DNA from: an uncultured Candidatus Binatia bacterium
GTDB lineage: Bacteria; Desulfobacterota; Binatia; Bin18
Assembly: GCA_965242795.1 (NCBI GenBank)
Contig: OZ251505.1
Location: 3,265,587-3,329,586, forward strand
Length of the DNA: 64,000 nucleotides
Reading direction: 5' to 3'
In this document: one piece after another, positions 1 through 64,000 of the stretch
Numbering within the stretch: the stretch's first letter is position 1
How the letters are laid out: each line of letters begins with the position of its first letter
The notes under the pieces: generated by a model
The model's input: only the letters and a program-made list of their open reading frames with translations
Told to the model about the DNA's origin: nothing
Databases searched by the model: none
Translations under genes and position numbers: made by a program

Positions 1-1073
1 TTGCAGACGACGATCGCGTGGCGGGGACGGTGTTCGTCCACGTAGGCCCGAAGCGCCCTGACGTCTCCCGACCGGACGTTGGCGCCGCCTTTCACCTCGA
101 TCGCCACCGCGCCGTCGCGCCCCAGAACGAAGTCGCATTCCAATCCGGACTTGGTGCGCCAGAACCGCACCGGGACGTCCCGCTCGCGATAGGTTCGCCA
201 CGCCAGCAGTTCCATCAGCACCAGATGTTCCAGCGCACGGCCGAACTCCGGTCCCGCGGCCCGTGCGACCCGCCGTCCGATCACGTGTCCGGCGATGCCC
301 ACGTCGAACAGATAGAACTTCGGCGCGCGGGTGATGACCGCCCGGGAGCGGCGGCGGCTGAACGGTTCCACGAACACGCCGAGCAGGGTATCGACGAGAA
401 TCTGAAAGTACTCGCGGACGGTCTTGGAATCCACGCCGCAGTCCCTGGCGATGTTGCTGTAGTTCACCAACTCCCCGTGGCAGAACGCCAGCGCGTCGAA
501 GAACCGCGCGAACGCGGCCACGTTCCGCGTCAGTCCTTCGTCGAACACCTCCTCCTTCAGATAATCCTGGACGTAGCCCGCCAACGCGCGCCGATGCTGT
601 GCCGCATCGTAATGCGCCGGGATCAGCCCCCGGTTCAGCGCCTTCAGCAAATCGAAGGCCGGGATTTCCGGCCACGTCAGCGGATGCAGGCCGAAACGCC
701 ACGCCCGCCCGCCGAGCAGGTTCGCCTGCCCGCGCTTCAACTTCCGGGCGCTCGACCCGCACAGCACGAAGCGCAGGCCGGCGTTTTCGATCAGCCGATG
801 CACCTCGTCCAGAATCGCCGGCGCTTTCTGCACCTCATCGATGACGACGGGATGGGCGCGCGTGGCGGAATCCAACGCCTGCACCCGTTCCCGGAAGACC
901 CACGGCGCCCGGGTCCATTCCAACAACAACCGGGTGTCGAGCAGATCGAAATGCGCGGAACGCGGAAACAGCCGGCGCAGCAACGTCGATTTGCCGGTTT
1001 TGCGCGGCCCCCACAGAAAGGCCGACTGGCCCGCGGGAAGGTCGAGACGAAGCGTGCGGTCATACTCTTCCAT
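1..1073 (-). CDS. AAA+ ATPase, DUF4143/COG1373 family (partial; C-terminus lies beyond the window start)
   Basis: Reverse-strand translation starts MEEYDRTLRLDLPAGQSAFLWGPRKTGKSTLLRRLFP (Walker A GPRKTGKST) and continues through a DUF4143-like C-terminal region (…FWRTKSGLECDFVLG…IEVKGG…). ATG at 1071-1073. The listed + ORF 18..1283 is its antisense artefact. Confidence 0.75.
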   Translation of the reverse strand, partial: MEEYDRTLRLDLPAGQSAFLWGPRKTGKSTLLRRLFPRSAHFDLLDTRLLLEWTRAPWVFRERVQALDSATRAHPVVIDEVQKAPAILDEVHRLIENAGLRFVLCGSSARKLKRGQANLLGGRAWRFGLHPLTWPEIPAFDLLKALNRGLIPAHYDAAQHRRALAGYVQDYLKEEVFDEGLTRNVAAFARFFDALAFCHGELVNYSNIARDCGVDSKTVREYFQILVDTLLGVFVEPFSRRRSRAVITRAPKFYLFDVGIAGHVIGRRVARAAGPEFGRALEHLVLMELLAWRTYRERDVPVRFWRTKSGLECDFVLGRDGAVAIEVKGGANVRSGDVRALRAYVDEHRPRHAIVVC

Positions 1074-1179
1074 TTCGGAATCCATTCCGAGATAGTCGAA
1101 CCAGTTCGGAATATACTCCGAATTGGTTCAGTCAACAACCGACAGGGAGGATTTCAGATTAGGCGGCCCGGGACCCTGA

Positions 1180-1290
1180 GCTTGTCGAAGGGACGAAGGG
1201 CCGGGGGTCGGGGATATGAGGGTCGGGGTGACATCGGGGTTCGTTTCGACAAGCTCAACGAACTTAGGGACCCCGCCCGTTGAGATCGGT
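1180..1290. repeat. Dispersed ~100-150 bp repeat family ('PFDKLR'-encoding element), copy 1 (opposite orientation to copy 2)
   Basis: …gagcttgtcgaagggacgaagggc… and …gtgacatcggggttcgtttcgacaagctcaacgaacttagggacc… is the reverse complement of …aagttcgttgagcttgtcgaaacgaaccccgatgttac… at ~15270-15330. A related copy lies at ~46290-46440. Confidence 0.55.
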
Positions 1291-1493
1291 CCCCGAGCCT
1301 GCGGGACCTCAATCTCGGTTGGTGAGTCTGTCGAACTCTATCGAAAGGTCGAGGGGTGTCGAGACGGGCTCGGGAGCCTCTCGTATGGTTCTCGATGCAA
1401 GCCACGGAAAGTTCCAGGATCATCCCGGATCTTATTCCCGATTGAAACCTCTGCCATACACTGGTTGTTGGGAGTCGGCTTGCCTGTTTTCCC

Positions 1494-3320
1494 ATGCGCT
1501 GCTCTCTGTTGGACGCCATAGGCGGCTGCGCTACAGTCGCCGGCGTGTCCGCTTCCCCCCCATCCGCCGCCCCGAATGCGACGCGGCGGCTGAGTGCGCT
1601 GCTTGGCCGCTTCGCCCGATTGTCGCCGTTCGTCAAGCCGTATTTCGGACGCCTGGGGCTCGTCTTTCTGCTGTCTTCGTTCGGCGCGGTGCTCGGGCTG
1701 CTGTGGCCGCTGTTTACGAAGATCCTCATCGACGACGTCCTGCTGGCGCGCAACCTGCCGCTGCTGTTCGCGTTGAGCGGGCTGATGGTCGGCGCGACGC
1801 TGCTCGGCTATGGCGTGGGCGCAGTCAATCGCTACGTCTATACCCGCGTGACGGCGCGCGTCCTGTTCACCCTGCGCCAACACCTGTTCGCCCACGTCCA
1901 GAAATTGTCGTTGCGCTTCCACACGCGGACGCGCGTCGGCGACGTGCTGACGCGCCTGAACGCCGACATCGCCGACATCCAGGCCGTCCTGACCGACGCG
2001 GCGTTCACGTTTGCGACCAACCTGTTCGTGCTGTGCGCCAGCGTCGGGTTTCTCGTGTGGCTGGAGTGGCGGCTGTTTCTGGTGAGCCTGGCGCTAGTTC
2101 CCCTCCAGATTTACGGCATCCGCAAAGTCCAGCCGCGGCTGGTGGCCGCCACGCGTCGCGTCCGCGAGTTGAACGCCTCGATTTCGTCGTTTCTGGTCGA
2201 GTCGCTGTCGGCCATCAAATTCGTCAAGCAGTTCGGGGCCGAGGCCGTCCAACTCGACCGGCTGGCGCGGCTGGGGCGCGAATTCGTCCCCACCGTCACC
2301 CGCTACGAAATGGTCGGCTACGTCGGCAGCACGACCACCGGCGCGGCGTCGTTTCTGGGTGGGGCGCTGGTCACCGTGTACGGCGGGTATCTGGTCATCG
2401 ACGGCCAACTCAGCATCGGCAGCCTGGTCGCGTTCACGGCCTACCAGTCGCGCGCCCTGGGTCCGATACAGGTGCTGATGGACCTGTATCTGCGCATCGA
2501 ACGGGCGGGGGTGTCGGTCGACCGGGTCTTCGAATTCCTGGACCTGGGCCGCGACTATCGGGAACCGGCCGGCGGCACGCGCCGCCTCGCCGCAGTGCGC
2601 GGGGAAGTGGAATTCCGCGACGTGACGTTCGGCTATCGGGCCGACGAGGCGGTTCTGCGCGGGCTGAGTTTTCGGGTGCCGGCCGGCCAGCGGGTGACGG
2701 TCCTCGGGCCGAGCGGGGTCGGCAAATCCACGCTGGTCGATCTGCTGATCCGGCTGTACGCCCCCGATGCAGGAAGTATCCTTCTGGACGGCCACGACGT
2801 GCGCCACCTCGATACGACTTGGTTGCGGCAACAGGTGGTGGTGCTCGGCCACGAGCCGGTGTTGTTCCACGCGTCGATGTTCGAGAACGTCCGCTACGCC
2901 AGCCCGCAGGCGTCCCGTGGCGAGGTCGCCCGCGCGCTCGAAACGGTCGGCTTGCATGACTACGTCACGAGCCTGCCGGACGGCTCCGACACCCTGCTCG
3001 GAGAACGCGGGGCACGGCTGTCCGCGGGGCAGCGTCAGCGGGTCGCCCTCGCCCGCGCGCTGCTCAAGAATCCGCGCGTGCTGGTGCTGGACGAAGCCGT
3101 CTCCGGCCTCGACGCCGAAAGCGAAGCCGACCTGCGCGCCGCGCTCGCCGCGGTCATGCGCGACCGGACCACGCTGGCCGTGACCCACCGTCTGACCTCG
3201 CTCCGGCCCGATGATGCGGTGCTCGTGCTGACGAACGGTCGCGCCGCGTGGCAGGGGTGCTACCGCGACTTGGCGCAACGCCCCGAACTCCTACGCGGAA
3301 TCCCCGCCGGAGCCATCTGA
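1494..3320 (+). CDS. qhpF: ABC transporter, fused permease/ATP-binding type I exporter (MsbA-like); QhpF-like candidate exporter for the QHNDH gamma subunit
   Basis: Six-TM N-terminal domain. Walker A GPSGVGKST, ABC signature LSAGQRQRVALARAL, Walker B VLVLDEAVSGLD. Lies beside a QhpE-like subtilisin and the qhpADCB genes. The start may be a later in-frame ATG. Confidence 0.8.
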   Translation: MRCSLLDAIGGCATVAGVSASPPSAAPNATRRLSALLGRFARLSPFVKPYFGRLGLVFLLSSFGAVLGLLWPLFTKILIDDVLLARNLPLLFALSGLMVGATLLGYGVGAVNRYVYTRVTARVLFTLRQHLFAHVQKLSLRFHTRTRVGDVLTRLNADIADIQAVLTDAAFTFATNLFVLCASVGFLVWLEWRLFLVSLALVPLQIYGIRKVQPRLVAATRRVRELNASISSFLVESLSAIKFVKQFGAEAVQLDRLARLGREFVPTVTRYEMVGYVGSTTTGAASFLGGALVTVYGGYLVIDGQLSIGSLVAFTAYQSRALGPIQVLMDLYLRIERAGVSVDRVFEFLDLGRDYREPAGGTRRLAAVRGEVEFRDVTFGYRADEAVLRGLSFRVPAGQRVTVLGPSGVGKSTLVDLLIRLYAPDAGSILLDGHDVRHLDTTWLRQQVVVLGHEPVLFHASMFENVRYASPQASRGEVARALETVGLHDYVTSLPDGSDTLLGERGARLSAGQRQRVALARALLKNPRVLVLDEAVSGLDAESEADLRAALAAVMRDRTTLAVTHRLTSLRPDDAVLVLTNGRAAWQGCYRDLAQRPELLRGIPAGAI

Positions 3321-3348
3321 TGCTCGACTCGGCAGGCGAGCCCGCCGG

Positions 3349-3365
3349 CCGGATTCACAATCCGG
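3349..3365. terminator. Candidate bidirectional stem-loop between convergent qhpF-like and qhpE-like genes
   Basis: ccggatt-cac-aatccgg: perfect 7-bp stem with a 3-nt loop. No clear U-tract follows, so support is weak. Confidence 0.25.
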
Positions 3366-3412
3366 AACGACACGTCCCCTTTGTTTCTCGAAGCGAACGT
3401 GGACAAAGCGGA

Positions 3413-4174
3413 TCAGTGCTTATCCGGCTTCCCTGGGAACGTGGGCATCTCGCCCGCCAACGTCTGCAGACACTCGTATGCGCCGCGTGGTCCGAGGTCG
3501 GGGCAACGCTGGACATGTCGTGCCAGAGCCGCAGCCACGTGCGCCGCGGCGAAGCTGTGGCCGTGAAAATTGCGCTGCTGCGCCGGGCCGGGGAGAGGCC
3601 GCGGGTGCGGATGGGCACGAAACGGAACGGGCTGATCCGCCAGCCAGCGGTACTCGTCCCAGCCACACGTCTCGTCCGCGGCCACGCCGATCATCCCCGG
3701 CAGGCAGGCCGGCAACACGTCGGATCGGTCGGGCGGCGACGAGGCGACCAGAATGACGTTTGCCGCGTGAGCACGGGCGACCAATGCTTCCAGCGGGCCA
3801 CGATGCGCCGGATTCACCAGTCCCAGGCTGAGATTGACGACGTGCATCCCTTCGGTGACGGTCCACTTCAGGGCCGCTTCCAGGACCGGAAACGACGTCG
3901 CCAGATGGTCGGTGAACACCTTGACCGCGTACAATTCCGCGTCCGGTGCCTTGCTCCGCAGCACGCCGGCCAGCGCGGTTCCGTGACCGAGTTGGTCGGC
4001 ATAGTCGGGAAGCGGGACCGGCGCGTTGTTTTCGTCCAGCAAGAAATGGATGCCGCCGGCCACACGCCCGACATGGGAATGCTCGGGGTTCACGCCGCTG
4101 TCGATCAGCGCAACCCTGACGTGCGATGCCGTCCGTACCTCCGCCCCGGTTCTGTCGTCGCGAAGGTCAGCCAT
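3413..4174 (-). CDS. qhpE: Small subtilisin-like serine protease (peptidase S8), QhpE-like leader peptidase candidate
   Basis: 253 aa with the catalytic triad in D-H-S order: ALIDSGV (Asp), HGTALAG (His), GHSFAAAHVAAA (Ser, GTSxAAP-like). Only a catalytic domain is present, matching the unusually small QhpE that processes QhpC in Paracoccus. Genomic context is the qhp cluster. Confidence 0.75.
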   Translation of the reverse strand: MADLRDDRTGAEVRTASHVRVALIDSGVNPEHSHVGRVAGGIHFLLDENNAPVPLPDYADQLGHGTALAGVLRSKAPDAELYAVKVFTDHLATSFPVLEAALKWTVTEGMHVVNLSLGLVNPAHRGPLEALVARAHAANVILVASSPPDRSDVLPACLPGMIGVAADETCGWDEYRWLADQPVPFRAHPHPRPLPGPAQQRNFHGHSFAAAHVAAALARHVQRCPDLGPRGAYECLQTLAGEMPTFPGKPDKH

Positions 4175-4355
4175 TCCGCCGGCCTTCCTCCAAGGCTGCC
4201 ACGCTCTTCAGGATATCAGGTTCGTCGGACGTGTCGCTCTTGACGAAAAAAGGGCAGGGCGTCAGTTTGAAAATTCTCCGTTGCGGAGCACTAGCCTCCG
4301 ATTATGGGGCAGACACAGGGGCCTGCCCCTACGTCCGCGCGGTTGAACTGAGGCA

Positions 4356-5657
4356 TTACTGAAAAAAGGTGTTCCTCGGACTCTCGGTACAATGCTGGTT
4401 CGCTACAGGCATCAGATCTCCCCCGAAGCCGGTATAGGCCTGCACGGACAGGTCTCGACAATCCTGGGAAACGCTCGAGACGGAACCCGCCTCGATGAAC
4501 ACTTCGCACGTCGTGCGGACCAGCGCTTCTTTTGCCGTCAGACCCGCGGCAACCAGTGCGGCTTCGAAATCGTCGGCAGCGGCTTGCGAGTCGGTCTTCC
4601 CCGGCCAATACGAAAAGATCGTCTTCGGATTGACGACGACCTCCCACGACACCGGGTCCCGGTCGACCGTCTGGCCGCAGAGAAAAAATACGTTGCACGT
4701 CGGGCGGGTCTCGGCGTCGTCCGCCGCTTCCGACCGGTCCAGCGCGCAGTAGAGATGCACGTACGCTTGTTGCGGGGAGAGATTCATCAAGGTCGCGACC
4801 TTCTCCGCTCTCCGAGGACTCGTCTCGGGCTCGGGGGATTCGTCGGACGGTGCGGGTTCGCCTGGCTCGTTCGACGCCCCAGGCCGAGCAGGCGGCGCAG
4901 GTTCGTTCGGTGCCGCGGGTTCGCCCGGAGGATTCGTCCTAGTCTCGTCGGATGTCGTGGGCGGCCCGGGCTCGTTCGGTGTTCCGGGTGCGCTGGGCGT
5001 CTCGGGCTCGTCACGCTCGACGACCACGGCGACGGGTTCGATACGATTGACGGCCATAGCGACAGGATACCATCCGTGACTCCCCCAAAACGCCCGATCC
5101 TCCAGATCGCGGGTCAGCCGAACCGCAATGTAGTACGTCCCGGGGGTCAAGCGGCGCTTGTAGAAGAACGACGTGCCGCCATGCCGTCTCTCATGGTCGG
5201 AAGCAATGGCCGATCCGTTTGCATCGAGAATGGTCGGCTCCACATAGATCCAGGCCACCCCCGCCGGCTTGCCTCTATAGCCCACCCCGGCAGCACTGAT
5301 GAACACCTCGAAAGAGGATGCGCCCGACAGATCGAATCGGAAGAAGTCGACGTCCGTGGTGCACCCTTCTTCAACGAATCCTGTCGCGGAGTACGGCGCC
5401 GAGCCCGACTGCCCGTTGAATCGGGAGAGAAGTCGATCATACGGTCGGCTCTCGGGCTGTAGCGTGGGCGGGATGGTCTGGAACGTCGAGGCAGCGAGAA
5501 CCGTTGCGTCCGCTTGCGCGTTTCCGTGGTCGTCGTTCGCGCATTGTGCCGCGGCCGGGAACTGCCCGATACGCGCCGCGGCCGGAACCGGTTCGATACC
5601 GAGCCACGCGCCCATCACTCCTGCGACGACGAGTGACCGTAATCTTGTATACTGCAT
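4356..5657 (-). CDS. Secreted protein with a Pro-rich repetitive linker (NEPGPP/NEPAPP units) and a pre-peptidase C-terminal (PPC)-like domain
   Basis: N-terminal signal peptide MQYTRLRSLVVAGVMGAWLG…AAA. PPC-like motif DVDFFRFDLSGASSFEV…LTPGTYYIAVR. Low-complexity PEPT-rich segment. Confidence 0.55.
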   Translation of the reverse strand: MQYTRLRSLVVAGVMGAWLGIEPVPAAARIGQFPAAAQCANDDHGNAQADATVLAASTFQTIPPTLQPESRPYDRLLSRFNGQSGSAPYSATGFVEEGCTTDVDFFRFDLSGASSFEVFISAAGVGYRGKPAGVAWIYVEPTILDANGSAIASDHERRHGGTSFFYKRRLTPGTYYIAVRLTRDLEDRAFWGSHGWYPVAMAVNRIEPVAVVVERDEPETPSAPGTPNEPGPPTTSDETRTNPPGEPAAPNEPAPPARPGASNEPGEPAPSDESPEPETSPRRAEKVATLMNLSPQQAYVHLYCALDRSEAADDAETRPTCNVFFLCGQTVDRDPVSWEVVVNPKTIFSYWPGKTDSQAAADDFEAALVAAGLTAKEALVRTTCEVFIEAGSVSSVSQDCRDLSVQAYTGFGGDLMPVANQHCTESPRNTFFQ

Positions 5658-5749
5658 TGTGACTGCTCCCCCCTTCGTGGAACCCGGATGCTCGTATCAG
5701 TTCTTTCACCTGCCTGCTACCTATCCGAAAGGGTATCCCGACTGCGGTA

Positions 5750-5975
5750 GCGATTGCCCAACGGCGGGCGGCTGTGGTGGCGGTGAGGCCGCTTCGAGGA
5801 GGCGACAGGTATGCGCATTCCTGCGTGCGTTCCATTCATGGCGTTCGTGGCGTTGTGGGCCGGCTCGACGATCTGGCCGAGACCGGCCGGCGCCGAACAA
5901 CCGGCCGTGGCGGCGTCCGAGGCCGCGCTTTCGGCGGGGGAGATTCTGGTGCAGAGATCATCAGGCTGCCGTGCA
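5750..5975. repeat. Direct repeat copy 1 (~225 bp, ~85% identical to 8216-8440) covering the qhpA promoter-proximal region and 5' coding end
   Basis: ttgcccaacggcgggcggctgtggtggcggtgaggccgcttcgaggaggcgacaggtatgcgcattcctgcgtgcgttccattcatggcgttcgtggcg… versus the near-identical stretch at 8216 onward. Confidence 0.7.
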
Positions 5976-6005
5976 CCGGAGGAGGCGGTCGAGCGCTGGA
6001 TGTGA
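5811..6005 (+). pseudogene. Truncated duplicate of the qhpA 5' end (signal peptide plus first CxxCH-like region, then divergence and stop)
   Basis: MRIPACVPFMAFVALWAG…AGEIL.QR.SGC matches the QhpA N-terminus (8273..) for ~55 aa. The ~50 bp upstream, including RBS gaggaggcgacaggtATG, is also duplicated. The reading frame decays after the CSGC motif. Confidence 0.6.
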
Positions 6006-6049
6006 CGCACGCTCGGCGTGCACCCTCCCGCCCACCAGCTTAACTTTGA

Positions 6050-8200
6050 GGCGAGCTACGGCTGGTTAAGTTTGCATAGCAGACGGATGCAGTACACGGA
6101 ACATAGGATGCCCCTCTCTATTTACGGAAAGGAAGATCCACTTCCCAAAGGCGACCTTCATGGGTGTATTGGCCGGATACAATTCGCCTGATGTCGTACG
6201 CTGGAAGTGGGACGACCAATATACACTTGTTGTCAAATGCCATACCGCAGGAAGGGAATTTGAAAACCAAATCGTCAAAGTTGTAGGATCTGTACCGCGA
6301 CGGTAAGGCTGCGTGGTCAGCTGGATAAACATTTAGAAAGAATCCCGGCTTTTTGTCGGATAGGACACACGGTTCCCTAACGTACACTAACGTTCTATTG
6401 TGGAGATAAATATCGAAATGAGAGTGTGCTAAGGGTTTTCTAGAGAGAACTGCCTGGTATATGTTTTGAAAATTGACTGCGTGAAACCGAGCATAGGAAT
6501 TTGCTAAATGCAACAGACCGATACCGCCTACAACGACGAAAAAGGACACAATAAGCTGAGGCGTCCGAACAAAATTCGTCATCTGATAGGTGTGTAGAAA
6601 ATTTAATATTCGCTGCCGAACGCCCGTTAATAAGCATCGACGAATTGAACTCACGATTATTTCGCTGCTTATGGCGGACTGCGGCCCGAGTCGGCGACTT
6701 ATCTTATGTGACGTTGATACTTGAATCCAGAACAGCTCTAGAGAATATAAAAAAAGGAAAAGGGCAAGAAGATATTCGTCCCACTCCTCCAACCTGGCTC
6801 CTTTACGAATCAATTGCCCAATGAATGTGGTTGTTACGAAAAAACCACTCGTTACACAGGCAATGAATAGCTTATGCTTTTTAAAAATCAGCGCAAAGAG
6901 AAAAAGAAGGAGTATGCCTATTTTGTCCGGGGTGAAAAGGAATCTTACCCAGAGAGAAAGTAGGCCAAGACTATCGATCGGATTGTTCTCGTTGATGGCA
7001 ACCCCAGAAAAATTCGCTACCAGAAACCCCAATATTAGGAAAATAGATGGGAGAGGAATTCCGAAGAACGTATTTTTTTTGCCAAAGAAAGCGAGGATGG
7101 TCATGAGAACCATGATCCGCATTCCATCTACTCTGACGAGGGTATGAATTTTATGTAGTACCCTGATATTGTGTAAATTAGTTTCATTCTGGGTATTTAT
7201 GTCCGCCCAAAAATCGGGCATCGGGTAGTTGAGAATACGGTGCCCCCAACTGATTTCTTCTCCGGTGGCATAGAAAAGCGCTATGCCCCCTAAGATGTAG
7301 AGCCGTCGCTGAAAGGGCCTTTGTTCCATTCGGGCGGTGGCGAATAAGAAGATGCTCCCCAGAAACAGCCAGACCGATGTCAGATTTTCGACCCAAGAAT
7401 CTTCTTTGGCTGAATACAGGAAGCAACATGGGTCGCTATATATAAGATAGTGAAAGAGGACAGAATTCAAACACAAGCAAAGGTAAGCGAGTGTAGGGAT
7501 CGTGTTTGCTCGGAGAGTAAAAGCAGAAAATTGGCCATGATCTTTTTCCATCTTTTGACCCTTTGTGGATCTGCTTCGGGTCTTTCAACGTCCGTTTTCT
7601 CGGCCTGAAATTGTCGGAGCCGACCGTCGCCACTATCGGGGGCTACCCTCGTTCCCCGAAGCTACATGTATCGTCTGTGTATGGCAACTGGCGCGGAACC
7701 CCAGGACGGCTCCCAATGTCTGTTGAACCGGCAACCGTCATGCACTACCGGTGCGATTGCCTCGTTCTGAGCGGCTGTGGTCAGGGTCAAGCCACTTTAA
7801 GGAGTCACCGGGCATGCGTATGCTAGTGTGCTTTCCGTTTGTGGTGTCGGAGAAGGGCTAGGCTGATGGTCCGACCGAGACCGTCCCAGAGCCGAAGCAA
7901 CAGGTTATGGCAGCCCGAGTTCGTCTTCCGGGCATCGGAGATTCTGGAGGGAAGATGTTCAGGCTGGTCAAGGCGGGGCTGGCGCGGGTTCTTCTCTCAA
8001 GCGGATGCCGTACGGACCCCGGCTGTGCTATTCTTTTCCTGCTGATAGAGGGAACTCTACTTCTTAGAGACGACCCTCGGAGATGAACTGGTCAGATACG
8101 GTCCACTAATATCGTACTTTGGAAGTGACACAACCGCTACTTAAGCGAACCAAGGCAAACTTCTAGTTCCCTTTCAATGTTCATCAGGCGGCGCCTGCGG
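6050..8200. other. Low-GC (~40%) insertion island between the duplicated qhpA 5' fragments
   Basis: Abrupt compositional shift relative to ~65% GC flanks. Carries one large membrane-protein gene and ~650 bp of non-coding sequence, and is bounded by the 225-bp direct repeats. Confidence 0.6.
6118..7551 (-). CDS. Polytopic integral membrane protein (at least 10 predicted TM helices), function unknown; encoded on the low-GC island
   Basis: 477-aa ORF, AT-rich codon usage, long hydrophobic stretches (…LFLGSIFLFATA…, …ILGFLVANFSGVAI…, …LLALFLFLYSLELFW…). No recognisable catalytic motif. Confidence 0.55.
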   Translation of the reverse strand: MEKDHGQFSAFTLRANTIPTLAYLCLCLNSVLFHYLIYSDPCCFLYSAKEDSWVENLTSVWLFLGSIFLFATARMEQRPFQRRLYILGGIALFYATGEEISWGHRILNYPMPDFWADINTQNETNLHNIRVLHKIHTLVRVDGMRIMVLMTILAFFGKKNTFFGIPLPSIFLILGFLVANFSGVAINENNPIDSLGLLSLWVRFLFTPDKIGILLLFLFALIFKKHKLFIACVTSGFFVTTTFIGQLIRKGARLEEWDEYLLALFLFLYSLELFWIQVSTSHKISRRLGPQSAISSEIIVSSIRRCLLTGVRQRILNFLHTYQMTNFVRTPQLIVSFFVVVGGIGLLHLANSYARFHAVNFQNIYQAVLSRKPLAHSHFDIYLHNRTLVYVREPCVLSDKKPGFFLNVYPADHAALPSRYRSYNFDDLVFKFPSCGMAFDNKCILVVPLPAYDIRRIVSGQYTHEGRLWEVDLPFRK

Positions 8201-8215
8201 GATCATTGGAAGAGG

Positions 8216-8440
8216 TTGCCCAACAGCGGGCGGCTATGGTAGCGGTGAGGCCGCTTTGAGGAGGCGACAGGTATGCGCATTCCAGCGTGCGTTCCATTTA
8301 TGGCGTTCGTGGTGTTGTGGGTCGGCTTGGTGATCCGGCCGGGATCGGCCGGCGCCGAACAACAGGCCGCGACGGCGTCCGATGTCGCGCTTCCGGCGGG
8401 GGAGATTCTGGAGCAGCGCTGTTCGGGCTGCCATGCGTCG
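8216..8440. repeat. Direct repeat copy 2 (functional qhpA upstream region and 5' end)
   Basis: See copy 1 at 5750-5975. Confidence 0.7.
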
Positions 8441-9949
8441 GAACAGGAGGGCGGGCCGCTGGACGCGATTGCGGAACAGCGCAAGACGCCCGAAGGCTGG
8501 AGCATGACGCTCAGCCGTATGGCGCGGACCCACGGCGTGGAGTTGCAGGCAGGCGAGGCGCGCATCCTGGTCAAGTATCTGAGCGACCGCTACGGGCTGG
8601 CGCCCGCGGAGGTCGAGCCCTACCGCTTCATTCTGGAGCAGCGCAACATTCGTACTTCGGAGGAGGTTCCCGCACCGCTGAAAGCCGGCTGCGTACAGTG
8701 CCATACGTACGCGCGAACCGCGTTGCAGTACCGCACCGAAGATGCGTGGCTGCGGCTGGCGGATACCAAAGTCGCCATCATGGCGAATATCGGCAGCGAG
8801 ACGGCTTCGGCCGGGTTGCTGCGCGACTATTGGTACGACGATGCGAAGAACAACGCGTTTCCGTATCTTGCTGAGCATCAACCGTTCGAGACCGAAGCGT
8901 GGACGGCGTGGCAGACCAAGAAGAAGCCGGACTATGCCGGTCGCTGGGTGGTAGTCGGCCACGATCCCGGCCGCGGCGGGGAATACACCGGGACGCTGCG
9001 TCTCGACGCGCTCGGGAACGACCGCTACCGCGGCGAATTTTCGTATGCCTTCGCGGACGGCTCGCAACTGACGGGCACGACGACCGGCACGGTGTACACC
9101 GGCTTTCAGTGGCGTGGGGTGGCGCGGACGGACTCCGATGACGGAGACGACGCCCCACAGCGCGAGATCATGTTCGCGTCGGAAGACGGCGGCACGCTGG
9201 TCGGGCGGCGCTTGCTGACCAATTTCGGCGACCTCGGCATGGACGAGACGTGGTACCGCCGTACAGACCGTGCGCGGCTGCTCGCGGTGAATCCCCGGAG
9301 CGTTCGGACGGGAAGCACCCAGACCGTCAGGCTTTTCGGGACGGGTTTTTCCGAGACGTTGCTGTCGGACGGAGGGCTGACGTTCGGCGATGGGGTCACG
9401 GTGTCGTCCGCGCGGATCGAGGGCGACACCGCGGTCGTCGCCGAGGTGTCGGTCGAGGCCGGCGCGACGGAGGGGCTACGCAAGGTCGGGATCGGCGGCG
9501 CGGACGGGCAAGGCCAAGTCGCAGTGTACGACACGGTGGATTACGTCCGGGTTTTCCCGGAGCGCGGGTTCGCGCGCCCGGGCGGGATTCGGACCCCGAA
9601 GATTTTTCAGCAGTACGAGGCCGTCGGCTACGCCAACGGGCCGGACGATAAGAAAGGAACGGACGACGACGTGCGGCTGGGCCGGATCTCACCGATCCGC
9701 TGGAATCTCGAAGAGTACGTCAAACGCCCGAACGACGACGACGTCCGCTACGTCGGTTCCATCGATCAGCACGGCCTGTTTCTGCCCAACGTGGACGGGC
9801 CGAACGCGAACCGGCATCTGATGGAGGGCAACGTCGGCGACGTGTGGGTCGAGGCGTGGTACGCGCCCGACGGCGCGAAACGGCCGATGGGCGCGCGGGC
9901 GCATCTGCTTGTCATGCCGGCCAAATTCATCTTTCCCCCGATAGAATAG
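8273..9949 (+). CDS. qhpA: Quinohemoprotein amine dehydrogenase alpha subunit (N-terminal di-haem cytochrome c domain plus beta-rich domains)
   Basis: Signal peptide, then two haem c sites CSGCH and CVQCH within the first 150 aa. 558 aa in total. The next gene starts 2 nt after the stop (TAG…ATG). Followed by rSAM/SPASM (qhpD), a small Cys/Trp-rich gamma subunit (qhpC) and a beta-propeller protein (qhpB). Confidence 0.85.
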   Translation: MRIPACVPFMAFVVLWVGLVIRPGSAGAEQQAATASDVALPAGEILEQRCSGCHASEQEGGPLDAIAEQRKTPEGWSMTLSRMARTHGVELQAGEARILVKYLSDRYGLAPAEVEPYRFILEQRNIRTSEEVPAPLKAGCVQCHTYARTALQYRTEDAWLRLADTKVAIMANIGSETASAGLLRDYWYDDAKNNAFPYLAEHQPFETEAWTAWQTKKKPDYAGRWVVVGHDPGRGGEYTGTLRLDALGNDRYRGEFSYAFADGSQLTGTTTGTVYTGFQWRGVARTDSDDGDDAPQREIMFASEDGGTLVGRRLLTNFGDLGMDETWYRRTDRARLLAVNPRSVRTGSTQTVRLFGTGFSETLLSDGGLTFGDGVTVSSARIEGDTAVVAEVSVEAGATEGLRKVGIGGADGQGQVAVYDTVDYVRVFPERGFARPGGIRTPKIFQQYEAVGYANGPDDKKGTDDDVRLGRISPIRWNLEEYVKRPNDDDVRYVGSIDQHGLFLPNVDGPNANRHLMEGNVGDVWVEAWYAPDGAKRPMGARAHLLVMPAKFIFPPIE

Positions 9950-9950
9950 C

Positions 9951-11465
9951 GTGGTATGCGGTACTCGGGCAGAGACGCCGATGGAACTCCACTTCCGCGC
10001 CGAGAACGCGCATACGGTCCCCCAGACCGGCTTGTCGGGGAACGACGCCGCGCCCGACATTCTGGTCGCCGCGAAAAGCATGTCCATGTTCGTCATGGAT
10101 TCCGTCTCGGAAGCCGTTCTCGGCTACATGCGGTCGCATCCGCATTCCAGCGAAGCGGCACTGAGCGAAGCGCTGTCGCCCCGATTCTCGACGGACTCGG
10201 TCAGCGAGACCGTCCGGGAATTGCTCGCCCTGGAAATCCTGCACTCTCACGACCGGCCTGCGTCGCCGGCCCCGCTTCCCACGCTCGACGTCGAGCGCTT
10301 CCCGGTCACGTCACTGGTCGTGAACGTGGCCAATAAATGCAACCTGCACTGCACCTATTGTTACGAGCCGGACGGGGCCAAGTACGGACCGTCGCCGGTG
10401 CAGATGGATTGGACGACGGCGCGCGCCAGCGTCGATTTTCTGTTCGGGAAGTCGGGGCGCAGCAAAGAAGTGAACCTGATCTTCTTCGGCGGGGAGGCGC
10501 TGTTGAATTTTCCGCTCATGCGCCGCGTGGTGGCGTATGCCGAGGACAAGGCGGCGGCCGAAGGCAAGACCGTCGATTTTTCGCTCACCACCAACGGCAC
10601 GCTGTTGACCGACGAGGTGATCGATTTCTTCCAGACCCACCGCTTCGGCGTGACGGTCAGCATCGACGGGCCTAAGGACCTGCACGACAAGCGGCGCGTC
10701 TTCCTGAACGCGCGCGGTGGGCAGGTCGGGTCGTACGAGATGCTGCGGCCGCGGCTGGAACGATTGTTCGAACGCTACACCGCCCGACCGGTGGTGGCGC
10801 GCATCACGGTCGCCAGGGACGCCGTCGACGTGGTCCGCACGTACGAGCATCTGACCGAACTCGGCTTTTTCGAGGTCGGCTTTTCACCGGTCACCGCGCA
10901 GCCCGGAGCCGAGTACGGCTTGGAACCCGCGGATTTGCGCGACCTGTTGGATCAGTTCCGCGCATTGGGCGACGTCTACGTCGAACGCGCGCTCGACGGC
11001 CGCTATACCGGCTTCTCCAACCTGAGCACGCTGCTGACGGACATCCACGTGGGAACGAACAAGCTGTTCCCGTGCGGCGCCGGTCTGGGCCTGCTGGACG
11101 TGGACGGCAACGGCGACGTGTATCTATGCCACCGCTTCCCGGGCACAGACGAGCAGAAATACGGCAGCGTGCAGGACGGTCTGGACTACGACCGCCTCAA
11201 CACGTTCATCAACGGCGCCCATGTCGGGAACAAGCCCGTGTGTCAGACGTGCTGGATTCGCGGACTGTGCGGCGGCGGCTGTTACCACGAAGCCCAGACC
11301 GAGTTCGGCGACGCTACCCTGCCGAACCTGCACTACTGCGACTTCCTGCGCGCCTGGACCGAGTACGGTATCGGCGTGTACATGCAGCTTCAGGCGCGTG
11401 TGCCCGGCTTCATCGAGCGATACGTGGTACGCGGGCGGGGCGACGCGCCGAAGGAACTCACGTAG
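9951..11465 (+). CDS. qhpD: Radical SAM/SPASM-domain peptide maturase, QhpD (thioether Cys-to-Asp/Glu crosslinking enzyme for QhpC)
   Basis: CxxxCxxC radical-SAM motif VANKCNLHCTYCYE. C-terminal SPASM Cys cluster (CQTCWIRGLCGGGCYHE; CDFLRAW). Sits between qhpA and qhpC as in Paracoccus/Pseudomonas qhp operons. Confidence 0.85.
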   Translation: MVCGTRAETPMELHFRAENAHTVPQTGLSGNDAAPDILVAAKSMSMFVMDSVSEAVLGYMRSHPHSSEAALSEALSPRFSTDSVSETVRELLALEILHSHDRPASPAPLPTLDVERFPVTSLVVNVANKCNLHCTYCYEPDGAKYGPSPVQMDWTTARASVDFLFGKSGRSKEVNLIFFGGEALLNFPLMRRVVAYAEDKAAAEGKTVDFSLTTNGTLLTDEVIDFFQTHRFGVTVSIDGPKDLHDKRRVFLNARGGQVGSYEMLRPRLERLFERYTARPVVARITVARDAVDVVRTYEHLTELGFFEVGFSPVTAQPGAEYGLEPADLRDLLDQFRALGDVYVERALDGRYTGFSNLSTLLTDIHVGTNKLFPCGAGLGLLDVDGNGDVYLCHRFPGTDEQKYGSVQDGLDYDRLNTFINGAHVGNKPVCQTCWIRGLCGGGCYHEAQTEFGDATLPNLHYCDFLRAWTEYGIGVYMQLQARVPGFIERYVVRGRGDAPKELT

Positions 11466-11504
11466 ACGAGCGCGGTAAAGGCGCACGGAATCGAGGAGAA
11501 GGCC

Positions 11505-11864
11505 ATGAAACACCTCACAGCAGCCAATCGGAAGGCGCGGGCCGTGAGCGCCGCGGTCGACGCCCAGGAGGAGGGGCGCCCCGCGGCCACGCCGAAGGTG
11601 GTCGAAGACGTCATCGGCATGGCACAGCCCATCGGCTGTACGACCATCTTCAACCCCGGCTGGGAAGCGAACCCGTGGGGCGGCGCGAGCAGCATGTGCG
11701 CACCCATGGAAGCCGACCTGCTGAGTTGCGCCAACCTGTGCTGGTGGCCGGCGCAGGTGCCGGACAGCCTGCAGAACGCCCCGGAGTGGGCCAAGGCGTG
11801 CTCCGGTATGAATCAGGAAGACTGGCGCAACCTGGACGTGGTCTTTCCCAAGCTCGACGATTGA
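11505..11864 (+). CDS. qhpC: QHNDH gamma subunit precursor QhpC (leader peptide plus Cys/Trp-rich core bearing the CTQ cofactor and thioether crosslinks)
   Basis: 119 aa. Basic/Ala-rich leader, then a core with five Cys, Trp and multiple Asp/Glu (…GCTTIFNPGWEANPWGG…MCAPMEADLLSCANLCWWPAQ…). RBS gaggagaaggccATG. Its position between the rSAM gene and the beta-propeller gene is diagnostic. Confidence 0.8.
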   Translation: MKHLTAANRKARAVSAAVDAQEEGRPAATPKVVEDVIGMAQPIGCTTIFNPGWEANPWGGASSMCAPMEADLLSCANLCWWPAQVPDSLQNAPEWAKACSGMNQEDWRNLDVVFPKLDD

Positions 11865-11900
11865 TCCGGGCGCCGCTCGGAATCTCCGCTGGATCCGGCA

Positions 11901-13010
11901 ATGCTGCAATTCGGACACGCCCGGCGCCGTTCGACGCCATGGGCCGGCGGTTTGCTGCTGGCCTGCGCCCTGTTCGCCGTGCCGCGGACGGCCTGGGCGA
12001 AGTGGTATCTGCTCGCCAGCACCCACCCCAACAATCTGGTCGTCGTGGACACCGAGACGGATGCGGTCGTCCAGGACATCGCGTTGGAGGGCCGCGGCCC
12101 GGCGTTGTACATCGCGCCCAATCCCGCGCAGCCGCAGTTCGCGTACGTCGTCAACAACCTGGCCCGAAGCGTGGCGATGGTCGATCTCGACGAGGGCAAG
12201 CAGGTCAGGAGTTTCGACCTGTCGAGCGACGGCCAACTCGTGCGGACGATGGCCATTGACGTGAACACGCAGGGGACGCGGCTGTTCGTCCATGAAATGC
12301 CGATCGCCCAGGACCTCGGTCGTTACGCCGCACAGGAAAACCGCATCCGGGTCATCGACCTGAAGACCAACGAAACGGTCACCACGTTTCCCGCGCCGCG
12401 GCAAGTCATGTCGTTGGCTTCATCTCAGGACGGGGAACGCCTGTACGCGTTCAGCGTCGGCCAGGACATCTTCGTGTACGACGCCGAGACCGGCGCCCCG
12501 CTCGACACCATCCCGCTCGCCAACCGCAACATCAGCGGCATCGCCCGGACCGACGGCCTGCCGCTCGGCGGCACCTACCAGGAGAGCGGCCATCTGGTCT
12601 CGTTCGGCACTTTCACCACGGATTCGATCACCAAACAGATCACGCTGGGAATCGGGTCGCTCGACCTCACGCAGAAAGAGCCGGAGTTGAAGATCGTGGA
12701 ATTGCAACCCTTCGTCGAAGGCGATTATCTGCTCACCGGCACGCTGTCGCCCCACACGGGCAAGGCGTATTTCGGGTACAACAGTTTGTGGCGGGTGGAC
12801 CCCGAAACCCGCCACATCGAAAAGAAGGTGCCCCTGTCGAACACGTACTTCGCGCCGCTGGTGCACCCCGAGGGCAAGAAAATCTACTGCGGCAGCAATT
12901 GGCACGACGTGGCGGTGTTCGACGCCGAGTCGCTCGAACTGCTCACCAAGGTCGAACTCGGCCATTCGCAGACCGGCGGGGTGAGCGTGTTGCGATTCGT
13001 CGACCGCTGA
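11901..13010 (+). CDS. qhpB: QHNDH beta subunit QhpB (seven-bladed beta-propeller), signal peptide present
   Basis: N-terminal signal peptide (…LLLACALFAVPRTAWA), repetitive beta-strand-rich sequence typical of a propeller, ~369 aa. Directly follows qhpC. Confidence 0.75.
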   Translation: MLQFGHARRRSTPWAGGLLLACALFAVPRTAWAKWYLLASTHPNNLVVVDTETDAVVQDIALEGRGPALYIAPNPAQPQFAYVVNNLARSVAMVDLDEGKQVRSFDLSSDGQLVRTMAIDVNTQGTRLFVHEMPIAQDLGRYAAQENRIRVIDLKTNETVTTFPAPRQVMSLASSQDGERLYAFSVGQDIFVYDAETGAPLDTIPLANRNISGIARTDGLPLGGTYQESGHLVSFGTFTTDSITKQITLGIGSLDLTQKEPELKIVELQPFVEGDYLLTGTLSPHTGKAYFGYNSLWRVDPETRHIEKKVPLSNTYFAPLVHPEGKKIYCGSNWHDVAVFDAESLELLTKVELGHSQTGGVSVLRFVDR

Positions 13011-13075
13011 TCTGCCGGCCTCCGTCTTCCATCCCGCACCGCAGGAAGGCCGCGGCGGCTTTCCAACGTCACCTC

Positions 13076-13699
13076 ATGTTTCTCTCGCGGCGCACCGTCT
13101 TACAGGGGCTCGGCTGTGCCGCCCTGCTGAGCCACGCCCGCGACCTCGCGTTCGCGCTGGAGCAGGGCCGGCCTGCGGATTTCGCGTCGGTCGTCGAACG
13201 GCGGCGGATGATCCGCCGCTATACGGATCGTCCCGTTTCGGAGGAAGCCGTCACCACGCTGCTGCGTTACGCGGTGCGCGCACCGAGCGCCGGCAATCTG
13301 CAACCGTGGGAGTTCATCGTGGTGCGCGACCCCGCGGTGCGTGCGGACTTGGCGAAGGCCGCCATGAACCAACGTTCGGTCGCGACCGCGCCGGTGATCG
13401 TCGCCACGTGCGCCGACGTGCAGCGCATGGGCGAAAAGTACGGTACGCGAGGCGCCTTCTACAGCTTGGTGGATACGGCCTTCGCTTCGTTGCTGATTCT
13501 GCTGGGCGCGACCGAGCAGGGCTTGGGTGCGTGTTTCGTCGGCGCCTACGATCCGGCCGCGGTCGCAAAGATTTTCGGCTTACCCGATCACGTGCGCCCG
13601 GTCGGGCTCATCACGCTGGGCCATCCCGCGGAGGAGCCGCGCAAGCCGTCGGGCAAGCGAATCCCGCTCGAACGACTCATCCACGAGAACGTCTGGTAG
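13076..13699 (+). CDS. Nitroreductase-family flavoprotein with a predicted twin-arginine (Tat) signal peptide
   Basis: MFLSRRTVLQGLGCAALLSHARDLAFA (S-R-R-x-V-L motif plus AxA site), then the nitroreductase core (…APSAGNLQPWEFIVV…). The in-frame ATG at 13076 is preferred over the upstream track start at 12788. Confidence 0.7.
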   Translation: MFLSRRTVLQGLGCAALLSHARDLAFALEQGRPADFASVVERRRMIRRYTDRPVSEEAVTTLLRYAVRAPSAGNLQPWEFIVVRDPAVRADLAKAAMNQRSVATAPVIVATCADVQRMGEKYGTRGAFYSLVDTAFASLLILLGATEQGLGACFVGAYDPAAVAKIFGLPDHVRPVGLITLGHPAEEPRKPSGKRIPLERLIHENVW

Positions 13700-13936
13700 G
13701 GGAATTGCATATTTGAGGATCCTTGCCTGTTCTTTCCTTTCCATGACGATGTGGAGGGGCGTGAAATCTTACGCCTCTCCGGCTGACGGGTGACAAAAAG
13801 GCGTCTCAGGATCGTCGAGTAGGGAATCCCCTGTGGTAAGGTCCCTGCCGCCTCTTCGTCACGGTGGGCGAAAACCTCATACGCAATCGGACGGTTCGAC
13901 GGTCGCCGAAGTGGAGACCCTGTCAAGGAAGGAGGC

Positions 13937-14416
13937 ATGGATATGGCCGGAAAGCATTTCGAAGAGTTGCACGTGGGCGACGTGTTTCAGCATCAGCCCG
14001 GACGCACGATTACCGAGACCGACAACCTGTTGTTCTCGACCATGACCCTCAACCCGCAACCGCTGCACCTGGACGCCGAGTTCGCCGGCAAAGCCGAGTT
14101 CGGACAACGTTTGGTGAACAGCATCTTCACGCTGGGGCTGGCGGTCGGCGTGTCGGTCGGCGATACGACGCTGGGCACCACGGTCGGCAACCTCGGCTTC
14201 GAGAACGTCGTATTTCCCAAGCCGGTGTTCATCGGCGACACCCTCTCCGTCGAGTCCGAAGTCGTGGACAAGCGCGAGTCCCGCTCCCGCCCGCAGTGGG
14301 GGATCGTCACCTTCGAGCACCGGGCCAAGAACCAACGCGGCGAGCTCGTCATGCGTTGCCGGCGGGGCGCCATGATGCGAAAGAAGGACGCGCAGATTCC
14401 GGACGGACCGGGATAG
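13937..14416 (+). CDS. MaoC-like (R)-specific enoyl-CoA hydratase / acyl dehydratase (hotdog fold)
   Basis: 159 aa. Hotdog-fold pattern …[26 protein letters not shown]… is typical of MaoC dehydratases. Confidence 0.8.
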
Positions 14417-14498
14417 GGCGGCAACGTTTCCGCCGGATGGTTTGGCGGTGTCGTCCCCCGACCGAGGAGATCCCCTCGCTTCGAGGAAAGGAAAGCGC

Positions 14499-15209
14499 AT
14501 GGCACACGCGCAATCGATCGTTGACGTCATCTGCGAGCGGGCGCTGGAAATGGCGCCGCAGGTCCCGTGGCTGGTCGAACCGTTGACGCCCGGCCGCGGG
14601 CAGGCGTTCATCTTGCAGCACGTTCTGCGCAACCGCTGGTTCAGCGGCGTGATCCGCCCCGCGTGGCTGAGCCGCTGCCCGGATTTGGCCCTGGTCCGCA
14701 AGACCATCGGCCAGATGCGCGAGGAACTGGTCTTCGACGACGAGATTTCACAGCCGCATACCACGCTGCTGTGGGAGATGGGCCGCAACGTCGGGCTGAC
14801 GGACGAGGAGATGGACGCGACGCGCGCCATGCCGCTGGTGGACGTGTCCCTCAACGTGATGGAGAACATCGCACGCACGCGGCACTGGGTGGCCGGCTGG
14901 CTGTCCACGTCTGTGGACGAGTTCATTCTGACGGCCATGCCCGGCCGGCACAATTTCCGGCCCGAAGCGTGGCAGCAGGCGTACGGTCTCAGCGACGCAC
15001 AGGTGTTCTTCTTCAGCTACCACACCCGCGCCGACGACGATCACGCCGGCCGCAAGGTGTGGGAGCCGATTGCGCGCCACGTGACGAGCGAGGCCGACCG
15101 CCGCGAAGTTCTTGAGGGGATGGACCTCGCACTCACCGCAAGCAAGCTCTTCTACCAAGGCGTGTGCGAACTCGGCGACCGGATCGACGCGGAGCGCGCC
15201 GCGGCCTAG
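14499..15209 (+). CDS. Haem-oxygenase-like fold protein (TenA/PqqC/'iron-containing redox enzyme' family)
   Basis: All-alpha composition with conserved acidic/His positions (…EEMDATRAMPLVDVSLNVMENIARTRHW…FFSYHTRADDDHAG…). Start placed at MAHAQSIV, which has an RBS aggaaagcgcATG. Confidence 0.5.
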   Translation: MAHAQSIVDVICERALEMAPQVPWLVEPLTPGRGQAFILQHVLRNRWFSGVIRPAWLSRCPDLALVRKTIGQMREELVFDDEISQPHTTLLWEMGRNVGLTDEEMDATRAMPLVDVSLNVMENIARTRHWVAGWLSTSVDEFILTAMPGRHNFRPEAWQQAYGLSDAQVFFFSYHTRADDDHAGRKVWEPIARHVTSEADRREVLEGMDLALTASKLFYQGVCELGDRIDAERAAA

Positions 15210-15239
15210 TCCCCACGGTTCGTTGCGGAGGGATGGGTT

Positions 15240-15410
15240 CCTTGGTTCTCAGCCAAGGCACCGCAAACCCGGGGACCTTCCCACCCCAAGTTCGTTGAGC
15301 TTGTCGAAACGAACCCCGATGTTACCTCGGCCCTCGCACCCCATCCCTAACCCTTCGCCCTTTGACACCCTTCGGCACCCTCAAGCCACCTCAAACTTAG
15401 GGACCATAGG
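15240..15410. repeat. Dispersed repeat family ('PFDKLR' element), copy 2
   Basis: ggggaccttcccaccccaagttcgttgagcttgtcgaaacgaaccccgatgttacc…cccttcgccctttgacacccttcggcaccctcaagcc…cttagggacc; compare 1180-1290 and 46290-46440. Confidence 0.55.
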
Positions 15411-15522
15411 GATTGCCCCTGCACCCGAATACAGATGTTCTGCGGGAGAAATTCTTCACCCTGATACGCTCCCGAACAATCCGGGACGCCATACGCCGCT
15501 GCACCGAGGAGGTCCGCTATCC

Positions 15523-16659
15523 ATGTCCGAACCCGAACGCCGCTTTGCGATCATCACCGACGAGGCTCTGGATTCGCTCCGCAAACTCATCGGCGTACCC
15601 ATCGAGGACACGCTGGAGCCGTGGTGCTACGAGGCCACGCGAGACAACATCCGCCACTACGCGCACGGCATCGGCGACGACAACCCGCTGTGGTGCGACC
15701 CGGACTACGCGGCGCAAGCGCGCTACGGCACCATCGTCGCGCCGCCGTCCTTCGTTTTTCCGCTCAACCGGGTGCTGAGCGGCTACGTGGGCGGGCTGCC
15801 GGGGATTCACGCCATGTGGGCGGGCGCGGACATCACCTGGCACGCCCCGGTCTTCCGCAACGACAGCTTCACGACCCGCGCCTATCTGAAGGACCTCGTC
15901 GAACACCAGACCCGCTTTGCCGGGCGGGCCATCCAGCAGATCTATCACGTCGATTACTACAACCAGCGTGGCGAACTGGTCATCGAGGGCGAAAGCTGGT
16001 GTTTCCGCACCGAGCGGGATACCGCCCGCGAGCGCGGCACCAAATATACCGCGGTGAAGCAGCAGGCGCCCGTGTCGTACACACGTGAACGGATCGCCGA
16101 GATCTTCGACCGGTACGCGCAAGAGGAAATCCGCGGCGCCACGCCGCGCTACGTCGAGGACGTGCGCGTCGGAGACAAGCTGCCGGGTATGGTCAAGGGG
16201 CCGATGACGGTCACCGGTTTCATCGCCTACGCGCAGGGCTGGGGCGGACTGTACATCCGGGCCAACCGCTTGGCCTGGAAGCAGTTGCAGAAACACCCGG
16301 GGCTCGGCATTCCCGACCGCTTCGGGATTCCCGACGTGCCCGAGCGCGTGCACTGGGACACCGACTTGGCCCAGCGCGTGGGGACGCCCGAAGCCTACGA
16401 CTACGGCCCGGAACGCACTTCGTGGATGACCCATCACCTGACCGACTGGATGGGCGACGCCGGCTTCCTGCGCAACATTTCTGTGAAGATTCGCCGTCAC
16501 AATCCGGTCGGCGACACGCTGTTCATCACCGGCGAAGTTACGAAGATATTCGAGGCCGACGGCCACCCCTGCGTCGAAGTCGAACAGCGCGCCGAAAATC
16601 AGGACGGCGAACTGTCCGTGCTCGGCACGGGTGTGATGCGCCTACCGTCGCGGGGGTAA
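15523..16659 (+). CDS. Double-hotdog MaoC-like acyl dehydratase (FAS1-like dehydratase N-domain plus MaoC C-domain)
   Basis: Start MSEPERRFAIITDEALDSL… with RBS gaggaggtccgctatccATG. ~378 aa with two hotdog halves. The upstream portion of track ORF 15112.. is repeat-derived and was rejected. Confidence 0.75.
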   Translation: MSEPERRFAIITDEALDSLRKLIGVPIEDTLEPWCYEATRDNIRHYAHGIGDDNPLWCDPDYAAQARYGTIVAPPSFVFPLNRVLSGYVGGLPGIHAMWAGADITWHAPVFRNDSFTTRAYLKDLVEHQTRFAGRAIQQIYHVDYYNQRGELVIEGESWCFRTERDTARERGTKYTAVKQQAPVSYTRERIAEIFDRYAQEEIRGATPRYVEDVRVGDKLPGMVKGPMTVTGFIAYAQGWGGLYIRANRLAWKQLQKHPGLGIPDRFGIPDVPERVHWDTDLAQRVGTPEAYDYGPERTSWMTHHLTDWMGDAGFLRNISVKIRRHNPVGDTLFITGEVTKIFEADGHPCVEVEQRAENQDGELSVLGTGVMRLPSRG

Positions 16660-16682
16660 TCTCGACTGAAGGAGCGGAACCC

Positions 16683-17735
16683 ATGCTCGAAAGTGTCCGT
16701 ATACGGAACTTCCGCAACCTGGTTGACCTTCAGATCGGAGGACTCGATCGTGTGAACCTGTTTACCGAGCAGAACAACTCGGGCAAGACGACGCTGCTCG
16801 AGGCATTGTTCTTGTTGGCTGGTGGGGGAAACCCCAGCTTGCTCCTGAGCATAAATTCTTTTCGTGGAATCGACACGACCGGCGGCACAACGACCACAGT
16901 TCGAGAAGTTTTATGGAAGCCCTTGTTCTGCACCCTCGATACGAAGCGAGTCATCAGGATTGAAGCTCACCGTCTCTCTCATGAGTCCTTCTCTCTCAGT
17001 ATCTCGCTCGACCAACCCGACACGATTCGGCTTCCACTCGGCCAGTCAAGTAGATCCCTAGCGGTTGGAGCTTTGAATGAAGATTCTCTTCTGTTTCGCT
17101 TCGATAGTAAGGAAGCAGGACATATAGAGGGTCGGATGTATGTGACCGTCGACGGAATCAAGATTGAGCAACCTACGGAAAATCTCTCGTTTCCGGCTGT
17201 CTTTCTTTCGTCTCGGATCGGGAATCTTCAGGAAGACGCCGTGCGCTTGGGACAGCTTCGGCAACACAAGCAAGCAAGCTCGGTGATGGAAGCTCTGAGA
17301 GTTGTCGAACCAAAACTGCAAAGTGTCGAGGATAATTCCGCAAGTGGAGGTCCCATGATTTGGGAGGATGTCGGTCTTTCCGAACTCGTGCCCTTGCCGG
17401 CTATGGGCGAGGGGATGACGCGGGTTGCCAGGCTGATTCTGGCAATCTCGTCAGCGCCGGGTGGTCTTGTTCTTATTGACGAGATCGAAAACGGACTGCA
17501 CCACTCGATCTTGTCCAAGGTCTGGAAAGCGGTCGATCAGGCGGCAAAGAATTTCGACACGCAGGTGGTTGCGACTACGCACAGTTACGAATGTCTGGAG
17601 GCGGCCCACGAAGCGTTCGGGAAAGACGGGGTTCGTCTTTATCGGCTCGAAGCCGAGAATGACGAAAATCGTTGTGTGACGTATGAACCAGAGGCGATCG
17701 AGGCGGCCATCTATCACAATTTGGAGGTGCGCTAA
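16683..17735 (+). CDS. ABC-type AAA ATPase (AAA_21/AAA_15-like, OLD/AriA-like N-terminal ATPase)
   Basis: MLESVRIRNFRNLVDLQIGG…FTEQNNSGKTTLLEALF (Walker A, SMC/RecF-like N-terminus) … LVLIDEIENGLHH (Walker B / D-loop) … ATTHS (H-loop). ~50% GC versus ~65% flanks. Confidence 0.75.
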   Translation: MLESVRIRNFRNLVDLQIGGLDRVNLFTEQNNSGKTTLLEALFLLAGGGNPSLLLSINSFRGIDTTGGTTTTVREVLWKPLFCTLDTKRVIRIEAHRLSHESFSLSISLDQPDTIRLPLGQSSRSLAVGALNEDSLLFRFDSKEAGHIEGRMYVTVDGIKIEQPTENLSFPAVFLSSRIGNLQEDAVRLGQLRQHKQASSVMEALRVVEPKLQSVEDNSASGGPMIWEDVGLSELVPLPAMGEGMTRVARLILAISSAPGGLVLIDEIENGLHHSILSKVWKAVDQAAKNFDTQVVATTHSYECLEAAHEAFGKDGVRLYRLEAENDENRCVTYEPEAIEAAIYHNLEVR

Positions 17736-17737
17736 GT

Positions 17738-18280
17738 ATGCCTTCGCCTCGACCCATTCAGAAGCTAAAGCAGCTTCTGGTCGAAGGGAAAGATCAACAA
17801 AATTTTTTCGAAGCGTTTCTCGATCATATTCATGATAGAAACGTACAAGTCCAAGATTTTGGCGGGGTTCAAGAGTTGCGCAGATTTTTGCTCGCATTCG
17901 TCAATATGCCAGAATTTGGTACAGTTGAAAGTGTTGGCATTGTGCGCGACGCAGAAGATGATGCAAATGGGGCGTGGCAAAGCGTTCGATCAGCACTCGA
18001 AAACGTGAAGATGCCAGTTCCAGAGCACGCTGGACAACGCAACGTCGGGAAGCCAGGTGTAAGCGTGTTCATTCTGCCCGGTGACAACCAACCGGGCATG
18101 CTAGAAACCCTGTTGAACCAATCATTCGCAGGCGAACCGGTGAACGGCTGCATCATACGTTCTTTCAGTGCGTCGAGGATCTGCCGAACCAGCGGACTCA
18201 GCGACCCGATAAGGCACGCGCGCACGCCTATCTTGTCACCCGGCCAGAACCCCATGTTTCGGTCGGCGTGGCGGCGATGA
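17738..18280 (+). CDS. Small Toprim-like protein (LLVEGKD motif), partner of the upstream ATPase; possible DUF4276/DUF3226-type
   Basis: Starts 2 nt after the ATPase stop. N-terminus …KQLLVEGKDQQNFFEAFL… resembles the Toprim EGxD acidic motif of OLD/Gabija/PARIS effectors. The C-terminal ~45 aa in this frame are Arg-rich low complexity, while the +1 frame reads more protein-like (…HAYLVTRPEPHVSVGVAAMKGYWDLAHSVF…), so a frameshift near ~18135 is possible. Confidence 0.5.
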   Translation: MPSPRPIQKLKQLLVEGKDQQNFFEAFLDHIHDRNVQVQDFGGVQELRRFLLAFVNMPEFGTVESVGIVRDAEDDANGAWQSVRSALENVKMPVPEHAGQRNVGKPGVSVFILPGDNQPGMLETLLNQSFAGEPVNGCIIRSFSASRICRTSGLSDPIRHARTPILSPGQNPMFRSAWRR

Positions 18281-18426
18281 AGGGATACTGGGATCTGGCC
18301 CATTCGGTGTTCGGCCCTCTCCGCTCTTTTTTGACGGAATTGTAAAACCTCTCGCCAGTCCGATAGGCTAGAACACCAATAAATTACATACAACGCGGTC
18401 GTGAAGTCAGGCTTCCCTCATCATAT

Positions 18427-18475
18427 CTGCGCAAGCTGGTATCCATGTCCTGGATTCCCGCTTCCGCGGGAATGA
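18427..18475. repeat. REP-like palindromic element (family gtcattcc-[stem-loop]-ggaatcc), copy 1
   Basis: …ggtatccatgtcctggattcccgcttccgcgggaatgacg… with the perfect inverted repeat ttcccgc-ttcc-gcgggaa. Spurious translations of this element give 'IPAFAGMT'-type peptides. Confidence 0.6.
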
Positions 18476-18533
18476 CGAGCTGACGGGATCGTCAAGCAGG
18501 CCATTCCCAAACATGAGCCGCAGCAGGGTACCG

Positions 18534-19205
18534 CTACACCATACGATATTCTTCGGTGAGCAGCGTTACGATGCTGTCGGGATCGACGAAGTGCGCCGCG
18601 TCGGGTTGGACGGCGTCGCGGTATGCGGGCGACGCCAGAGCATAGTGCAAATCGGCGAGGCTGTCGAACCAGAGTGCGGCTGCGCCATCCCAGGTCGGTG
18701 CGCTCCCATCCGCCGCGGGCACGGCATGGCATTGCACGTAGCGGCGCAACCCCGGCAGTTTGACCGCCAGCGGGCCGTGCACGTCTTTCCAGTAGCGGGA
18801 GAAGGCTTCGCGGCTCATGCCCGGTTTGCGTTTGAGGAACGAGATGCGCTTGAGGAGCGGAGGGGAACTGTCGGGCAGGTCGCCGTCGAGCAGGACTTCG
18901 TCGCGGGCAGTCAGCCGCAACACGTGCATTATGTCCACGAAAGTGAATTCGTCCACGTACGCGCCGTTGCGGTAGGCATGGCTGGCGAAAGCGACTTTGA
19001 GGGCGTTTCGGTCGTCCATCCAGACTTCGACGACCCCGTCGTAGGCTTGGCTGCGGCTCAACACGCTCGGGCTGTGGTTCTGCACGTAGCCGCGCAGGCC
19101 GGGGATGCGCCGCGCCAGCGGAGCGTGCACCTCGCGCCAGTGGCGGGAGAACTCCTCGCGGGACAGGCCGTCCTTGCGTTTGATGGCCATCAACAGGTGG
19201 ATCAT
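18534..19205 (-). CDS. Tandem EthD-domain protein
   Basis: MIHLLMAIKRKDGLSREEFSRHWREVHAPLA… and a second repeat …SFLKRKPGMSREAFSRYWKDVHGPLAV… (two EthD-like halves, 223 aa). The start overlaps the stop of the upstream gene (ATGA). Track ORF 18534..19976 is an over-extended artefact. Confidence 0.7.
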   Translation of the reverse strand: MIHLLMAIKRKDGLSREEFSRHWREVHAPLARRIPGLRGYVQNHSPSVLSRSQAYDGVVEVWMDDRNALKVAFASHAYRNGAYVDEFTFVDIMHVLRLTARDEVLLDGDLPDSSPPLLKRISFLKRKPGMSREAFSRYWKDVHGPLAVKLPGLRRYVQCHAVPAADGSAPTWDGAAALWFDSLADLHYALASPAYRDAVQPDAAHFVDPDSIVTLLTEEYRMV

Positions 19206-20116
19206 GACGAAGTTCCTTCGAAGGCGCCGGACTCCACGTCCCGGATGAAGCGCACGAGGTCGCCGAAGTAGGCGTCCTGGTCGTCGTACATGGCGCAGTG
19301 GCTGCCGTTTTCGCACATGGACAGCCGCGCGTTCGGGATGTCCGCGGCCATGCGTTCCATTTCCGCGGGCCGCATGGTGTCGTGGCGCGCCCCCGCAACC
19401 AGGGTCGGACAGCGGATGCGGCCGAGGTCGGCCCAGCGGTCCCAGTCCTTGAAGGTCCCCGTGATGACGAATTCGTTGGGGCCTTGCATGGTGTGATAGA
19501 CCGGCTTGGCCAAGTGCTTGAACATGCGCACCAGCGGTTCGGGCCACGGATCGACCCGGCAGATGTGTCGGCTGTAGATGTTCGCCAGCAACGTCCGTTC
19601 GTACTCCGGCGCGTCGTAGTCGCCGGCGGCTTCGTATCGTTCGAGAATTCGCAGCACCTCGGCCGGCTGCTTCGCACGCAACTCGTTGACGTGCGCCACG
19701 TAGGCCGGAATGCTGGCCGTCATGTTGGAGATGACGAGCCCCTTGATGTGCGCCTGGTATTTCAGCGCGTATTCGATCCCCAGCAACCCGCCCCAGGAAT
19801 GGCCCAGCAGATAGAAGGCGTCGAGCCCCAAGGCCAAGCGGACCTGTTCGACTTCTTCCCGAAACCGCTCGACCGTCCACAGGCTGGTGTCGTCCGGCTG
19901 GTCGGAATACGCGGATCCGAGCTGATCGTAGTAGATGATCTGGATGTCGTGCTGGGGCAGGAAGTCCTCGAAACACTCGAAATACTCATGCGTGCAGCCG
20001 GGGCCGCCGTGCAGGGTCAGCAGCGGAATCGAGCCCGTGCCGACCCGCTTGGTCCAGACGGTGTAGCCGCCGTCGATCTGTACGAGTTGCACCCCGCCGG
20101 TTTTGACGCTTGGCAT
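19202..20116 (-). CDS. Proline iminopeptidase-family alpha/beta hydrolase
   Basis: Start at MPSVKTGGVQLVQIDGGYTVW…; nucleophile elbow LLGHSWGG; ~304 aa; typical prolyl aminopeptidase architecture. Confidence 0.75.
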   Translation of the reverse strand: MPSVKTGGVQLVQIDGGYTVWTKRVGTGSIPLLTLHGGPGCTHEYFECFEDFLPQHDIQIIYYDQLGSAYSDQPDDTSLWTVERFREEVEQVRLALGLDAFYLLGHSWGGLLGIEYALKYQAHIKGLVISNMTASIPAYVAHVNELRAKQPAEVLRILERYEAAGDYDAPEYERTLLANIYSRHICRVDPWPEPLVRMFKHLAKPVYHTMQGPNEFVITGTFKDWDRWADLGRIRCPTLVAGARHDTMRPAEMERMAADIPNARLSMCENGSHCAMYDDQDAYFGDLVRFIRDVESGAFEGTSS

Positions 20117-20280
20117 GGCTCCACTCCTTACGGTCGTCGGCACGCGGCAAGCAGGGTTCCGTAGAATGCCTGACACACGCGCGCACTTTGCGTGAAGTCG
20201 ATCAAAAACCCCTCTTCGTTCGGGCGTGTCGCCTTCCAGTCACGAAAGTGTTCTTCGGTACAGAAGAACTGTACGCGCGG

Positions 20281-20895
20281 TCAAAACCCGTCGAGCACGT
20301 GGGGGGCGGCGCGGTCCGCTTCGGTGAATACCGGGTCCCATTCGCGCAGCGTGCGGGCGATCGGCGTCGGGCTGACTGCGCCGTCGTCGGTGATCGTCAA
20401 GTCGAACTCGATGTCGGCCTTGCACTGCCCGCATTCGGAAAACACCCTGGCTCGCGTTCCCGGCCCATGCACGATGGGGATGGCAATCGCCCCGCCCGCT
20501 CACATGGCGTATAGCCGCGGCTGTCCGTCAAGCTGGACTCGATGGGGGCAGCGGACGTCCGAGAACGGATAGAACGCGATGACCGTGCCGCTCTCGTATT
20601 TGACGATGTCGCGCGCGTTGAGCCGTTCGAGCGTTCCTTGCGCTTCGGTCAGGGGCAGGCCGGCTCGTTCGGCGACTTCGGTCGCGGTGGGGCCGCGGCC
20701 AAGTATAGAAAAGGAGTCGATGATTGCCAGGCAGACGCGCCGGACCTCCGGCGGCATCGTGTCCTCAAAACGCAGCCGGGCGTCGAGCAGAGGTTGCAGA
20801 TAGGCGGCGAACCCGGGCGGGTAGGCGTGCGGGGACAAACGCATGACGGCCTCCTTATCGCCGGTAGTGTTGCCACACGCCGGAGCGGGCGACAA
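20281..20895 (-). CDS. MerB-like (organomercurial lyase family) protein interrupted by an in-frame TGA at the catalytic-Cys position; selenocysteine candidate or pseudogene
   Basis: Track ORFs 20500..20895 and 20281..20472 are in the same frame, separated by one TGA. N-terminal HTH-like region then …DGQPRLYAM-[TGA]-AGGAIAIPIVHGPGTRARVFSECGQC…, which aligns with MerB …DDRRLYAW-C96[21 protein letters not shown]…. The MerB alignment is from memory. Confidence 0.45.
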
Positions 20896-20947
20896 GCGCG
20901 GCGCTTCCCCCTTGACGGGTCCGCGGCTTCAGGATTAGGGGAGCCGC

Positions 20948-21748
20948 ATGTCTCAACCTCCCGCCACGGCGTCGGGCCAATCGTGGGACCCGGAACGCTA
21001 CGCCCGCAGCGCGCGGTTCGTAGCCGACTTGGGGGCTCCGCTGATCGAGATGCTCGACCCGCGGCCGGGCGACCGCATTCTCGACCTCGGCTGTGGCGAC
21101 GGCGTGCTGACCGAGAAACTGGCCGCGGCTTGTCGAGGAACGGGACCCGCCGCTGTGGGCGGCGTCATCGGAATCGACAGCAGCCCGGCCCAAGTCGAGG
21201 CGGCGCGGAAACGCGGGCTGGACGTGCACGTCGGCGACGGCCAACGCTTGGCCTACACCGATGCATTCGACGCCGTGTTCAGCAACGCCGCGCTGCATTG
21301 GATGCCGGACGGCGACGCGGTCCTGGCCGGGGTCTGGCGGGCGCTCAAGCCGGGCGGTCGTTTCGTGGCCGAGTGTGGTGGCGCCGGCAACGTCACGATC
21401 ATCGTGTCCGCGGTGTCCCGCGTCCTGCGCGATCTCGGGAGAGACCCGGAACCGCTCAACCCGTGGGTGTTTCCGGCGCCCGACGAGTACGCTCGACAAC
21501 TTGCTGCGCACGGCTTCGCGGTTGATTCCATCAAACTGATCCCGCGGCCGACCCGCCTGCCGGGCGACATCGGCGAGTGGCTGGAAATGTTCGCCGCCAG
21601 CTTTCTGGACACCGTCCCTCCCGCAGAGCGGGGCACGTGCATCGCCCGCATCCGAGACCTCCTGCGCCCCGAATTGTGCGACGCGGACGGCGTGTGGACC
21701 GCCGATTACGTGCGCCTGCGCTTTGCTGCCCATAAGCCGCGGCCATGA
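20948..21748 (+). CDS. Class I SAM-dependent methyltransferase (trans-aconitate/Tam-like)
   Basis: Motif I ILDLGCGDGVLT; post-I acidic residue; 266 aa. Confidence 0.8.
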   Translation: MSQPPATASGQSWDPERYARSARFVADLGAPLIEMLDPRPGDRILDLGCGDGVLTEKLAAACRGTGPAAVGGVIGIDSSPAQVEAARKRGLDVHVGDGQRLAYTDAFDAVFSNAALHWMPDGDAVLAGVWRALKPGGRFVAECGGAGNVTIIVSAVSRVLRDLGRDPEPLNPWVFPAPDEYARQLAAHGFAVDSIKLIPRPTRLPGDIGEWLEMFAASFLDTVPPAERGTCIARIRDLLRPELCDADGVWTADYVRLRFAAHKPRP

Positions 21749-21880
21749 GAGAAACGGGGCGGAGCAGGCGCCGCGGTCGGGACGACCTGCATCACGAGAC
21801 CGATCCGATTCCAACGAAAGGGAATGATAGACAAGACGATCCTTCGCCTGTTTCCCCCATCATACCTGTTCTCCCTCGTC

Positions 21881-21937
21881 ATACCTGCGAAAGCAGGTAT
21901 CCATGCCCTCGATTTCCGTTTCCGCGGAAATGACGGT
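21881..21937. repeat. REP-like palindromic element, copy 2
   Basis: cgtcatacctgcgaaagcaggtatccatgccctcgatttccgtttccgcggaaatgacgg with two inverted repeats (acctgc-gaaa-gcaggt; ttccg-tttc-cgcggaa). Lies upstream of the GST gene. Confidence 0.6.
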
Positions 21938-21994
21938 CGGGTGGAATCGTCTCGTCTGTCATTCCCCAACGAAACGACCCAAGGAGGAAACCGC

Positions 21995-22669
21995 ATGATT
22001 ACGCTGTACACGGCCTCGACTCCGAACGGCTGGAAGGCGTCCATTACGCTCGAAGAACTAGGGCTCGACTACACGGTTCGGCCCATCGATCTGACCAAGG
22101 GCCAACAGAAAGAGGACTGGTTCGTCGCCATCTGTCCCAACGGACGCATCCCGGCCATCGTCGATCACGACAACGGCGACTTCGCGGTGTTCGAGACCGG
22201 GGCGATCATGGTCTATCTGGCGGAGAAGACCGGCCGGCTCATGCCCGCGGACGCCAAGGGCCGCTCGCTCGTCATGCAGTGGCTGATGTTCCAGATGGGC
22301 GGCATCGGCCCGATGATGGGGCAGGCCAACGTGTTCTACCGCTACGCGCCGGAGAAGATTCCCTTTGCCATCGACCGCTACCAGCGCGAGGGGCGGCGGC
22401 TGTTCGAGGTGCTCGACGCGCGGCTCAGGGATCACGAATACCTGGCCGGCGCGTACTCGATTGCCGACATCGCCAACTGGAGTTGGGTGCACACCTATAA
22501 ATGGTCCGGCATTCGGGCGGACGGCTTGCCCCATCTCAAACGGTGGCGGGATGCGATTCGCGCCCGTCCCGCGGTGGAGCGCGGTCGGGCCGTGCCGGAA
22601 CCCTTGGAGTTGGAGAACGAGGACAAGAAAGACACGTTCGTCGAGGGTGCCCGGAAGATGCTGTCGTAG
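21995..22669 (+). CDS. Glutathione S-transferase family protein
   Basis: [26 protein letters not shown]…[29 protein letters not shown] (thioredoxin-like N-domain; the I-P-A motif is cis-Pro). RBS aaggaggaaaccgcATG. Confidence 0.8.
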
Positions 22670-22771
22670 GGCGCATGAGAAACGTTTAATCCGCGTCTCA
22701 TCGTCCTCTCACATGGAGTGTGTATATCCTTCGTCGAAGCCCAAGAACGCTGTGCAAGAAGGAGGTACACG

Positions 22772-24322
<1,551 letters not shown>

Positions 24323-24336
24323 ATGTCGGGGCGTGG

Positions 24337-24355
24337 GGCGGGATAACCTCCCGCC
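24337..24355 (+). terminator. Candidate intrinsic terminator after the degP-like gene
   Basis: ggcggga-taacc-tcccgcc: perfect 7-bp GC stem, followed by …tcgtcagatatgtatcggtttgaaatttcc (moderately U-rich). Confidence 0.3.
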
Positions 24356-24406
24356 TCGTCAGATATGTATCGGTTTGAAATTTCCCTGGTTGGCACGTCT
24401 TTTCCC

Positions 24407-24480
24407 CGTCACTCCTGTGCAACTCCCGTCATTCTCTGTGCATTTTTCTCGTCATTCCTGTGAAAACAGGAATCCCAGGG
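24407..24480. repeat. REP-like element cluster (three tandem gtcaytcyytgtg units ending in the palindrome ttcctgtg-aaaa-cacaggaa-like stem), copy 3 of the family
   Basis: cgtcactcctgtgcaactcccgtcattctctgtgcatttttctcgtcattcctgtgaaaacaggaatcccagggg. Same gtcattcc…ggaatccagg architecture as copies 1 and 2, with compensatory stem changes. Confidence 0.5.
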
Positions 24481-24712
24481 GAACGACACTCCCACTTTCG
24501 ACGAACGCCAACCTGTAGGAGATGTTCGCCTTTCCCCTCTCCCCCGGATCGAGTCCGGGGGAGGCTCCAACCCGCTCCCACCAGGGGATGAAAAATGCCG
24601 AGAAGACGCTCTCAGGCTCAGAGATCATATCCCGGCGTTGCCATTCGTTGCGGAAACGTCGTACAGACAAGCGGCGGACAGCACAACGAAGGAAAGAAAA
24701 GGAGTACTCGCT

Positions 24713-25609
24713 ATGCAAACGTCATTCCGGCCTCGCATCACCCCGGAAAACCGGACGAAGCCCCATTCCAAGTCTTTGGCCACATTCTGTGCCGCGTTCG
24801 TCATCGCCCTCCTGACGTTGAATCCAGGTGCGCACGTCAACGCGGATGAGCATGACCCCGCGGTGGATCCGGTCCTGCAGGCCGCTATCAACGGCGACCA
24901 CCGCGCTGCCGAGAACAAGGCGCGCGATGAGTACCGGCATCCGGCCGAAACGCTGACGTGGCTGGGAGTCGAGCCCGACATGACCGTCGTCGAGATCTGG
25001 CCGTCGCGGGGCTGGTACACGGAAATTCTCGCCCCGTATCTCCGCGACAACGGCAAGCTGTACCTGGCCGGCTTCGACCGGACGTCCGACCGGGACTACG
25101 TGAAGAAGACCTTGAAGATTCTGGACGACAAGCTGGCCGCGGCGCCCGAAGTGTACGGCACGCCGGCCATGACGGAACTGTCGCCGCCGGACAAGGTGGA
25201 GATCGCGCCCGCGGGATCGGTCGACATGGTGCTCACGTTCCGCAACGTACACAACTGGATGACCGCCGGCACCGCGGACGCCGTGTTTGCGGCCATGTAC
25301 GCGGCGCTCAAGCCGGGCGGCGTGCTGGGCTTGGTCGAGCACCGCGGGGATCCGGACGTCGAACAGGATCCGCAAGCCGAGTCCGGCTACGTGACCGAGG
25401 CGGCCACCATTCGGATGGCGGAAAAGGCGGGCTTCGCCCTCGTGGACAGCACCGAGATCAACGCCAACCCCAAGGACACGCGCGACCATCCGTCGGGCGT
25501 GTGGACGCTGCCGCCGGTGCTCCGGCTGGGGGATCAAGACCGCGAGAAATATCTGGCGATCGGCGAGAGCGACCGCATGACGCTCAAGTTCCAGAAGCCG
25601 GCGGAGTGA
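24713..25609 (+). CDS. Secreted/periplasmic class I SAM-dependent methyltransferase
   Basis: Signal peptide (…LATFCAAFVIALLTLNPGAHVNA); Rossmann motif …VVEIWPSRGWYTEILAP…; 298 aa from the ATG at 24713 (RBS ggaaagaaaaggag). Confidence 0.65.
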   Translation: MQTSFRPRITPENRTKPHSKSLATFCAAFVIALLTLNPGAHVNADEHDPAVDPVLQAAINGDHRAAENKARDEYRHPAETLTWLGVEPDMTVVEIWPSRGWYTEILAPYLRDNGKLYLAGFDRTSDRDYVKKTLKILDDKLAAAPEVYGTPAMTELSPPDKVEIAPAGSVDMVLTFRNVHNWMTAGTADAVFAAMYAALKPGGVLGLVEHRGDPDVEQDPQAESGYVTEAATIRMAEKAGFALVDSTEINANPKDTRDHPSGVWTLPPVLRLGDQDREKYLAIGESDRMTLKFQKPAE

Positions 25610-25621
25610 TGGAGAGGGGAA

Positions 25622-25894
25622 CTACTCGTTCAGAGCGGCACGCAAGTCTTCGCGGAGCGCGTAGACTTGCGTGCCGCCCAGCGTCAGGGACGGCTGCACG
25701 AAATAGTCCCGATGCTCCAAGAGATAGGTATGGACCGTCTCGGCAGGTAAACCGGAATCCCGGGCAATTCCGCCGGATGTGCGCCACGATGAGCCCGGGT
25801 CGCGAAAGGCTTGTACGATTTTTGCGCCTACGGGGTCTGCAAACGGTCTGTCCATGATCAGCGGTCCTGTGAAGGGGGGTGGTCGATGAGGCAA
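25622..25894 (-). CDS. Hypothetical small protein
   Basis: 90-aa ORF with ordinary composition; no motif recognised. Confidence 0.25.
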   Translation of the reverse strand: MPHRPPPFTGPLIMDRPFADPVGAKIVQAFRDPGSSWRTSGGIARDSGLPAETVHTYLLEHRDYFVQPSLTLGGTQVYALREDLRAALNE

Positions 25895-26211
25895 TCGGCT
25901 CTCACTCGCGCCCTTACCACTTCCTCGATCGTGTCCGAGAATGCGGTACTATTGATGATCTCCTTCAGTTCCGCCACGTCGTGGTAGAGATGACTTGGCC
26001 GCCATATCGTAATGATGGCGACCAGTACGACGACGATTGCAAATAACGTCGCCATTATCAAGAATGCATAGAATTGGTGGGCCGGGGTCATTTCGGAATT
26101 GACGATAACGACACCCAAAACCGCTTCGATGACCAGAAGCGCCAAAGCGAAGAAGATTAGAGGATTCTTGACCTGTGCCAACACCTCGCTCCGGCTTTGC
26201 GTTTCTGACAT
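25858..26211 (-). CDS. Small membrane protein (two TM helices), hypothetical
   Basis: …LIFFALALLVIEAVLGVVIV… and …FLIMATLFAIVVVLVAIITIW…; locally lower GC. Confidence 0.4.
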   Translation of the reverse strand: MSETQSRSEVLAQVKNPLIFFALALLVIEAVLGVVIVNSEMTPAHQFYAFLIMATLFAIVVVLVAIITIWRPSHLYHDVAELKEIINSTAFSDTIEEVVRARVRADCLIDHPPSQDR

Positions 26212-26244
26212 TCGGCTGGCCTCGATGAGCGTGCAGCAAGGTTA

Positions 26245-26724
26245 CTACGAGTGCTCGTCCGCGGTGGCGGCCGCGGCGTCCTGCACCGCGGCGACGATGC
26301 TGGCGTAGCCGGTGCAGCGGCACAGGTTGCCGGCGATGCCGTGCCGGATTTCCGCCTCGCTTGGATTGGGGTTCTCCTCCAGCAAGCGCCGTACCGACAG
26401 CACCATGCCGGGCGTACAGAAGCCGCATTGCAAGGCGTGGCGCGCGACGAACGCCTCCTGAATGGGATGCAGGCCGTCCGGCCCGCTCAGCCCTTCGATC
26501 GTGGTCACGCCCGAATCGGATACGTCCCCGGCCAGGATCGTGCACGATTTGACCGTCAGGCCGTCCAGCACCACGGTACACGCGCCGCAGTTGCCCGTCG
26601 TACAGCCGACGTGCGTACCGGTCAGCCCGAGTTCGTCGCGCAGGAAGTCGGCCAACAGGGTGCGCGCGTCCACCTCGGCCGTACGCGGCTCGTCGTTCAC
26701 GGTCAGTCGGACGGGGATTCGCAT
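26245..26724 (-). CDS. Molybdo-hydroxylase small subunit, (2Fe-2S)-binding (CoxS/XdhC-type)
   Basis: Plant-type cluster motif CTTGNCGACTV and a second cluster …CGFCTPGM…C.C.GY. 159 aa. Confidence 0.9.
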   Translation of the reverse strand: MRIPVRLTVNDEPRTAEVDARTLLADFLRDELGLTGTHVGCTTGNCGACTVVLDGLTVKSCTILAGDVSDSGVTTIEGLSGPDGLHPIQEAFVARHALQCGFCTPGMVLSVRRLLEENPNPSEAEIRHGIAGNLCRCTGYASIVAAVQDAAAATADEHS

Positions 26725-26789
26725 GGACGCGGGTCCTTTCGATTAGTGGGATGGGTTTGGGAGTGAGGCCGAGGACACCGCCAAGTCGC

Positions 26790-27674
26790 TCAGGTTGCTC
26801 GCTTCAGTGCCGCGGCGACCGCCCGGCGGGTGAAGACGCGGATCATCTCGCGTTTGTAATCCGCGGCGGCGTGCAATTCGGCCACCGGGTCGCGCGCCGC
26901 AGCGTAGGCCGCGGAGGCGACTTCGTCCAACCACGCGTCGTCCGGGGTCCGGCCCTGCATTCGGTCCTCGACCGCGCTGACGCGCAACGGGATCGCGGCG
27001 CCGCCGCACAGGCTGATACGCACCGACCGTAGCGTTCCATCCGGGCTCAGTGAGACGGAGGCTGCTACCCCGACGATCGCGAAGCCGCCTTCGACGCGGG
27101 TGAACTTCCGGTACGCCATGCCGCTGCCCGACGCGGGGACGGGCACGCGAACCTCCGTCAACACTTCATCCTCGGCCAAGCTGGTCGTCATGTAGTCGAC
27201 GAAGAAATCTTGCACGGCGACGCTCCTCTCACCGTCCGGGCCGGTCAGACGCATTTCGGCGTCGAGGAGCAACAGCACGGCCGGATAGTCCGCGGCCGGG
27301 TCGCAATGGCCTAGCGATCCGCCCAGCGTGCCCCGGTTGCGGACCTGAACGTCGCCGATACCGGCCGCGGCCTCGGCCAGAATGGGACAGCGCGTTTGGA
27401 CCAGGTCGGACGCGGCCAACTGTGCATGCGTGGTCCGCGCGCCGATGGCCAGCGTCCCTCCATCCGTATCGTGGCGGATGGAGTCGAGGCCGGCGACGTG
27501 ATTGAGGCTCACGATGTGCGCCGGCATCGCCAGTCCCAGGTTGAGCGCGGGCAGCAGCGATTGCCCGCCGGCCAGCAGCTTTGCGTCCTGCCCGCGGCGC
27601 CGGCAGTCGGCCAATACCCGGACGGCTTCGTCAATCGTGCGGGGGGTGTGCAGATCGAACGGCGCCCGGATCAT
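26790..27674 (-). CDS. Molybdo-hydroxylase medium subunit, FAD-binding (CoxM-type)
   Basis: …LLAGGQSLLPALNLGL… FAD-binding PCMH-type fold; 294 aa; overlaps the large-subunit stop by 4 nt. Confidence 0.85.
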   Translation of the reverse strand: MIRAPFDLHTPRTIDEAVRVLADCRRRGQDAKLLAGGQSLLPALNLGLAMPAHIVSLNHVAGLDSIRHDTDGGTLAIGARTTHAQLAASDLVQTRCPILAEAAAGIGDVQVRNRGTLGGSLGHCDPAADYPAVLLLLDAEMRLTGPDGERSVAVQDFFVDYMTTSLAEDEVLTEVRVPVPASGSGMAYRKFTRVEGGFAIVGVAASVSLSPDGTLRSVRISLCGGAAIPLRVSAVEDRMQGRTPDDAWLDEVASAAYAAARDPVAELHAAADYKREMIRVFTRRAVAAALKRAT

Positions 27675-30085
27675 GCGTTCGTCCCCGCGCCGGGCGCGAT
27701 GCCGGCGTCCCGGGCGGTTCGGGCCGCGCGGATCATCCGCCAGACGCGCTGCGGGGTGAGCGGCGTGTCGGAAACCGTGACGCCGAACGGGGCGAGCGCA
27801 TCTTCGACTGCGCCGACCAACGCGCCGAATGGGCCGGAGACGCCCGACTCGCCCGCGCCCTTGGTGCCCAGCGGCGTGAACGGACTCGGAACTTCCTGGT
27901 GGTGCAATTCGACGCGCGGCACTTCGACCGCGGTCGGCAGCGTGTAGTCCATGAACGTGCCGGTCTGCAACTGGCCGTTTTCATCGTACGCCAGTTGCTC
28001 ATACAGCACCCCGCCCAGCCCCTGGGCCACGGCGCCCTGAAATTGCCCCTCGACCAGCAGCGGATTGATGATCGTGCCGCAGTCGTGCACCGCCACGTAG
28101 CGCAGCGGCGTCACCACGCCGGTCTCGACGTCCACCTCGACCACGGCTACGCACGCCGCGTACGGGTACGATGGATAGGTGTTGATGCGTCCCCGGTCGT
28201 CCGGCTCGTGGCGAATGTTGCCCATCCGAAAATAGCGCGTGGCCTCCAGGCCCGGTTCCATGTCCAGGGCGTGTCGGTCGAAGGCGCGTTTGTGGACGTG
28301 TTCGGCCACCTCGGCGAAGGCGACCGTGCGCCCGTCGTCACGGTCGCGCACGCGCAACCGGCCCGCTTCGCAGTCGATGTGCTCGGGCGCGGCGTCGAGC
28401 ATGCTGGCGGCCACGCGCACCATCTTATGGCGCACTTCGCGGGCCGCGTTGAGCGACGCCGAGCCGCCCATGAACAGGCTGCGCGAACTCCAGTTGCCCA
28501 ACCCGAACGGACAGGTCTCGGTATCGCCCTGCACGACGCGCACCGTGTCGAGCGGTACGCCCAACTGGTCGGCCACGATCTGCGCGATACCCGTTTCGTT
28601 GCCGGTGCCGGGCGAGGTAACGCCGGTCAGCACCGTCACCCGCCCGCTCGGACCGACCCGCACCGTGGCGCCCTCGTAGCCGCCGATGAACGAATCCGGG
28701 ATGCAGCCGCCTTCCGGCGTGAGCTCGAAGCCGATGCCGATCCCGAGGAAACGGCCCTGTTGCCGGGCGCGGGCCCGTTCCTCGGCGAAACCTGCATAGC
28801 CGGCGCGGTCCAGCGCGGTGTCCAACGCGCGGGCGTAGTCGCCGCTGTCCGGGGTCGCGCCGGAAATCTGCACGTAGGGGAACTCGTCTTTGGGAATGAA
28901 ATTCTCGAGGCGCACCGCGGCGCGGTCCATGCCAAGATGCTGCGCCACGCGGTCCATGACGCGCTCCATGAGGAACGAGGCCGCCTCCTTGCCGAAGCCG
29001 CGGTAGGCGTTCCACGGCGCCTTGTTGGTGACCACGATCGAGACGTCGACCTCGCAGTGCGGAATCTTGTACGCCCCGGGCACGACGAACGAGCCGACGT
29101 AGCTCATGCCCCAGCCGGCCAGCGCCCCCAGCGCCCCCACATCGCCCAGCACGTGGACCTTCAGGCCCAGCACGCGCCCGTCGGCGTTGAACGCGACCGA
29201 GAACGTCATCGTATGTTCGCGGGCGTGGCCGCCGGCCAGGAGATGTTCGCTGCGTTCCTCGACCCACTTGACCGCGCGGCGCGTGCGCAGCGCCAGCAGG
29301 CAGGCCAGCGGCTCTTCCTGATACGTCGGAATCTTGACGCCGAACGCGCCGCCGACCTGCGGCTGGACGACATGCACCGCGTGTTCGTCCAGCCCCAGCG
29401 TCTGCGCCAGCGTGGTCCGCAGCGGATGCGGCGTCTGCGTCGAAACCCACACCTTCAGGCGCTCGGCCCGGTCGTCGTATTCGGCCAGCACCGCGCGCGG
29501 CTCCAGGGGCGCCGCGGTGTGGCGATGGATGTGCAGGCGCCCGTCCACGCTGTGATCGGCGTCGGCGAACGCCCGTTCGACGTCGCCGCCGGCATAGCGG
29601 CCGTGCAGCATCTCGTTGGTTTCCCATTCCGGGTAGAGCAGTGGTGTGTCGGCCGCCAACCCTGCTTCGCCGTCCGTCACGACCGGCAGTTCCTCGTACT
29701 CGATGTCGATCAGAGTTGCGGCCTCCGCAGCGGCGTGGGGCGTATCGGCGACCAGCGCGGCTACGGGTTCGCCCACGTAGCGGACGCGGTCGGCCGCCAG
29801 ACAATAGACGTCCGCGGTGTGACCACCCAATGCGGCCGGGTTCAGCGTGTGCGGAATAGGGTCGGTCCATTCGCGCACTTCAGTGCCGGTCACTACGCAT
29901 CGCACGCCGGGATGCGCCTGCGCCGCATCCGTATCGATTCGCACGATACGCGCGTGCGCATAAGTGCTGCGCACGACCGCCATGAAGCCCATACCCGGCG
30001 CGCGCAGGTCCGCGGTATAGCGCCCGTTCCCGGCCACGAGCGTGCGGTCCAGCATGCCACTGACCGAACTGCCGACGTATGCCAT
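27671..30085 (-). CDS. Molybdo-hydroxylase large subunit, molybdopterin-binding (xanthine dehydrogenase/aldehyde oxidase/CoxL family)
   Basis: 804 aa; Ald_Xan_dh N-terminal region and MoCo-binding domains (…GGAFG…; …GQ.E…). Form I CODH signature not checked, so the call is generic. Confidence 0.85.
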   Translation of the reverse strand: MAYVGSSVSGMLDRTLVAGNGRYTADLRAPGMGFMAVVRSTYAHARIVRIDTDAAQAHPGVRCVVTGTEVREWTDPIPHTLNPAALGGHTADVYCLAADRVRYVGEPVAALVADTPHAAAEAATLIDIEYEELPVVTDGEAGLAADTPLLYPEWETNEMLHGRYAGGDVERAFADADHSVDGRLHIHRHTAAPLEPRAVLAEYDDRAERLKVWVSTQTPHPLRTTLAQTLGLDEHAVHVVQPQVGGAFGVKIPTYQEEPLACLLALRTRRAVKWVEERSEHLLAGGHAREHTMTFSVAFNADGRVLGLKVHVLGDVGALGALAGWGMSYVGSFVVPGAYKIPHCEVDVSIVVTNKAPWNAYRGFGKEAASFLMERVMDRVAQHLGMDRAAVRLENFIPKDEFPYVQISGATPDSGDYARALDTALDRAGYAGFAEERARARQQGRFLGIGIGFELTPEGGCIPDSFIGGYEGATVRVGPSGRVTVLTGVTSPGTGNETGIAQIVADQLGVPLDTVRVVQGDTETCPFGLGNWSSRSLFMGGSASLNAAREVRHKMVRVAASMLDAAPEHIDCEAGRLRVRDRDDGRTVAFAEVAEHVHKRAFDRHALDMEPGLEATRYFRMGNIRHEPDDRGRINTYPSYPYAACVAVVEVDVETGVVTPLRYVAVHDCGTIINPLLVEGQFQGAVAQGLGGVLYEQLAYDENGQLQTGTFMDYTLPTAVEVPRVELHHQEVPSPFTPLGTKGAGESGVSGPFGALVGAVEDALAPFGVTVSDTPLTPQRVWRMIRAARTARDAGIAPGAGTNA

Positions 30086-30217
30086 GTGCGATCTTCCTCG
30101 ATGTCGGACTCGCCGAATGTGGCCGGACCCTAGCGCCGCGGCGTTTCGAGTGTCAACGCCGCGCGACGCCCACTCGTGGGAGGGTGCAGTTTCGTTTGCG
30201 GGGGCAGGTCTCGCGGC

Positions 30218-30283
30218 GGGGACCCCCCACCGGCTCGACTACGGGCTGACGCCCTTGTCTCGCCGACTCCCCCTCACCCTTCG
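30218..30283. repeat. GC-rich 62-bp element (solo copy) shared with the hsdS-embedded DUF559 cassette terminus (40833-40900, ~95% identical)
   Basis: ggggaccccccaccggctcgactacgggctgacgcccttgtctcgccgactccccctcaccc versus gacgaccccccaccggctcgactgcgggctgcgcccttgtctcgccgactccccctcaagggggg. Confidence 0.65.
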
Positions 30284-30289
30284 ACCATC

Positions 30290-33200
30290 TCAAGACACCG
30301 CCGGCTCGGGGACTCGGGAGGCGACGGCCCAGCCCGCGGACAGGACTTCGGCCTGCTCCAGGACGGTGCGCGTGGCCTGCTCCCGCTTGTCGGGCGGATA
30401 ACCGTGTTTGCGCAGAATGCGCTTGACCAGGACGCGCAACTGCGCGCGCACGTTCTCGCGCAGCGTCCAGTCGATGGTGACGTTGCGGCGCACCGTCTCG
30501 ACCAGTTCGCGCGCAATGGCGCGTAGGGGTTCGTCGCCGAGCACGCGGACCGCGCTGTCGTTGGTCTCCAGCGCGTCGTAGAAGGCGATCTCGTCCTCCG
30601 ACAACCCGAGCGCGGCGCCGCGGGCGTTCGCCGTGCGCAGGTCGCGGGCGAGGTGGATCAACTCTTCGATCACCTGCGCGGCTTCGACGGCGCGGTTCCG
30701 ATAGCGGCGCAAGGTCTGCTCCAACATGGCGCTGAAGGTGCGCGCCTGGACCACGTTCCGGCGCCCGCGGGCGGTGATCTCGCCCTTCAGGAGTTTCTGC
30801 AGCAGATCGACGGCCAGGTTGCGCTGCGGCATGCCCCGAACCTCGGCCAGAAAGTCGTCGGAGAGGACCGATACGTCGGGCTTGTCCAGCCCGGCCGCGG
30901 CGAAGACGTCGGTCACGCCCGCGGACGCGACCGCGCGCGAGATGATCTGCCGGACGGCGCGGTCCATCTCGTCCGCGGGCCGTGCCGCGCCCGGCGCGCG
31001 TTTCGCCAGTACCGCCCGCACCGCCTGGAGGAAGCCCACGTCGTCGCGGATGCGCAGCGCGTCCGCGTGGGGTACCGCCAGCGCGAACGCGTGCGACAAG
31101 GCGTGCACCGCCTGCAGGCAGCGCTCCTTGCCGTCGGGCTGCGCCAGCACGTGTTCCTGCGCCGCGGGCAACAGGCCCAGCCGCTGCGCCGGCGTGCCGG
31201 CCGCCCACGCCGCCCGGTCGAAGCCGTGGAACAGGCCGCAGCAGACCTCGTATTTTTCCAACAGCACCGCGACCGCGTCGGCCTGGTCCAGCGCGGCGCG
31301 CCCGGCGCCACCGCCCTCCGTATAGGTCGCCAGCGCGCGGCGGAGTTCGTGGGCCACGCCCAGATAATCGACCACCAGCCCGCCCGGCTTGTCCCGGAAC
31401 ACGCGGTTGACCCGGGCGATGGCCTGCATCAGCGCGTGGCCGCGCAGCGGTTTGTCCAGATACAGGGTGTGCAGGCTGGGCGCGTCGAAGCCGGTCAGCC
31501 ACATGTCGCGCACCAGCACCATGCGCAGCGGGTCCGCGGGGTCGCGGAAGCGGGCGGCCAGCGCCTCGCGCCGGGGTTTGGTGCGGATGTGCGGCTGCCA
31601 GTCGGGCGGGTCGGCCGCGGCGCCGGTCATGACGATCTTGAGTGCCCCCTGTGCGTCGTCCGGGGCATGCCAGTCCGGGCGCAGGCGCACCAGTTCCCGG
31701 TACAGGGCGATGCAGATGCGCCGGCTCATGCACACGACCATCGCCTTGCCGTCGAGCGCTGTGAGTCGCTGCTCGAAGTGCGTGACCAGGTCGCGGGCCA
31801 CGAGCGCCAGCCGCTGTTCGGCGCCGACCACCGCTTCGAGCTGCGCCCAGCGCGACTTGAGCTTTTCCTTGCGCGCCGTCTCCTCGCCCTCGGTCGCTTC
31901 CTCGAAGTCGGAGTCGATGCTCGGGCGTTCGCGTTCGTCCAGGGCGAGCGCGGCCAGCCGGCTTTCGTAGTAGATCGGGACCGTGGCCCGGTCTTCGACC
32001 GCGCGCTGGACGTCGTAGATGCTGATGTAGTCGCCGAACACGGCGCGCGTGTTGGCGTCGCGCAATTCGACCGGCGTGCCGGTGAAGCCCACGAAGGCGG
32101 CGTGCGGCAGGGCGTCGCGGATGTGGCGTGCGTAGCCGTCGATGAAGTCGTACTGGCTGCGGTGCGCTTCGTCGGCGATCACCACGATGTTGCGGCGCTC
32201 GGACAACGCCGGGGTCGGTGCGGGGTGCGACTCCCGTTCCTCGGACGTATCGGACCGGAGGCGGGCGAGACCCCCGCGTGCCCGGGAGGGAGGCGCGGCC
32301 GGCGCTTCCGGAAAGAATTTCTGGATGGTGGTGAAGATGACGCCGCCGGACGCCACGGCGAGTTTGGCGTGCAGGTCGGCGCGGCTGTCCGCCTGGACCG
32401 GCGGCTGGCGCAACAGGTCCCGGCAGCGCGCGAAGGTGGCGAACAACTGGTCGTCCAGGTCGTTGCGGTCGGTCAGCACCACCACGGTCGGGTTCCGCAG
32501 GGCCGGCTCGCGGACGATGCGCCCGGCGTAGAACGCCATCGTCAGGCTCTTGCCCGACCCCTGCGTGTGCCAGACCACGCCGATGCGGCGGTCGCCGGGT
32601 TCGCCGCCCGGCTTGCGTCCCGCCTCGTAGCGGCCGCCGGCCCCTTCGCCGACGGTGTCGGCCTCCTGTTGCAATTCGGTCGCGCGCAGGGTTTCGGCGA
32701 CCGCGATCTCGACCGCGTGGAACTGGTGGTAGCCCGCCATTTTCTTGACGGGCGCGCCGTCGTCCTCGAAGACGATGAAATCGCGCACCAGCGCCAGAAA
32801 GCGGGCCGGCGCGCACACGCCCTTCAGCAGCACTTCGAGTTCGGGCCGTGCCGGATCGGCCAGCGCGGCGCCGGCAATCGTGCGCCACGGCTTGAACCAC
32901 TCGCGCCCCGCGGTCAGCGTGCCGATGCGCGCCTCCACTCCGTCGGACACGATCAGCGCGGCGTTCAGGGCGAACAGGGCGGGCAACTCGGCCTTGTAGG
33001 TCTGCAACTGGTGCCACGCGGTCCAGACGGTCGCGTCCTCGTCCGCGGGGTTCTTCAACTCGACGATGCCGAGCGGCAGGCCGTTCACGAACAACATCAC
33101 GTCGGGCCGCCGCTCGCGTTGCTGCTCCACCACGGTGAACTGATTGACCGCCAGCCAGTCGTTCTCGTCCGGCTCATCGAAGTCGAGCACGCGCGCCTGC

Positions 33201-33532
33201 GCCCCGCGGACCGCGCCGCCGTCGGGGCGATATTCCACGGTCACACCGTCCACGACCATGCGGTGAAAGGCGCGGTTGCGGGTTTCCAGCGTGACGCCGT
33301 CCGGCCGGGTCAGCCGGCGGACCGCGGCGTCAAGCGCGTCTGCCGGCAGGGCGGGGTTGAGGCGGGCCAGCGCGTCGCGCAGCCGCGGCTCCAGCACGAC
33401 CGCGGCGTAATCGGCGCGCTCCGCCCCGGGCGTTCCCGGTGCGATGTCCGGCCCGGAGGCGACCGACCAGCCCAGGCCGCGCAGCCAGTCGAGCGCCGCG
33501 TCCTCGACGGTGGATTCGGTGAAGTCGGTCAC
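30290..33532 (-). CDS. hsdR: Type I restriction enzyme R subunit (HsdR), ~1080 aa
   Basis: Probable GTG start at [22 protein letters not shown] (classic HsdR N-terminus). Helicase motif I …[11 protein letters not shown]…, DEAH box [10 protein letters not shown], motif VI …QAIARVNR…; C-terminal helical domain. Track ORF 30290..34330 over-extends at the 5' end. Confidence 0.9.
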
Positions 33533-34293
33533 GCGGCCAGATCCTCGCGCGCGGTCTCCCGCCTCGACCACGGCACCGGCCGCACGTCGTAGCGCCGTAT
33601 CGCGTCCGACACGTTCTCCGGGATGGCTCGGTCCGTATCGTTCAGAATGGCGTAGGCGCGGGACTCCGGGGCACGGGTCTCTCTGGTGTCGATCCAGGAG
33701 AAGGCGACCGCCTGTGCGGTGTCGCGGTTCGGTCGGTTGATCGTCCGCAGGACCCGCTCCGGCTGCGCCCGCGACTTCGGAATCACGAAATCGAACCGGT
33801 GATCGTATCCGCTCTTCCCGGTGAACTTCACGTTCGGCGTATAGCGAACCTCGGAAAGGTCGAGCCACGCCACGACGTCCTCGTAGAACAGGCTCTGGAC
33901 CGTGGGCGACGCCAAGGAGAAGAGATCGCCTACGGCGAGCATCGCCTGCACGAGGTTGTGCTTCCGCAGGGGAAAGTTGTCCGACGTCGCTCGAACTTCG
34001 AGTGCCTCCCGGCTGATCTGCACGCCGAACCCGTTGACCGTCGTTTTGAGGAGCGCCTGCCGTTTGGGGCTCCCGAGGGGGCAGCCGGACTGCTCCAGGT
34101 CGCCCAGCACGTACCCGTCGTCCGTCAATACGAATCCGCCATTGGCCCGTTTGACGTAGATTTGGAGGCAGTCGTTGTGCCGGTCCAGGTACGGCGTGGT
34201 GATTTCGATCCAGTCCTCGGTCCGGCGCAGACTCGTCCTGTCCCGTACCCAGGTCGCGTAGCGGTCCACGAGCGCCTGCACGTCTTCGATCAT
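33529..34293 (-). CDS. DUF1828/DUF1829-family protein (commonly associated with type I R-M loci)
   Basis: 254 aa from [16 protein letters not shown]…; ATGA overlap with the hsdR start region. Family assignment is from memory of sequence character, not a computed search. Confidence 0.5.
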
Positions 34294-34739
34294 GTGAACA
34301 ACCCTCGCCGGATGATGGGCGGGTCCACAACGTGACAGAACCGCAGGAAATCTTCGAGAGTTCGCCACGGATCGTTCACGTTCACGAAACGGTCGCCCGG
34401 AACCGGAGCCGCCCACTTGTCGCCGTATCCCTCGCGGTAGAGATGGATGTGCGGCGATCCGATCTCCTCTCCATCCGGGTTGCGGTGCGGTGCCCCGCCG
34501 AAATCGAGCCGGACGAGGACCACGACCTGTCGTCCGCGCTGTTGATAGGTGCCTTTCGCAAGATCGATTCGCGCCCGGGGGATGTCGAGCAGAAACGCCT
34601 CGCGCCGGTCGGTCGAAGCCAACGGAACCGTCACTCGTCCTCCGAAGTCCGGGTAGTCGTACTCGGTCTCGTCGACTCGGCGCTTCTCCATTCTCAGGAG
34701 GGCGTCGGCCTCAGCCTGCGTAAGGTCATGATTCGCCAT
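34290..34739 (-). CDS. Hypothetical protein (149 aa) in the hsd-embedded cargo
   Basis: …[45 protein letters not shown]…; possible His-containing active-site-like motif (PHIHLY). ATGA overlap with the DUF1829 gene. Confidence 0.4.
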
Positions 34740-34754
34740 CGAAGTTGCTCTTTA

Positions 34755-35894
34755 TTACGTGTGCAGGTCCGGGGGGTCCTCACTCGGAATGACGTCGGCA
34801 ATGCGGGCATGCAGCAAGTGCCAGCGCTGGCCGGTGCGCTCCAGGTCGCCTTTTATGACGACCGGCGCCTTGGCGGCGTGGGCGTGAATCGCGCGGTCGT
34901 AGTCGGATTGCGGCAGAACGGCGCTGACGGACTGGATTCGTCCGTCGATGTACGTGCGCAGCGTGATGGCCCCGCCGGTCTCCCGTCCGTCGCGTTGCAG
35001 GCGTTGCACGAGGCCGACCAGTTGCGCGTCCGGTTGCGGTTCGCGCTCGCGGAACGACCGGGCCGCCTCGCGCAGGATCGGCGCGTCGGCCTCGGCGAAA
35101 CGGACGACCGTGCGCACCGTGTCCAGCGGACGGGTGCGCGCCCAGGTCAGGCTGACGTCCAAGGTCGGGAACGGTCCGATCAGGTCGGCGAGCGATTCGC
35201 ACAAGTTGGCGCTCGTCCCGTGGACGACCGCGTTGGAGAAGGCCGCGGCGTCGCCGCCCACCGTTCTTTCCGTTGCCTCGCGGGTAGCGCTCAACGCTTC
35301 GGTCAGACGCCGCGTCATGCGCCGTTCGATCGGGTCGTCGTCGGGGGCCACGTCCAGGGCGAGCAGGGGTTGCGTGGGGGGCGGCACGACCGGAGGCAAC
35401 AAGGTCACGACGTAACTCCCCTGTTCGCTTTGCCCCAAGCGCACGCAGCCGACATAGGCGCTGGCCTCTCGGTTCGCGCCGGCGCGATAGAGCGGTCGCG
35501 GCTCGCGCAACGAGCAGGCCGCGGCCAGCAGCATGTCGTAGGCGCCGCGGAGGAGGCTGACCCCGTCGTTGACGGCTACGGAACCGGTGTCGTCGGGGGC
35601 CACCCGCACCCGGATGACGTCGCGGTCGGCGGTCACCAAGTCGCGGTAGAGCGCGAGTTCGTCCATGTCGGCAACCCGCGCGAAAATGTCGATGAGTTGC
35701 GCAACGACGGCGGCGTAGTCGCCGAGGCGCTGGGTGCGCGGCACGACGATCTCCGGCAGCCCGTCCGCGGCATACACGTCGGAATGATCGCCGTAGGGTT
35801 CGCGCCTGACCCATCCCGCAGCGCGGGCATAGGCCGAGAGGGCCGCAGGGGAAACCGCGGTCAAGGCTTCCGTGTCCCGGATGCTGGCTTTCAT
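34755..35894 (-). CDS. Hypothetical protein (379 aa), translationally coupled to the upstream DUF4365-like gene
   Basis: Start MKASIRDTEALTAVSPAAL… overlaps the stop of the preceding gene (ATGA at 35891-35894). Ordinary globular composition; no known motif recognised. Confidence 0.5.
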   Translation of the reverse strand: MKASIRDTEALTAVSPAALSAYARAAGWVRREPYGDHSDVYAADGLPEIVVPRTQRLGDYAAVVAQLIDIFARVADMDELALYRDLVTADRDVIRVRVAPDDTGSVAVNDGVSLLRGAYDMLLAAACSLREPRPLYRAGANREASAYVGCVRLGQSEQGSYVVTLLPPVVPPPTQPLLALDVAPDDDPIERRMTRRLTEALSATREATERTVGGDAAAFSNAVVHGTSANLCESLADLIGPFPTLDVSLTWARTRPLDTVRTVVRFAEADAPILREAARSFREREPQPDAQLVGLVQRLQRDGRETGGAITLRTYIDGRIQSVSAVLPQSDYDRAIHAHAAKAPVVIKGDLERTGQRWHLLHARIADVIPSEDPPDLHT

Positions 35895-36391
35895 CGGACG
35901 GTCCCTCCTCTCGATTGGTCCATCAATGCGCGCAGACCTTCGACAGTGAACAGATTCCCCGTCGGGATTCGGACGGTGACGGACGATCGATTGTCCGATT
36001 CCTCGGCCCCTTGCAAGTTCAGCCAATAGGCGCTCCGCCGCAGTATGAGCTCGTCCGCGGTGATCGTCATCCAGCGGTGCTCGTCCCTCGGCAGGTCGAG
36101 TACGACGAGCAGGCGCGGCGTCTGGGTCGGCTGACGTAACAGATCGTAGTTTCGACGTTTGAGGGGGAAGTGAAAACGTCCTTCATGCGGTTCGCTCAGA
36201 TTGATCGTTGCCTTCAATTGCAAATCGAGCGCCGGGCGCATCGCCCCGCCGGCTTGAATTCGCAGGTCCACGCCGTCCCGGTCCGGGTCGGGGATGGACG
36301 TGACGTAGCCGGTCCGTGCCGCTACGGCGTACGCATAGGCGCGGGAGAGGGCTTCTTGCCGGTCGGGGGCGGTCAGGAGGGTGTCGGTCAT
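35891..36391 (-). CDS. DUF4365-like PD-(D/E)xK-fold protein
   Basis: 166 aa. …IPDPDRDGVDLRIQAGG…LDLQLKAT… fits a D…(D/E)xK restriction-endonuclease-like core. The family call is tentative. Confidence 0.5.
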   Translation of the reverse strand: MTDTLLTAPDRQEALSRAYAYAVAARTGYVTSIPDPDRDGVDLRIQAGGAMRPALDLQLKATINLSEPHEGRFHFPLKRRNYDLLRQPTQTPRLLVVLDLPRDEHRWMTITADELILRRSAYWLNLQGAEESDNRSSVTVRIPTGNLFTVEGLRALMDQSRGGTVR

Positions 36392-36689
36392 AGGATGCTT
36401 TCACCTGTTTTTCAGGATTGCGGCTCTTGAGAGATTCGATCCGCGGGACGGCGGGTGAGGCAGCCGATTGGGACATTGGGGAGAGTCTCGGGGGCTTGTC
36501 GGCCCGCAGTTGACCGGAAAAGGGGGGCCAGGGCAAGAAGACAGGCTGGCGGTCGTGCATCCGTTTCGGTGGCGCTGCCCGGGAACGTGGGCGTTCCGCC
36601 CGCCTGTGGTGCGGACTGGAAGCCCGCGTTCCCAGGAAGAATAAGGCCAATCGATGCACGCCCGAAGGCTCAAGGCAGCCGGGTTCTTT

Positions 36690-36750
36690 CCTCCGATCAC
36701 CTCCCCCTAGTCCCTGAGATGGTCGAAGGATGAGGGGGAGTGATAGGAAG
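36690..36750. repeat. Near-perfect 12-bp inverted repeat (atcacctccccct…agggggagtgat) in a 410-bp intergenic gap; shares the 'gggggagtgat' motif with 40885 and 40968
   Basis: gatcacctccccctagtccctgagatggtcgaaggatgagggggagtgatagg. Confidence 0.4.
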
Positions 36751-36802
36751 GGCGCCCTACGGGCACGCTAAAGAATGGATATAACGTAGCCGGTCCACGC
36801 AG

Positions 36803-37474
36803 CTACGATGCTGGAACTGTCACATGGACCACAGCCCGTTCGGCAGGAAGTATCGACTCAGCAAAGGAGCCATCCTGCACGGGGAGCCTGTCAGCATATC
36901 GAGCCGACGCGGTGTGGTAGAAATTCCTGAGAATGAAGTCGATAAACCAGAAAGGCGTCATTGGGGCCGTTACCGGGATCCGGCAGTTTTGGTATTGGCC
37001 GAGCGTCAAATGAGACTTAGGATGTGTTAGCTCTCGGTGACGGCCGTCCCGAGCGTCATAGTCAAAACGCACCGGAAACGGAACGATGTTCCTGGAGAGC
37101 ACATCAGCGTAGATTTCGTCGTCTTGGTAGATATCCGGATTGTTCTGGAATTCTTCAAGGTGGGGTGCAGAGAAAAACGCAAGTCGGTGACGTTGCAGCG
37201 TTCCATTGACGAAGGCGTATGTCATCTGAATCAATGCGCCGTCAAGCATCTTTGCGTTGTAGGCACGCTCTTGGACAAGACTTTGGTAAATTTCCTCGTA
37301 TGGACGATCCTTTAACGCTTCTGACACATGTTCAGCTTTGTCAAAAGTGACTTGCACAAGATTATTAGCACCAGACTTTTGGAACGCAAAGCGTTGATCG
37401 TCGACGAGACTCCTCTCAACTAAATACTTGATGATTTCGTTGACTTGCTTTTCAACCTGATTGGAAGTTGGCAC
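36803..37474 (-). CDS. Hypothetical protein (223 aa; possibly DUF2290-like), upstream partner of the NERD-helicase
   Basis: Low-GC codon usage matching the helicase gene. Lies 5 nt upstream of the helicase stop and is presumably co-transcribed. No catalytic motif recognised. Confidence 0.5.
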   Translation of the reverse strand: MPTSNQVEKQVNEIIKYLVERSLVDDQRFAFQKSGANNLVQVTFDKAEHVSEALKDRPYEEIYQSLVQERAYNAKMLDGALIQMTYAFVNGTLQRHRLAFFSAPHLEEFQNNPDIYQDDEIYADVLSRNIVPFPVRFDYDARDGRHRELTHPKSHLTLGQYQNCRIPVTAPMTPFWFIDFILRNFYHTASARYADRLPVQDGSFAESILPAERAVVHVTVPAS

Positions 37475-37479
37475 GATCC

Positions 37480-39642
37480 TTATCCTTTCTCCATCAAGAG
37501 GGTTCGCAGTTTGGCCCGTTTGTTCCCGTCTAGGTCCTCAATATGAACATCACCCGATTCGATGTCTGCAATTAAATTGGCTAGGCTTCTTTCGTGGCTT
37601 TTCAATCGCTTGCGACCCTGCATTGTCATATCTCGATGAATGATCCACAACTTGTTACGTTGTTCTTTCGTAGGGTAGACGAATTGCAACTCGAAATCTT
37701 GTCGTCTTAGCTTCTGGTATTCTTCTTCAAGTTTCTTCATGTTATTACCGACACCGAGAACACGGACCCATGCTTTGCTTCGGGTTACGGCTGTAAAGAG
37801 ACGGTTCCGAATACTCGCTAAGTTCCACGCCGTTGAGTGACAGTCTTGTGCGTTGATGATATAAACCATTCCGGCTTCATTACCTTTAGCGCGATATATT
37901 CCGGTGAATGTCACAGAGGTCGAATCTGGCTGGAAAAAAACGTCTGCGGGGGTGTCGACTCCAGCGAGGTGGGAATCGATGCCCATTTCCAATAAGCGTC
38001 TACGTATTGGCCCAACATTTTGCCGGGTCGTAAGGGGATCAGGGTTGATGACAATTATGTCGTCATGTTTGAGTTCGTCGTTCTGAAGGTTGTTCCTGAT
38101 TTCGTTAGCCAACCATTCAGCCTGGGACTCATCATCGTCGAATTTTTTGAATAGGACAAGGTCGTCAACAGGGGAATGGTTTTCGAGGAATGCTGGGCTT
38201 GAATCTGTCGTCCTGTGAAGAATAATGTGCGACCCTTCCCTTAACTCTCCCGCTTTGTTGTAGTAGCCGACATCTTCCCATAGCTGCGGATGTTCAAACA
38301 TCTGGATGAGACCTGTCTCACTTAAATCTGATGGTTCCCGATATATGCCAAATCCGAGCGCATGTGCTGTTACAAGAACAGGACGTGAGTTACGGTAACA
38401 CTTTTTCAGAATGATATCGCATTGTGGCTCATCGCTTCCCGCATCATTGAATCTCACTTTGGGGGACCCGTCAGCCTTTTTCCCAAAGATTTCTTCCGGT
38501 GAGGATAAGGACTCTCCAGAGAGGCTCTGCAACTCATCGTAAGCATAAACCAGTCTTTTGGGGTATTTTAGCAATTCGTAACAGAGTCGCAGAAACATGG
38601 GGGAAAAGTCCTGTGCCTCGTCTAGGAGAACTGCGTCGTAGAGATGCTTGCTTTGATGGACTTGATTAAGCGCGTGTTCGCATGCCCCGGAAAATTCCTT
38701 TTCCCTACCGAACTTATCTCTCGCCGCTCCGAAATCGAAGTAGTCAATGTCATGTTGGCGACAAAATTCGTAATAAATTCCGTCACGTTCGCTGCTACCA
38801 GGAGCTCCCCACGCGGTGACGATTCGTAGAATATTCCAGTCAGGCTCCTCGCCCGTTTGTTCTATGGAAAATTTATTTATCAGACGACGAAAATGTCCCT
38901 TCAGCGAACGAGTATTGAATGTGACAGCTATACGCCATTCAGGATGTTGTGCGTGGAGATAGGCTGCTTTCAGTGCTAAGATGATAGTCTTACCCGAACC
39001 TGCTAAGCCGCGGATGCGCTGTACTCCTTCGACTGTTTCGATAACCGCCCGGATTTGTCTATTATCGAGCGTAGAGATCGAATTTTCAAGTTCTTTGAGT
39101 CTGTAGCCTCGAGAGTTGTTTTTTGTAGTGGTCCGGCCGAGCTTATTTTTTCTAATCGTAGAAACACTTTCGATTACGGACAGCGATTTCTCGTATATTT
39201 CTTTGCTTGAATTCTCCCATCTCAAATTCTCTAGCTCGTGGATAAGGGAACGAGAATTGGCGAGGGGGTAGCTGCATTCCGAGGATAGATTCAATTTACT
39301 AATTCCCGGCGCAAACGAAATCGTATGGACCGGGATAAGGAGCTTTCTTTGTAGCATTAATTCTCGATGAGTTTTAAGTCGCCCTTCAAGCTTGTTGGCA
39401 GAGTCATCTTGTCGAAATTGGTAATCTCCGGCCTCAGACCCCTCTATCAGGTCAAATAGAACGATTCCTTTGTCTGCAGACACAAAGATCGCGTCAATTA
39501 GATGGCGTCCTTCGGACGTGTTGATGATTGGATATCCGATGAACAACTGGCCCGCTAAAGCAGTCTGAGAGGAAAACATTTCAACCAGAAACTGACTAGA
39601 AGCAGGCTTCTGATTGGTTCCTTGAACTATGTTTATGCTCAT
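37480..39642 (-). CDS. NERD-domain / superfamily-1 (UvrD/Dna2-like) helicase, 720 aa
   Basis: N-terminal NERD-like segment (…GYPIINTSEGRHLIDAIFVSADKGIVLFDLIEG…). Walker A IRGLAGSGKT, motif II VLLDEAQDF, motif VI-like TAVTRSKAW. ~45% GC. Confidence 0.8.
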   Translation of the reverse strand: MSINIVQGTNQKPASSQFLVEMFSSQTALAGQLFIGYPIINTSEGRHLIDAIFVSADKGIVLFDLIEGSEAGDYQFRQDDSANKLEGRLKTHRELMLQRKLLIPVHTISFAPGISKLNLSSECSYPLANSRSLIHELENLRWENSSKEIYEKSLSVIESVSTIRKNKLGRTTTKNNSRGYRLKELENSISTLDNRQIRAVIETVEGVQRIRGLAGSGKTIILALKAAYLHAQHPEWRIAVTFNTRSLKGHFRRLINKFSIEQTGEEPDWNILRIVTAWGAPGSSERDGIYYEFCRQHDIDYFDFGAARDKFGREKEFSGACEHALNQVHQSKHLYDAVLLDEAQDFSPMFLRLCYELLKYPKRLVYAYDELQSLSGESLSSPEEIFGKKADGSPKVRFNDAGSDEPQCDIILKKCYRNSRPVLVTAHALGFGIYREPSDLSETGLIQMFEHPQLWEDVGYYNKAGELREGSHIILHRTTDSSPAFLENHSPVDDLVLFKKFDDDESQAEWLANEIRNNLQNDELKHDDIIVINPDPLTTRQNVGPIRRRLLEMGIDSHLAGVDTPADVFFQPDSTSVTFTGIYRAKGNEAGMVYIINAQDCHSTAWNLASIRNRLFTAVTRSKAWVRVLGVGNNMKKLEEEYQKLRRQDFELQFVYPTKEQRNKLWIIHRDMTMQGRKRLKSHERSLANLIADIESGDVHIEDLDGNKRAKLRTLLMEKG

Positions 39643-39662
39643 AGGCGGCTCCTTTTATTGTC

Positions 39663-41627
39663 CTAGCTTTTATCGCCTGATGGTTCATGGACATCCCTCT
39701 CGAGATTTGAAACTGGATATTCTAACTCATCTGAAATAAGTCTCAGTAGCAACGTATCTCGTACTGAAGTTAATGTGCAAATTTCCTTCTCGTGTAACAA
39801 AATCGTTTTATGGATTGGATGGCTCATCTTCTCAAACCATCTTATTAGATTTGATCCCGGATTCAAAATGGACAAATTACTAAAGGTGGACTTGTTCATA
39901 TTCCCAAATACAGACCCTCCACTTCCTCCCGCTAGGACCTCGGCCGATAAGCCTCTACATGCCCAATACAAATATTTGATCATCCGCCTGTCATTAGGAA
40001 CTATACTGTTGATTTGCTGGTTAGTGTGAGTCTCTCTATGGTTGATGACTACAAGCCCGGGTGTAGCTATGCAACTCATCGACATACTACCTGGGGGCAA
40101 GGCTTTCGTAGGCTGAGATGAAGCGCCTGCGTATGAAAGCATAGTGTGGGTGTGCATTACATATATCCTTTTATGCATATCAGGGATTTTCAAGAATGGG
40201 ACGTCCGCTCCGTAGAAGGCCGGATTGTGTGTATCTGGGGTTTTTCCAGTAACTATTGTTCCAAACTCTTTCAATTTCTTCAAGGCCCATCTTCTTGGGA
40301 TCGGACCGACAGCAGATTTCTCGAACCCATCCGGGAACAGGGCCACAACCTCCGGGTCCATCCCGTCGAGATAGGCACGGGCGCGTTCGACCGTCCACGC
40401 CGTGGTTCCCTTCCTATCATTCCCCCCTTGAGGGGGAGTCGCAGTCGCCAAGCCTTCAGGCGCCGGCGACTGCGGTGGGGGGTCCCCCGCTACCGCCTCG
40501 TACACCCGCTCCAACACCCCGAAACAGTTCTCGAAGACCTCCGTATTCCAGAAGCGGAGCACGCGGTAGCCCCGCGCCCGGAGAAAGGCGTCGCGCTTCT
40601 CGTCCCGGCTCGTCTGTTCCGCATGCTGGCCGCCGTCGAGTTCGATGAGCACCTTGCGGGACAGACAGGCGAAATCGACGATGTACGGACCGATGGGTTG
40701 TTGGCGGCGGAACCGGTAGCTGCCGAGTTGTTTGTTGCGGAGGTAGTGCCAGAGGAGTCCTTCGGCGTCGGTGCGGTTGCGGCGGAGGGCGCGGGCGGCG
40801 GTCAAGGCGCGACGGGAGTAGCCGCGGCGGACGACCCCCCACCGGCTCGACTGCGGGCTGCGCCCTTGTCTCGCCGACTCCCCCTCAAGGGGGGAGTGAT
40901 GAGACGGGGAAACCGGCGGGGAGGAGAGTCTCCCATGGGCCGTGGCCGTTTCGTCTCCTGCTTGCAACGGGGAGTGATGGGATGAGGCACGGCGCTTGAG
41001 GGCGGCTTTGGCGTGGACGGGGTCGAAATCGACGAACCAGGACTTGAACAGCGCCCGCGCCATATCCTCCAGCGTGGCGTTCAGGCGGCGGTTCAGGGCG
41101 ATCTTGTCGTCCAGCGTGCCGAGGACGTGGGCGATGCGGTGTTGCTCCGGGAGCGGCGGCAGCCGGAGTTCCAGCCGCGCGATGTCGTCGGGCCGGATGG
41201 ACGGATAGGCGGAGACGCTGTGCTCGGCGATGGTGTGCAGCCGCTCGACGACATGGCCTTGCGCCAGAAACCAGTAGAGGAAGTCCGTATGTGCCACGCC
41301 GGCCTTGCCCCGGATGACGGCGAAGGCGGTCGAGACCAGCAGATTGTCCGGCGGGTCTTTCAGCAGGCCGAAGTGGCGCTGGTCCGGGCGCACGGTCGAA
41401 TACACGATGTCGCCCGGCTGCACCTTGCGGCGCGCCCGACTCGGAATCTTGTCGGTCCCCGGCACCAGGCGGCGGATGGTACCAACGCGATTGTCGGTGA
41501 CGTTGCCGGTATCGAGATAGTGGATGAACGGCCACGCCTCTTTCGGCGAATACGTGGCGTCGTTGATGACCGCGCAGTCGCCCAGGGTCACGGTGCGCCA
41601 CTGAACCGTATTCGATACGGAAGCCAT
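39663..41627 (-). CDS. hsdS: Type I restriction-modification specificity subunit HsdS with an in-frame ~200-aa DUF559 (Vsr-like endonuclease) insertion in the central conserved region; low-GC TRD2
   Basis: TRD1 plus central conserved helix (…LPPLPEQHRIAHVLGTLDDKIALNRRLNATLEDMARALFKSWFVDFDPV…). Then the insert with a DUF559 core (…LLWHYLRNKQLGSYRFRRQQPIGPYIVDFACLSRKVLIELDGGQHAEQTSRDEKRDAFLRARGYRVLRFWNTEVFEN…). Then resumption (…ARAYLDG…) and TRD2. 654 aa versus ~400-450 typical. Confidence 0.8.
   Translation of the reverse strand: MASVSNTVQWRTVTLGDCAVINDATYSPKEAWPFIHYLDTGNVTDNRVGTIRRLVPGTDKIPSRARRKVQPGDIVYSTVRPDQRHFGLLKDPPDNLLVSTAFAVIRGKAGVAHTDFLYWFLAQGHVVERLHTIAEHSVSAYPSIRPDDIARLELRLPPLPEQHRIAHVLGTLDDKIALNRRLNATLEDMARALFKSWFVDFDPVHAKAALKRRASSHHSPLQAGDETATAHGRLSSPPVSPSHHSPLEGESARQGRSPQSSRWGVVRRGYSRRALTAARALRRNRTDAEGLLWHYLRNKQLGSYRFRRQQPIGPYIVDFACLSRKVLIELDGGQHAEQTSRDEKRDAFLRARGYRVLRFWNTEVFENCFGVLERVYEAVAGDPPPQSPAPEGLATATPPQGGNDRKGTTAWTVERARAYLDGMDPEVVALFPDGFEKSAVGPIPRRWALKKLKEFGTIVTGKTPDTHNPAFYGADVPFLKIPDMHKRIYVMHTHTMLSYAGASSQPTKALPPGSMSMSCIATPGLVVINHRETHTNQQINSIVPNDRRMIKYLYWACRGLSAEVLAGGSGGSVFGNMNKSTFSNLSILNPGSNLIRWFEKMSHPIHKTILLHEKEICTLTSVRDTLLLRLISDELEYPVSNLERDVHEPSGDKS
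40414..40900 (-). mobile_element. Inverted-repeat-bounded DUF559 cassette inserted in-frame into hsdS (miniature selfish element candidate)
   Basis: tccccccttgagggggagt at 40414-40432 and its inverted counterpart gactccccctcaaggggggagtgat at 40868-40892 flank the DUF559-coding segment. The 5' flank carries the 62-bp GC-rich element also found at 30218-30283. The flanks translate as HSPL(Q/E)GE mini-repeats inside HsdS. Confidence 0.4.
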
Positions 41628-41969
41628 GTTGCGAACAATATCAGGGTCGCGGAGCTTTTCCTGGTATCCTTGCTAATGAGAATTACGGAGGGGCGCCAAG
41701 GCGTCCACGCTCTCCCTTTCTTTTCCCTTGGTCCCGAAATGCTCCAGGTGTCGGCCTTGCTAAGCGCGGATTCCTCCACGATTCAGACGCATTTTCACGA
41801 CGCGGAGGCTGGCGACCGTCACGTCGTCGGAGTCCTCTTCGTAGCCAGTGACGACGACGCGCCGGGCGTCCGGATGAGTCTCCAAAGCCCGGAGCAATTC
41901 CCTGACGGTCGTGGCGTTCTCTCCAACGTCCCTAACGCGGCTCCGTTCCGCGAAATCATCGGAAGCCCG

Positions 41970-42275
41970 CGTATCGGTCATCTGTGGCCGGCAAAAGAAT
42001 TTGTCGGCCATTTTTGGCGAAAAGTGGCCGGCAACGCGCGTTGTCGGTCATGGGTGGCCGATAGCGCCGTTCGTCTCGAAAGGGCGCCATCAATCCAGAC
42101 CGCCGGCGGCCGTGGCGTCGCAATCATACCCGTCTTCGCCATCCACGGCTCCGGCTCGATAGAGTTCCTTCCGTATCGGTCATCCATGACCATCAAAGGA
42201 ATTTGCCGGCCATTTTTTGCGGAAAGTGGCCGGCAACGCGCGTTGTCGGTCATGGGTGGCCGATAGCGCCGTTCC
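41970..42275. repeat. Two ~105-bp direct repeats (41970-42072 and 42171-42275), each containing reiterated tcggtcatNNgtggccggcaa sub-motifs; in the fic-hsdS intergenic region
   Basis: cgtatcggtcatctgtggccggcaaaagaatttgtcggccatttttggcgaaaagtggccggcaacgcgcgttgtcggtcatgggtggccgatagcgccgttc repeated with ~90% identity. Confidence 0.7.
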
Positions 42276-43374
42276 CGCCCTCCACGGTCTCGATGAGGTC
42301 GGAGAACGCGAGCACGGTCGTCCGGCGGCCTCTGCCGCGGCCGATGACGCTCAGAATGCCGCCCTCGCACAACGCGTCCACGAGGCGCCGCGCCGTTCTT
42401 GCCGGAATGCCGGCATCGGCAACGAAATGGGAACTGCGGAAGATCGGTCGCTCGAAAATCCAGTCCAATGCGCGGATGGCGTATCGGGAGCGCGTCAGAT
42501 TCGGCACGCGCCGCTTCATGTCGTCGTAGAGGGCGAGAATCCCCTTGGTCTTGACCAAGTTGTCTTCCGCCTGTGCCTGCACCGCTTCGAGGAAGAACCG
42601 ACACCAGCCGGTCCAGTCATCATCGCGTGAGACGCCCAGCAGTTGCTCATAGTAGATGTCCCGGTGCGCCTCGAAATAGGCGCTAATGTAGAACATGGGC
42701 CGTCCGATAATGCCGTGCTGCCACAAGAACAGGGGAATCAGCATCCGCCCGAGGCGGCCGTTACCGTCCAGAAATGGGTGCAGCGCCTCGAACTCGGCGT
42801 GGAGAATGGCGAGTTGCGTCAGCCGGTCGGGGGCGTCCCGGTGAACGTATCGCTCCCATCCGCTCATGGCACGGGTGAGCGTCTCGGCACCGGGAGGGAC
42901 GAATTTGGCTTGGTCGATGTCGCAGCCGGGCGGGCCGATCCAGTTGGGGACGCGCCGGTATCTCCCCGGGGACTTTCCTTTCCCGCGGACGCCGGACAGT
43001 AACACTTTGTGCACGCTGCGGAGGACGCGCTGGGAGAGCGGCAGCTTCTTCAGCATCTGCTCCGCTTGCCGCATGGCGGCCCGGTAATTGAGCACTTCAT
43101 GGATGTCGTCGCGGCGTTCGGGCGATTCCGCTTCCTGTCCGGCTTCGAACTCCATCACCTCGCCCATGGTGGCCTGCGTGCCCTCGATCCGTGAAGAAAG
43201 GACGGCCTCCCTGGTCGTCAGGGGCGCGAGCAGCACGTCGGGGTTCGGGACCGCGGAGAGCATCCCGTCGTACCGCGCGACCGCGCCGGCCGCCGGACCG
43301 ATCAGCGGGATCAGCGTCTGCCAGTCGAGACGCTCGGGCGGGAACTGCCCGGCGTGATAGTGGATGGGCGCCAT
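42250..43374 (-). CDS. fic: Fic/DOC-family protein (class II, N-terminal inhibitory helix) embedded between hsdM and hsdS
   Basis: FIC motif HPFLDGNGRLGR; alpha-inh-like motif SRIEGT near the N-terminus; 374 aa. The start ATG overlaps the hsdM stop (TGATG). Track ORF 42250..44319 is an over-extension. Confidence 0.85.
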   Translation of the reverse strand: MAPIHYHAGQFPPERLDWQTLIPLIGPAAGAVARYDGMLSAVPNPDVLLAPLTTREAVLSSRIEGTQATMGEVMEFEAGQEAESPERRDDIHEVLNYRAAMRQAEQMLKKLPLSQRVLRSVHKVLLSGVRGKGKSPGRYRRVPNWIGPPGCDIDQAKFVPPGAETLTRAMSGWERYVHRDAPDRLTQLAILHAEFEALHPFLDGNGRLGRMLIPLFLWQHGIIGRPMFYISAYFEAHRDIYYEQLLGVSRDDDWTGWCRFFLEAVQAQAEDNLVKTKGILALYDDMKRRVPNLTRSRYAIRALDWIFERPIFRSSHFVADAGIPARTARRLVDALCEGGILSVIGRGRGRRTTVLAFSDLIETVEGGNGAIGHP

Positions 43375-44963
43375 CAGTCCCCTCCGAATCCGAGGCGGCG
43401 CAGATTCTCCGCAATGGCGGCGTCCAGCTTCTTCGCCTCGGCCTGCTGGGCGCGGAGTTGCGCGGTGAGGCGGCGCATCTTGGCCTCGAACGACTCGCCG
43501 TCGTCCCGCGGGGCCGCCGCGCCGACGTAGCGGCCGGGGGTGAGCACGTGACCGTGGGCGCGGATGTCGTCCAGCGTAGTGCTTTTGCAGAAGCCGGGCG
43601 CGTCGACGTCCGTCCCCGTGCGCCACGCATGATAGGTATCGGCGATGCGGCCCACGTCGTCGGCTGCGAGTTCGCGGTGGGTGCGGTCCACCATGCGGCC
43701 CAGCTTGCGGGCGTCGATGAACAGCACGTGGCCGCGCCGCGGGCTGCGCGGGCGGTCGCGGGCGAGGAACCACAGGCAGGCCGGAATCTGGGTCGAGTAG
43801 AAGAGTTGGCCCGGCAGGGCGACGAGGCAGTCCACCACGTCGGCCTCGACCAGGCCGCGGCGGATGCTGCCCTCGCCGGCCTGGGTGGACGACATGGAGC
43901 CGTTGGCCAGCACGAACCCGGCCACGCCGGCGGGCGCCAGATGGTGCACGATGTGCTGTACCCAGGCGAAGTTGGCGTTGCCCTTGGGCGGCACGCCGTA
44001 GCGCCAGCGCGTGTCGTCGGCGAGCCGCTCGCCGCCCCAGTCGGAGACGTTGAAGGGCGGGTTGGCGAGGATGAAGTCGGCCTTGAGGTCGGGGTGGCGG
44101 TCGTCGTGGAAGCTGTCGCCCTGCGCGATCTGGCCGGCGATGCCGCGGATCGCGAGGTTCATCTGTGCGAGCCGCCACGTCGTATAGTTCGACTCCTGGC
44201 CGTAGATGGAGATGTCCGGCTTGGCGCCGCCGGGCATGCGCTCGCCATTGCCGTTGCCGGTCGCGTGCGCGTCGATGAAGGCGACCGACTGGACGAACAT
44301 GCCGGCCGAGCCGCAGCACGGGTCGTACACCCGGCCGCGGTAGGGCCGCAGCATCTCCACCAGGAGGGTGACCACGCAGCGTGGGGTGTAGAACTGGCCG
44401 CCCTTCTTGCCTTCGGCGCTGGCGAACTGCGACAGGAAGTATTCGTACACGCGGCCGAGCACGTCCTTGGACCGGGCGTCGGCGTCGCCCACGCGGACGT
44501 TGCCGACGAGGTCGATCAGCCGGCCGAGCTGCTGTTTGTCGAGGCCGGGGCGCGCGTAGTCCTTGGGCAGCACGTCCGCGAGCGCGGGGTTGTCGCGTTC
44601 GATGGCGGCCATAGCGTCATCCACGCGCCGGCCGACGTCGGGCTGCCGCGCCTGAGCCGCGAGATGCGGCCAGCGCGCCTCGGGCGGCACCCAGAAGACG
44701 TTCTGGGCGCGGTATTCGTCCGGGTCTTCCGGGTCGGCGCCCTCGGCCCGTTCGCCTTCGAGGCGGGCGTGCGTCTCGGCGAACGCGTCGGAGATGTACT
44801 TCAGGAAGATCAGGCCGAGGACGACGTGCTTGTATTCCGCGGCGTCCATACTGCCGCGCAACGCGTCGGCCATGCGCCACAGCTCGGCTTCGTAGCCGGT
44901 CGTGGCGCCGGACGGTGCGGCGTCGGTCTGCGGCGGGGTCTTCTTCGTGCGGGTACGGGCCAT
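43374..44963 (-). CDS. hsdM: Type I restriction-modification N6-adenine DNA methyltransferase subunit (HsdM)
   Basis: N-terminal HsdM_N helical domain (…[18 protein letters not shown]…). SAM motif I …[12 protein letters not shown]…, catalytic NPPF (…ILANPPFNV…). 529 aa. Confidence 0.9.
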
Positions 44964-45046
44964 GCCGTGCTGCTTCCGTGCCGGTTACGCTGCTGCAGGT
45001 CCGCGGCCGTCCGCACACGACGGGAGCGCGGAGGCGGGATGGGCGG

Positions 45047-46258
45047 TCATGTTTTCAGCCATTCCCCGACGGGTTTCAACAGGAAGGTTCCGACATCGAT
45101 CCCGTCGCTACCGACGAGCAGTTTGCGCGTCGGCCGGAACGCCGCGGAAAAGGCCGCCATGCCGGCCCGCGTGTCCGCCGGGCGCCCGCTCTTGACCTCG
45201 ATGGCGATCAGTCGGTTGCCTGCGCGCACCACGAAATCGACCTCGCGGCTGCGTTCGCGCCAGTAATGGACCGTACAATCGCCGGCGACCGCGGCGTTGG
45301 CCAGATGGGCGCCGACCGCGGACTCGACCAGCCGCCCCCAGAACACGCGATCGGCGCGAGCCTCGGCCAGGGTCACCCCCGCCTGCGCGGTGATCAGCGC
45401 GGTGTTGAAGACCTGGAGCTTGGGGCTCGAAGCCCGCCGCCGGACCGCGGCGCCGGCGTATTTTTGCAAGCCGGTCAGCAGCCCGGCCCCGGCCAACAGG
45501 TCGAGATAATGCGCCAAGGTCGTGGTGTTGCCCGCCTCCTGAAGCTGCCCCTGCATCTTGGTGTAGGAGAGAATCTGTCCGGAGTAGGCGCACCCCAACT
45601 CCAGCAGCCGGCGCAGCAAGGCGGGCTTGTCCACGCGCGAGAGCAGTAGCACGTCGCGGGAAACGACGGGTTCGATGAGCGCGTCCCGGACGTAGCGCGC
45701 CCAGCGGGGCGGCTGCCGGATCAGTGGCGCCGCCCCGGGATAGGCCCCGTAGAAGAGATATTGATCCAGTGACCAGTCGAAGGCTTCCCGCATTTCGGCG
45801 AAACTCCAATGGGGCAGCCGCAACACCTCGAACCGCCCGGCCAAGCTCTCGCCCAAGCCGCGCTCGACGAGCAGCGGCGCCGAGCCGAGCAGGACGACTT
45901 TGAGCGGTACGCCGGTGCGCGTGTCCGCGTCCCACAGCCGTTTGACGGTCTCGGACCAGCCCGTCACCTTCTGCACTTCGTCCAGCACCAGCAGCGCGCC
46001 GTTCGCGTCCGCCTCGTGGGTGAGGTTGCGCCCGGCTTCCCACTGTTGTTCGACCCACTCGGTGCCGCGCAAGGTCGGCTCGTCCGCGCTGGCCGTATGC
46101 GTCGGCAGGTCGGACCGCCGTACGGCATCTGCCACCAGGGTGGTCTTGCCGACCTGTCGCGCGCCGGCCACGACGTGAATGAAGCGTCGCGGCTCGGCCA
46201 GCCGATGGACGAGTTCCCGAACTTGAGGACGAGAATAGGACGACGATTTACTCAACAT
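45047..46258 (-). CDS. AAA+ ATPase, DUF4143 family (paralogue of the gene at 1-1073)
   Basis: Walker A GARQVGKTT, Walker B …LLVLDEVQ…, DUF4143-like C-terminus; 403 aa. Confidence 0.8.
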   Translation of the reverse strand: MLSKSSSYSRPQVRELVHRLAEPRRFIHVVAGARQVGKTTLVADAVRRSDLPTHTASADEPTLRGTEWVEQQWEAGRNLTHEADANGALLVLDEVQKVTGWSETVKRLWDADTRTGVPLKVVLLGSAPLLVERGLGESLAGRFEVLRLPHWSFAEMREAFDWSLDQYLFYGAYPGAAPLIRQPPRWARYVRDALIEPVVSRDVLLLSRVDKPALLRRLLELGCAYSGQILSYTKMQGQLQEAGNTTTLAHYLDLLAGAGLLTGLQKYAGAAVRRRASSPKLQVFNTALITAQAGVTLAEARADRVFWGRLVESAVGAHLANAAVAGDCTVHYWRERSREVDFVVRAGNRLIAIEVKSGRPADTRAGMAAFSAAFRPTRKLLVGSDGIDVGTFLLKPVGEWLKT

Positions 46259-46289
46259 AATGAGTAATTTTACTCAATACATTGAGTAA

Positions 46290-46440
46290 AACAACCCAAT
46301 CGGAGAGGGGACTTTGCTCCTTCTCTTTCTCCCCTCGTTCCCTCCGATCACCTTTCTCCCTTCCACCTTTCGACACCCTTCGACAGGCTCAGGGACCGAG
46401 CTCAAGGAACCGCAAGATCAGGGACTACCGAGGGCGGGTT
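46290..46440. repeat. Dispersed repeat family ('PFDKLR' element), copy 3
   Basis: …ctttcgacacccttcgacaggctcagggaccgagctcaaggaaccgcaagatcagggac… related to 15340-15410. Confidence 0.5.
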
Positions 46441-46584
46441 AGAGCCTGCCCCGGACGTGGACCGGGGGAGGGCACCGAGGGATCAAAAGGAAATCCCATA
46501 TTACAGGGGTCCCCGTGCCCGTTACGACATCCTTCCCCAGACATGTCCGCGGGGAACGGACATGCCCGCCGAGACAGTGGCGGG

Positions 46585-47010
46585 CTATTCGGCGAGCGGG
46601 GTGAAGGAGTCGGTCGTGATGCGGCGGGATTTGAACTTCCACTCATCGCCTACTTTGGCGTATTCGTCGTCGTACCAGCCCGACAGGCGCCACGGTTTGC
46701 CGTCACGCCGCAGGCGGACTTCGACGTAGCAGGTGCCCGTCGCCCGGTCGGGGCCGTCGAGTTCGACCACGTGATTGTGGATGAACGGCCGCGGCTGCAT
46801 CGCGTCCAGGCTGTCGGCGATCATGGCGCGCAAGCCGGCGTGGCCCTGTGCCCCGGGCAGGGAGGGATCGGTGGTCGAGAACGTGCCGTCCTCGGTGAAC
46901 AGGTTCACGTAGCCGTCCAGGTCTTTCTGCCAGACGCAGTGGCAGTAGCGGACGGGCAGGGCGCGGATGGCTTCACGGTCGAGAAGTGCTTGGAGTGCGG
47001 GGTCGGGCAT
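46585..47010 (-). CDS. SnoaL-like / NTF2-fold protein
   Basis: 141 aa; …IRALPVRYCHCVWQKDLDGYVNLFTEDGTFS… is a typical NTF2-like cone. Confidence 0.65.
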   Translation of the reverse strand: MPDPALQALLDREAIRALPVRYCHCVWQKDLDGYVNLFTEDGTFSTTDPSLPGAQGHAGLRAMIADSLDAMQPRPFIHNHVVELDGPDRATGTCYVEVRLRRDGKPWRLSGWYDDEYAKVGDEWKFKSRRITTDSFTPLAE

Positions 47011-47172
47011 GGGAGCCTCCGGGGATTGGGGAATTGTGGATTTTTGATTGCGGTGTGCTGAGCCTGTCGAAGCATGGATCGTGGATTTTCGATTGCGATG
47101 CGCTGAGCCTGCGGTGCCTTGAGCGTGTCGAAAGGCCGAAGCGTGGATTGCCGGGGAGCGGAGGAAGGCGGC

Positions 47173-47973
47173 TTACTCGGGGAGGAAGGAGGGGCTGCCG
47201 GTCTTGGCCGTCTGGCCGCCGTCGGCCACGAACGCGGCGCCGGTCACGAAGGACGCCAAGTCGGAGGCGAGGAACAGGATGACGTTCGCCATTTCTTCAG
47301 GCTTGCCCAGCCGGCCCATCGGAATGCCTTGGGCGATCCGGTCGGCGAAACCGGGCAGTTGCAGCGCGGGCGCGATCAGCGGGGTGTCGATCGCCCCGGG
47401 ACAGATGCAGTTGGCGCGGATGCCGTGGCGCGCGTACTCGATGGCGACGACGCGCGTCAGGTTGATGACGCCGGCCTTGGCCGCGTTGTACGCCGCAATG
47501 CCGTAGTCGGCGCGCAGGCCGGAAATCGACGCGGTGTTGACGATGGCGCCGCCGCCGGTTTTGCGCATGACCGGGATGGCCGCCTTCATGGCCTTGAAGA
47601 CCGAGGACAGGCCGAGGTCGATCATGTTGTCCCAGATGCCGTCGTCCAGGTCCGCGGTGCGCGCGGCCACGGCGTTGGTACCTTGCGGAGAGGGCAGGCC
47701 GAACGCGTTGTTGTGCAGAAAGTCGAGCCGGCCGAACGTGTCGGCCGTGTGGGCGATCATCCGCTCGACGTCGGCCTGCTTGGTGACGTCGGCGACGATC
47801 GGCTCGGCTTTGCCGCCCGCGGCCGTGATTTCGGAGACGACCGCCGCGGTGTTCCGTTCGTTGATGTCGGCCACGCCGACCGCGCCCCCGCGGTGCGCGA
47901 ACCCCATGGCGGTCGCCCGCCCGATGCCCGACGCCGCGCCCGTGACCAGTCCGACCTTGCCGTTGAAATCCAT
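47173..47973 (-). CDS. Short-chain dehydrogenase/reductase (SDR)
   Basis: GKVGLVTGAASGIGRATA (TGxxxGxG) and catalytic Y/K context (…AAYNAAKAGV…); 266 aa. Confidence 0.9.
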   Translation of the reverse strand: MDFNGKVGLVTGAASGIGRATAMGFAHRGGAVGVADINERNTAAVVSEITAAGGKAEPIVADVTKQADVERMIAHTADTFGRLDFLHNNAFGLPSPQGTNAVAARTADLDDGIWDNMIDLGLSSVFKAMKAAIPVMRKTGGGAIVNTASISGLRADYGIAAYNAAKAGVINLTRVVAIEYARHGIRANCICPGAIDTPLIAPALQLPGFADRIAQGIPMGRLGKPEEMANVILFLASDLASFVTGAAFVADGGQTAKTGSPSFLPE

Positions 47974-47994
47974 ACCGTGCCCTCCTGTGTGCCG

Positions 47995-49119
47995 TTAGGC
48001 TTCGTCCAACTGGAACAGCCGTGCGGCGTTGTCCCAGAACAGTTTGCGTTTGGACTCCTCCGGGATGGGCTGGTCCAGCATGGCCTTGACCCCCCACGGA
48101 TAGGTGCCGTCCGGGTGCGGATAGTCGGAGTCCCAGGTGAAGTTGTCGTCGCCGACCAGTTCGACCGCGGCGCGCATGGTCGGCTCGTCGCCGCGGAAGC
48201 CCACGCACACGTTGCGTTTGAAGTATGCGGTGGGCGGGCGGGTGAGGTATTCGTGCTCGGCGTTGCCGCTGAAGTTCCAGTGCTGTTCCATGCGTTGCAG
48301 CCAGTACGGGGTCCAGCCGCCGTCGCCCTCGACGTGGATGACCTTGAGGGCGGGGAAGCGTTCGAAGATGCCGAACCAGATCAGGCCGGCCATGGCGGCC
48401 ATGGCCTCGAACGGATGCGACAGGATGTGCCCCGCGGTGTGCGTGTCCATGCGGTCGCCGAACGACGGGACCGACGCCGAGGCCGAGTCGTGGGTCGAGA
48501 TGGGCTTGCCCAGCCGTTCGATGGTGGCCCACAGCGGATGGTAATCCTCATGCCACAAGGTGCGGCCGCCGACCGGGTTGGGCCGCATGTAGAAGCTGAC
48601 GCAGCCCGCGGCCGCGGCGCGTTCGGCCTCGGCCACGGCTTCGTTCGGCTCCTGCATAGGGAGCGCCGCGGCCCAGCGCAGGCGCTTGGGATCTTCGGCC
48701 GTATAGTCCGCGGCCCAGTTGTTGTAGGCGCGGCAGCACGCGGCGAGCAGCTTGGTGTCGCGGAACTCGCGGCCCAGCATCTGGCCGGCGTAGGTCGGGT
48801 ACATGATCTGCACGTCGACGCCCTGTTCGTCCATGTCCATGAGCCGGCTCTCGGCGCTGAAGCCCGTGTCCTTGGCCCGCTGAAAGCGATCCATGGCGGT
48901 CATGGCGGCCTTGAGGAACGCCTTGGCCGCCATGGGGTACTTCCCCTTTTCGCGGGTGAACGACTCGCCCTCGACGAGGAACGCGCGCCGCCCGGAACCG
49001 GGCGCTTCGCCCATGCGCGGCGCCTGCGCCTTGTAGGCGTCTTCCATGTGACGCTCCCACAGCCAGTCCGGCTCCATCATGTGGGAGTCGGTATCGGCGA
49101 TCTTGAATCCGTCCCGCAT
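47995..49119 (-). CDS. Amidohydrolase-2 family metal-dependent hydrolase/decarboxylase (ACMSD-like)
   Basis: N-terminal …IADTDSHMMEP… (metal-binding H-x-H-like start); TIM-barrel amidohydrolase_2 length of 374 aa. Confidence 0.8.
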   Translation of the reverse strand: MRDGFKIADTDSHMMEPDWLWERHMEDAYKAQAPRMGEAPGSGRRAFLVEGESFTREKGKYPMAAKAFLKAAMTAMDRFQRAKDTGFSAESRLMDMDEQGVDVQIMYPTYAGQMLGREFRDTKLLAACCRAYNNWAADYTAEDPKRLRWAAALPMQEPNEAVAEAERAAAAGCVSFYMRPNPVGGRTLWHEDYHPLWATIERLGKPISTHDSASASVPSFGDRMDTHTAGHILSHPFEAMAAMAGLIWFGIFERFPALKVIHVEGDGGWTPYWLQRMEQHWNFSGNAEHEYLTRPPTAYFKRNVCVGFRGDEPTMRAAVELVGDDNFTWDSDYPHPDGTYPWGVKAMLDQPIPEESKRKLFWDNAARLFQLDEA

Positions 49120-49219
49120 CGGTCTTCCCTCCGTAGGCTCGTTCAGAAACGAGGGCCGACTATAGAAGCCGGGGCGTGTGGCTGTAAAGGAAGCCGCAGG
49201 CTCGCGAAGGCCGGGTGGG

Positions 49220-49636
49220 TCAGCGTGTCTCGAAAGGATTGATGACGGAGAGAGGAAACGCGGTGACGTGTCTGACGTTTCGGGTCACGAGCGTCATGCC
49301 GTGTACCTTGGCCGTGGCGGCCAGCAGGCGGTCGGTGGGATGGTGGGCATTCAGGACCGCTAAACGCCCCCACTCGTCGGCAACGAGGTGGTCAATGGGA
49401 AGGAGGCGAGCAGCGTATTCCGTTTGCAGCCGAGTCAATATGCGGTCGAGCGCCGTGGCCCGGTTCCGGTCGGACTGGCGTTTGAGTTCGACGCCCTTCC
49501 GGATTTCACCGAGTGTGACGACGCTCAGGTACAGGTCGTCTTCGTTGCGCTGCGCGTACCAGGCAGCAACGGCGGGGTGCGGTGTGGTTTTGGCAATCTC
49601 GGAAATGACGTTGGTGTCGAGCAGATACGACATCAT
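49220..49636 (-). CDS. vapC: Type II toxin VapC (PIN-domain ribonuclease)
   Basis: MMSYLLDTNVISE… (PIN Asp-4 motif LLDTNV); 138 aa; 4-nt overlap with the upstream antitoxin gene. Confidence 0.85.
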   Translation of the reverse strand: MMSYLLDTNVISEIAKTTPHPAVAAWYAQRNEDDLYLSVVTLGEIRKGVELKRQSDRNRATALDRILTRLQTEYAARLLPIDHLVADEWGRLAVLNAHHPTDRLLAATAKVHGMTLVTRNVRHVTAFPLSVINPFETR

Positions 49637-49884
49637 TCCGTGCCGAGCGAAACGTCTCGGTCCGACGCCTCGTCCCGCTCCAGGTTCAGACCTTCCAGCG
49701 GCAACGACCGAAGAAATTCCTTGAACGGTACGCTCGGTTTACTCGTGCGCTGGTACTCGTCGGCGGCCATGACGACGACGGCTCTGCGATCGTGCCGAGT
49801 GACGTATTGCGGCCCTTCCGTCAGGGCTTCATCGACTAGGAGGCCGAACTTGTTCTTCGCTTCCTGCAACGACCATTCCCGCAT
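49633..49884 (-). CDS. Type II antitoxin, Phd/YefM family (VapB-position partner)
   Basis: MREWSLQEAKNKFGLLVDEALTEGPQYVTRHDRRAVVVMAADEY is a Phd/YefM fold signature. Start chosen at MREW (track ORF starts 12 nt upstream). Confidence 0.75.
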   Translation of the reverse strand: MREWSLQEAKNKFGLLVDEALTEGPQYVTRHDRRAVVVMAADEYQRTSKPSVPFKEFLRSLPLEGLNLERDEASDRDVSLGTE

Positions 49885-49986
49885 ACCACCTCCCAATCTG
49901 ACTGCTGGGAGAACCCTACGAGGGTTCTCCCAGGTTCGTAAAGCGCACGGGCTGAAACTTTTCCTCGTTCTCGCCAGCTTCTCGTT

Positions 49987-50880
49987 TCAGGCGGAGGCCG
50001 GGGCGGACGGCTCGATGGTGAACGGCACGTCGAGGGTGGTGACGCGGCGCAGCTCACGGCGGTGCTGCGTGTCCGGGTAGGGCCGGGCACGGTGCATGGT
50101 GGCGCGGTTGTCGTAGAGGACCAGGTCGCCGACGTGCCACGCGTGGCGGTACACGTACTCCGGTTTGGTGGCGTGCTCGATCAGGTCGAGCAGCAGCAGG
50201 CGCCCCTCCGGCAGCGGCCAGTCCAGAATTTTCGAGACGTGTGCGGCGATGTACAGCGCCTTACGGCCGGTGCGCGGCAAGGTGCGGATCAGCGGTTGGA
50301 CGGCGCCTTTGAGGATGTCCTGTTCTCGTTCCGAGAAGGTGAACCCGAGGATTTCGCGCGAGTGGGCGATCGAGTGATGCGCGCGCAGCCCTTCGAGTTG
50401 CGCCTTCATCTCGTCCGACAGGCTGTCATAGGCAGCGCGCATGTCGGCGTATTCCGTATCCGCACTGACGGGCGGCACCACGCGCGCGAACAGCATGGAG
50501 TAGCGACCGGGCGGGTCCTGGAACGAAGCATCAGTGTGCCACAGCCGGTTGCCGAGGCCGTACATCCGCCGCCGGTCGTCGGCCGGCTGAATGTCGCCCG
50601 TCTCGGTCAGGTTGGACACGTCGGCCAGGGCTTCGTTGCCGAAGCGGCTCTTCTTGAAGGCGCTGATGCCGGTCTTGGTGTGCAGTTCGCCGTCAAGGCG
50701 CCGGGCGAAGGCCAGATGTTCCTCGTCCGTGAAGTGCTGGTCGCGAAAGACGAGCAGGGCGTGTTCGTCCATGCCGGCGCGGATCTCCAACAAGGTCTCC
50801 GTGTCGTGCACGCGGCGCAGGTCCACGGGGCTCGCCTCCGCGGCGAAGTGGGGATTCAGGCGGCGAAACGAGAGTGCCAT
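49987..50880 (-). CDS. TauD/TfdA-family Fe(II)/2-oxoglutarate-dependent dioxygenase
   Basis: Start MALSFRRLNPHFAAE…; …LWHTDASF… (H-x-D facial-triad element) and …ATMHRARPY… (distal His/Arg for 2OG). 297 aa. Confidence 0.8.
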   Translation of the reverse strand: MALSFRRLNPHFAAEASPVDLRRVHDTETLLEIRAGMDEHALLVFRDQHFTDEEHLAFARRLDGELHTKTGISAFKKSRFGNEALADVSNLTETGDIQPADDRRRMYGLGNRLWHTDASFQDPPGRYSMLFARVVPPVSADTEYADMRAAYDSLSDEMKAQLEGLRAHHSIAHSREILGFTFSEREQDILKGAVQPLIRTLPRTGRKALYIAAHVSKILDWPLPEGRLLLLDLIEHATKPEYVYRHAWHVGDLVLYDNRATMHRARPYPDTQHRRELRRVTTLDVPFTIEPSAPASA

Positions 50881-51074
50881 GCGTGGAAGTCCTCCTGTCG
50901 GCGGTGTCCCGCGGCGCGGGATCGGACTGCGTTTCCGACGCCTGCCATACCACATCCGCCCGCGCAAGGACGAGAGAGCCCCGCCTACGAGCCCAACGTT
51001 GACAGCCCGACGACGCCCGGCATAAGGTGCCGCTCGTTTCACAATCCCCGACCGTCGCAGACGAGGAGGACGTC

Positions 51075-51953
51075 ATGGAAATCGGAAAGCTGGGCGTGTG
51101 GTTCTTTCTGGACGGCATGACCGCACCGCAGACCGCGGAATTCGCTCGAACCGTCGAAAAGGCCGGCTACGAAACCCTGTGGATCCCCGAGGCGGTCGGC
51201 CGCGAGCCGTTCGCCCACGCGGCCTATCTGCTCAACAACACCGAAGGCCTGAACATTGCGACCGGCATCGCCAACATCTGGGCGCGCGACGCGTACACCA
51301 TGGCGGCGGCCACGAACACGGTGGCCGAACTGTCCGGCGGCCGGTTCGTGCTGGGCATCGGCGTGAGCCACAAACCGATCGTCGCCAATCTGCGCGGCCA
51401 CGACTACGACAAGCCGTACAGCTACATGAAGGAATACCTGCCCAAGCTGAAGGACGTCTTCTACCAAGCCCCGAAGCCCGCGGAGCCGGCGCCGATCGTC
51501 ATCGCCGCGCTGCATCCCAAGATGCTGGCGCTGTCCGCGGAACAGAGCCGGGGCACGCACACCTACTTCGTCCCGCCCGAACACACGGCCAAGGTCCGCG
51601 AGCAAATCGGCCCCGATCCGTGGATCTGCGCGGCGCAGGCCGTCATCCTGGAAAAGGATGAGACCAAGGCGCGCACGATGGCCCGCCAGTACATGAAAAC
51701 GTACGTCCCGCGGCTCCCCAACTACACCAGGAACCTCAAGAACCTGGGCTGGGGCGACGCGCACTTCGAGAACGGGTGCAGCGACGAACTGGTGGACGCC
51801 ATCGTGGCCTGGGGCAGCGAGGAGCGGATTCGGGACCGCTTCGACGCGCACCTCAAAGCCGGGGCCACGCACGTCTGCTTCCTGCCGATCCGATCGGACG
51901 ACGAATCCCTGCCCGACCTGCGGGCAGTCGAGGCGTTCGGCCCCGGCGCGTAG
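51075..51953 (+). CDS. Luciferase-like monooxygenase (LLM) family, probable F420-dependent oxidoreductase
   Basis: MEIGKLGVWFFLDGMT… (TIGR03620-like N-terminus); RBS gaggaggacgtcATG; 292 aa. Confidence 0.75.
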   Translation: MEIGKLGVWFFLDGMTAPQTAEFARTVEKAGYETLWIPEAVGREPFAHAAYLLNNTEGLNIATGIANIWARDAYTMAAATNTVAELSGGRFVLGIGVSHKPIVANLRGHDYDKPYSYMKEYLPKLKDVFYQAPKPAEPAPIVIAALHPKMLALSAEQSRGTHTYFVPPEHTAKVREQIGPDPWICAAQAVILEKDETKARTMARQYMKTYVPRLPNYTRNLKNLGWGDAHFENGCSDELVDAIVAWGSEERIRDRFDAHLKAGATHVCFLPIRSDDESLPDLRAVEAFGPGA

Positions 51954-52243
51954 CGCGCAGGGGCGATCTGCCGCAATGTTCGAGAGCAGCCGGCTTTCGC
52001 CGGCCGCTCTTTTACGTTCGGGGCCGGGAGCAGTGTCTGCCCCCTCTCCCTTTGGGAGAGGGTCGGGGTGAGGGTTCGTCCGCGGGAGTGACCTGCAACA
52101 TGATCCCACAGGATCTTCCCCAGCTAGTCTATCTCACCCTTCTGGGTTGAAGGCCCTTCGACCTTTCGATCCTTTACTCGTCCCCTTTTCTAGCGGAGCA
52201 GGGAGAGAAAGAAGTGATCTCTCGAACCAACGCTTGGGCGAGT

Positions 52244-53281
52244 CTATTCGCCCGGTTCGTTTACGACCCAGATCCGTTTCAAGGGGAGTTGCGTTTTGAT
52301 CTCTTCATCGAGCTTTTCATAGTTTGTAAGCACTTGGTCTATAATGTCCCCTTGATCCCAAAGACGGACACGGAAAAACTGCGTTGCTTCTTCTCTGTCA
52401 ACGCTGGATTTGAACCCACCCCAAGAGACGAGCAGTCCGTGACCCGCCTGAACATTCTGCATCACCCCGATGAGTTGATCGAGCGTCGGTCTGTCCAGGG
52501 GAGAATCTCCAGACTTGACCTGTACACAAACACGCGGTTGTCCAAAACCCATCGGTTCCGGGGCCGCTAACAGGTCGATGCCTTTGTCGGGTCCCTCCGG
52601 GCTTAAATACGTCGTATATCCCTGTGCACGGAGGACGGCGTCCACGAGCCGCGCCATTCCATGCCCTTTGAAACGAGCGATGATGCGTTTCGTAAGCTGG
52701 TCCCTGGCTGCCTCCTCCAAGTCATTCAATCTTTCGTCGCTCTCCGTGTCTTCGTCCTCTTCTCTTGTGGTCAGAGTAGATATGACACCAGACGGCTTCC
52801 AATTCTTCTCCTCCATTTCGCGGACACGCCGCTCAGCGTCATTCCGGTGTATTCGACAGATAGTCATGATCGCGCCGAAAGAATACAGTAAATCCTGATC
52901 GAAATTGCTCCGCGGGACATCCTGTATGATCCATTCAACGTCTCGATAGTGGTAATAAGGATCCTCTCCGTCTCGATTGAAGACATATTCACCCTTCACC
53001 TTGGCAACATGAATGGCCGATCTCTGCTTGCTTGGAACGATAATCCAATCTCCGAGATGTATTTCTTTACAGAATCTCCATATTTGTCCGACGTTGTTAG
53101 CAATTTTGTGTTTCGATTTATCGGGATAGGTTTTCTCGAACAGGGTGCGAAGCTCCTTCTGGTCTCCCAGCGAGGTCAAATCGTGGGCCAATCCCCTCCA
53201 CGTCAGGTAGATTCTTTTCTCATCCAAGAATTTCTTCTCATGTTCGCCATATCTACCTGTGCGGACTAACCAGAGAGACAT
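52244..53281 (-). CDS. mrr: Mrr-like type IV restriction endonuclease (Mrr_N winged-helix plus Mrr_cat PD-(D/E)xK domain)
   Basis: N-terminal Mrr_N-like region; C-terminal …GIDLLAAPEPMGFGQPRVCVQVK… (D…E/QxK core). ~48% GC island. Confidence 0.75.
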   Translation of the reverse strand: MSLWLVRTGRYGEHEKKFLDEKRIYLTWRGLAHDLTSLGDQKELRTLFEKTYPDKSKHKIANNVGQIWRFCKEIHLGDWIIVPSKQRSAIHVAKVKGEYVFNRDGEDPYYHYRDVEWIIQDVPRSNFDQDLLYSFGAIMTICRIHRNDAERRVREMEEKNWKPSGVISTLTTREEDEDTESDERLNDLEEAARDQLTKRIIARFKGHGMARLVDAVLRAQGYTTYLSPEGPDKGIDLLAAPEPMGFGQPRVCVQVKSGDSPLDRPTLDQLIGVMQNVQAGHGLLVSWGGFKSSVDREEATQFFRVRLWDQGDIIDQVLTNYEKLDEEIKTQLPLKRIWVVNEPGE

Positions 53282-53467
53282 TGGGCATCCTCCTTGCCGC
53301 TTCTCTTTATCTCAATGCCAACTGAGAAACGGGATTCTTTATGCTACTGTTGCCCCGACCGCCCGAATATGGTTCACGTCGGGCTTGAATGCAATAGGCG
53401 TCTCGGGCCGGTATCCTGGGTGGATGTTCCGATGAACGGACGCAATCCCTCCGAGGAGACACATACG

Positions 53468-54742
53468 ATGACCGCACACGGCTACCCCACTTCGGTGGAC
53501 GACATCAACTTATCGGACTGGGAGTTTTGGCGCCGGCCGCTGGCGGAACGCGAGGCCGCGTTCGCGCTGCTGCGCACGCACAAGCCCGTGGCCTTCTACG
53601 AGGAGGGCGAGACGAGCTTCAATATCCCCGGTCCGGGCTATTGGGCGGTCACGCGACATGCCGACGTGGTGTACGCGAGCCTCCACCCGGAGATTTTTTC
53701 GTCCGGGAGCGGGATCACGACCAATGACTTACCGCCGGGCAGTGGCGACGTGTTCGGCTCGATGATCGTGCTGGACGACCCGCGCCACAAACGGCTGCGC
53801 GGGCTGGTCTCGCAGGCGTTCAGTCCCCATCAGTTGCGCAAGGTGAACGAACACGTGGAATCCACTGCGCGGCGAGTCGTGAACGACGTTATCGAACGGG
53901 GGGCATGCGACTTCGTGACGGACGTGGCCGCACCATTCCCCATCCGGATCATCTGTACCATGATGGGCATTCCCGAAAGCGAGCACCAGTTCGTGTTCGA
54001 CAAGACGAACGTCATTTTGGGAGGCGTGGATCCGGAGTACGGCCCACAGGAACTCGCCGAACGGTTCTTCACCGGGGTGACCGCAGCGCGCGAACTGTTC
54101 CAGTTGATGGACGACATGCGCAGGCAGCGGCTCGCGCAGCCGACCGACGATCTGACGTCCGCGCTCGTCCACGCCGAGGTGGAGGGCGACCGGCTGACGG
54201 TGGATGAACTCGGCTCGTTCTTCGTGCTGCTCACCGCGGCGGGCAACGAGACCACGCGTAACGCCATCTCGCACGGCGTGCGCCTGCTGTGCGAACACCC
54301 GGACCAGCGTGCGCTGTGGATGTCGGACTTCGACACATATGCCAAGACCGCGATCGAGGAGATCGTCCGTTACGCCAGCCCGGTCGTGTACATGCGCCGG
54401 ACCACGACTCGTGCGACCGAACTGGGCGGGCAGCCACTCGACGAAAGCGCAAAGGTCCTGCTCTACTACGCCTCGGCCAACCGCGACCCGGATGTATTCG
54501 ACGACCCGGACACGTTCGACATCACGCGGCAGAAGAACGAACACGTGGGCTTCGGCGTCGGCCCGCACTTCTGCCTGGGCGCCAATCTGGCACGGCGCGA
54601 AATGACGGTCATGTTCCGGGAATTATTCCAGCGGATTCCCGACCTGCAGATCGCGGGCGAGCCTGAACGTCTGCTGACCAACTTTCTGAACGCGGTCAAA
54701 CACATGCCGTGCGAGTTCACCCCCGGTCCGGCGGTGAACTGA
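53468..54742 (+). CDS. Cytochrome P450
   Basis: Haem-binding loop FGVGPHFCLGANLARRE, EXXR (…EEIVRYASP…), I-helix …LLTAAGNETT…; 424 aa from the ATG at 53468. Confidence 0.9.
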   Translation: MTAHGYPTSVDDINLSDWEFWRRPLAEREAAFALLRTHKPVAFYEEGETSFNIPGPGYWAVTRHADVVYASLHPEIFSSGSGITTNDLPPGSGDVFGSMIVLDDPRHKRLRGLVSQAFSPHQLRKVNEHVESTARRVVNDVIERGACDFVTDVAAPFPIRIICTMMGIPESEHQFVFDKTNVILGGVDPEYGPQELAERFFTGVTAARELFQLMDDMRRQRLAQPTDDLTSALVHAEVEGDRLTVDELGSFFVLLTAAGNETTRNAISHGVRLLCEHPDQRALWMSDFDTYAKTAIEEIVRYASPVVYMRRTTTRATELGGQPLDESAKVLLYYASANRDPDVFDDPDTFDITRQKNEHVGFGVGPHFCLGANLARREMTVMFRELFQRIPDLQIAGEPERLLTNFLNAVKHMPCEFTPGPAVN

Positions 54743-54793
54743 CGTCCGGCGGCTTCCGCTGTTCGGCGATGCCCGAACCGCGCACCGCGTCCG

Positions 54794-55216
54794 CTACAAC
54801 TCGGGCGGGGCCAGGATCGTGAAGCCGAAGAACGACTCGTCGCCCGTGCGCAGCGAGTGTGGGGCGCCTGCGGGAATCATCAACAGATCGCCTCCGGTGA
54901 GTTCCTGTTCCCGACCCGACACGCGCGCGGTGGCGCTGCCCTCGATGACGTAGATGATCTGGTCGCCCTTGTGGGTGTTCTCCTTGTCGCCGGCGTAGCC
55001 CGCGGGCAGTGTGAACGCGACCGTTTGGGTCAGCGGCGTCTGCTGGAGCTTGGCGAAATCCTTGCCCTTGTGACCGAGCACGTTGTGTACGTCCAAGCCG
55101 TGGCCGGCGCCGTTCGTGCCGAGCGTCCGCATTTCTTCCTCGAACAGCGCGTCCGAAATGAGTCCCTTGCGGTACGCCTTGAGCAACTGCTTCACCTCGA
55201 AGTCCTTGTTCGCCAT
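54794..55216 (-). CDS. Cupin-domain protein
   Basis: …GDQIIYVIEGSATARVSG…LLMIPAGAPHSL… is a two-motif cupin barrel; 140 aa. Confidence 0.75.
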   Translation of the reverse strand: MANKDFEVKQLLKAYRKGLISDALFEEEMRTLGTNGAGHGLDVHNVLGHKGKDFAKLQQTPLTQTVAFTLPAGYAGDKENTHKGDQIIYVIEGSATARVSGREQELTGGDLLMIPAGAPHSLRTGDESFFGFTILAPPEL

Positions 55217-55411
55217 GTGTCCCCGCCCTCCTTTGAGAATGAACCGGTGGATCGTCTGCCTTCGGCCTTACCGACGCGCCATGCGAAAAGCAAGGCTCGA
55301 ATCTCCCGATTCCTGAAGCGGTCGAGTGGCGTTCGTGTTGCGGATACAGGGGCGATCAACGTAGGCTCGCCGGGAGCGAGAGCATTTACCGCCGCACGAG
55401 GGGAACACGTC

Positions 55412-56410
55412 ATGCCGCACGCCATGCAATACACGACGCTGGGCCGTACCGGGCTGAAGGTCAGCGTGGCCGGTCTGGGCTGCGGCGGCCATAGCCGACT
55501 CGGACAGGAGACCGGCAAGACGGAACGCGAGTCCATCGCGTTGGTGCGGCACGCGATCGATCTGGGTATCAACGTCATCGACACGGCCGAAGTGTACCGA
55601 ACCGAGCACATCGTCGGCGAAGCCATCCGCGATGTGGTTCGTGACCGGCTCGTGATTTCCACCAAGAAACTCTGCCCCAAGCCGGACGGCGACGACCCCG
55701 TGGGCGAACTCCGCCACGGCGTGGAACGCAGCCTCCAGCGGCTCCAGACCGACTACGTCGACGTGTTCTATCTGCACGGCGTGCGCGCCAAACAGTACGC
55801 CTACGCCCGCGACACGCTTTATCCCGAGCTGGCCCGCTTGCGGGAGCAGGGGAAGCTGCGTTTCATCGGCGTGACCGAGGCGTTCATCCCCGACCCGCAG
55901 CACGCCATGGCCCGATTGGCGCTGCAGGACAACTGTTGGGACGTAATGATGATCGGTTTCAACGTGTTGAACCAGTCGGCGCGCGACCGGGTCTTTCCGC
56001 TCACGCAGGCCAAGCAGGTTGGCACGATGGGGATGTTCGCCGTCCGTAACGCGTTCAGCCGGCCGGACGACCTGATCCGGATTCTTGCCGAACTCCGCGA
56101 CCGGAATCAGATCGACGTGACGCTGTGCGAGACCGGAAACCCACTCGGCTTTCTGACCGAGAATGGCAAAGCCGCCACGCTGCCCGAAGCGGCCTATCGC
56201 TACTGCCGACACGAGCCGGGCCTGGACCTCGTGCTGACCGGCACCGGCAGTATCGAACATCTCGAAGCCAACGTCGCCGCGCTGCTCAAGGGGCCGCTGC
56301 AGCGAGAGGACCGGACGCATTTGGCCGAGATGTTCGGGCGCGTCGATTCCGCGTCCGGAGACTACGGCGAGTTCTGGGCAACGCGCAGTACCGTTACCGG
56401 CAAACGGTAG
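55412..56410 (+). CDS. Aldo/keto reductase
   Basis: MPHAMQYTTLGRTGLKVSVAGLGCGG…DTAEVY… (AKR catalytic tetrad context); 332 aa from the internal ATG. Upstream part of the track ORF rejected. Confidence 0.85.
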   Translation: MPHAMQYTTLGRTGLKVSVAGLGCGGHSRLGQETGKTERESIALVRHAIDLGINVIDTAEVYRTEHIVGEAIRDVVRDRLVISTKKLCPKPDGDDPVGELRHGVERSLQRLQTDYVDVFYLHGVRAKQYAYARDTLYPELARLREQGKLRFIGVTEAFIPDPQHAMARLALQDNCWDVMMIGFNVLNQSARDRVFPLTQAKQVGTMGMFAVRNAFSRPDDLIRILAELRDRNQIDVTLCETGNPLGFLTENGKAATLPEAAYRYCRHEPGLDLVLTGTGSIEHLEANVAALLKGPLQREDRTHLAEMFGRVDSASGDYGEFWATRSTVTGKR

Positions 56411-56455
56411 CCCGGCCCCGTTTCTTCTCGAAAGAACCGGGTGTTGCCGAACGCC

Positions 56456-57568
56456 TCAATCGGCTCCGATGGAACGCGCCAGCAGTTCCCGATGGAGTGT
56501 AGATGCTCGGTCGAGCAGCTTTCCGTCAAGGTTCAGGTCATCGGCGTCGTAGGCGGTCGGTGTCCGGAATCGGCCCGCGGCGGAGGCCAACTTTCTTGAT
56601 TCTTCAACACCGAGAGCCTCGCCGATTCGCTGCAGGGTAGGGGCCGGGCCGGCGCAGAGCGCATCGTAGCTGACGAGCGCGACGTTACCGTCGAGGCCGG
56701 CAAGTACGTGCGCGTAGGCCGCGCACCAGTACTTGAGCCAGAAGTCGGCGGTCTCTGTCAGCTTCAAGTCTTCCCGGCTCAGCCAACGTCCGAAATCGAT
56801 CGGACGAAGGTTCGCCCCGAAGTCGTAATGGCCGATGTCCTCCATATAGCGCCGGGCGAACGGTTCCACTGCATGGATGTTCAGGAAGTTCCGGTGCTGG
56901 CGCAGCATGGAAGCGGTGTGGTCGAGCGGGTTACGGAACAGGACGAGCACCGCGGCATGAGGAAATAACCGCGTGATTTTCGGAATACGGGACAGATTGG
57001 CGTTGTTTTTCGAGAGGTAACGAACCGTCGCCGGTTCCCGCGCCCCACGCAGGGTAATCAGTTTTGCGATGTGGGTTTTGAGGAAAGGGGCGAACTCTCC
57101 GTGAGTGTCCTCGTCCGACACCGTCCAAGGAACGATACGGTCTCCACGGTATTTGTCGGGCCAGAACGCGCGCCAGAGGACTTCCTCGAAGGCTTCCGGA
57201 CTGTCGTAGCCGACGGTCATGCCGTCGCCGTGCGCTCGGTCGAGCGTGACGTTCGGGACACGAAAGAGGGACGAGACGGCGTTCCACAGCAAAGGAGTCA
57301 GCAGGAACGGCATGTTCCGGTAGGTATGCGAGGCGAACGTATCCAACGAACCGAGGGTCTCCAGCAACAACGTAGTGCCGGCGCGCGGCAGCGCAGTGAT
57401 GAAGACCGGCCGGTCGGTCCTCACGCCGCGAAGGCGACCCGTGTAGAGGCGATCTTCGATGTCGGCCAGCGCCTTCTGAAATTCGACGGTGGAAAAGGCC
57501 AGACGGTGTAGGCTCCGGTCCAGCCTGGAATATCGATCCTGGAATCTCACGAGTTCCTGAGCAGACAA
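56456..57568 (-). CDS. Sulfotransferase-family protein
   Basis: 5'-PSB-like P-loop …ITALPRAGTTLLLETL…; 370 aa. Confidence 0.7.
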   Translation of the reverse strand: MSAQELVRFQDRYSRLDRSLHRLAFSTVEFQKALADIEDRLYTGRLRGVRTDRPVFITALPRAGTTLLLETLGSLDTFASHTYRNMPFLLTPLLWNAVSSLFRVPNVTLDRAHGDGMTVGYDSPEAFEEVLWRAFWPDKYRGDRIVPWTVSDEDTHGEFAPFLKTHIAKLITLRGAREPATVRYLSKNNANLSRIPKITRLFPHAAVLVLFRNPLDHTASMLRQHRNFLNIHAVEPFARRYMEDIGHYDFGANLRPIDFGRWLSREDLKLTETADFWLKYWCAAYAHVLAGLDGNVALVSYDALCAGPAPTLQRIGEALGVEESRKLASAAGRFRTPTAYDADDLNLDGKLLDRASTLHRELLARSIGAD

Positions 57569-57600
57569 CAGGAGAGGACTTCTTCGTGCAAGAAGGCTTC

Positions 57601-57867
57601 TTACACTCCGGGGCCCGCAGCTTTTCCTTGCCCATCAGGATCGTTTTCAGGCGCTGCATGCTCTTTCATGCGCCGAGCCCGTACCTTACGGAGCACCTGC
57701 CTGACAGGATACCAGACGAGGCCGACCACCATCAGGACCGCGGCACCGAGCACGGTCAACAGGGAACCGAAAGCCGCCAGTCCGGCTCCCGGCCCAACGT
57801 AGGCCAGGAATATCCACAGAGGCAGGGCTTCGGAGAAAACGGGTTTCACCAGCAGTTCGACATTCAT
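57601..57867 (-). CDS. Small hydrophobic protein (two TM), hypothetical
   Basis: …LPLWIFLAYVGPGAGLAAFGSLLTVLGAAVLMVVGLVWYP…. Confidence 0.3.
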   Translation of the reverse strand: MNVELLVKPVFSEALPLWIFLAYVGPGAGLAAFGSLLTVLGAAVLMVVGLVWYPVRQVLRKVRARRMKEHAAPENDPDGQGKAAGPGV

Positions 57868-57894
57868 GGATCATCCTCCTCTTGGTTTTTGTTG

Positions 57895-58239
57895 CTATAG
57901 GAAACTGCCGGAAACAGCTTGCTTTGTACCGCCTCGGTCTTTGGTCCCTCGGGGAACGAGTCTCGCTGCAACAATACAGGCATTAGGGGTGCAGCCGCCG
58001 GCCACGGGCGGAAAGATGCTGACCTGATCGGCGTCGGCCAGGGTGTGGCCGAACTCGCGGGTTTGCTCACCATTCACCAAGACCATCTGGGCGAGGTCGG
58101 GCGGGATGTCGAGATAGCGGATCAGGTCGGCCAGCGTTGCGGTGTCGGGCAACTCTATCGTGCCCTTGCCGGCGGGACGGCCCGAGCTTGGCGGAAGTTT
58201 TTTGCGCAGGCTGGCGAATAGTTTGATGGCGACACGCAT
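57895..58239 (-). CDS. MoaD/ThiS-family sulfur-carrier-like protein with ~35-aa extension beyond the Gly-Gly (AorD/E-like accessory of the AOR cluster)
   Basis: MRVAIKLFASLRKKL…TIELPDTATLADLIRYL…VLVNGEQT…DQVSIFPPVAGG is a MoaD beta-grasp ending in GG. The ORF continues …CTPNACIVAARLVPRG… to the stop at 57895. Confidence 0.55.
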   Translation of the reverse strand: MRVAIKLFASLRKKLPPSSGRPAGKGTIELPDTATLADLIRYLDIPPDLAQMVLVNGEQTREFGHTLADADQVSIFPPVAGGCTPNACIVAARLVPRGTKDRGGTKQAVSGSFL

Positions 58240-58243
58240 GGGG

Positions 58244-59680
58244 CTAGGCGCCCTTTTCCAGACCGGGGGTTGGGGGGCGCGGCAATTCGTCGAGTGCGCT
58301 CGGACGGGAGCCGACCAGCGGGGCGTGTGCGGCTTTCTGCCATGCGGCAGGAGTCTTGCCGCCGACCCGATACGCACGGTCCCTGGCAGGTGCGCCGAGG
58401 AGCGTTCGGCCTATCAGGCGTTGGGCGGTGCCGGTTGCGACGTAGGCCCGGCGCAGGTCGGTCGGGGTTTCCCGCACGTAGGCGGCCCAGTTGCCGAGCG
58501 GCTGTTTGGTCTGGATGAGCCCTTTCGCCATGCCGACGTCGTTCAGCATGGTCACGTCGTCGATCGGCCCGACGAACAGCGCGCCGACCATGCGGTCGGC
58601 TTCCCAGACGTATTTGCGGTAGAGCGGCCGGGTGGGATTCCAGACGGTCGTGACCGTGGATCCGTCCGCGGCGTCCGTGTGCCAGTGGCCGAAACTGGCG
58701 CAGTGCAGGCCGATCACGTCGAGCACGTTGAGCAACAGGCTGCCGGGATAGTGAGTTTCCTGCCCGGCCATGTTCGCGCCGGCGATCCGACCGTGGTCCA
58801 CCGCGGTGGGCTGAATGGCATGGACCGCGGGCACGCCGTCCAACAGGTTCGGCCCCGCGGCCACGTCGCCCGCGGCGTAGATGCCCGGGACGTTCGTCTG
58901 CATTCGGTCGTCCACGACGACCCCGCCGTCGATTTGAACGCCGGAGCCGTCCAGAAACGCGAGGTTGGGCCGTATGCCGGTGGCGAGGATGACCAGGTCC
59001 GCGGCGATGTCGGCGCCGTTGCTCAACGTCAGGTCGAGCCCCGTGCCGTTGCGCGTAATCCGTTGAACTTGCGCGCCGGTGTGCACGGCCACATCTCGTT
59101 CGGTCAGCCAGCCTTCGACCGCGGTTGCGCCCTGCGCGTCGAGCATACGCGGCAGCACCTGGGCATCGGCCTCCGCCACCGTCAGGTCCCACCCGAGTTT
59201 GGCCATCGCGTTCAGCACGATGAAACCGATGAAGCCGGCCCCGACCAGGACGGCGCGGGGAGTTCCCTGCGCCCTGGCCATGACCTGCTTGGCGTCGTCG
59301 AGCGTCCAGAACGTGTACACCCCGTCCCGGTCTCCTCCTTCAATCGGCGGACGCTGGGCCGACGAGCCCGTGGCGATCAGCAAGGTGTCGAACGGCTGGG
59401 CCGTGCCGTCGGCAAGGACGAGGGTTCGCGCGTCGGGGTCGATGCGCTCGACCCGCCCGGAGACCGACTGTACGCCAAGACCCGCGAAATAGTCGGCGTC
59501 GCCGGTCAGCACATGGGGCTTGGGGATTTCGCCGGCCAGATAATAAGGCAGAACCATCCGGGCGTAGGCCGGCTCGTCGGAGACGAGGACGATCTGTGCG
59601 GCGTCGCCCGCGATATCGCGGATCGTCTCGGCCGCGGCCACCCCCGCGGGGCCTGCCCCGATGATGACGTGTCGTGCCAT
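58244..59680 (-). CDS. FAD/NAD(P)-binding pyridine-nucleotide-disulfide-family oxidoreductase (AorC-like electron-transfer subunit)
   Basis: MARHVIIGAGPAGVAAAE (GxGxxG); second Rossmann VLVGAGFIGF; 478 aa. Track ORF 58244..61357 is an over-extension. Confidence 0.8.
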   Translation of the reverse strand: MARHVIIGAGPAGVAAAETIRDIAGDAAQIVLVSDEPAYARMVLPYYLAGEIPKPHVLTGDADYFAGLGVQSVSGRVERIDPDARTLVLADGTAQPFDTLLIATGSSAQRPPIEGGDRDGVYTFWTLDDAKQVMARAQGTPRAVLVGAGFIGFIVLNAMAKLGWDLTVAEADAQVLPRMLDAQGATAVEGWLTERDVAVHTGAQVQRITRNGTGLDLTLSNGADIAADLVILATGIRPNLAFLDGSGVQIDGGVVVDDRMQTNVPGIYAAGDVAAGPNLLDGVPAVHAIQPTAVDHGRIAGANMAGQETHYPGSLLLNVLDVIGLHCASFGHWHTDAADGSTVTTVWNPTRPLYRKYVWEADRMVGALFVGPIDDVTMLNDVGMAKGLIQTKQPLGNWAAYVRETPTDLRRAYVATGTAQRLIGRTLLGAPARDRAYRVGGKTPAAWQKAAHAPLVGSRPSALDELPRPPTPGLEKGA

Positions 59681-59730
59681 GACGCGGATTCCTTCGGTGG
59701 TGCGAGCTTCTCGGTCGAGTCGAGCGGCGT

Positions 59731-61590
59731 TCAGGCCAAGCCCAATGCCTTCTTCTTGGCCTCGGAGATTTTGCCGTCCGGTTCCCAGCCGCGCAATTCG
59801 TAGTACTCGGGCAGCATTTCCCCGAGTCGGTTGACTTCTCCCTTGGCCGGGCCGGACGGGATCGGCTCTTCGAGAATGCGCTTGGGCAGGGTGTCGTCCT
59901 TGCCGGTGAAACCGGCCCGCTCGTTCCACAGCCGTTCCAGGTTCCAGATGCGCTCGCCGATGGTCATCAGCCCTTCCAGCGTGAACTCCACGCCGGTCGC
60001 CGCGGCCAATTGCGGCAACATTTCTTCCAGTCCCACGCCGAAGGTGAGGAATTGGCACAACCCGGTGGCGTCCACGGTCGACGTCGCGTCCTGGAACAGT
60101 TTGGTGATCTCGGCCTTCTCTTCGGTCGCGCGCGGGTCCATCTGCCGCGGCATGCCCAGAATCTCGGCCGCGACCGTGTACGCCTTCAGGTGGCACGCCC
60201 CGCGGTTCGAGGTCGCGTAGCCCAGGCCCATGCCCTGAATCGCGCGCGCTTCGTACGCGGCGAACTCCTGGCCGCGCACGCCCATGAAGAACTCGGGCCG
60301 TCCGAGCTGTTCGGTCAGGCGTTTCGAGCCCTCGGCCAGCGCGTCGCCGAAGCCCTGCCGATAGGCCGTTTTTTCGGCCATGGCGAGCAGAGCCTCGCTG
60401 CTGCCGAATTCGAGCGCGACTTCCGTCTCGCTCCGGGTGACCACGCCTTTTTCGTACAGTTCCATGGCCGCGGCCACACTGGCCCCGAAACTGATGGAGT
60501 CCATGCCCAGGTCGTTGCACAGCCAGTTGGCCTTGATGAGCGCGTCCAGATCGCCGACGCCGCACTCCGCGCCCATCGCCCAGGCGGCTTCGTACTCCGG
60601 CCCCTCGCCCGCGATCTTCCAGTTGCGCGGATTGGTGGACACCGCGTATTTGGCCGCGGCGTCGCCCGGCAGCGTACTGACCCGGCCACAGGCGATGGTG
60701 CACGAGAAACAGGCTTTGTTGGCGACCAGCCGGGTGTCGGTCAGCGTTTCGCCGCTGATGTTCTCGGCCTGGTCGAAGACGGTTTTCTGATGGTTGTTGG
60801 TCGGCAGGGCGCCGTGTTCGTTCATCACGTTGACGAGCACCTCGGTGCCGTACGTGGGCAGCCCTTCCGCGGTGACGGGCGACTCGCGCAGCTTCCGCTT
60901 CATTGCCCACTGGCCCTCCAGAAACGCCTGCGGGTCGGCCAGCGCCACGCCGCCCGTGCCGCGCAGGGCGATCGCCTTCAGATTCTTGGAGCCCATGACC
61001 GCGCCCACCCCGGAGCGGCCCGCGGCGCGGTGCAGGTCGTTCATGATGCAGGCGAACCGGACGCGGTTCTCCCCGGCCGGGCCGATGCTGGCGATGACCG
61101 CGTCCGGCACGCCGAGTTCCGCGCGCAACACGTCCTCCGTCTGCCAGACCGTCTTGCCCCACAGGTGGGCGGCATCCCGGATTTCGACCTGGTCGTCGTA
61201 GATCCAGACGTACGACGGGGTTTCCGCCTTGCCCTCCAGAATGAGCAGGTCGTAGCCGGCGAATTTCATCTCCGGCCCCCAGAAGCCGCCCGAGTTGGAG
61301 GTGGTGATGGCGTTGGTGAGCGCGCCCTTGGTGACGACCATGTAGCGCGAGCCGCACGACGCGTTCGTGCCGGTCAGCGGGCCGGTCGCGAAGATCATCT
61401 TGTTGTCCGGGCCGAGCGGGTCGACCGTCGGGTCCAGTTCTTCGGACAGATATTTGACGCCCAGCCCGCGGCCACCGACGTAGTCCCTGGCCCAGTCCGC
61501 GTCGAGCGGCTCCTTGGTGACCGTTCCCGCGGTCAGGTCGATGCGGAGGACGGTGCCGGTCCAGCCGGTCCAGTGCGTTGCGCCACTCAT
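59731..61590 (-). CDS. Tungsten/molybdenum aldehyde:ferredoxin oxidoreductase (AOR family, AorB-like)
   Basis: AFOR_N (…LRIDLTAGTV…DYVGGRGLG…) and AFOR_C domains; 619 aa from MSGATHWTG…; ATGA overlap with the downstream ferredoxin gene. Confidence 0.9.
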   Translation of the reverse strand: MSGATHWTGWTGTVLRIDLTAGTVTKEPLDADWARDYVGGRGLGVKYLSEELDPTVDPLGPDNKMIFATGPLTGTNASCGSRYMVVTKGALTNAITTSNSGGFWGPEMKFAGYDLLILEGKAETPSYVWIYDDQVEIRDAAHLWGKTVWQTEDVLRAELGVPDAVIASIGPAGENRVRFACIMNDLHRAAGRSGVGAVMGSKNLKAIALRGTGGVALADPQAFLEGQWAMKRKLRESPVTAEGLPTYGTEVLVNVMNEHGALPTNNHQKTVFDQAENISGETLTDTRLVANKACFSCTIACGRVSTLPGDAAAKYAVSTNPRNWKIAGEGPEYEAAWAMGAECGVGDLDALIKANWLCNDLGMDSISFGASVAAAMELYEKGVVTRSETEVALEFGSSEALLAMAEKTAYRQGFGDALAEGSKRLTEQLGRPEFFMGVRGQEFAAYEARAIQGMGLGYATSNRGACHLKAYTVAAEILGMPRQMDPRATEEKAEITKLFQDATSTVDATGLCQFLTFGVGLEEMLPQLAAATGVEFTLEGLMTIGERIWNLERLWNERAGFTGKDDTLPKRILEEPIPSGPAKGEVNRLGEMLPEYYELRGWEPDGKISEAKKKALGLA

Positions 61591-62078
61591 GCTTCGCCTC
61601 CCTGCGTGTCGTGCGTTCGCTGAAAGCCGCGGTCCACTTTCTCCGCCCACCCGGCCAGCCAGTCCGGTTGGTCCATGTCCACGTATTCGAGCGCGCCGGT
61701 CGGACACGACTTCACGCATGCCGGGTCGCCGCCGCACAGGTCGCATTTGAACGCCTTGTGGCTGTCCGGGTTGTAGAACATGGTGCCGTACGGGCAGGCG
61801 ACCGTGCACACCGCGCAACCGACGCACACGTCATCCATGACGACCTTGGCTTCGGTCTTCGGGTCAATGGCAATCGCGTTGACCGGACAGGCGGTCAGGC
61901 ACCAGGCTTCGTCGCACTGAAAGCAGGTGTACGGCGCATAGACGGCCTGCTCGTCGAAAATGTGAACACGAATGACGGACCGGGACGGCTGGAACGTCCC
62001 GGTCTGGACGAAGGCGCACGCCAACTCGCATTGCACGCAGCTCGTACACTTCTCGGTGATGACGCGGAGTTGTTTCAT
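61587..62078 (-). CDS. Multi-cluster 4Fe-4S ferredoxin-like electron-transfer subunit (AorA-like)
   Basis: Four CxxCxxCxxxCP-type motifs (CTSCVQCELAC…; CFQCDEAWCLTACP; CVGCAVCTVACP; CDLCGG…CVKSCP); 163 aa. Confidence 0.85.
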   Translation of the reverse strand: MKQLRVITEKCTSCVQCELACAFVQTGTFQPSRSVIRVHIFDEQAVYAPYTCFQCDEAWCLTACPVNAIAIDPKTEAKVVMDDVCVGCAVCTVACPYGTMFYNPDSHKAFKCDLCGGDPACVKSCPTGALEYVDMDQPDWLAGWAEKVDRGFQRTHDTQGGEA

Positions 62079-62270
62079 GGTGCGGCGGCCCTCCTTCCGC
62101 GCCTTCGTTCCTAACAGATTCGTTCCGGGAATGCCAGAAAACCTACTTCGTTCGGCGGTGAGGCACTCCCGCTTCGTCCGCCTGCTCGAATCCAATCGCC
62201 CGCGCCTTGCCCGCTGCGCGTCGAAAGGGCTACGCTCCCAGGCAACACCACATCCAAGGGAGGGCGACGT

Positions 62271-62453
62271 ATGAAGGTCACCTGGGAAGAAGACGTCTGT
62301 ACGCATTCGGCCAACTGCGTCAAGAAACTGCCACAAGTCTTCAAAGTCGAGGGCGGGAACTTCGTCATCGATCCGAGCGCCGCGTCGGAAGACGACGTCC
62401 GCGCCGTCGTTGCGCAGTGTCCATCCGGTGCGCTCAGCGTGCAGGACGAGTAG
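62271..62453 (+). CDS. Small single-cluster ferredoxin-like protein (60 aa)
   Basis: …DVCTHSANCVKKLPQVF…VVAQCPSGAL… is a divergent mono-cluster ferredoxin pattern; RBS aagggagggcgacgtATG. Confidence 0.5.
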   Translation: MKVTWEEDVCTHSANCVKKLPQVFKVEGGNFVIDPSAASEDDVRAVVAQCPSGALSVQDE

Positions 62454-62671
62454 CGCAATCGGGGCGTCGCGGACCCATTCCTCCGCGACGCCCCGACTTG
62501 GTTCGACTGCCAGCCGGGTCCGAGTCGGACCCGGCACAATTTTTCTTGGAGAAGCCATGCGCATCGCCCCCCGAACACGTGTGGACAAGCCGGGTCACGG
62601 CTGATTAGGTGCCCCGGTTGTCCCCCCATCCGAACACCGATCGAACCTTCGTCATATAAAGGAGGAGCTCC

Positions 62672-63457
62672 TTGGCACACTGGACTGCACAGAAGGCGCA
62701 GGTCGCCGATTCTGAACTGACGCTCATCAAGGGCGGAGCGGGGAAACCCCTGCTCATGCTGCACGACGAGCTGGGGTTCCCCGGCTGGATGCCGTGGAAC
62801 GACGCTCTGGCCGAAACCCGTGAATTCGTCATTCCGCTGCAACCCGGCTTCGGCAAAACCCCGCGGCTGGACTGGATTCGCAGCTTCCGCGACCTGGGCG
62901 GCTATTACGGCATGGTCGTCAGAGAGATGGGGCTGGCGCCGGTGGACGTGATCGCGTTTTCGGCCGGCGGGTACGTTGCCGCGGAAATGGTCGCGTCCGA
63001 CCCCGCCGTCTTCAGTCGTATGATCCTGGTCGGGCCGATGGGCCTCAAACCCGTAGTCGGCGAGATCATGGACATCTTCCCGATCACGATCCGCACGCAT
63101 CTGCGCCGGACCGTCGCCGACCAGGAGTCGCCCGGGTTCGGCATGATCTACGGCGGCGAAATGTCGCCCGAGCAGTTCGAGGCGTTCGAGGACGCACGGG
63201 CCGAAAGTGCGCGGCTGGGCTGGGAGCCGTACATGCACAATCCGAGCCTGCCGTTTCTGCTGCGCGGCGTGACGAACGTGCCGACGTTGCTGATTCGCGG
63301 CGCCGAAGACCAGGTCGTGCCGGCCGGCTGCATCGACGCCTACACGACGGCCATTCGCGGCGCGCGGTCCGTGGAGATGGCCGGCGTCGGCCACCGTCCC
63401 GAGGTCGAGAACCCGGATGAGTTCCTGGCCCTCGTCAAGGACTTTCTGGCGGCCTAG
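62672..63457 (+). CDS. Alpha/beta-fold hydrolase
   Basis: …LLMLHDELGFPGW… (HG oxyanion region); nucleophile elbow …AFSAGG…; 261 aa. Confidence 0.75.
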   Translation: MAHWTAQKAQVADSELTLIKGGAGKPLLMLHDELGFPGWMPWNDALAETREFVIPLQPGFGKTPRLDWIRSFRDLGGYYGMVVREMGLAPVDVIAFSAGGYVAAEMVASDPAVFSRMILVGPMGLKPVVGEIMDIFPITIRTHLRRTVADQESPGFGMIYGGEMSPEQFEAFEDARAESARLGWEPYMHNPSLPFLLRGVTNVPTLLIRGAEDQVVPAGCIDAYTTAIRGARSVEMAGVGHRPEVENPDEFLALVKDFLAA

Positions 63458-63484
63458 GGCGATCTCGAAAAAGGAGAACCGCAC

Positions 63485-64000
63485 ATGCAATTTTCGTATT
63501 TCACCGAACGGCCGTACCGGGGAATCGACGAGGACGAGATTCTGAAGAACAAGGCGTACTTCGCGGTCCCTAACTCGTTGTTCGACCGCGAGCAGGCGGC
63601 CAACGACTACAATTACTATCTCGACGAATACTGCTACGCCGAAGAACTCGGCTACGACGCGGTCGCCCTGAACGAGCATCACGGGAACCCGTTCTGCATG
63701 GGCAGCGTGATGAACGTCGAGGCCGCGATCCTGGCGCGGATCACCAAGCAGGCGAAGATCGTCCTGATCGGCAATCCCCTGCCCGTGCTGAAGCATCCGC
63801 TGCGCATGGCCGAGGAGTTGGCGGAGATCGATCTGATCTCGCGCGGGCGACTGGTGACGGGCTGGGTGCGCGGGGCGGGGAGCGAGCAATTCTTCAACAA
63901 CGCGAACCCGGCGTACAATCGGGAGATGTTCAACGAGGCGCACGATTTCATCGTACAGGCGTGGACGAAGCCGGGGCCGTGGCGGTACGAGGGGAAGCAT
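63485..64000 (+). CDS. LLM-class flavin-dependent oxidoreductase (partial; 3' end beyond the window)
   Basis: MQFSYFTERPYRG…YDAVALNEHHGNPF… is a luciferase-like N-terminus; RBS aaaggagaaccgcacATG. Confidence 0.7.
   Translation, partial: MQFSYFTERPYRGIDEDEILKNKAYFAVPNSLFDREQAANDYNYYLDEYCYAEELGYDAVALNEHHGNPFCMGSVMNVEAAILARITKQAKIVLIGNPLPVLKHPLRMAEELAEIDLISRGRLVTGWVRGAGSEQFFNNANPAYNREMFNEAHDFIVQAWTKPGPWRYEGKH

What the first reader, a model, noticed from the sequence alone, without database searches (positions are those of the whole stretch)
36803..39642. Low-GC two-gene module inside the hsd locus: NERD-domain SF1 helicase plus a small upstream partner
A 223-aa protein of unknown function is followed 5 nt later by a 720-aa protein. 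The larger protein has an N-terminal NERD-like nuclease-related domain and a complete SF1 helicase core (GSGKT, DEAQ, TAVTRSK). The two genes share codon usage and are clearly foreign (~45% GC). Helicase-plus-small-partner pairs are the architecture of Hachiman, Gabija and Nhi-like systems. The partner here did not match any named effector I recognise, so this may be an undescribed variant.
Basis: partly seen in the sequence, partly recalled or inferred. Interest (0 to 1): 0.65.

Follow-up and report, generated by a model that had tools for sequence, protein, structure and literature searches.

The report
Known Helicase+DUF2290 defence cassette in hsd operon
The two low-GC genes are an ordinary member of the already described 'Helicase + DUF2290' anti-phage/anti-plasmid defence system, sitting as a foreign cassette inside a type I restriction-modification operon; how the system works is still unknown, and its small protein has a fold with no solved relative.

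Summary
The ORFs, the 5-nt gap, the SF1 helicase motifs and the low GC (47% against 65-72% in the flanks) are all real. Both genes are on the minus strand, so the 720-aa helicase is upstream and the 223-aa gene downstream, the reverse of the title. The small protein is DUF2290 (Pfam E=7e-51). Both proteins match the PADLOC models of the 'Helicase+DUF2290' system over their full length (E=4e-96 and E=0). This system was shown to block phage T7 (Rousset 2022) and is the same kind as PA1371/PA1372 of P. aeruginosa PAO1. It is therefore not an undescribed variant. The NERD claim is not supported: there is no Pfam hit, and the D...ExK motif is not conserved in distant relatives. In 77 of 80 loci from many phyla the helicase lies directly upstream of DUF2290, and the pair is nearly always lower in GC than its host. 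Flanking genes vary; about 10-15% of loci are type I R-M, one is BREX, and others are plasmids or an ICE. A confident AlphaFold model of DUF2290 (pLDDT 93) has no match in the PDB or BFVD, so the effector chemistry stays open. Side observations: the foreign tract includes the second target-recognition domain (TRD2) of hsdS, and hsdS carries a recurrent in-frame DUF559 insertion.

The parts
37480..39642 (-). SF1 (UvrD-like) helicase of the Helicase+DUF2290 system, 720 aa. Layout: N-terminal ~190-aa domain of unknown fold, helicase core (Q-motif, Walker A GSGKT, DEAQ, motif VI TAVTRSK), and a conserved C-terminal tail (~aa 640-720, YPT..QR..L..HRD).
   Evidence: ORF. PADLOC PDLC03002 'Helicase' E=0, 1040 bits, residues 3-717 against profile 2-705/707. 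Pfam UvrD_C_2 4e-8 and UvrD-helicase 8e-6. 100% identical to database protein P0121. Conserved residues.
36803..37474 (-). DUF2290 partner protein, 223 aa, GTG start. Stand-alone alpha/beta protein. Family-wide conserved residues: Y59, Y63, D78, R97, R136, D138, H151, H155, R165.
   Evidence: Pfam PF10053 E=6.8e-51, 173 bits against a cutoff of 25. PADLOC PDLC02999 E=4e-96, residues 1-221 of 222. Alignments. AlphaFold2 model pLDDT 93.0, pTM 0.90.
37475..37488 (-). Gene junction: AAAGGA (37488-37483) inside the last helicase codons, TAA stop (37482-37480), 5-nt spacer, then the GTG of DUF2290 at 37474. This layout fits translational coupling.
   Evidence: Read from the sequence. Across 73 loci the helicase-DUF2290 gap is estimated at -15 to +11 nt.
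39663..40300 (-). 3' part of hsdS (TRD2 plus the C-terminal conserved region). It has the same low GC as the cassette, so the foreign tract is about 36.8-40.3 kb rather than 36.8-39.6 kb. This is context, not a component of the defence system.
   Evidence: GC 0.478 and GC3 0.496, against 0.66/0.87 for TRD1. The switch at ~40300 is sharp. The same boundary is seen in relatives L111 and L113.
36392..36802 (-). Conserved non-coding block downstream of DUF2290. It contains a mini inverted-repeat element (36700-36751), a long hairpin (about 36585-36640) and a relic of an AAA_15-type ATPase N-terminus (36417-36476). Function unknown.
   Evidence: No Rfam match.
39663..41627 (-). hsdS (context): TRD1, an in-frame DUF559 insertion (aa ~216-385) flanked by 48-nt inverted repeats at 40394-40441 and 40875-40922, then TRD2.
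   Evidence: Pfam Methylase_S (two stretches) and DUF559 1.4e-39. Repeats. The architecture recurs in database relatives.
43374..44963 (-). hsdM (context).
   Evidence: Pfam N6_Mtase 1.8e-102 and HsdM_N 6e-26.
30290..33535 (-). hsdR (context).
   Evidence: Pfam HSDR_N, SWI2_SNF2, T1R_D3-like and T1RH-like_C. The start near 33535 is inferred from the alignment of domains and from relatives.

Best explanation
Shown: the two genes are a complete, intact copy of the known two-gene 'Helicase + DUF2290' defence system (DefenseFinder Rst_HelicaseDUF2290; PADLOC Helicase-DUF2290). It is a horizontally mobile, low-GC cassette. In this genome lineage it is lodged between hsdS and hsdR of a type I restriction-modification operon, and that operon also hosts other defence cassettes (SoFic, PDC-M02, PDC-M24, PDC-S01).

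From the literature: a Klebsiella homologue blocks phage T7 when expressed in E. coli. In P. aeruginosa PAO1, plasmid pNUK73 causes high rep expression, SOS induction and a fitness cost only when the helicase PA1372 is intact.

Inferred mechanism (my estimate is about 35-40% for this version): the helicase and DUF2290 are made in fixed ratio by translational coupling and act as one complex. The SF1 helicase is the ATP-driven sensor. It engages replication intermediates or free ends of invading DNA, such as T7 or small plasmids. DUF2290 is the partner whose conserved Asp/Arg/His/Tyr pocket acts on nucleic acid or nucleotide once the helicase is engaged. The outcome is blocked replication, DNA damage and SOS. 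This is analogous to Hachiman HamAB but uses unrelated proteins.

The N-terminal domain of the helicase is at most a degenerate, non-catalytic NERD-like module. The system works independently of the surrounding hsd genes.
For: Identity:
- Pfam DUF2290 E=6.8e-51.
- PADLOC PDLC02999 4e-96 and PDLC03002 E=0, both full length.

Pairing:
- A helicase lies directly upstream on the same strand in 77 of 80 genome loci from many phyla. The gap was estimated at -15 to +11 nt in the 73 of these loci with a complete helicase.
- The pair is kept at 24-44% identity on plasmids of Lactococcus, Thioflavicoccus, Acinetobacter and E. coli.
- Identities of the two proteins co-vary across loci (r=0.84, n=72).
- DUF2290 is always a stand-alone ~220-aa protein among the best 150 of 1341 cluster representatives.

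Mobility:
- Module GC averages 0.478 against 0.585 in the flanks, and is lower in nearly every locus.
- Neighbours vary.
- In E. coli it sits at the edge of an ICE.

Function, from papers:
- T7-specific protection (PMC9122126).
- PA1372/PA1371 and the plasmid cost/SOS effect (PMC4410645; PMC11637435).
- Phage-specific effects of deletion in PAO1 (bioRxiv 2026.09.16.752016).

Intactness:
- All helicase motifs and all family-invariant DUF2290 residues are present.
Against: - No activity was tested for this copy. A lactococcal homologue gave no protection against the phages tried (PMC11381338).
- DUF2290 shows no similarity to any nuclease or other known effector. HMM searches against PDB sequences found nothing. 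Foldseek with the confident model found nothing in the PDB (best E 0.19, TM 0.16) or BFVD (best E 0.05). An enzymatic effector role is therefore only an inference from conserved polar residues.
- In PAO1 the compensatory mutations were reported in the helicase, not in DUF2290. That would also fit the helicase being the active agent.
- The cassette is co-inherited with hsdS TRD2 in this lineage, so a functional link to the R-M system cannot be excluded.
Confidence: 0.8

Rival explanations
1. The helicase itself is the effector. It unwinds or strips proteins from foreign replication intermediates, producing ssDNA and SOS. DUF2290 is a non-enzymatic specificity or regulatory subunit.
For: Loss-of-function mutations that removed the plasmid cost in PAO1 mapped to the helicase PA1372 (PMC4410645). 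DUF2290 has no recognisable catalytic fold. The helicase has two extra conserved domains, an N-terminal ~190 aa and a C-terminal ~80 aa, that could bind DNA or the partner.
Against: DUF2290 is as strongly conserved as the helicase. Its near-invariant Asp, Arg, His and Tyr residues (Y59, D78, R136, D138, H151, H155, R165) are kept across 120 representatives that share only 31-69% identity with the window protein. That pattern is more typical of an active or ligand-binding site than of a scaffold. The helicase gene is 3.2 times larger than the DUF2290 gene, so mutations falling only in it is weak evidence.
Confidence: 0.25
2. The cassette is functionally tied to the host's restriction system. 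It acts as a second line of defence triggered when type I R-M or BREX is inhibited, for example by DNA-mimic anti-restriction proteins such as T7 Ocr. This would resemble PARIS or PrrC.
For: It is embedded between hsdS and hsdR here and in at least 9 of 80 other loci carrying the same HsdR family (48-77% identity). It is embedded in a BREX operon on Thioflavicoccus pTHIMO01. The validated homologue protects only against T7, the Ocr-encoding phage. The low-GC tract includes hsdS TRD2 and is kept with hsdS in relatives while other cassettes are swapped.
Against: Most loci (about 85%) have no R-M gene as a neighbour. The pair occurs alone on 11-kb plasmids and an ICE. The Klebsiella system was active when cloned alone, and the trigger was not examined. 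In PAO1 the system is at PA1371-72 and responds to a plasmid replication protein. Embedding in R-M or BREX operons is common for many unrelated defence genes.
Confidence: 0.1
3. It is a housekeeping or accessory DNA-repair helicase operon, or an inactive relic, rather than a defence system.
For: The Pfam hits are only to generic UvrD-type helicase domains. The closest solved protein by sequence is PcrA (E 5e-5, Q-motif and Walker A only).
Against: GC3 is 0.48-0.54 in a genome with GC3 of 0.82-0.93. Distribution across phyla is patchy and the context varies. It is rare in E. coli: 3 of 5426 genomes carry the pair. It does not reach any NCBIfam repair-helicase cut-off. It is always paired with DUF2290. 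Both ORFs are intact with all motifs. Defence has been shown experimentally for a homologue.
Confidence: 0.03

Closest known systems
Helicase + DUF2290 system (Rst_HelicaseDUF2290; Rousset et al. 2022, from a K. pneumoniae P4-like satellite hotspot)
   Same: Same two components (a DUF2290 protein plus an ATP-dependent SF1 helicase). Both are detected by the PADLOC models for this system over their full length. Same gene order and tight spacing as in all relatives examined.
   Different: This copy sits in a type I R-M operon of a high-GC bacterium rather than in a P4 satellite. Activity was not tested.
PA1372 (helicase) / PA1371 (DUF2290) of P. aeruginosa PAO1
   Same: Same system by the authors' and tools' annotation (PMC11637435). 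Also a low-GC (44%) island in a ~67% GC genome, and also always found as a pair (PMC4410645).
   Different: The PAO1 copy lies in a small island next to a transposase, not in the hsd locus. Sequence identity to the window proteins was not measured.
Hachiman (HamA DUF1837 nuclease + HamB helicase)
   Same: Two-gene helicase-plus-small-partner architecture. It is a plausible working analogy: a helicase senses DNA state and controls the partner (PMC12278908).
   Different: HamB is an SF2 helicase and HamA is DUF1837. There is no PADLOC or Pfam match to either. The DUF2290 model has no match to any solved structure.
Gabija (GajA OLD-family nuclease + GajB UvrD-like helicase)
   Same: The helicase is SF1/UvrD-like. 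There are weak local GajB hits (best E 1e-5, about 50 residues around Walker A).
   Different: No GajA-type ATPase/TOPRIM partner is present. GajB similarity is confined to generic motifs.
Nhi and other NERD/nuclease-helicase fusions (PADLOC 'C3a187 NERD+UvrD', DRT 'RTasNERD-Hel')
   Same: Similar layout of an N-terminal ~190-residue domain followed by an SF1 core. The helicase core aligns to C3a187 at E 1e-16. The local motif IDA..KGIVLFDLIEG resembles the NERD D...ExK strand pair; this resemblance is from my own recollection of the NERD profile.
   Different: The N-terminal domain does not align to these models. The lysine is absent (D64-L-I66). D64 and E67 are not conserved in distant family members; only D50 and G59 are. 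Nhi acts as a single protein, whereas here DUF2290 is an obligate partner.

Membership tests
Helicase+DUF2290 defence system (Rst_HelicaseDUF2290 / PADLOC Helicase-DUF2290) | A DUF2290 (PF10053) protein | tested here: met
   Pfam E=6.8e-51, 173 bits against a cutoff of 25. PADLOC PDLC02999 E=4e-96, full length.
Helicase+DUF2290 defence system (Rst_HelicaseDUF2290 / PADLOC Helicase-DUF2290) | The cognate SF1 helicase matching the system's helicase model | tested here: met
   PADLOC PDLC03002 E=0, 1040 bits, residues 3-717 against 2-705/707. The N-terminal domains of 50 relatives, including distant plasmid copies, all match this model.
Helicase+DUF2290 defence system (Rst_HelicaseDUF2290 / PADLOC Helicase-DUF2290) | The two genes adjacent and co-oriented | tested here: met
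   5-nt gap, same strand, helicase first. Same arrangement in 77 of 80 loci and on 4 plasmids.
Helicase+DUF2290 defence system (Rst_HelicaseDUF2290 / PADLOC Helicase-DUF2290) | Protection against phage (T7 in the original report) | not testable with these tools
   Known only for a Klebsiella homologue (PMC9122126). A lactococcal homologue was inactive against the phages tried.
NERD domain (PF08378) nuclease-related module | Significant match to the NERD profile | tested here: not met
   No hit for the window protein at E<=10. One of 18 relatives at E 0.19 and one of 50 at E 0.066. No hit to PDB sequences.
NERD domain (PF08378) nuclease-related module | Conserved catalytic D ... (D/E)xK residues | tested here: not met
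   The window has D50 ... D64-L-I66-E67-G68, with no lysine. Only D50 is invariant across distant members; D64 and E67 are replaced in plasmid homologues.
Hachiman | HamA (DUF1837) partner and SF2 HamB helicase | tested here: not met
   No HamA or HamB model among the PADLOC hits at E<=0.1. The partner is DUF2290 and the helicase is SF1/UvrD-like.
Gabija | GajA OLD-type ATPase/TOPRIM nuclease next to a GajB helicase | tested here: not met
   No GajA hit. GajB hits are local only (best E 1e-5 over residues 198-246).
Nhi | Single-protein nuclease-helicase matching the Nhi model | tested here: not met
   The Nhi model gives E 2.9e-4 over residues 327-378 only. An obligate second gene is present.
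Housekeeping SF1 repair helicases (UvrD/PcrA/Rep, RecD2, helicase IV) | Score above the NCBIfam equivalog cut-off | tested here: not met
   PcrA 16.9 bits against a cutoff of 911, RecD2 18.8 against 500, helicase IV 17.4 against 543, STM2767 family 107 against 550.

The most novel reading that the evidence does not exclude
Two readings are not excluded. First, DUF2290 may be a previously unseen kind of effector or regulator: the confident model has no structural relative in the PDB or in predicted viral structures. Second, the cassette is repeatedly lodged in type I R-M and BREX operons, here co-inherited with hsdS TRD2, and its homologue protects only against T7. Together these could mean that the system is a back-up defence triggered when restriction is disabled by anti-restriction proteins.
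Probability: 0.12. Interest if true: 0.65.

Novelty: already known. Interest (0 to 1): 0.27.

Why it matters
As an annotation the result is routine. Standard defence finders would label this pair, and the identical helicase and HsdS proteins are already in public databases. The value lies in correcting the record: gene order, no NERD support, the true extent of the foreign tract, and not a new variant.

There are also three leads for anyone studying this still mechanism-less system:
- A high-confidence DUF2290 model with no known fold relative, plus a short list of invariant residues to mutate.
- Strict helicase-to-DUF2290 coupling across phyla.
- Recurrent lodging in R-M and BREX operons.

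The system also bears on plasmid fitness costs, as shown for PAO1 PA1372.

Tried and rejected
- Exact-sequence look-ups of the window helicase, P0121 and P0396 found no record. The source organism therefore could not be named, although a protein identical to the helicase and an HsdS at 100% BLASTP identity exist on a 4.19-Mb NCBI contig.
- The first AlphaFold run, with 25 close homologues, was poor (pLDDT 57). Its Foldseek search was meaningless.
- Profile searches of DUF2290 and of the helicase N-terminal domain against PDB sequences gave nothing.
- A 2H-phosphoesterase reading of 'H155-L-T-L' was considered and dropped. There is only one such motif, T157 is not invariant, and no 2H structure appears among the Foldseek hits.
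- A PD-(D/E)xK reading of DUF2290 was dropped for the same lack of fold hits.
- The promoter/terminator scan was not above chance.
- Rfam gave no match on the downstream non-coding block.
- A metagenome scan for the inverted-repeat motif returned only chance matches in unrelated contexts.
- There was no DUF2290 match in 50,697 phage records and no megablast match in E. coli genomes.
Full report
OBSERVATION

Two ORFs lie at exactly the stated coordinates: 36803..37474 (223 aa, GTG start) and 37480..39642 (720 aa, ATG start). Both are on the minus strand. The 720-aa gene is therefore transcribed first, and the 223-aa gene follows after TAA plus 5 nt. An AAAGGA lies 8 nt before the GTG, inside the last helicase codons. 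The title's 'small upstream partner' reverses the true order.

- GLAGSGKT
- DEAQD
- TAVTRSK
- a UvrD-type Q-motif

GC over the finding interval is 0.471. GC3 is 0.48 for the helicase and 0.54 for the small gene, against 0.82-0.93 for every neighbouring gene. The low-GC tract does not stop at 39642. It continues to about 40300 and covers the second target-recognition domain (TRD2) of hsdS, with GC3 0.50 and a sharp switch at ~40300.

WHAT IT IS

The small protein is DUF2290: Pfam PF10053, E=6.8e-51. Against PADLOC it matches model PDLC02999 'DUF2290' (E=4e-96, residues 1-221 of 222). The large protein matches PDLC03002 'Helicase' (E=0, 1040 bits, residues 3-717 of a 707-position model). These are the two components of the 'Helicase + DUF2290' system.

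What the literature says about this system:
- Rousset et al. found it in a P4-satellite hotspot of K. pneumoniae and showed that it specifically inhibits T7 in E. coli (PMC9122126).
- DefenseFinder lists it as Rst_HelicaseDUF2290 (PMC12278908).
- In PAO1 it is PA1372/PA1371 (PMC11637435). That copy is a 44%-GC island in a 67%-GC genome and is always found as a pair.
- Loss of the PAO1 helicase removes the high rep expression, SOS induction and fitness cost caused by plasmid pNUK73 (PMC4410645).
- Deleting the PAO1 system changes susceptibility to some phages (bioRxiv 2026.09.16.752016).
- A lactococcal homologue showed no protection against the phages tried (PMC11381338).
- I found no paper in the library that gives a mechanism.

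MEMBERSHIP IN OTHER SYSTEMS

- Hachiman: no HamA or HamB models are hit.
- Gabija: GajB is hit only locally, at E 1e-5.
- Nhi: hit only over about 50 residues, at E 3e-4.
- Repair helicases: NCBIfam models score far below their cut-offs.
- Closest solved protein by sequence: PcrA, and only around the Q-motif and Walker A.

THE NERD CLAIM

Pfam gives no NERD hit for the window protein. Among N-terminal domains of relatives, 1 of 18 gave E 0.19 and 1 of 50 gave E 0.066, and no other family recurs meaningfully. PADLOC models that contain NERD (C3a187, RTasNERD-Hel) align only to the helicase core. The isolated N-terminal domains match only the family's own model, 50 of 50. Profile searches against PDB sequences give nothing.

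The local sequence IDAIFVSADKGIVLFDLIEG resembles a NERD strand pair, but it lacks the lysine. In distant homologues (34-47% identity) only D50 and G59 are invariant, while D64 and E67 are replaced. At most this is a degenerate, non-catalytic NERD-like module.

CONSERVATION AND CONTEXT

DUF2290 has more than 2100 database relatives. There are 1341 cluster representatives at 50% identity, and the best 150 are all stand-alone proteins of about 220 aa with no fusions.

A genome scan returned 80 loci from Nitrospirota, Binatia, Latescibacterota, Chloroflexota, Spirochaetia, Planctomycetota, Proteobacteria and others.
- In 77 of them a helicase of this family lies directly upstream on the same strand. 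Of the three exceptions, two are cut by contig ends and one is a partial DUF2290 copy.
- The estimated gap is -15 to +11 nt.
- Identities of the two proteins co-vary across loci (r=0.84, n=72).
- Module GC averages 0.478 against 0.585 in the flanks and is lower in nearly every locus. The cassette therefore looks foreign almost everywhere.

Immediate neighbours vary:
- HsdS upstream in 3 of 64 loci
- HsdR downstream in 4 of 67 loci
- elsewhere AAA_15/AAA_21 ATPases, SMC-like proteins, Type ISP enzymes, methylases, or ordinary metabolic genes

By tblastn, 9 loci carry the same HsdR family next to the cassette, 8 at 72-77% identity and one at 48%.

On plasmids the pair persists at 24-44% identity. 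It sits inside a BREX operon in Thioflavicoccus, and it occurs on Lactococcus, Acinetobacter (11 kb) and E. coli IncI plasmids. In E. coli chromosomes it is rare: 3 of 5426 genomes carry the pair. There it sits at the edge of an integrative conjugative element. No copy was found in 50,697 phage records.

THE LOCAL LOCUS

All genes are on the minus strand. The order is:
1. PDC-S01 ATPase (45047..46258)
2. hsdM (43374..44963)
3. SoFic (42250..~43350)
4. hsdS (39663..41627)
5. helicase
6. DUF2290
7. a 410-nt non-coding block
8. PDC-M02A/B (35891..36391 and 34755..35894)
9. PDC-M24A/B (34290..34739 and 33529..34293)
10. hsdR (30290..~33535)

Two metagenomic relatives carry the same chromosomal site, next to xanthine-dehydrogenase-family genes. 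One (L111) has the identical order. The other (L113) keeps hsdS::DUF559, helicase, DUF2290 and hsdR but replaces the other cassettes with an AlbA_2/Schlafen ATPase, a PemK toxin-antitoxin pair and a PIN pair.

The GC boundary at TRD2 is the same in all three. The low-GC tract is more diverged than the flanks. In L113 the identities are TRD2 74%, helicase 82% and DUF2290 90%, against 92-93% for HsdR, TRD1 and the flanking dehydrogenase. The hsd operon is thus a scaffold for changing defence cassettes. In this lineage the helicase-DUF2290 pair travels with the 3' half of hsdS.

STRUCTURE OF DUF2290

With 25 close homologues the model was poor (pLDDT 57). With 120 diverse representatives it became confident: pLDDT 93.0, pTM 0.90. 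The model shows:
- an N-terminal helix
- a three-stranded meander
- two helices
- a long beta-hairpin
- a less confident helical excursion
- three more strands
- C-terminal helices

Foldseek finds no significant neighbour in the PDB (best E 0.19, TM 0.16) or in BFVD (best E 0.05, TM 0.32). HMM search against PDB sequences is empty.

HOW IT MOST LIKELY WORKS

Shown:
- obligatory pairing of the two genes
- tight spacing between them
- co-variation of the two proteins
- intact ATPase and helicase motifs
- mobility of the cassette

From the literature:
- anti-T7 activity of a homologue
- helicase-dependent SOS and fitness cost with a plasmid in PAO1

Inferred: the two proteins form a complex. The helicase senses or engages replication intermediates or ends of invading DNA. 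DUF2290 then acts on nucleic acid or nucleotide, or alternatively tunes the helicase. Replication is blocked and DNA damage follows.

My estimates for the versions are:
- about 35-40% that DUF2290 is the effector
- about 25% that the helicase is the effector
- about 10% that the system is triggered by inhibition of restriction; this is suggested by the R-M and BREX embedding and the T7 specificity, but most loci lack R-M neighbours

A housekeeping role is effectively excluded.

VERDICT

The interpretation as a defence helicase pair is right. The suggestion of a new variant is wrong, because this is a standard member of a known, experimentally supported but mechanistically unsolved system. Interest is low to moderate.

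Noticed in passing
window 39663-41627 (hsdS), insertion about 40394-40922: hsdS carries an in-frame DUF559 (Vsr-like endonuclease) domain between its two target-recognition domains. At the DNA level the insertion is bounded by 48-nt inverted repeats (81% complementary). About 102 of the best 120 database relatives of this HsdS also combine Methylase_S with DUF559, with identity down to 38%. Many also carry nucleotidyltransferase domains (PF18765, PF01909, PF22600). This is therefore a recurrent S-subunit architecture whose meaning I do not know.
   Followed up: partly
window 36700-36751: A miniature copy of the same inverted-repeat pair, without the DUF559 ORF, lies 52 nt after the DUF2290 stop. 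The low-GC tract is therefore bracketed by copies of one repeat family. The mini-element is conserved in relatives L111 and L113. A metagenome scan for the motif gave only chance matches.
   Followed up: partly
window 36392-36802, hairpin about 36585-36640: The non-coding block after DUF2290 is more conserved among the window, L111 and L113 than the adjacent coding cassette. It contains a long hairpin (z-score -2.5 against shuffles). There is no Rfam match, and it is unique within the window.
   Followed up: partly
window 36417-36476: Relic of the N-terminus of an AAA_15/AAA_23-type ATPase: 20 residues, 95% identical to the start of an 82-aa ORF in L111. This suggests an earlier cassette that decayed.
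   Followed up: partly
window 33529-36391 and 42250-46258: The same hsd operon holds four other PADLOC-recognised modules: PDC-M02A/B (DUF4365 plus a 379-aa protein), PDC-M24A/B (DUF6978 plus DUF1828/DUF1829), SoFic, and PDC-S01 (AAA_14/DUF4143 ATPase). In relative L113 some are replaced by an AlbA_2/Schlafen ATPase and PemK and PIN toxin-antitoxin pairs.
   Followed up: partly
window 16422-18280; 52244-53281; 6118-7551: Other low-GC patches in the window: an AAA_21/AAA_15 ATPase followed by a DUF3226 protein, an Mrr_cat restriction endonuclease, and a 477-aa ORF with no Pfam match.
   Followed up: partly
L081 3843-6696 (Thioflavicoccus mobilis plasmid pTHIMO01): A distant Helicase+DUF2290 pair (about 28% DUF2290 identity) sits inside a BREX operon, between the methyltransferase and PglZ. 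This parallels the hsd embedding seen here.
   Followed up: no

What the first reader, a model, noticed from the sequence alone, without database searches (positions are those of the whole stretch)
39663..41627. hsdS carries an in-frame, inverted-repeat-flanked DUF559 (Vsr-like endonuclease) cassette in its central conserved region
The HsdS reading frame runs TRD1, central helix, a ~200-aa insert with a clear DUF559 core, resumed conserved region, then TRD2. This gives 654 aa instead of ~420. At the DNA level the insert is bounded by tccccccttgagggggagt (40414-40432) and the inverted gactccccctcaagggggga (40868-40890). Its flanks translate as HSPLQ/EGE mini-repeats. One flank contains a 62-bp GC-rich element that also occurs as a solo copy just downstream of hsdR (30218-30283). 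This looks like a small selfish DNA cassette that landed in frame inside the TRD spacer. It could inactivate HsdS, alter TRD spacing and hence specificity, or donate nuclease activity to the complex.
Basis: seen in the sequence. Interest (0 to 1): 0.75.

Follow-up and report, generated by a model that had tools for sequence, protein, structure and literature searches.

The report
Nuclease-carrying palindromic element inside hsdS
A restriction-enzyme specificity gene carries, in frame, a small palindrome-bounded DNA element that encodes its own Vsr-like nuclease. The same element family is spread across many bacterial phyla and also sits in frame inside other genes, so it looks like an unrecognised kind of selfish DNA that proteins tolerate.

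Summary
ORF 39663-41627 (-) is an intact 654-aa type I HsdS with a complete DUF559 (Vsr-like) domain between the first conserved helix and TRD2. The insert is bounded by 22-nt palindromes at 40419-40440 and 40876-40897. A 56-nt copy of one end lies after hsdR.

It is not a one-off landing. 102 of the 120 best homologues, down to about 40% identity, have DUF559 at the same point, mostly with the same palindromes.

Orthologous loci show loss. One keeps a single hairpin; others keep only the last 21 residues of DUF559.

The ends match those of roughly 150-200-nt ORF-less repeats. These are multi-copy in metagenome-assembled genomes (MAGs) of at least seven phyla, with identical 22-mers. They sit in frame inside aroA, hsdR and a TPR protein.

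Free-standing DUF559 genes carry the same ends. More generally, 42 of 75 distant DUF559 genes are bracketed by hairpin repeats, against 0 of 58 controls.

Embedded copies are under purifying selection (dN/dS 0.12-0.19) and keep the conserved acidic and histidine residues. The AlphaFold model keeps the HsdS scaffold, and both coiled-coil helices are unchanged.

Best reading: a tolerated, read-through selfish element whose nuclease probably serves the element rather than restriction. Mobilisation by DUF559 is inferred, not shown. I found no description of this in the searchable literature.

The parts
39663..41627 (-). hsdS ORF, 654 aa, read through the insert
   Evidence: A 100% identical protein (P0001) exists in NCBI/ENA on a 4.19-Mb contig.
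41001..41627 (-). TRD1 and first conserved helix (aa 1-209), about 67% GC
   Evidence: Pfam Methylase_S 9-187. AF2 pLDDT is mostly 80-95, with helix 159-199 and helix 202-216.
40898..41000 (-). N-side linker (aa 210-243) with an extra nested palindromic segment. It is flanked by the direct repeat GGGGAGTGATG (40891-40909 / 40969-40987).
   Evidence: D2. The segment is absent in P0016 and P0003 and present in P0002, P0004 and P0014. AF2 predicts it disordered.
40876..40897 (.). Terminal palindrome on the 5' (N-terminal) side of the cassette, read as HSPLEGES
   Evidence: The identical 22-mer occurs in at least 120 stretches of the genome collection.
40826..40875 (-). 5' arm of the element (about 50 nt, ending in GGTGGGGGG). 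This is the part that has the solo copy after hsdR.
   Evidence: Hairpin plus arm (67-70 nt) matches ORF-less copies at 92-97% (L050, L072, L017, L118).
40491..40805 (-). DUF559 / Vsr-like PD-(D/E)XK nuclease domain (aa 275-379)
   Evidence: Pfam E 1.4e-39. PDB 3HRL E 2.2e-27. D318, E329, D331 and H335 are 98-100% conserved in embedded and free copies. dN/dS is 0.12-0.19.
40441..40490 (-). 3' arm of the element (CCCCCCACC plus an internal hairpin, 40440-40474)
   Evidence: (I8). Hairpin plus arm matches L009, L041 and L038 at 87-90% over 67-68 nt.
40419..40440 (.). Terminal palindrome on the 3' (C-terminal) side, read as TPPQGGN
40293..40418 (-). GC-rich conserved HsdS segment after the insert (…TAWTVERARAYLDGMDPEVVALFPDGFE…), leading into TRD2
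   Evidence: 59-97% identical in the fusions where the segment was matched, and also present in DUF559-less relatives. AF2 pLDDT is about 90 from aa 410.
39666..40292 (-). TRD2 and second conserved helix (aa 446-654), about 40-48% GC. A swapped-in module.
   Evidence: The same low-GC TRD2 is in L001 (88% aa).
30221..30296 (-). Solo 5' end of the element (arm plus half hairpin plus an 18-nt nested unit). It overlaps the hsdR stop codon.
   Evidence: It is at the orthologous position in L001 (93%) and L002 (84%, decayed).
36696..36752 (.). Solo terminal hairpin with the 18-nt unit in its loop, at the edge of the low-GC block just after the DUF2290 stop
   Evidence: (z = -3.05). There is a 19-nt inverted match to 40408-40426.
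43374..44963 (-). hsdM
   Evidence: PADLOC MTase_I E 2e-205
30290..33496 (-). hsdR. The start is approximate, placed by comparison with the 1068-aa orthologue.
   Evidence: Pfam HSDR_N, SWI2_SNF2, T1R_D3-like and T1RH-like_C. L001 orthologue.

Best explanation
Shown:
- The ORF is an intact type I specificity subunit.
- Its loop between the first conserved helix and TRD2 holds a 479-bp element (40419-40897; the extended inverted repeat spans 40394-40922).
- The element is built as terminal palindrome, ~50-nt arm, DUF559 gene, ~50-nt arm, terminal palindrome. It is open in the hsdS frame from end to end, so it is translated as part of HsdS on disordered Pro/Gly/Ser-rich linkers.
- It is the long form of a repeat family. 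The short forms (about 150-200 nt, no ORF) have the same ends.
- The family is multi-copy, shares identical 22-nt termini across MAGs of many phyla, and sits in frame in other genes (aroA, hsdR, a TPR membrane protein).
- The hsdS::DUF559 state is widespread and is occasionally lost by deletion.
- The embedded nuclease is under purifying selection and keeps its conserved acidic and histidine residues.

Inferred:
- HsdS still works. The insert sits in a permissive loop and leaves both coiled-coil helices unchanged.
- The nuclease works for the element. It would nick or cut at the palindromes or at element-free sites, so that repair copies the element through its shared ~67-nt ends (homing or gene conversion).
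- That would account for the same insertion point recurring in many hsdS lineages, the interleaving of embedded and free copies in the tree, and a cassette that is younger than its flanks.
For: Architecture and spread
- The architecture is confirmed.
- 102 of the 120 best homologues carry PF04480 plus PF01420, always between CR1 and the pre-TRD2 segment.
- Hairpin-encoded peptides (TPPLRGS / SPLEGE upstream, TPPQGGS downstream) flank 66 of 108 embedded copies on both sides.

Gain and loss in orthologous loci
- L002 is the orthologous locus, with the same flanking genes. At the site it has only CATCACTCCCCCC-loop-GGGGGGGAGTGATG.
- The window has the cassette between those same arms.
- P0054 and P0057 keep only the last 21 aa of DUF559.

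A wider repeat family
Taxa include Nitrospinota, Nitrospirales, Gemmatimonadota, Acidobacteriota, Latescibacterota, Alpha- and Gammaproteobacteria and Deferribacteraceae. Several genomes have many copies.
- Twenty complete short elements have the same end structure.
- Both window ends match ORF-less copies at 85-97% over about 67 nt.

In-frame insertions in other genes
- They split Pfam domains in EPSP synthase (L105) and in the SWI2/SNF2 domain of an HsdR (L041).

Free-standing modules
- In L003-L005 the ATG abuts the left palindrome and the stop follows the right one.
- L006 is another free-standing copy. In L128 the gene is flanked by complete short elements.

Evolution of the nuclease
- In the neighbour-joining tree the 108 embedded domains are not monophyletic.
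- Embedded L041 versus free L006: dN 0.03, dS 0.40.
- Embedded versus embedded: dN/dS 0.12-0.19.
- Conserved residues are retained.
- Window versus L001: cassette dS 0.012, against 0.11 and 0.20 for the flanking hsdS parts.

Structure
- AF2 gives the scaffold pLDDT above 90, and the insert and linkers low confidence.

Family-wide link
- 42 of 75 distant DUF559 genes are bracketed by an exact inverted repeat of at least 12 nt, against 0 of 58 controls.
- 40 of 84 have the same hairpin on both sides.

Precedents
- In-frame palindromic elements: RPEs (PMC10969869).
- A Vsr-fold homing endonuclease: I-Bth0305I (PMC3239194).
Against: - No activity or mobility was observed.
- Only about 5 of the 120 hairpin loci have a DUF559 gene nearby, so the short forms may be moved by another enzyme.
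- No target-site duplication could be defined. The flanks only extend the palindrome.
- In this lineage the copies look old. The solo end after hsdR is fixed in three related genomes.
- Six of the seven window-versus-L001 differences in DUF559 are non-synonymous, which could mean relaxed constraint here.
- The neighbour-joining tree is crude, and some 'free' copies are hsdS fragments (P0130, P0151).
- Long conservation of an intact nuclease inside HsdS is equally what exaptation would give.
- The AF2 confidence of the DUF559 part is low.
Confidence: 0.55

Rival explanations
1. Exapted domain. The cassette was domesticated long ago, and the DUF559 domain now does a job for the restriction complex. 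It could act as an extra nuclease or nickase, or as a DNA- or mismatch-binding module tethered to HsdS. On this view the palindromes are only relics kept as linker-coding sequence.
For: - The fusion is widespread and long-lived.
- dN/dS is 0.12-0.19 and the conserved residues are kept in embedded copies.
- DUF559 diverges about as slowly as the conserved HsdS parts.
- A DUF559 protein (Caulobacter VsrA) causes a DNA-damage response when DNA lacks a specific methylation, so a link to methylation has a precedent (PMC12907096).
Against: - hsdR with its own nuclease domain is present.
- Close relatives have lost the domain yet keep intact hsdS ORFs of 559-623 aa.
- Embedded and free copies interleave in the tree.
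- The palindromic DNA ends are conserved, not only the peptides. The identical 22-mer recurs across phyla.
- AF2 gives no confident contact between the domain and the scaffold.
Confidence: 0.2
2. Passive passenger. The palindromes are REP-like repeats moved or amplified by some other enzyme (a RAYT or IS200/IS605-type transposase, or replication slippage and recombination). DUF559 genes merely tend to lie between them. In hsdS the whole block is a neutral insertion kept open only because TRD2 must be translated.
For: - Most hairpin copies have no DUF559 nearby.
- The terminal hairpin structure resembles REPs, and nested small units sit in the hairpin loops.
- The copies in this lineage are old.
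Against: - Purifying selection acts on the amino-acid sequence, not just on an open frame.
- The bracketing is specific and family-wide: 42 of 75 against 0 of 58.
- In free-standing copies the ORF runs exactly from one palindrome to the other.
- There is weak covariation between hairpin type and DUF559 sequence.
Confidence: 0.2
3. Programmed inversion switch. The inverted repeats let the cassette flip, switching HsdS between a full-length form and a truncated half-size form with a different specificity.
For: - The cassette is flanked by inverted repeats of 26-48 nt.
- 'DUF559 domain-containing protein' is enriched (odds ratio 14) among model-predicted inversion targets (PMC9881135).
- Inversion would stop the protein at aa 319, after TRD1 and CR1.
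Against: - No inverted form was found among the 249 retrieved proteins.
- No second hsdS copy was seen among the genes characterised in the operon, and no recombinase among them.
- The enrichment in that paper is a prediction from repeat geometry. No long-read confirmation for this family is stated in the passages I read.
Confidence: 0.03
4. Artefact or dead gene. The fusion is an assembly chimera, as the GC break might suggest, or a pseudogene that only looks intact.
For: There is a sharp GC change inside the ORF.
Against: - The same ORF with the same GC break is in an independent assembly (L001: 90% aa, helicase 90% nt) and in P0003.
- More than 100 independent fusions have open frames.
- The junction lies in the conserved LFPDGFE…IP.GW region where TRDs are normally exchanged.
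Confidence: 0.02

Closest known systems
Rickettsia palindromic elements (RPEs) and other intragenic MITEs
   Same: Small palindromic repeats are inserted in frame into unrelated protein-coding genes and add a peptide segment the protein tolerates. Here that is seen in aroA, hsdR, hsdS and a TPR protein. The RPE description is from PMC10969869.
   Different: - This family has a long form that encodes a complete nuclease domain, read through as part of the host protein.
- It is spread across many phyla rather than one genus.
- No sequence relation to RPEs was tested.
REP sequences with their RAYT gene (REPINs)
   Same: GC-rich palindromic hairpins are multi-copy in the genome, and the protein gene is typically bracketed by the repeats.
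   Different: - The bracketed gene is a Vsr-like PD-(D/E)XK nuclease, not an HUH/Y1 transposase.
- The repeats are often translated, and the ORF runs through them.
Homing endonuclease genes, including the Vsr-fold enzyme I-Bth0305I (EDxHD family), and inteins
   Same: - A selfish nuclease gene sits at one defined point of a conserved host gene.
- Alleles differ in whether they carry it.
- The nuclease has a Vsr-like fold (PMC3239194).
- The host protein is not destroyed.
   Different: - No intron or intein. Pfam finds no splicing domain, and the insert stays in the protein.
- The ends are palindromic repeats that also exist as short ORF-less copies elsewhere.
Ordinary type I HsdS variation (TRD swapping, central-repeat length changes as in EcoR124I, phase-variable hsdS inversions)
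   Same: The central region and the TRD borders are where hsdS genes recombine. TRD2 here was swapped in together with low-GC cargo genes.
   Different: - The insert is outside the coiled-coil helices, so it should not change the spacer length.
- No alternative hsdS copy or recombinase was identified among the genes characterised.
Free-standing DUF559 / Vsr-like proteins (N. gonorrhoeae 3HRL, Caulobacter VsrA)
   Same: Same domain (3HRL E 2.2e-27). VsrA is genetically linked to DNA damage in cells lacking a methylation (PMC12907096).
   Different: Here the domain is embedded in another protein and bounded by repeats. No mismatch-repair partner (a cytosine methyltransferase) was seen in the operon.

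Membership tests
Type I R-M specificity subunit (HsdS) | Two target-recognition domains, each followed by a conserved helix | tested here: met
   - Pfam Methylase_S in 2 stretches.
- PADLOC Specificity_I on aa 9-211 and 433-638.
- AF2 helices at 159-199 and 592-631, pLDDT about 90.
Type I R-M specificity subunit (HsdS) | Encoded with hsdM and hsdR | tested here: met
   - hsdM at 43374-44963.
- hsdR at 30290-~33496.
- Same gene order in L001 and L002.
Type I R-M specificity subunit (HsdS) | Directs methylation of a bipartite motif | not testable with these tools
   Needs a methylome or expression of the genes.
DUF559 / Vsr-like PD-(D/E)XK nuclease | Sequence match to the family profile and to a solved member | tested here: met
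   PF04480 E 1.4e-39, covering 105 of 109 profile positions. 3HRL E 2.2e-27.
DUF559 / Vsr-like PD-(D/E)XK nuclease | Conserved acidic and histidine residues of the active site | tested here: met
   D318, E329, D331 and H335 are present and 98-100% conserved in 108 embedded and 106 free copies. Their catalytic role is taken from knowledge of the fold and was not tested.
DUF559 / Vsr-like PD-(D/E)XK nuclease | Nuclease activity | not testable with these tools
   Needs biochemistry.
MITE with an autonomous partner | Terminal inverted repeats shared by short and long forms; multi-copy | tested here: met
MITE with an autonomous partner | Target-site duplication | tested here: inconclusive
   The flanks of 20 short elements only extend the palindrome. 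No direct repeat is evident and the true ends are uncertain.
MITE with an autonomous partner | The long form encodes a known transposase | tested here: not met
   The only domain in the insert is DUF559, with a weak MTES_1575 overlap. This is not a known transposase family.
REP / RAYT system | A Y1 (HUH) transposase gene flanked by the repeats | tested here: not met
   The flanked gene is DUF559. Genomes were not searched for RAYTs.
Rickettsia palindromic elements | Palindromic repeat of about 100-150 bp inserted in frame in unrelated genes | tested here: met
   L105 aroA-cmk, L041 hsdR and L029 TPR protein, with the Pfam domains split in aroA and hsdR. This is the same behaviour only. Homology to RPEs was not tested.
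Homing endonuclease gene | Presence/absence at the same site of homologous genes | tested here: met
   Window and L001 are filled. L002, P0050, P0051 and P0060-63 are empty with a hairpin or linker remnants. P0054 and P0057 are partly deleted.
Homing endonuclease gene | Sits in a self-splicing intron or intein, or is free-standing next to its target | tested here: not met
   No intein or intron signature. The insert is translated within HsdS.
Homing endonuclease gene | Cleaves the empty allele | not testable with these tools
   Needs biochemistry.
Phase-variable hsdS (inversion shufflon) | Inversion yields alternative full-length hsdS alleles; recombinase nearby | tested here: not met
   Inversion gives a stop at aa 319. 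There are no inverted variants. No recombinase was found among the neighbours scanned.

The most novel reading that the evidence does not exclude
DUF559 proteins are the dedicated nucleases of a previously unrecognised, very widespread class of palindrome-bounded selfish elements. The class would be a third kind beside REP/RAYT and classical homing endonuclease genes. Each lineage would have its own C-rich/G-rich hairpin. The short ORF-less derivatives would spread like MITEs. The long forms would be built to be read through, so they can live as extra domains inside host proteins such as HsdS. The identical 22-nt termini in MAGs of at least seven phyla, many with sponge-associated names, would then record recent cross-phylum transfer.
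Probability: 0.35. Interest if true: 0.85.

Novelty: new variant of a known kind. Interest (0 to 1): 0.7.

Why it matters
- DUF559 is one of the commonest uncharacterised nuclease families in bacteria. This locus gives it a testable role: a nuclease tied to its own flanking palindromes.
- It shows that a whole folded nuclease domain, and not just a short peptide, can persist as an in-frame selfish insert in a working protein. That extends the RPE phenomenon well beyond Rickettsia.
- It is a natural experiment on how much the HsdS central loop can tolerate, which is useful for engineering type I specificity subunits.
- An identical 22-mer in bacteria of many phyla is a potential marker of horizontal transfer within a shared habitat.
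- For annotation: HsdS proteins of 600-800 aa carrying DUF559 should not be dismissed as gene-calling errors.

Tried and rejected
- Exact look-up of the window protein and of P0001 in the contig index found nothing. I used P0002 and P0051 instead.
- The cluster look-up gave no names or accessions.
- Rfam on 29500-42500 gave only a chance miRNA match (E 0.37). The 22-mer is absent from viral contigs.
- The window's own genome was not among the 120 loci returned.
- Inversion switch: the inverted form truncates HsdS, and no inverted variants were seen.
- Assembly chimera: rejected, because independent assemblies have the same GC break.
- Intein or intron: no such domains or RNA families.
- The DUF559-only homology search did not list the known HsdS fusions among its best hits. 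The embedded-versus-free comparison therefore rests on my own pooled tree.
- Literature searches for DUF559, COG2852, HsdS with an inserted endonuclease domain, Vsr-like with palindromic repeats, and sponge symbiont repeats found no description of this architecture or of a DUF559-palindrome link. The library does not hold most subscription journals.
- Covariation of hairpin type with DUF559 sequence is significant but small and confounded by lineage. I do not lean on it.
- One script call did nothing.
Full report
**1. What is in the sequence**

ORF 39663..41627 (minus strand) is open for 654 codons. Pfam finds the type I specificity domain (Methylase_S) in two stretches. Between them is a full-length DUF559 domain at aa 275-379, E 1.4e-39. 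PADLOC specificity-subunit models match both halves.

The insert is bounded by a 22-nt palindrome, GACTCCCCCTCAAGGGGGGAGT. It is exact at 40876-40897 and has one mismatch at 40419-40440 on the other strand, with none expected by chance. The complementarity extends to 48 nt at 81% (40394-40441 / 40875-40922). A second, inner pair lies at 40473-40490 / 40827-40844. Because each end is itself a palindrome, the two ends are direct and inverted repeats at once.

The N-side linker also holds an 11-nt direct repeat around an extra nested segment (D2). Some close relatives lack that segment.

The '62-bp element' is real. Positions 40833-40887 recur at 30221-30276 (96% over 56 nt), directly after the hsdR stop codon.

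The GC content drops from about 67% to about 45% inside the ORF near 40300. It stays low through TRD2/CR2 and the next two genes.

**2. Surroundings**

The gene sits in a type I operon on the minus strand. The order is:
- hsdM (43374-44963)
- a SoFic-type Fic gene
- hsdS
- a helicase (37480-39642) and a DUF2290 gene (36803-37474). These match the PADLOC Helicase and DUF2290 models and form the low-GC block.
- PDC-M02A/B and PDC-M24A/B candidate defence genes
- hsdR

The orthologous locus in an independent assembly (L001; HsdS 90% identical) has the same order and the same GC break. The helicase there is 90% identical at the DNA level. The fusion is therefore not an assembly artefact.

**3. The fusion is widespread**

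Of the 120 best homologues of the whole protein, 102 carry both DUF559 and Methylase_S. My segment-by-segment comparison puts DUF559 in the same place in all of them: after the first conserved helix and before a conserved segment, …W.VERARAYLDGMDPE..ALFPD….

The TRDs are often unrelated (22-40% identity), as expected from TRD shuffling. The DUF559 domain stays at 61-96% and the conserved HsdS segments at 55-94%. About half of the relatives also have an N-terminal nucleotidyltransferase extension, which the window protein lacks.

Fusions come from at least a Nitrospira MAG (L041), a Latescibacterota MAG (L119) and the window's own high-GC organism.

**4. Gain and loss**

Several HsdS proteins are 92-94% identical to the window protein in TRD1/CR1 yet have no DUF559.
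- P0054 and P0057 keep exactly the last 21 residues of the domain. These are internal deletions.
- P0050, P0051 and P0060-63 keep only linker remnants.

L002 encodes P0051 and is the orthologous chromosomal locus, with the same flanking metabolic genes, hsdM and hsdR. At the DNA level its site reads CATCACTCCCCCC–25-nt loop–GGGGGGGAGTGATG, a single hairpin. In the window the cassette lies between those same outer arms.

Recombination between the two terminal palindromes would leave such a solo hairpin. That step is inference.

More distant HsdS proteins (P0043, P0056) have no trace of hairpin or linker.

**5. The cassette belongs to a repeat family**

The taxa were Nitrospinota, Nitrospirales, Gemmatimonadota, Acidobacteriota (including Ca. 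Versatilivorator), Latescibacterota, Gamma- and Alphaproteobacteria, Deferribacteraceae and unclassified MAGs. Several chromosomes contributed 5-10 stretches each. Many isolate names suggest sponge-associated bacteria. That is my reading of the names and was not tested.

Twenty complete short elements of 146-196 nt have this structure: palindrome, ~30-nt arm, GGTGGGGGG, AT-rich centre, CCCCCCACC, ~30-nt arm, palindrome.

The window cassette has the same ends, with the DUF559 ORF in place of the centre. Its 5' end matches ORF-less copies at 92-97% over 67-70 nt. Its 3' end matches at 85-90%.

Only about five of the 120 stretches have a DUF559 gene nearby.

**6. In-frame life in other genes**

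Fifteen of 127 hairpin clusters lie inside spanning ORFs. Three are clear cases.
- A short element splits the EPSP-synthase domain of an aroA-cmk gene (L105).
- About 110 aa of nested elements split the SWI2/SNF2 domain of an HsdR (L041).
- One element sits in the linker of a membrane/TPR protein (L029).

This is the behaviour described for Rickettsia palindromic elements (PMC10969869).

**7. Free-standing modules**

The DUF559 proteins closest to the window domain, outside hsdS, carry the same hairpin-encoded peptides at both ends.
- In L003-L005 the gene is intergenic in a non-RM context. The ATG abuts the left palindrome, the stop follows the right one, and the GC-rich module stands out from AT-richer DNA.
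- In L006 the gene lies upstream of an hsdM, amid seven hairpins.
- In L128 a 130-aa DUF559 gene is flanked on both sides by complete short elements.

The link goes beyond this clade. I took 75 DUF559 loci from unrelated metagenomes, 48-59% identical to the window domain. An exact inverted repeat of at least 12 nt brackets the gene in 42 of them, against 0 of 58 control positions in the same loci. In 40 of 84 loci the same perfect hairpin lies on both sides. The lineage-specific stems are CCTCTCCC, CTCCCCC and TTCCCCC.

An independent hint comes from the literature. 'DUF559 domain-containing protein' is enriched among genes predicted from repeat geometry to be inversion targets (PMC9881135).

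**8. Selection and history**

- Embedded copies compared with each other give dN/dS of 0.12-0.19.
- D318, E329, D331 and H335 are 98-100% conserved in 108 embedded and 106 free copies.
- The domain matches the solved DUF559 protein 3HRL at E 2.2e-27.

So the amino-acid sequence is maintained, and not merely the open frame.

In a neighbour-joining tree of 216 domains the embedded copies are not one clade. They interleave with free copies. Embedded L041 is much closer to free L006 (dN 0.03, dS 0.40) than to the other embedded copies.

Between the window and L001, the cassette has dS 0.012. TRD1/CR1 has 0.11 and TRD2/CR2 has 0.20. The cassette is therefore younger than its flanks or has been homogenised. 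Six of its seven differences are non-synonymous, but the numbers are small.

The solo end after hsdR is at the orthologous position in L001 (93%) and L002 (84%, decayed), so it is old.

**9. Structure**

AlphaFold2 with a 105-sequence alignment predicts TRD1, TRD2 and both long helices (159-199 and 592-631) at pLDDT of about 90. Residues 221-408 have low confidence and the linkers have no structure.

The insert is anchored in a loop after the CR1 helix. The segment that follows it (aa 410-445) is confidently part of the scaffold. The two coiled-coil helices have equal length, so a change in TRD spacing is unlikely. This is inference from a model.

**10. How it most likely works**

*Shown.* A read-through, palindrome-bounded, nuclease-encoding element lies in a loop of an otherwise intact HsdS. 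It belongs to a horizontally spread family with short and long forms that tolerates, or exploits, in-frame residence in proteins.

*Inferred.* The nuclease acts on the palindromes or on element-free sites, and repair through the shared ~67-nt ends copies or restores the element. This fits the recurrent insertion point, the interleaved tree, and a cassette younger than its flanks. The Vsr-fold homing enzyme I-Bth0305I is a precedent (PMC3239194).

*Rivals.*
- Domestication of the domain by the restriction complex
- A passive-passenger model in which another enzyme moves the hairpins
- An inversion switch. Inversion would stop the protein at aa 319, and no inverted forms were seen.
- An artefact, which the independent assemblies reject

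**11. Comparison with what is known, and novelty**

The element behaves like an RPE or intragenic MITE. It is arranged like a REP/RAYT unit. It shows allele polymorphism like a homing endonuclease gene. It fails a defining test of each:
- It encodes no known transposase.
- It encodes no Y1 transposase.
- It has no intron or intein.

I found no paper describing HsdS-DUF559 fusions or a DUF559-palindrome association in the searchable library. That library lacks most subscription journals.

I rate it a new variant of known kinds. There is a fair chance (about 0.35) that it marks a new class of selfish element with DUF559 as its enzyme.

Noticed in passing
window 36757-40292 (with 36734-36752 and 40408-40426): There is a low-GC block of about 45%, against about 68% around it. 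It holds TRD2/CR2 of hsdS plus a helicase and a DUF2290 gene that match the PADLOC Helicase and DUF2290 models. Inverted 19-nt copies of GGGGGAGTGATAGGAAGGG bracket it: a solo hairpin on one side and the cassette's right end on the other. The hairpins may be recombination points for cargo exchange.
   Followed up: partly
L130-L209 (JGI metagenome loci) and L003-L006, L128: This appears to be a family-wide property of DUF559. 42 of 75 distant DUF559 genes are bracketed by exact inverted repeats of at least 12 nt that are themselves C-rich/G-rich hairpins, against 0 of 58 controls. There are at least three lineage-specific stem types (CCTCTCCC, CTCCCCC, TTCCCCC).
   Followed up: partly
L105 5406-5427; L041 2230-2251; L029 4092-4113: Elements of the same repeat family are inserted in frame in an aroA-cmk gene (splitting the EPSP synthase domain), in an HsdR helicase domain (about 110 aa of nested repeats), and in a membrane/TPR protein.
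   Followed up: yes
window 1174-1191, 30278-30295, 36712-36729, 46377-46394, 47117-47134: An 18-nt unit, CCYTCGACMAKCTCAGGG, occurs 5 times in the window (0.5 expected). It tends to sit in the loop of the large hairpins, including the left hairpin in L001. A related copy sits in the solo hairpin in L002. It looks like a second, nested repeat family.
   Followed up: partly
window 33529-37474 and 42250-43374: The type I operon is packed with other defence genes between hsdM and hsdR: SoFic, helicase plus DUF2290, PDC-M02A/B and PDC-M24A/B. The orthologous locus L002 carries different cargo (HEPN/MNT, PIN-PhdYeFM, a 553-aa unknown). The operon is therefore a cargo hot spot.
   Followed up: partly
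P0004, P0006-P0011 and many others; L002 9586-11791: Many HsdS relatives have a ~110-125-aa N-terminal nucleotidyltransferase (MNT-like) domain fused to TRD1, with the HEPN-like partner gene just upstream. This may be a real fusion or a shared-frame gene-calling effect. The window protein lacks it.
   Followed up: no
L097 1150-2400: In a Ca. Versatilivorator chromosome, a ~386-nt unit made of these hairpins and arms is tandemly duplicated next to a DUF559 gene, with ten 22-mers in 8 kb. This shows local amplification of the elements.
   Followed up: no
window 40482-40823 versus L001 10826-11167: Six of the seven nucleotide differences in the DUF559 domain between the two closest genomes change the amino acid, and the window copy departs from the family consensus (for example LGS for LDG). 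This may reflect relaxed constraint in this lineage, but the numbers are small.
   Followed up: partly
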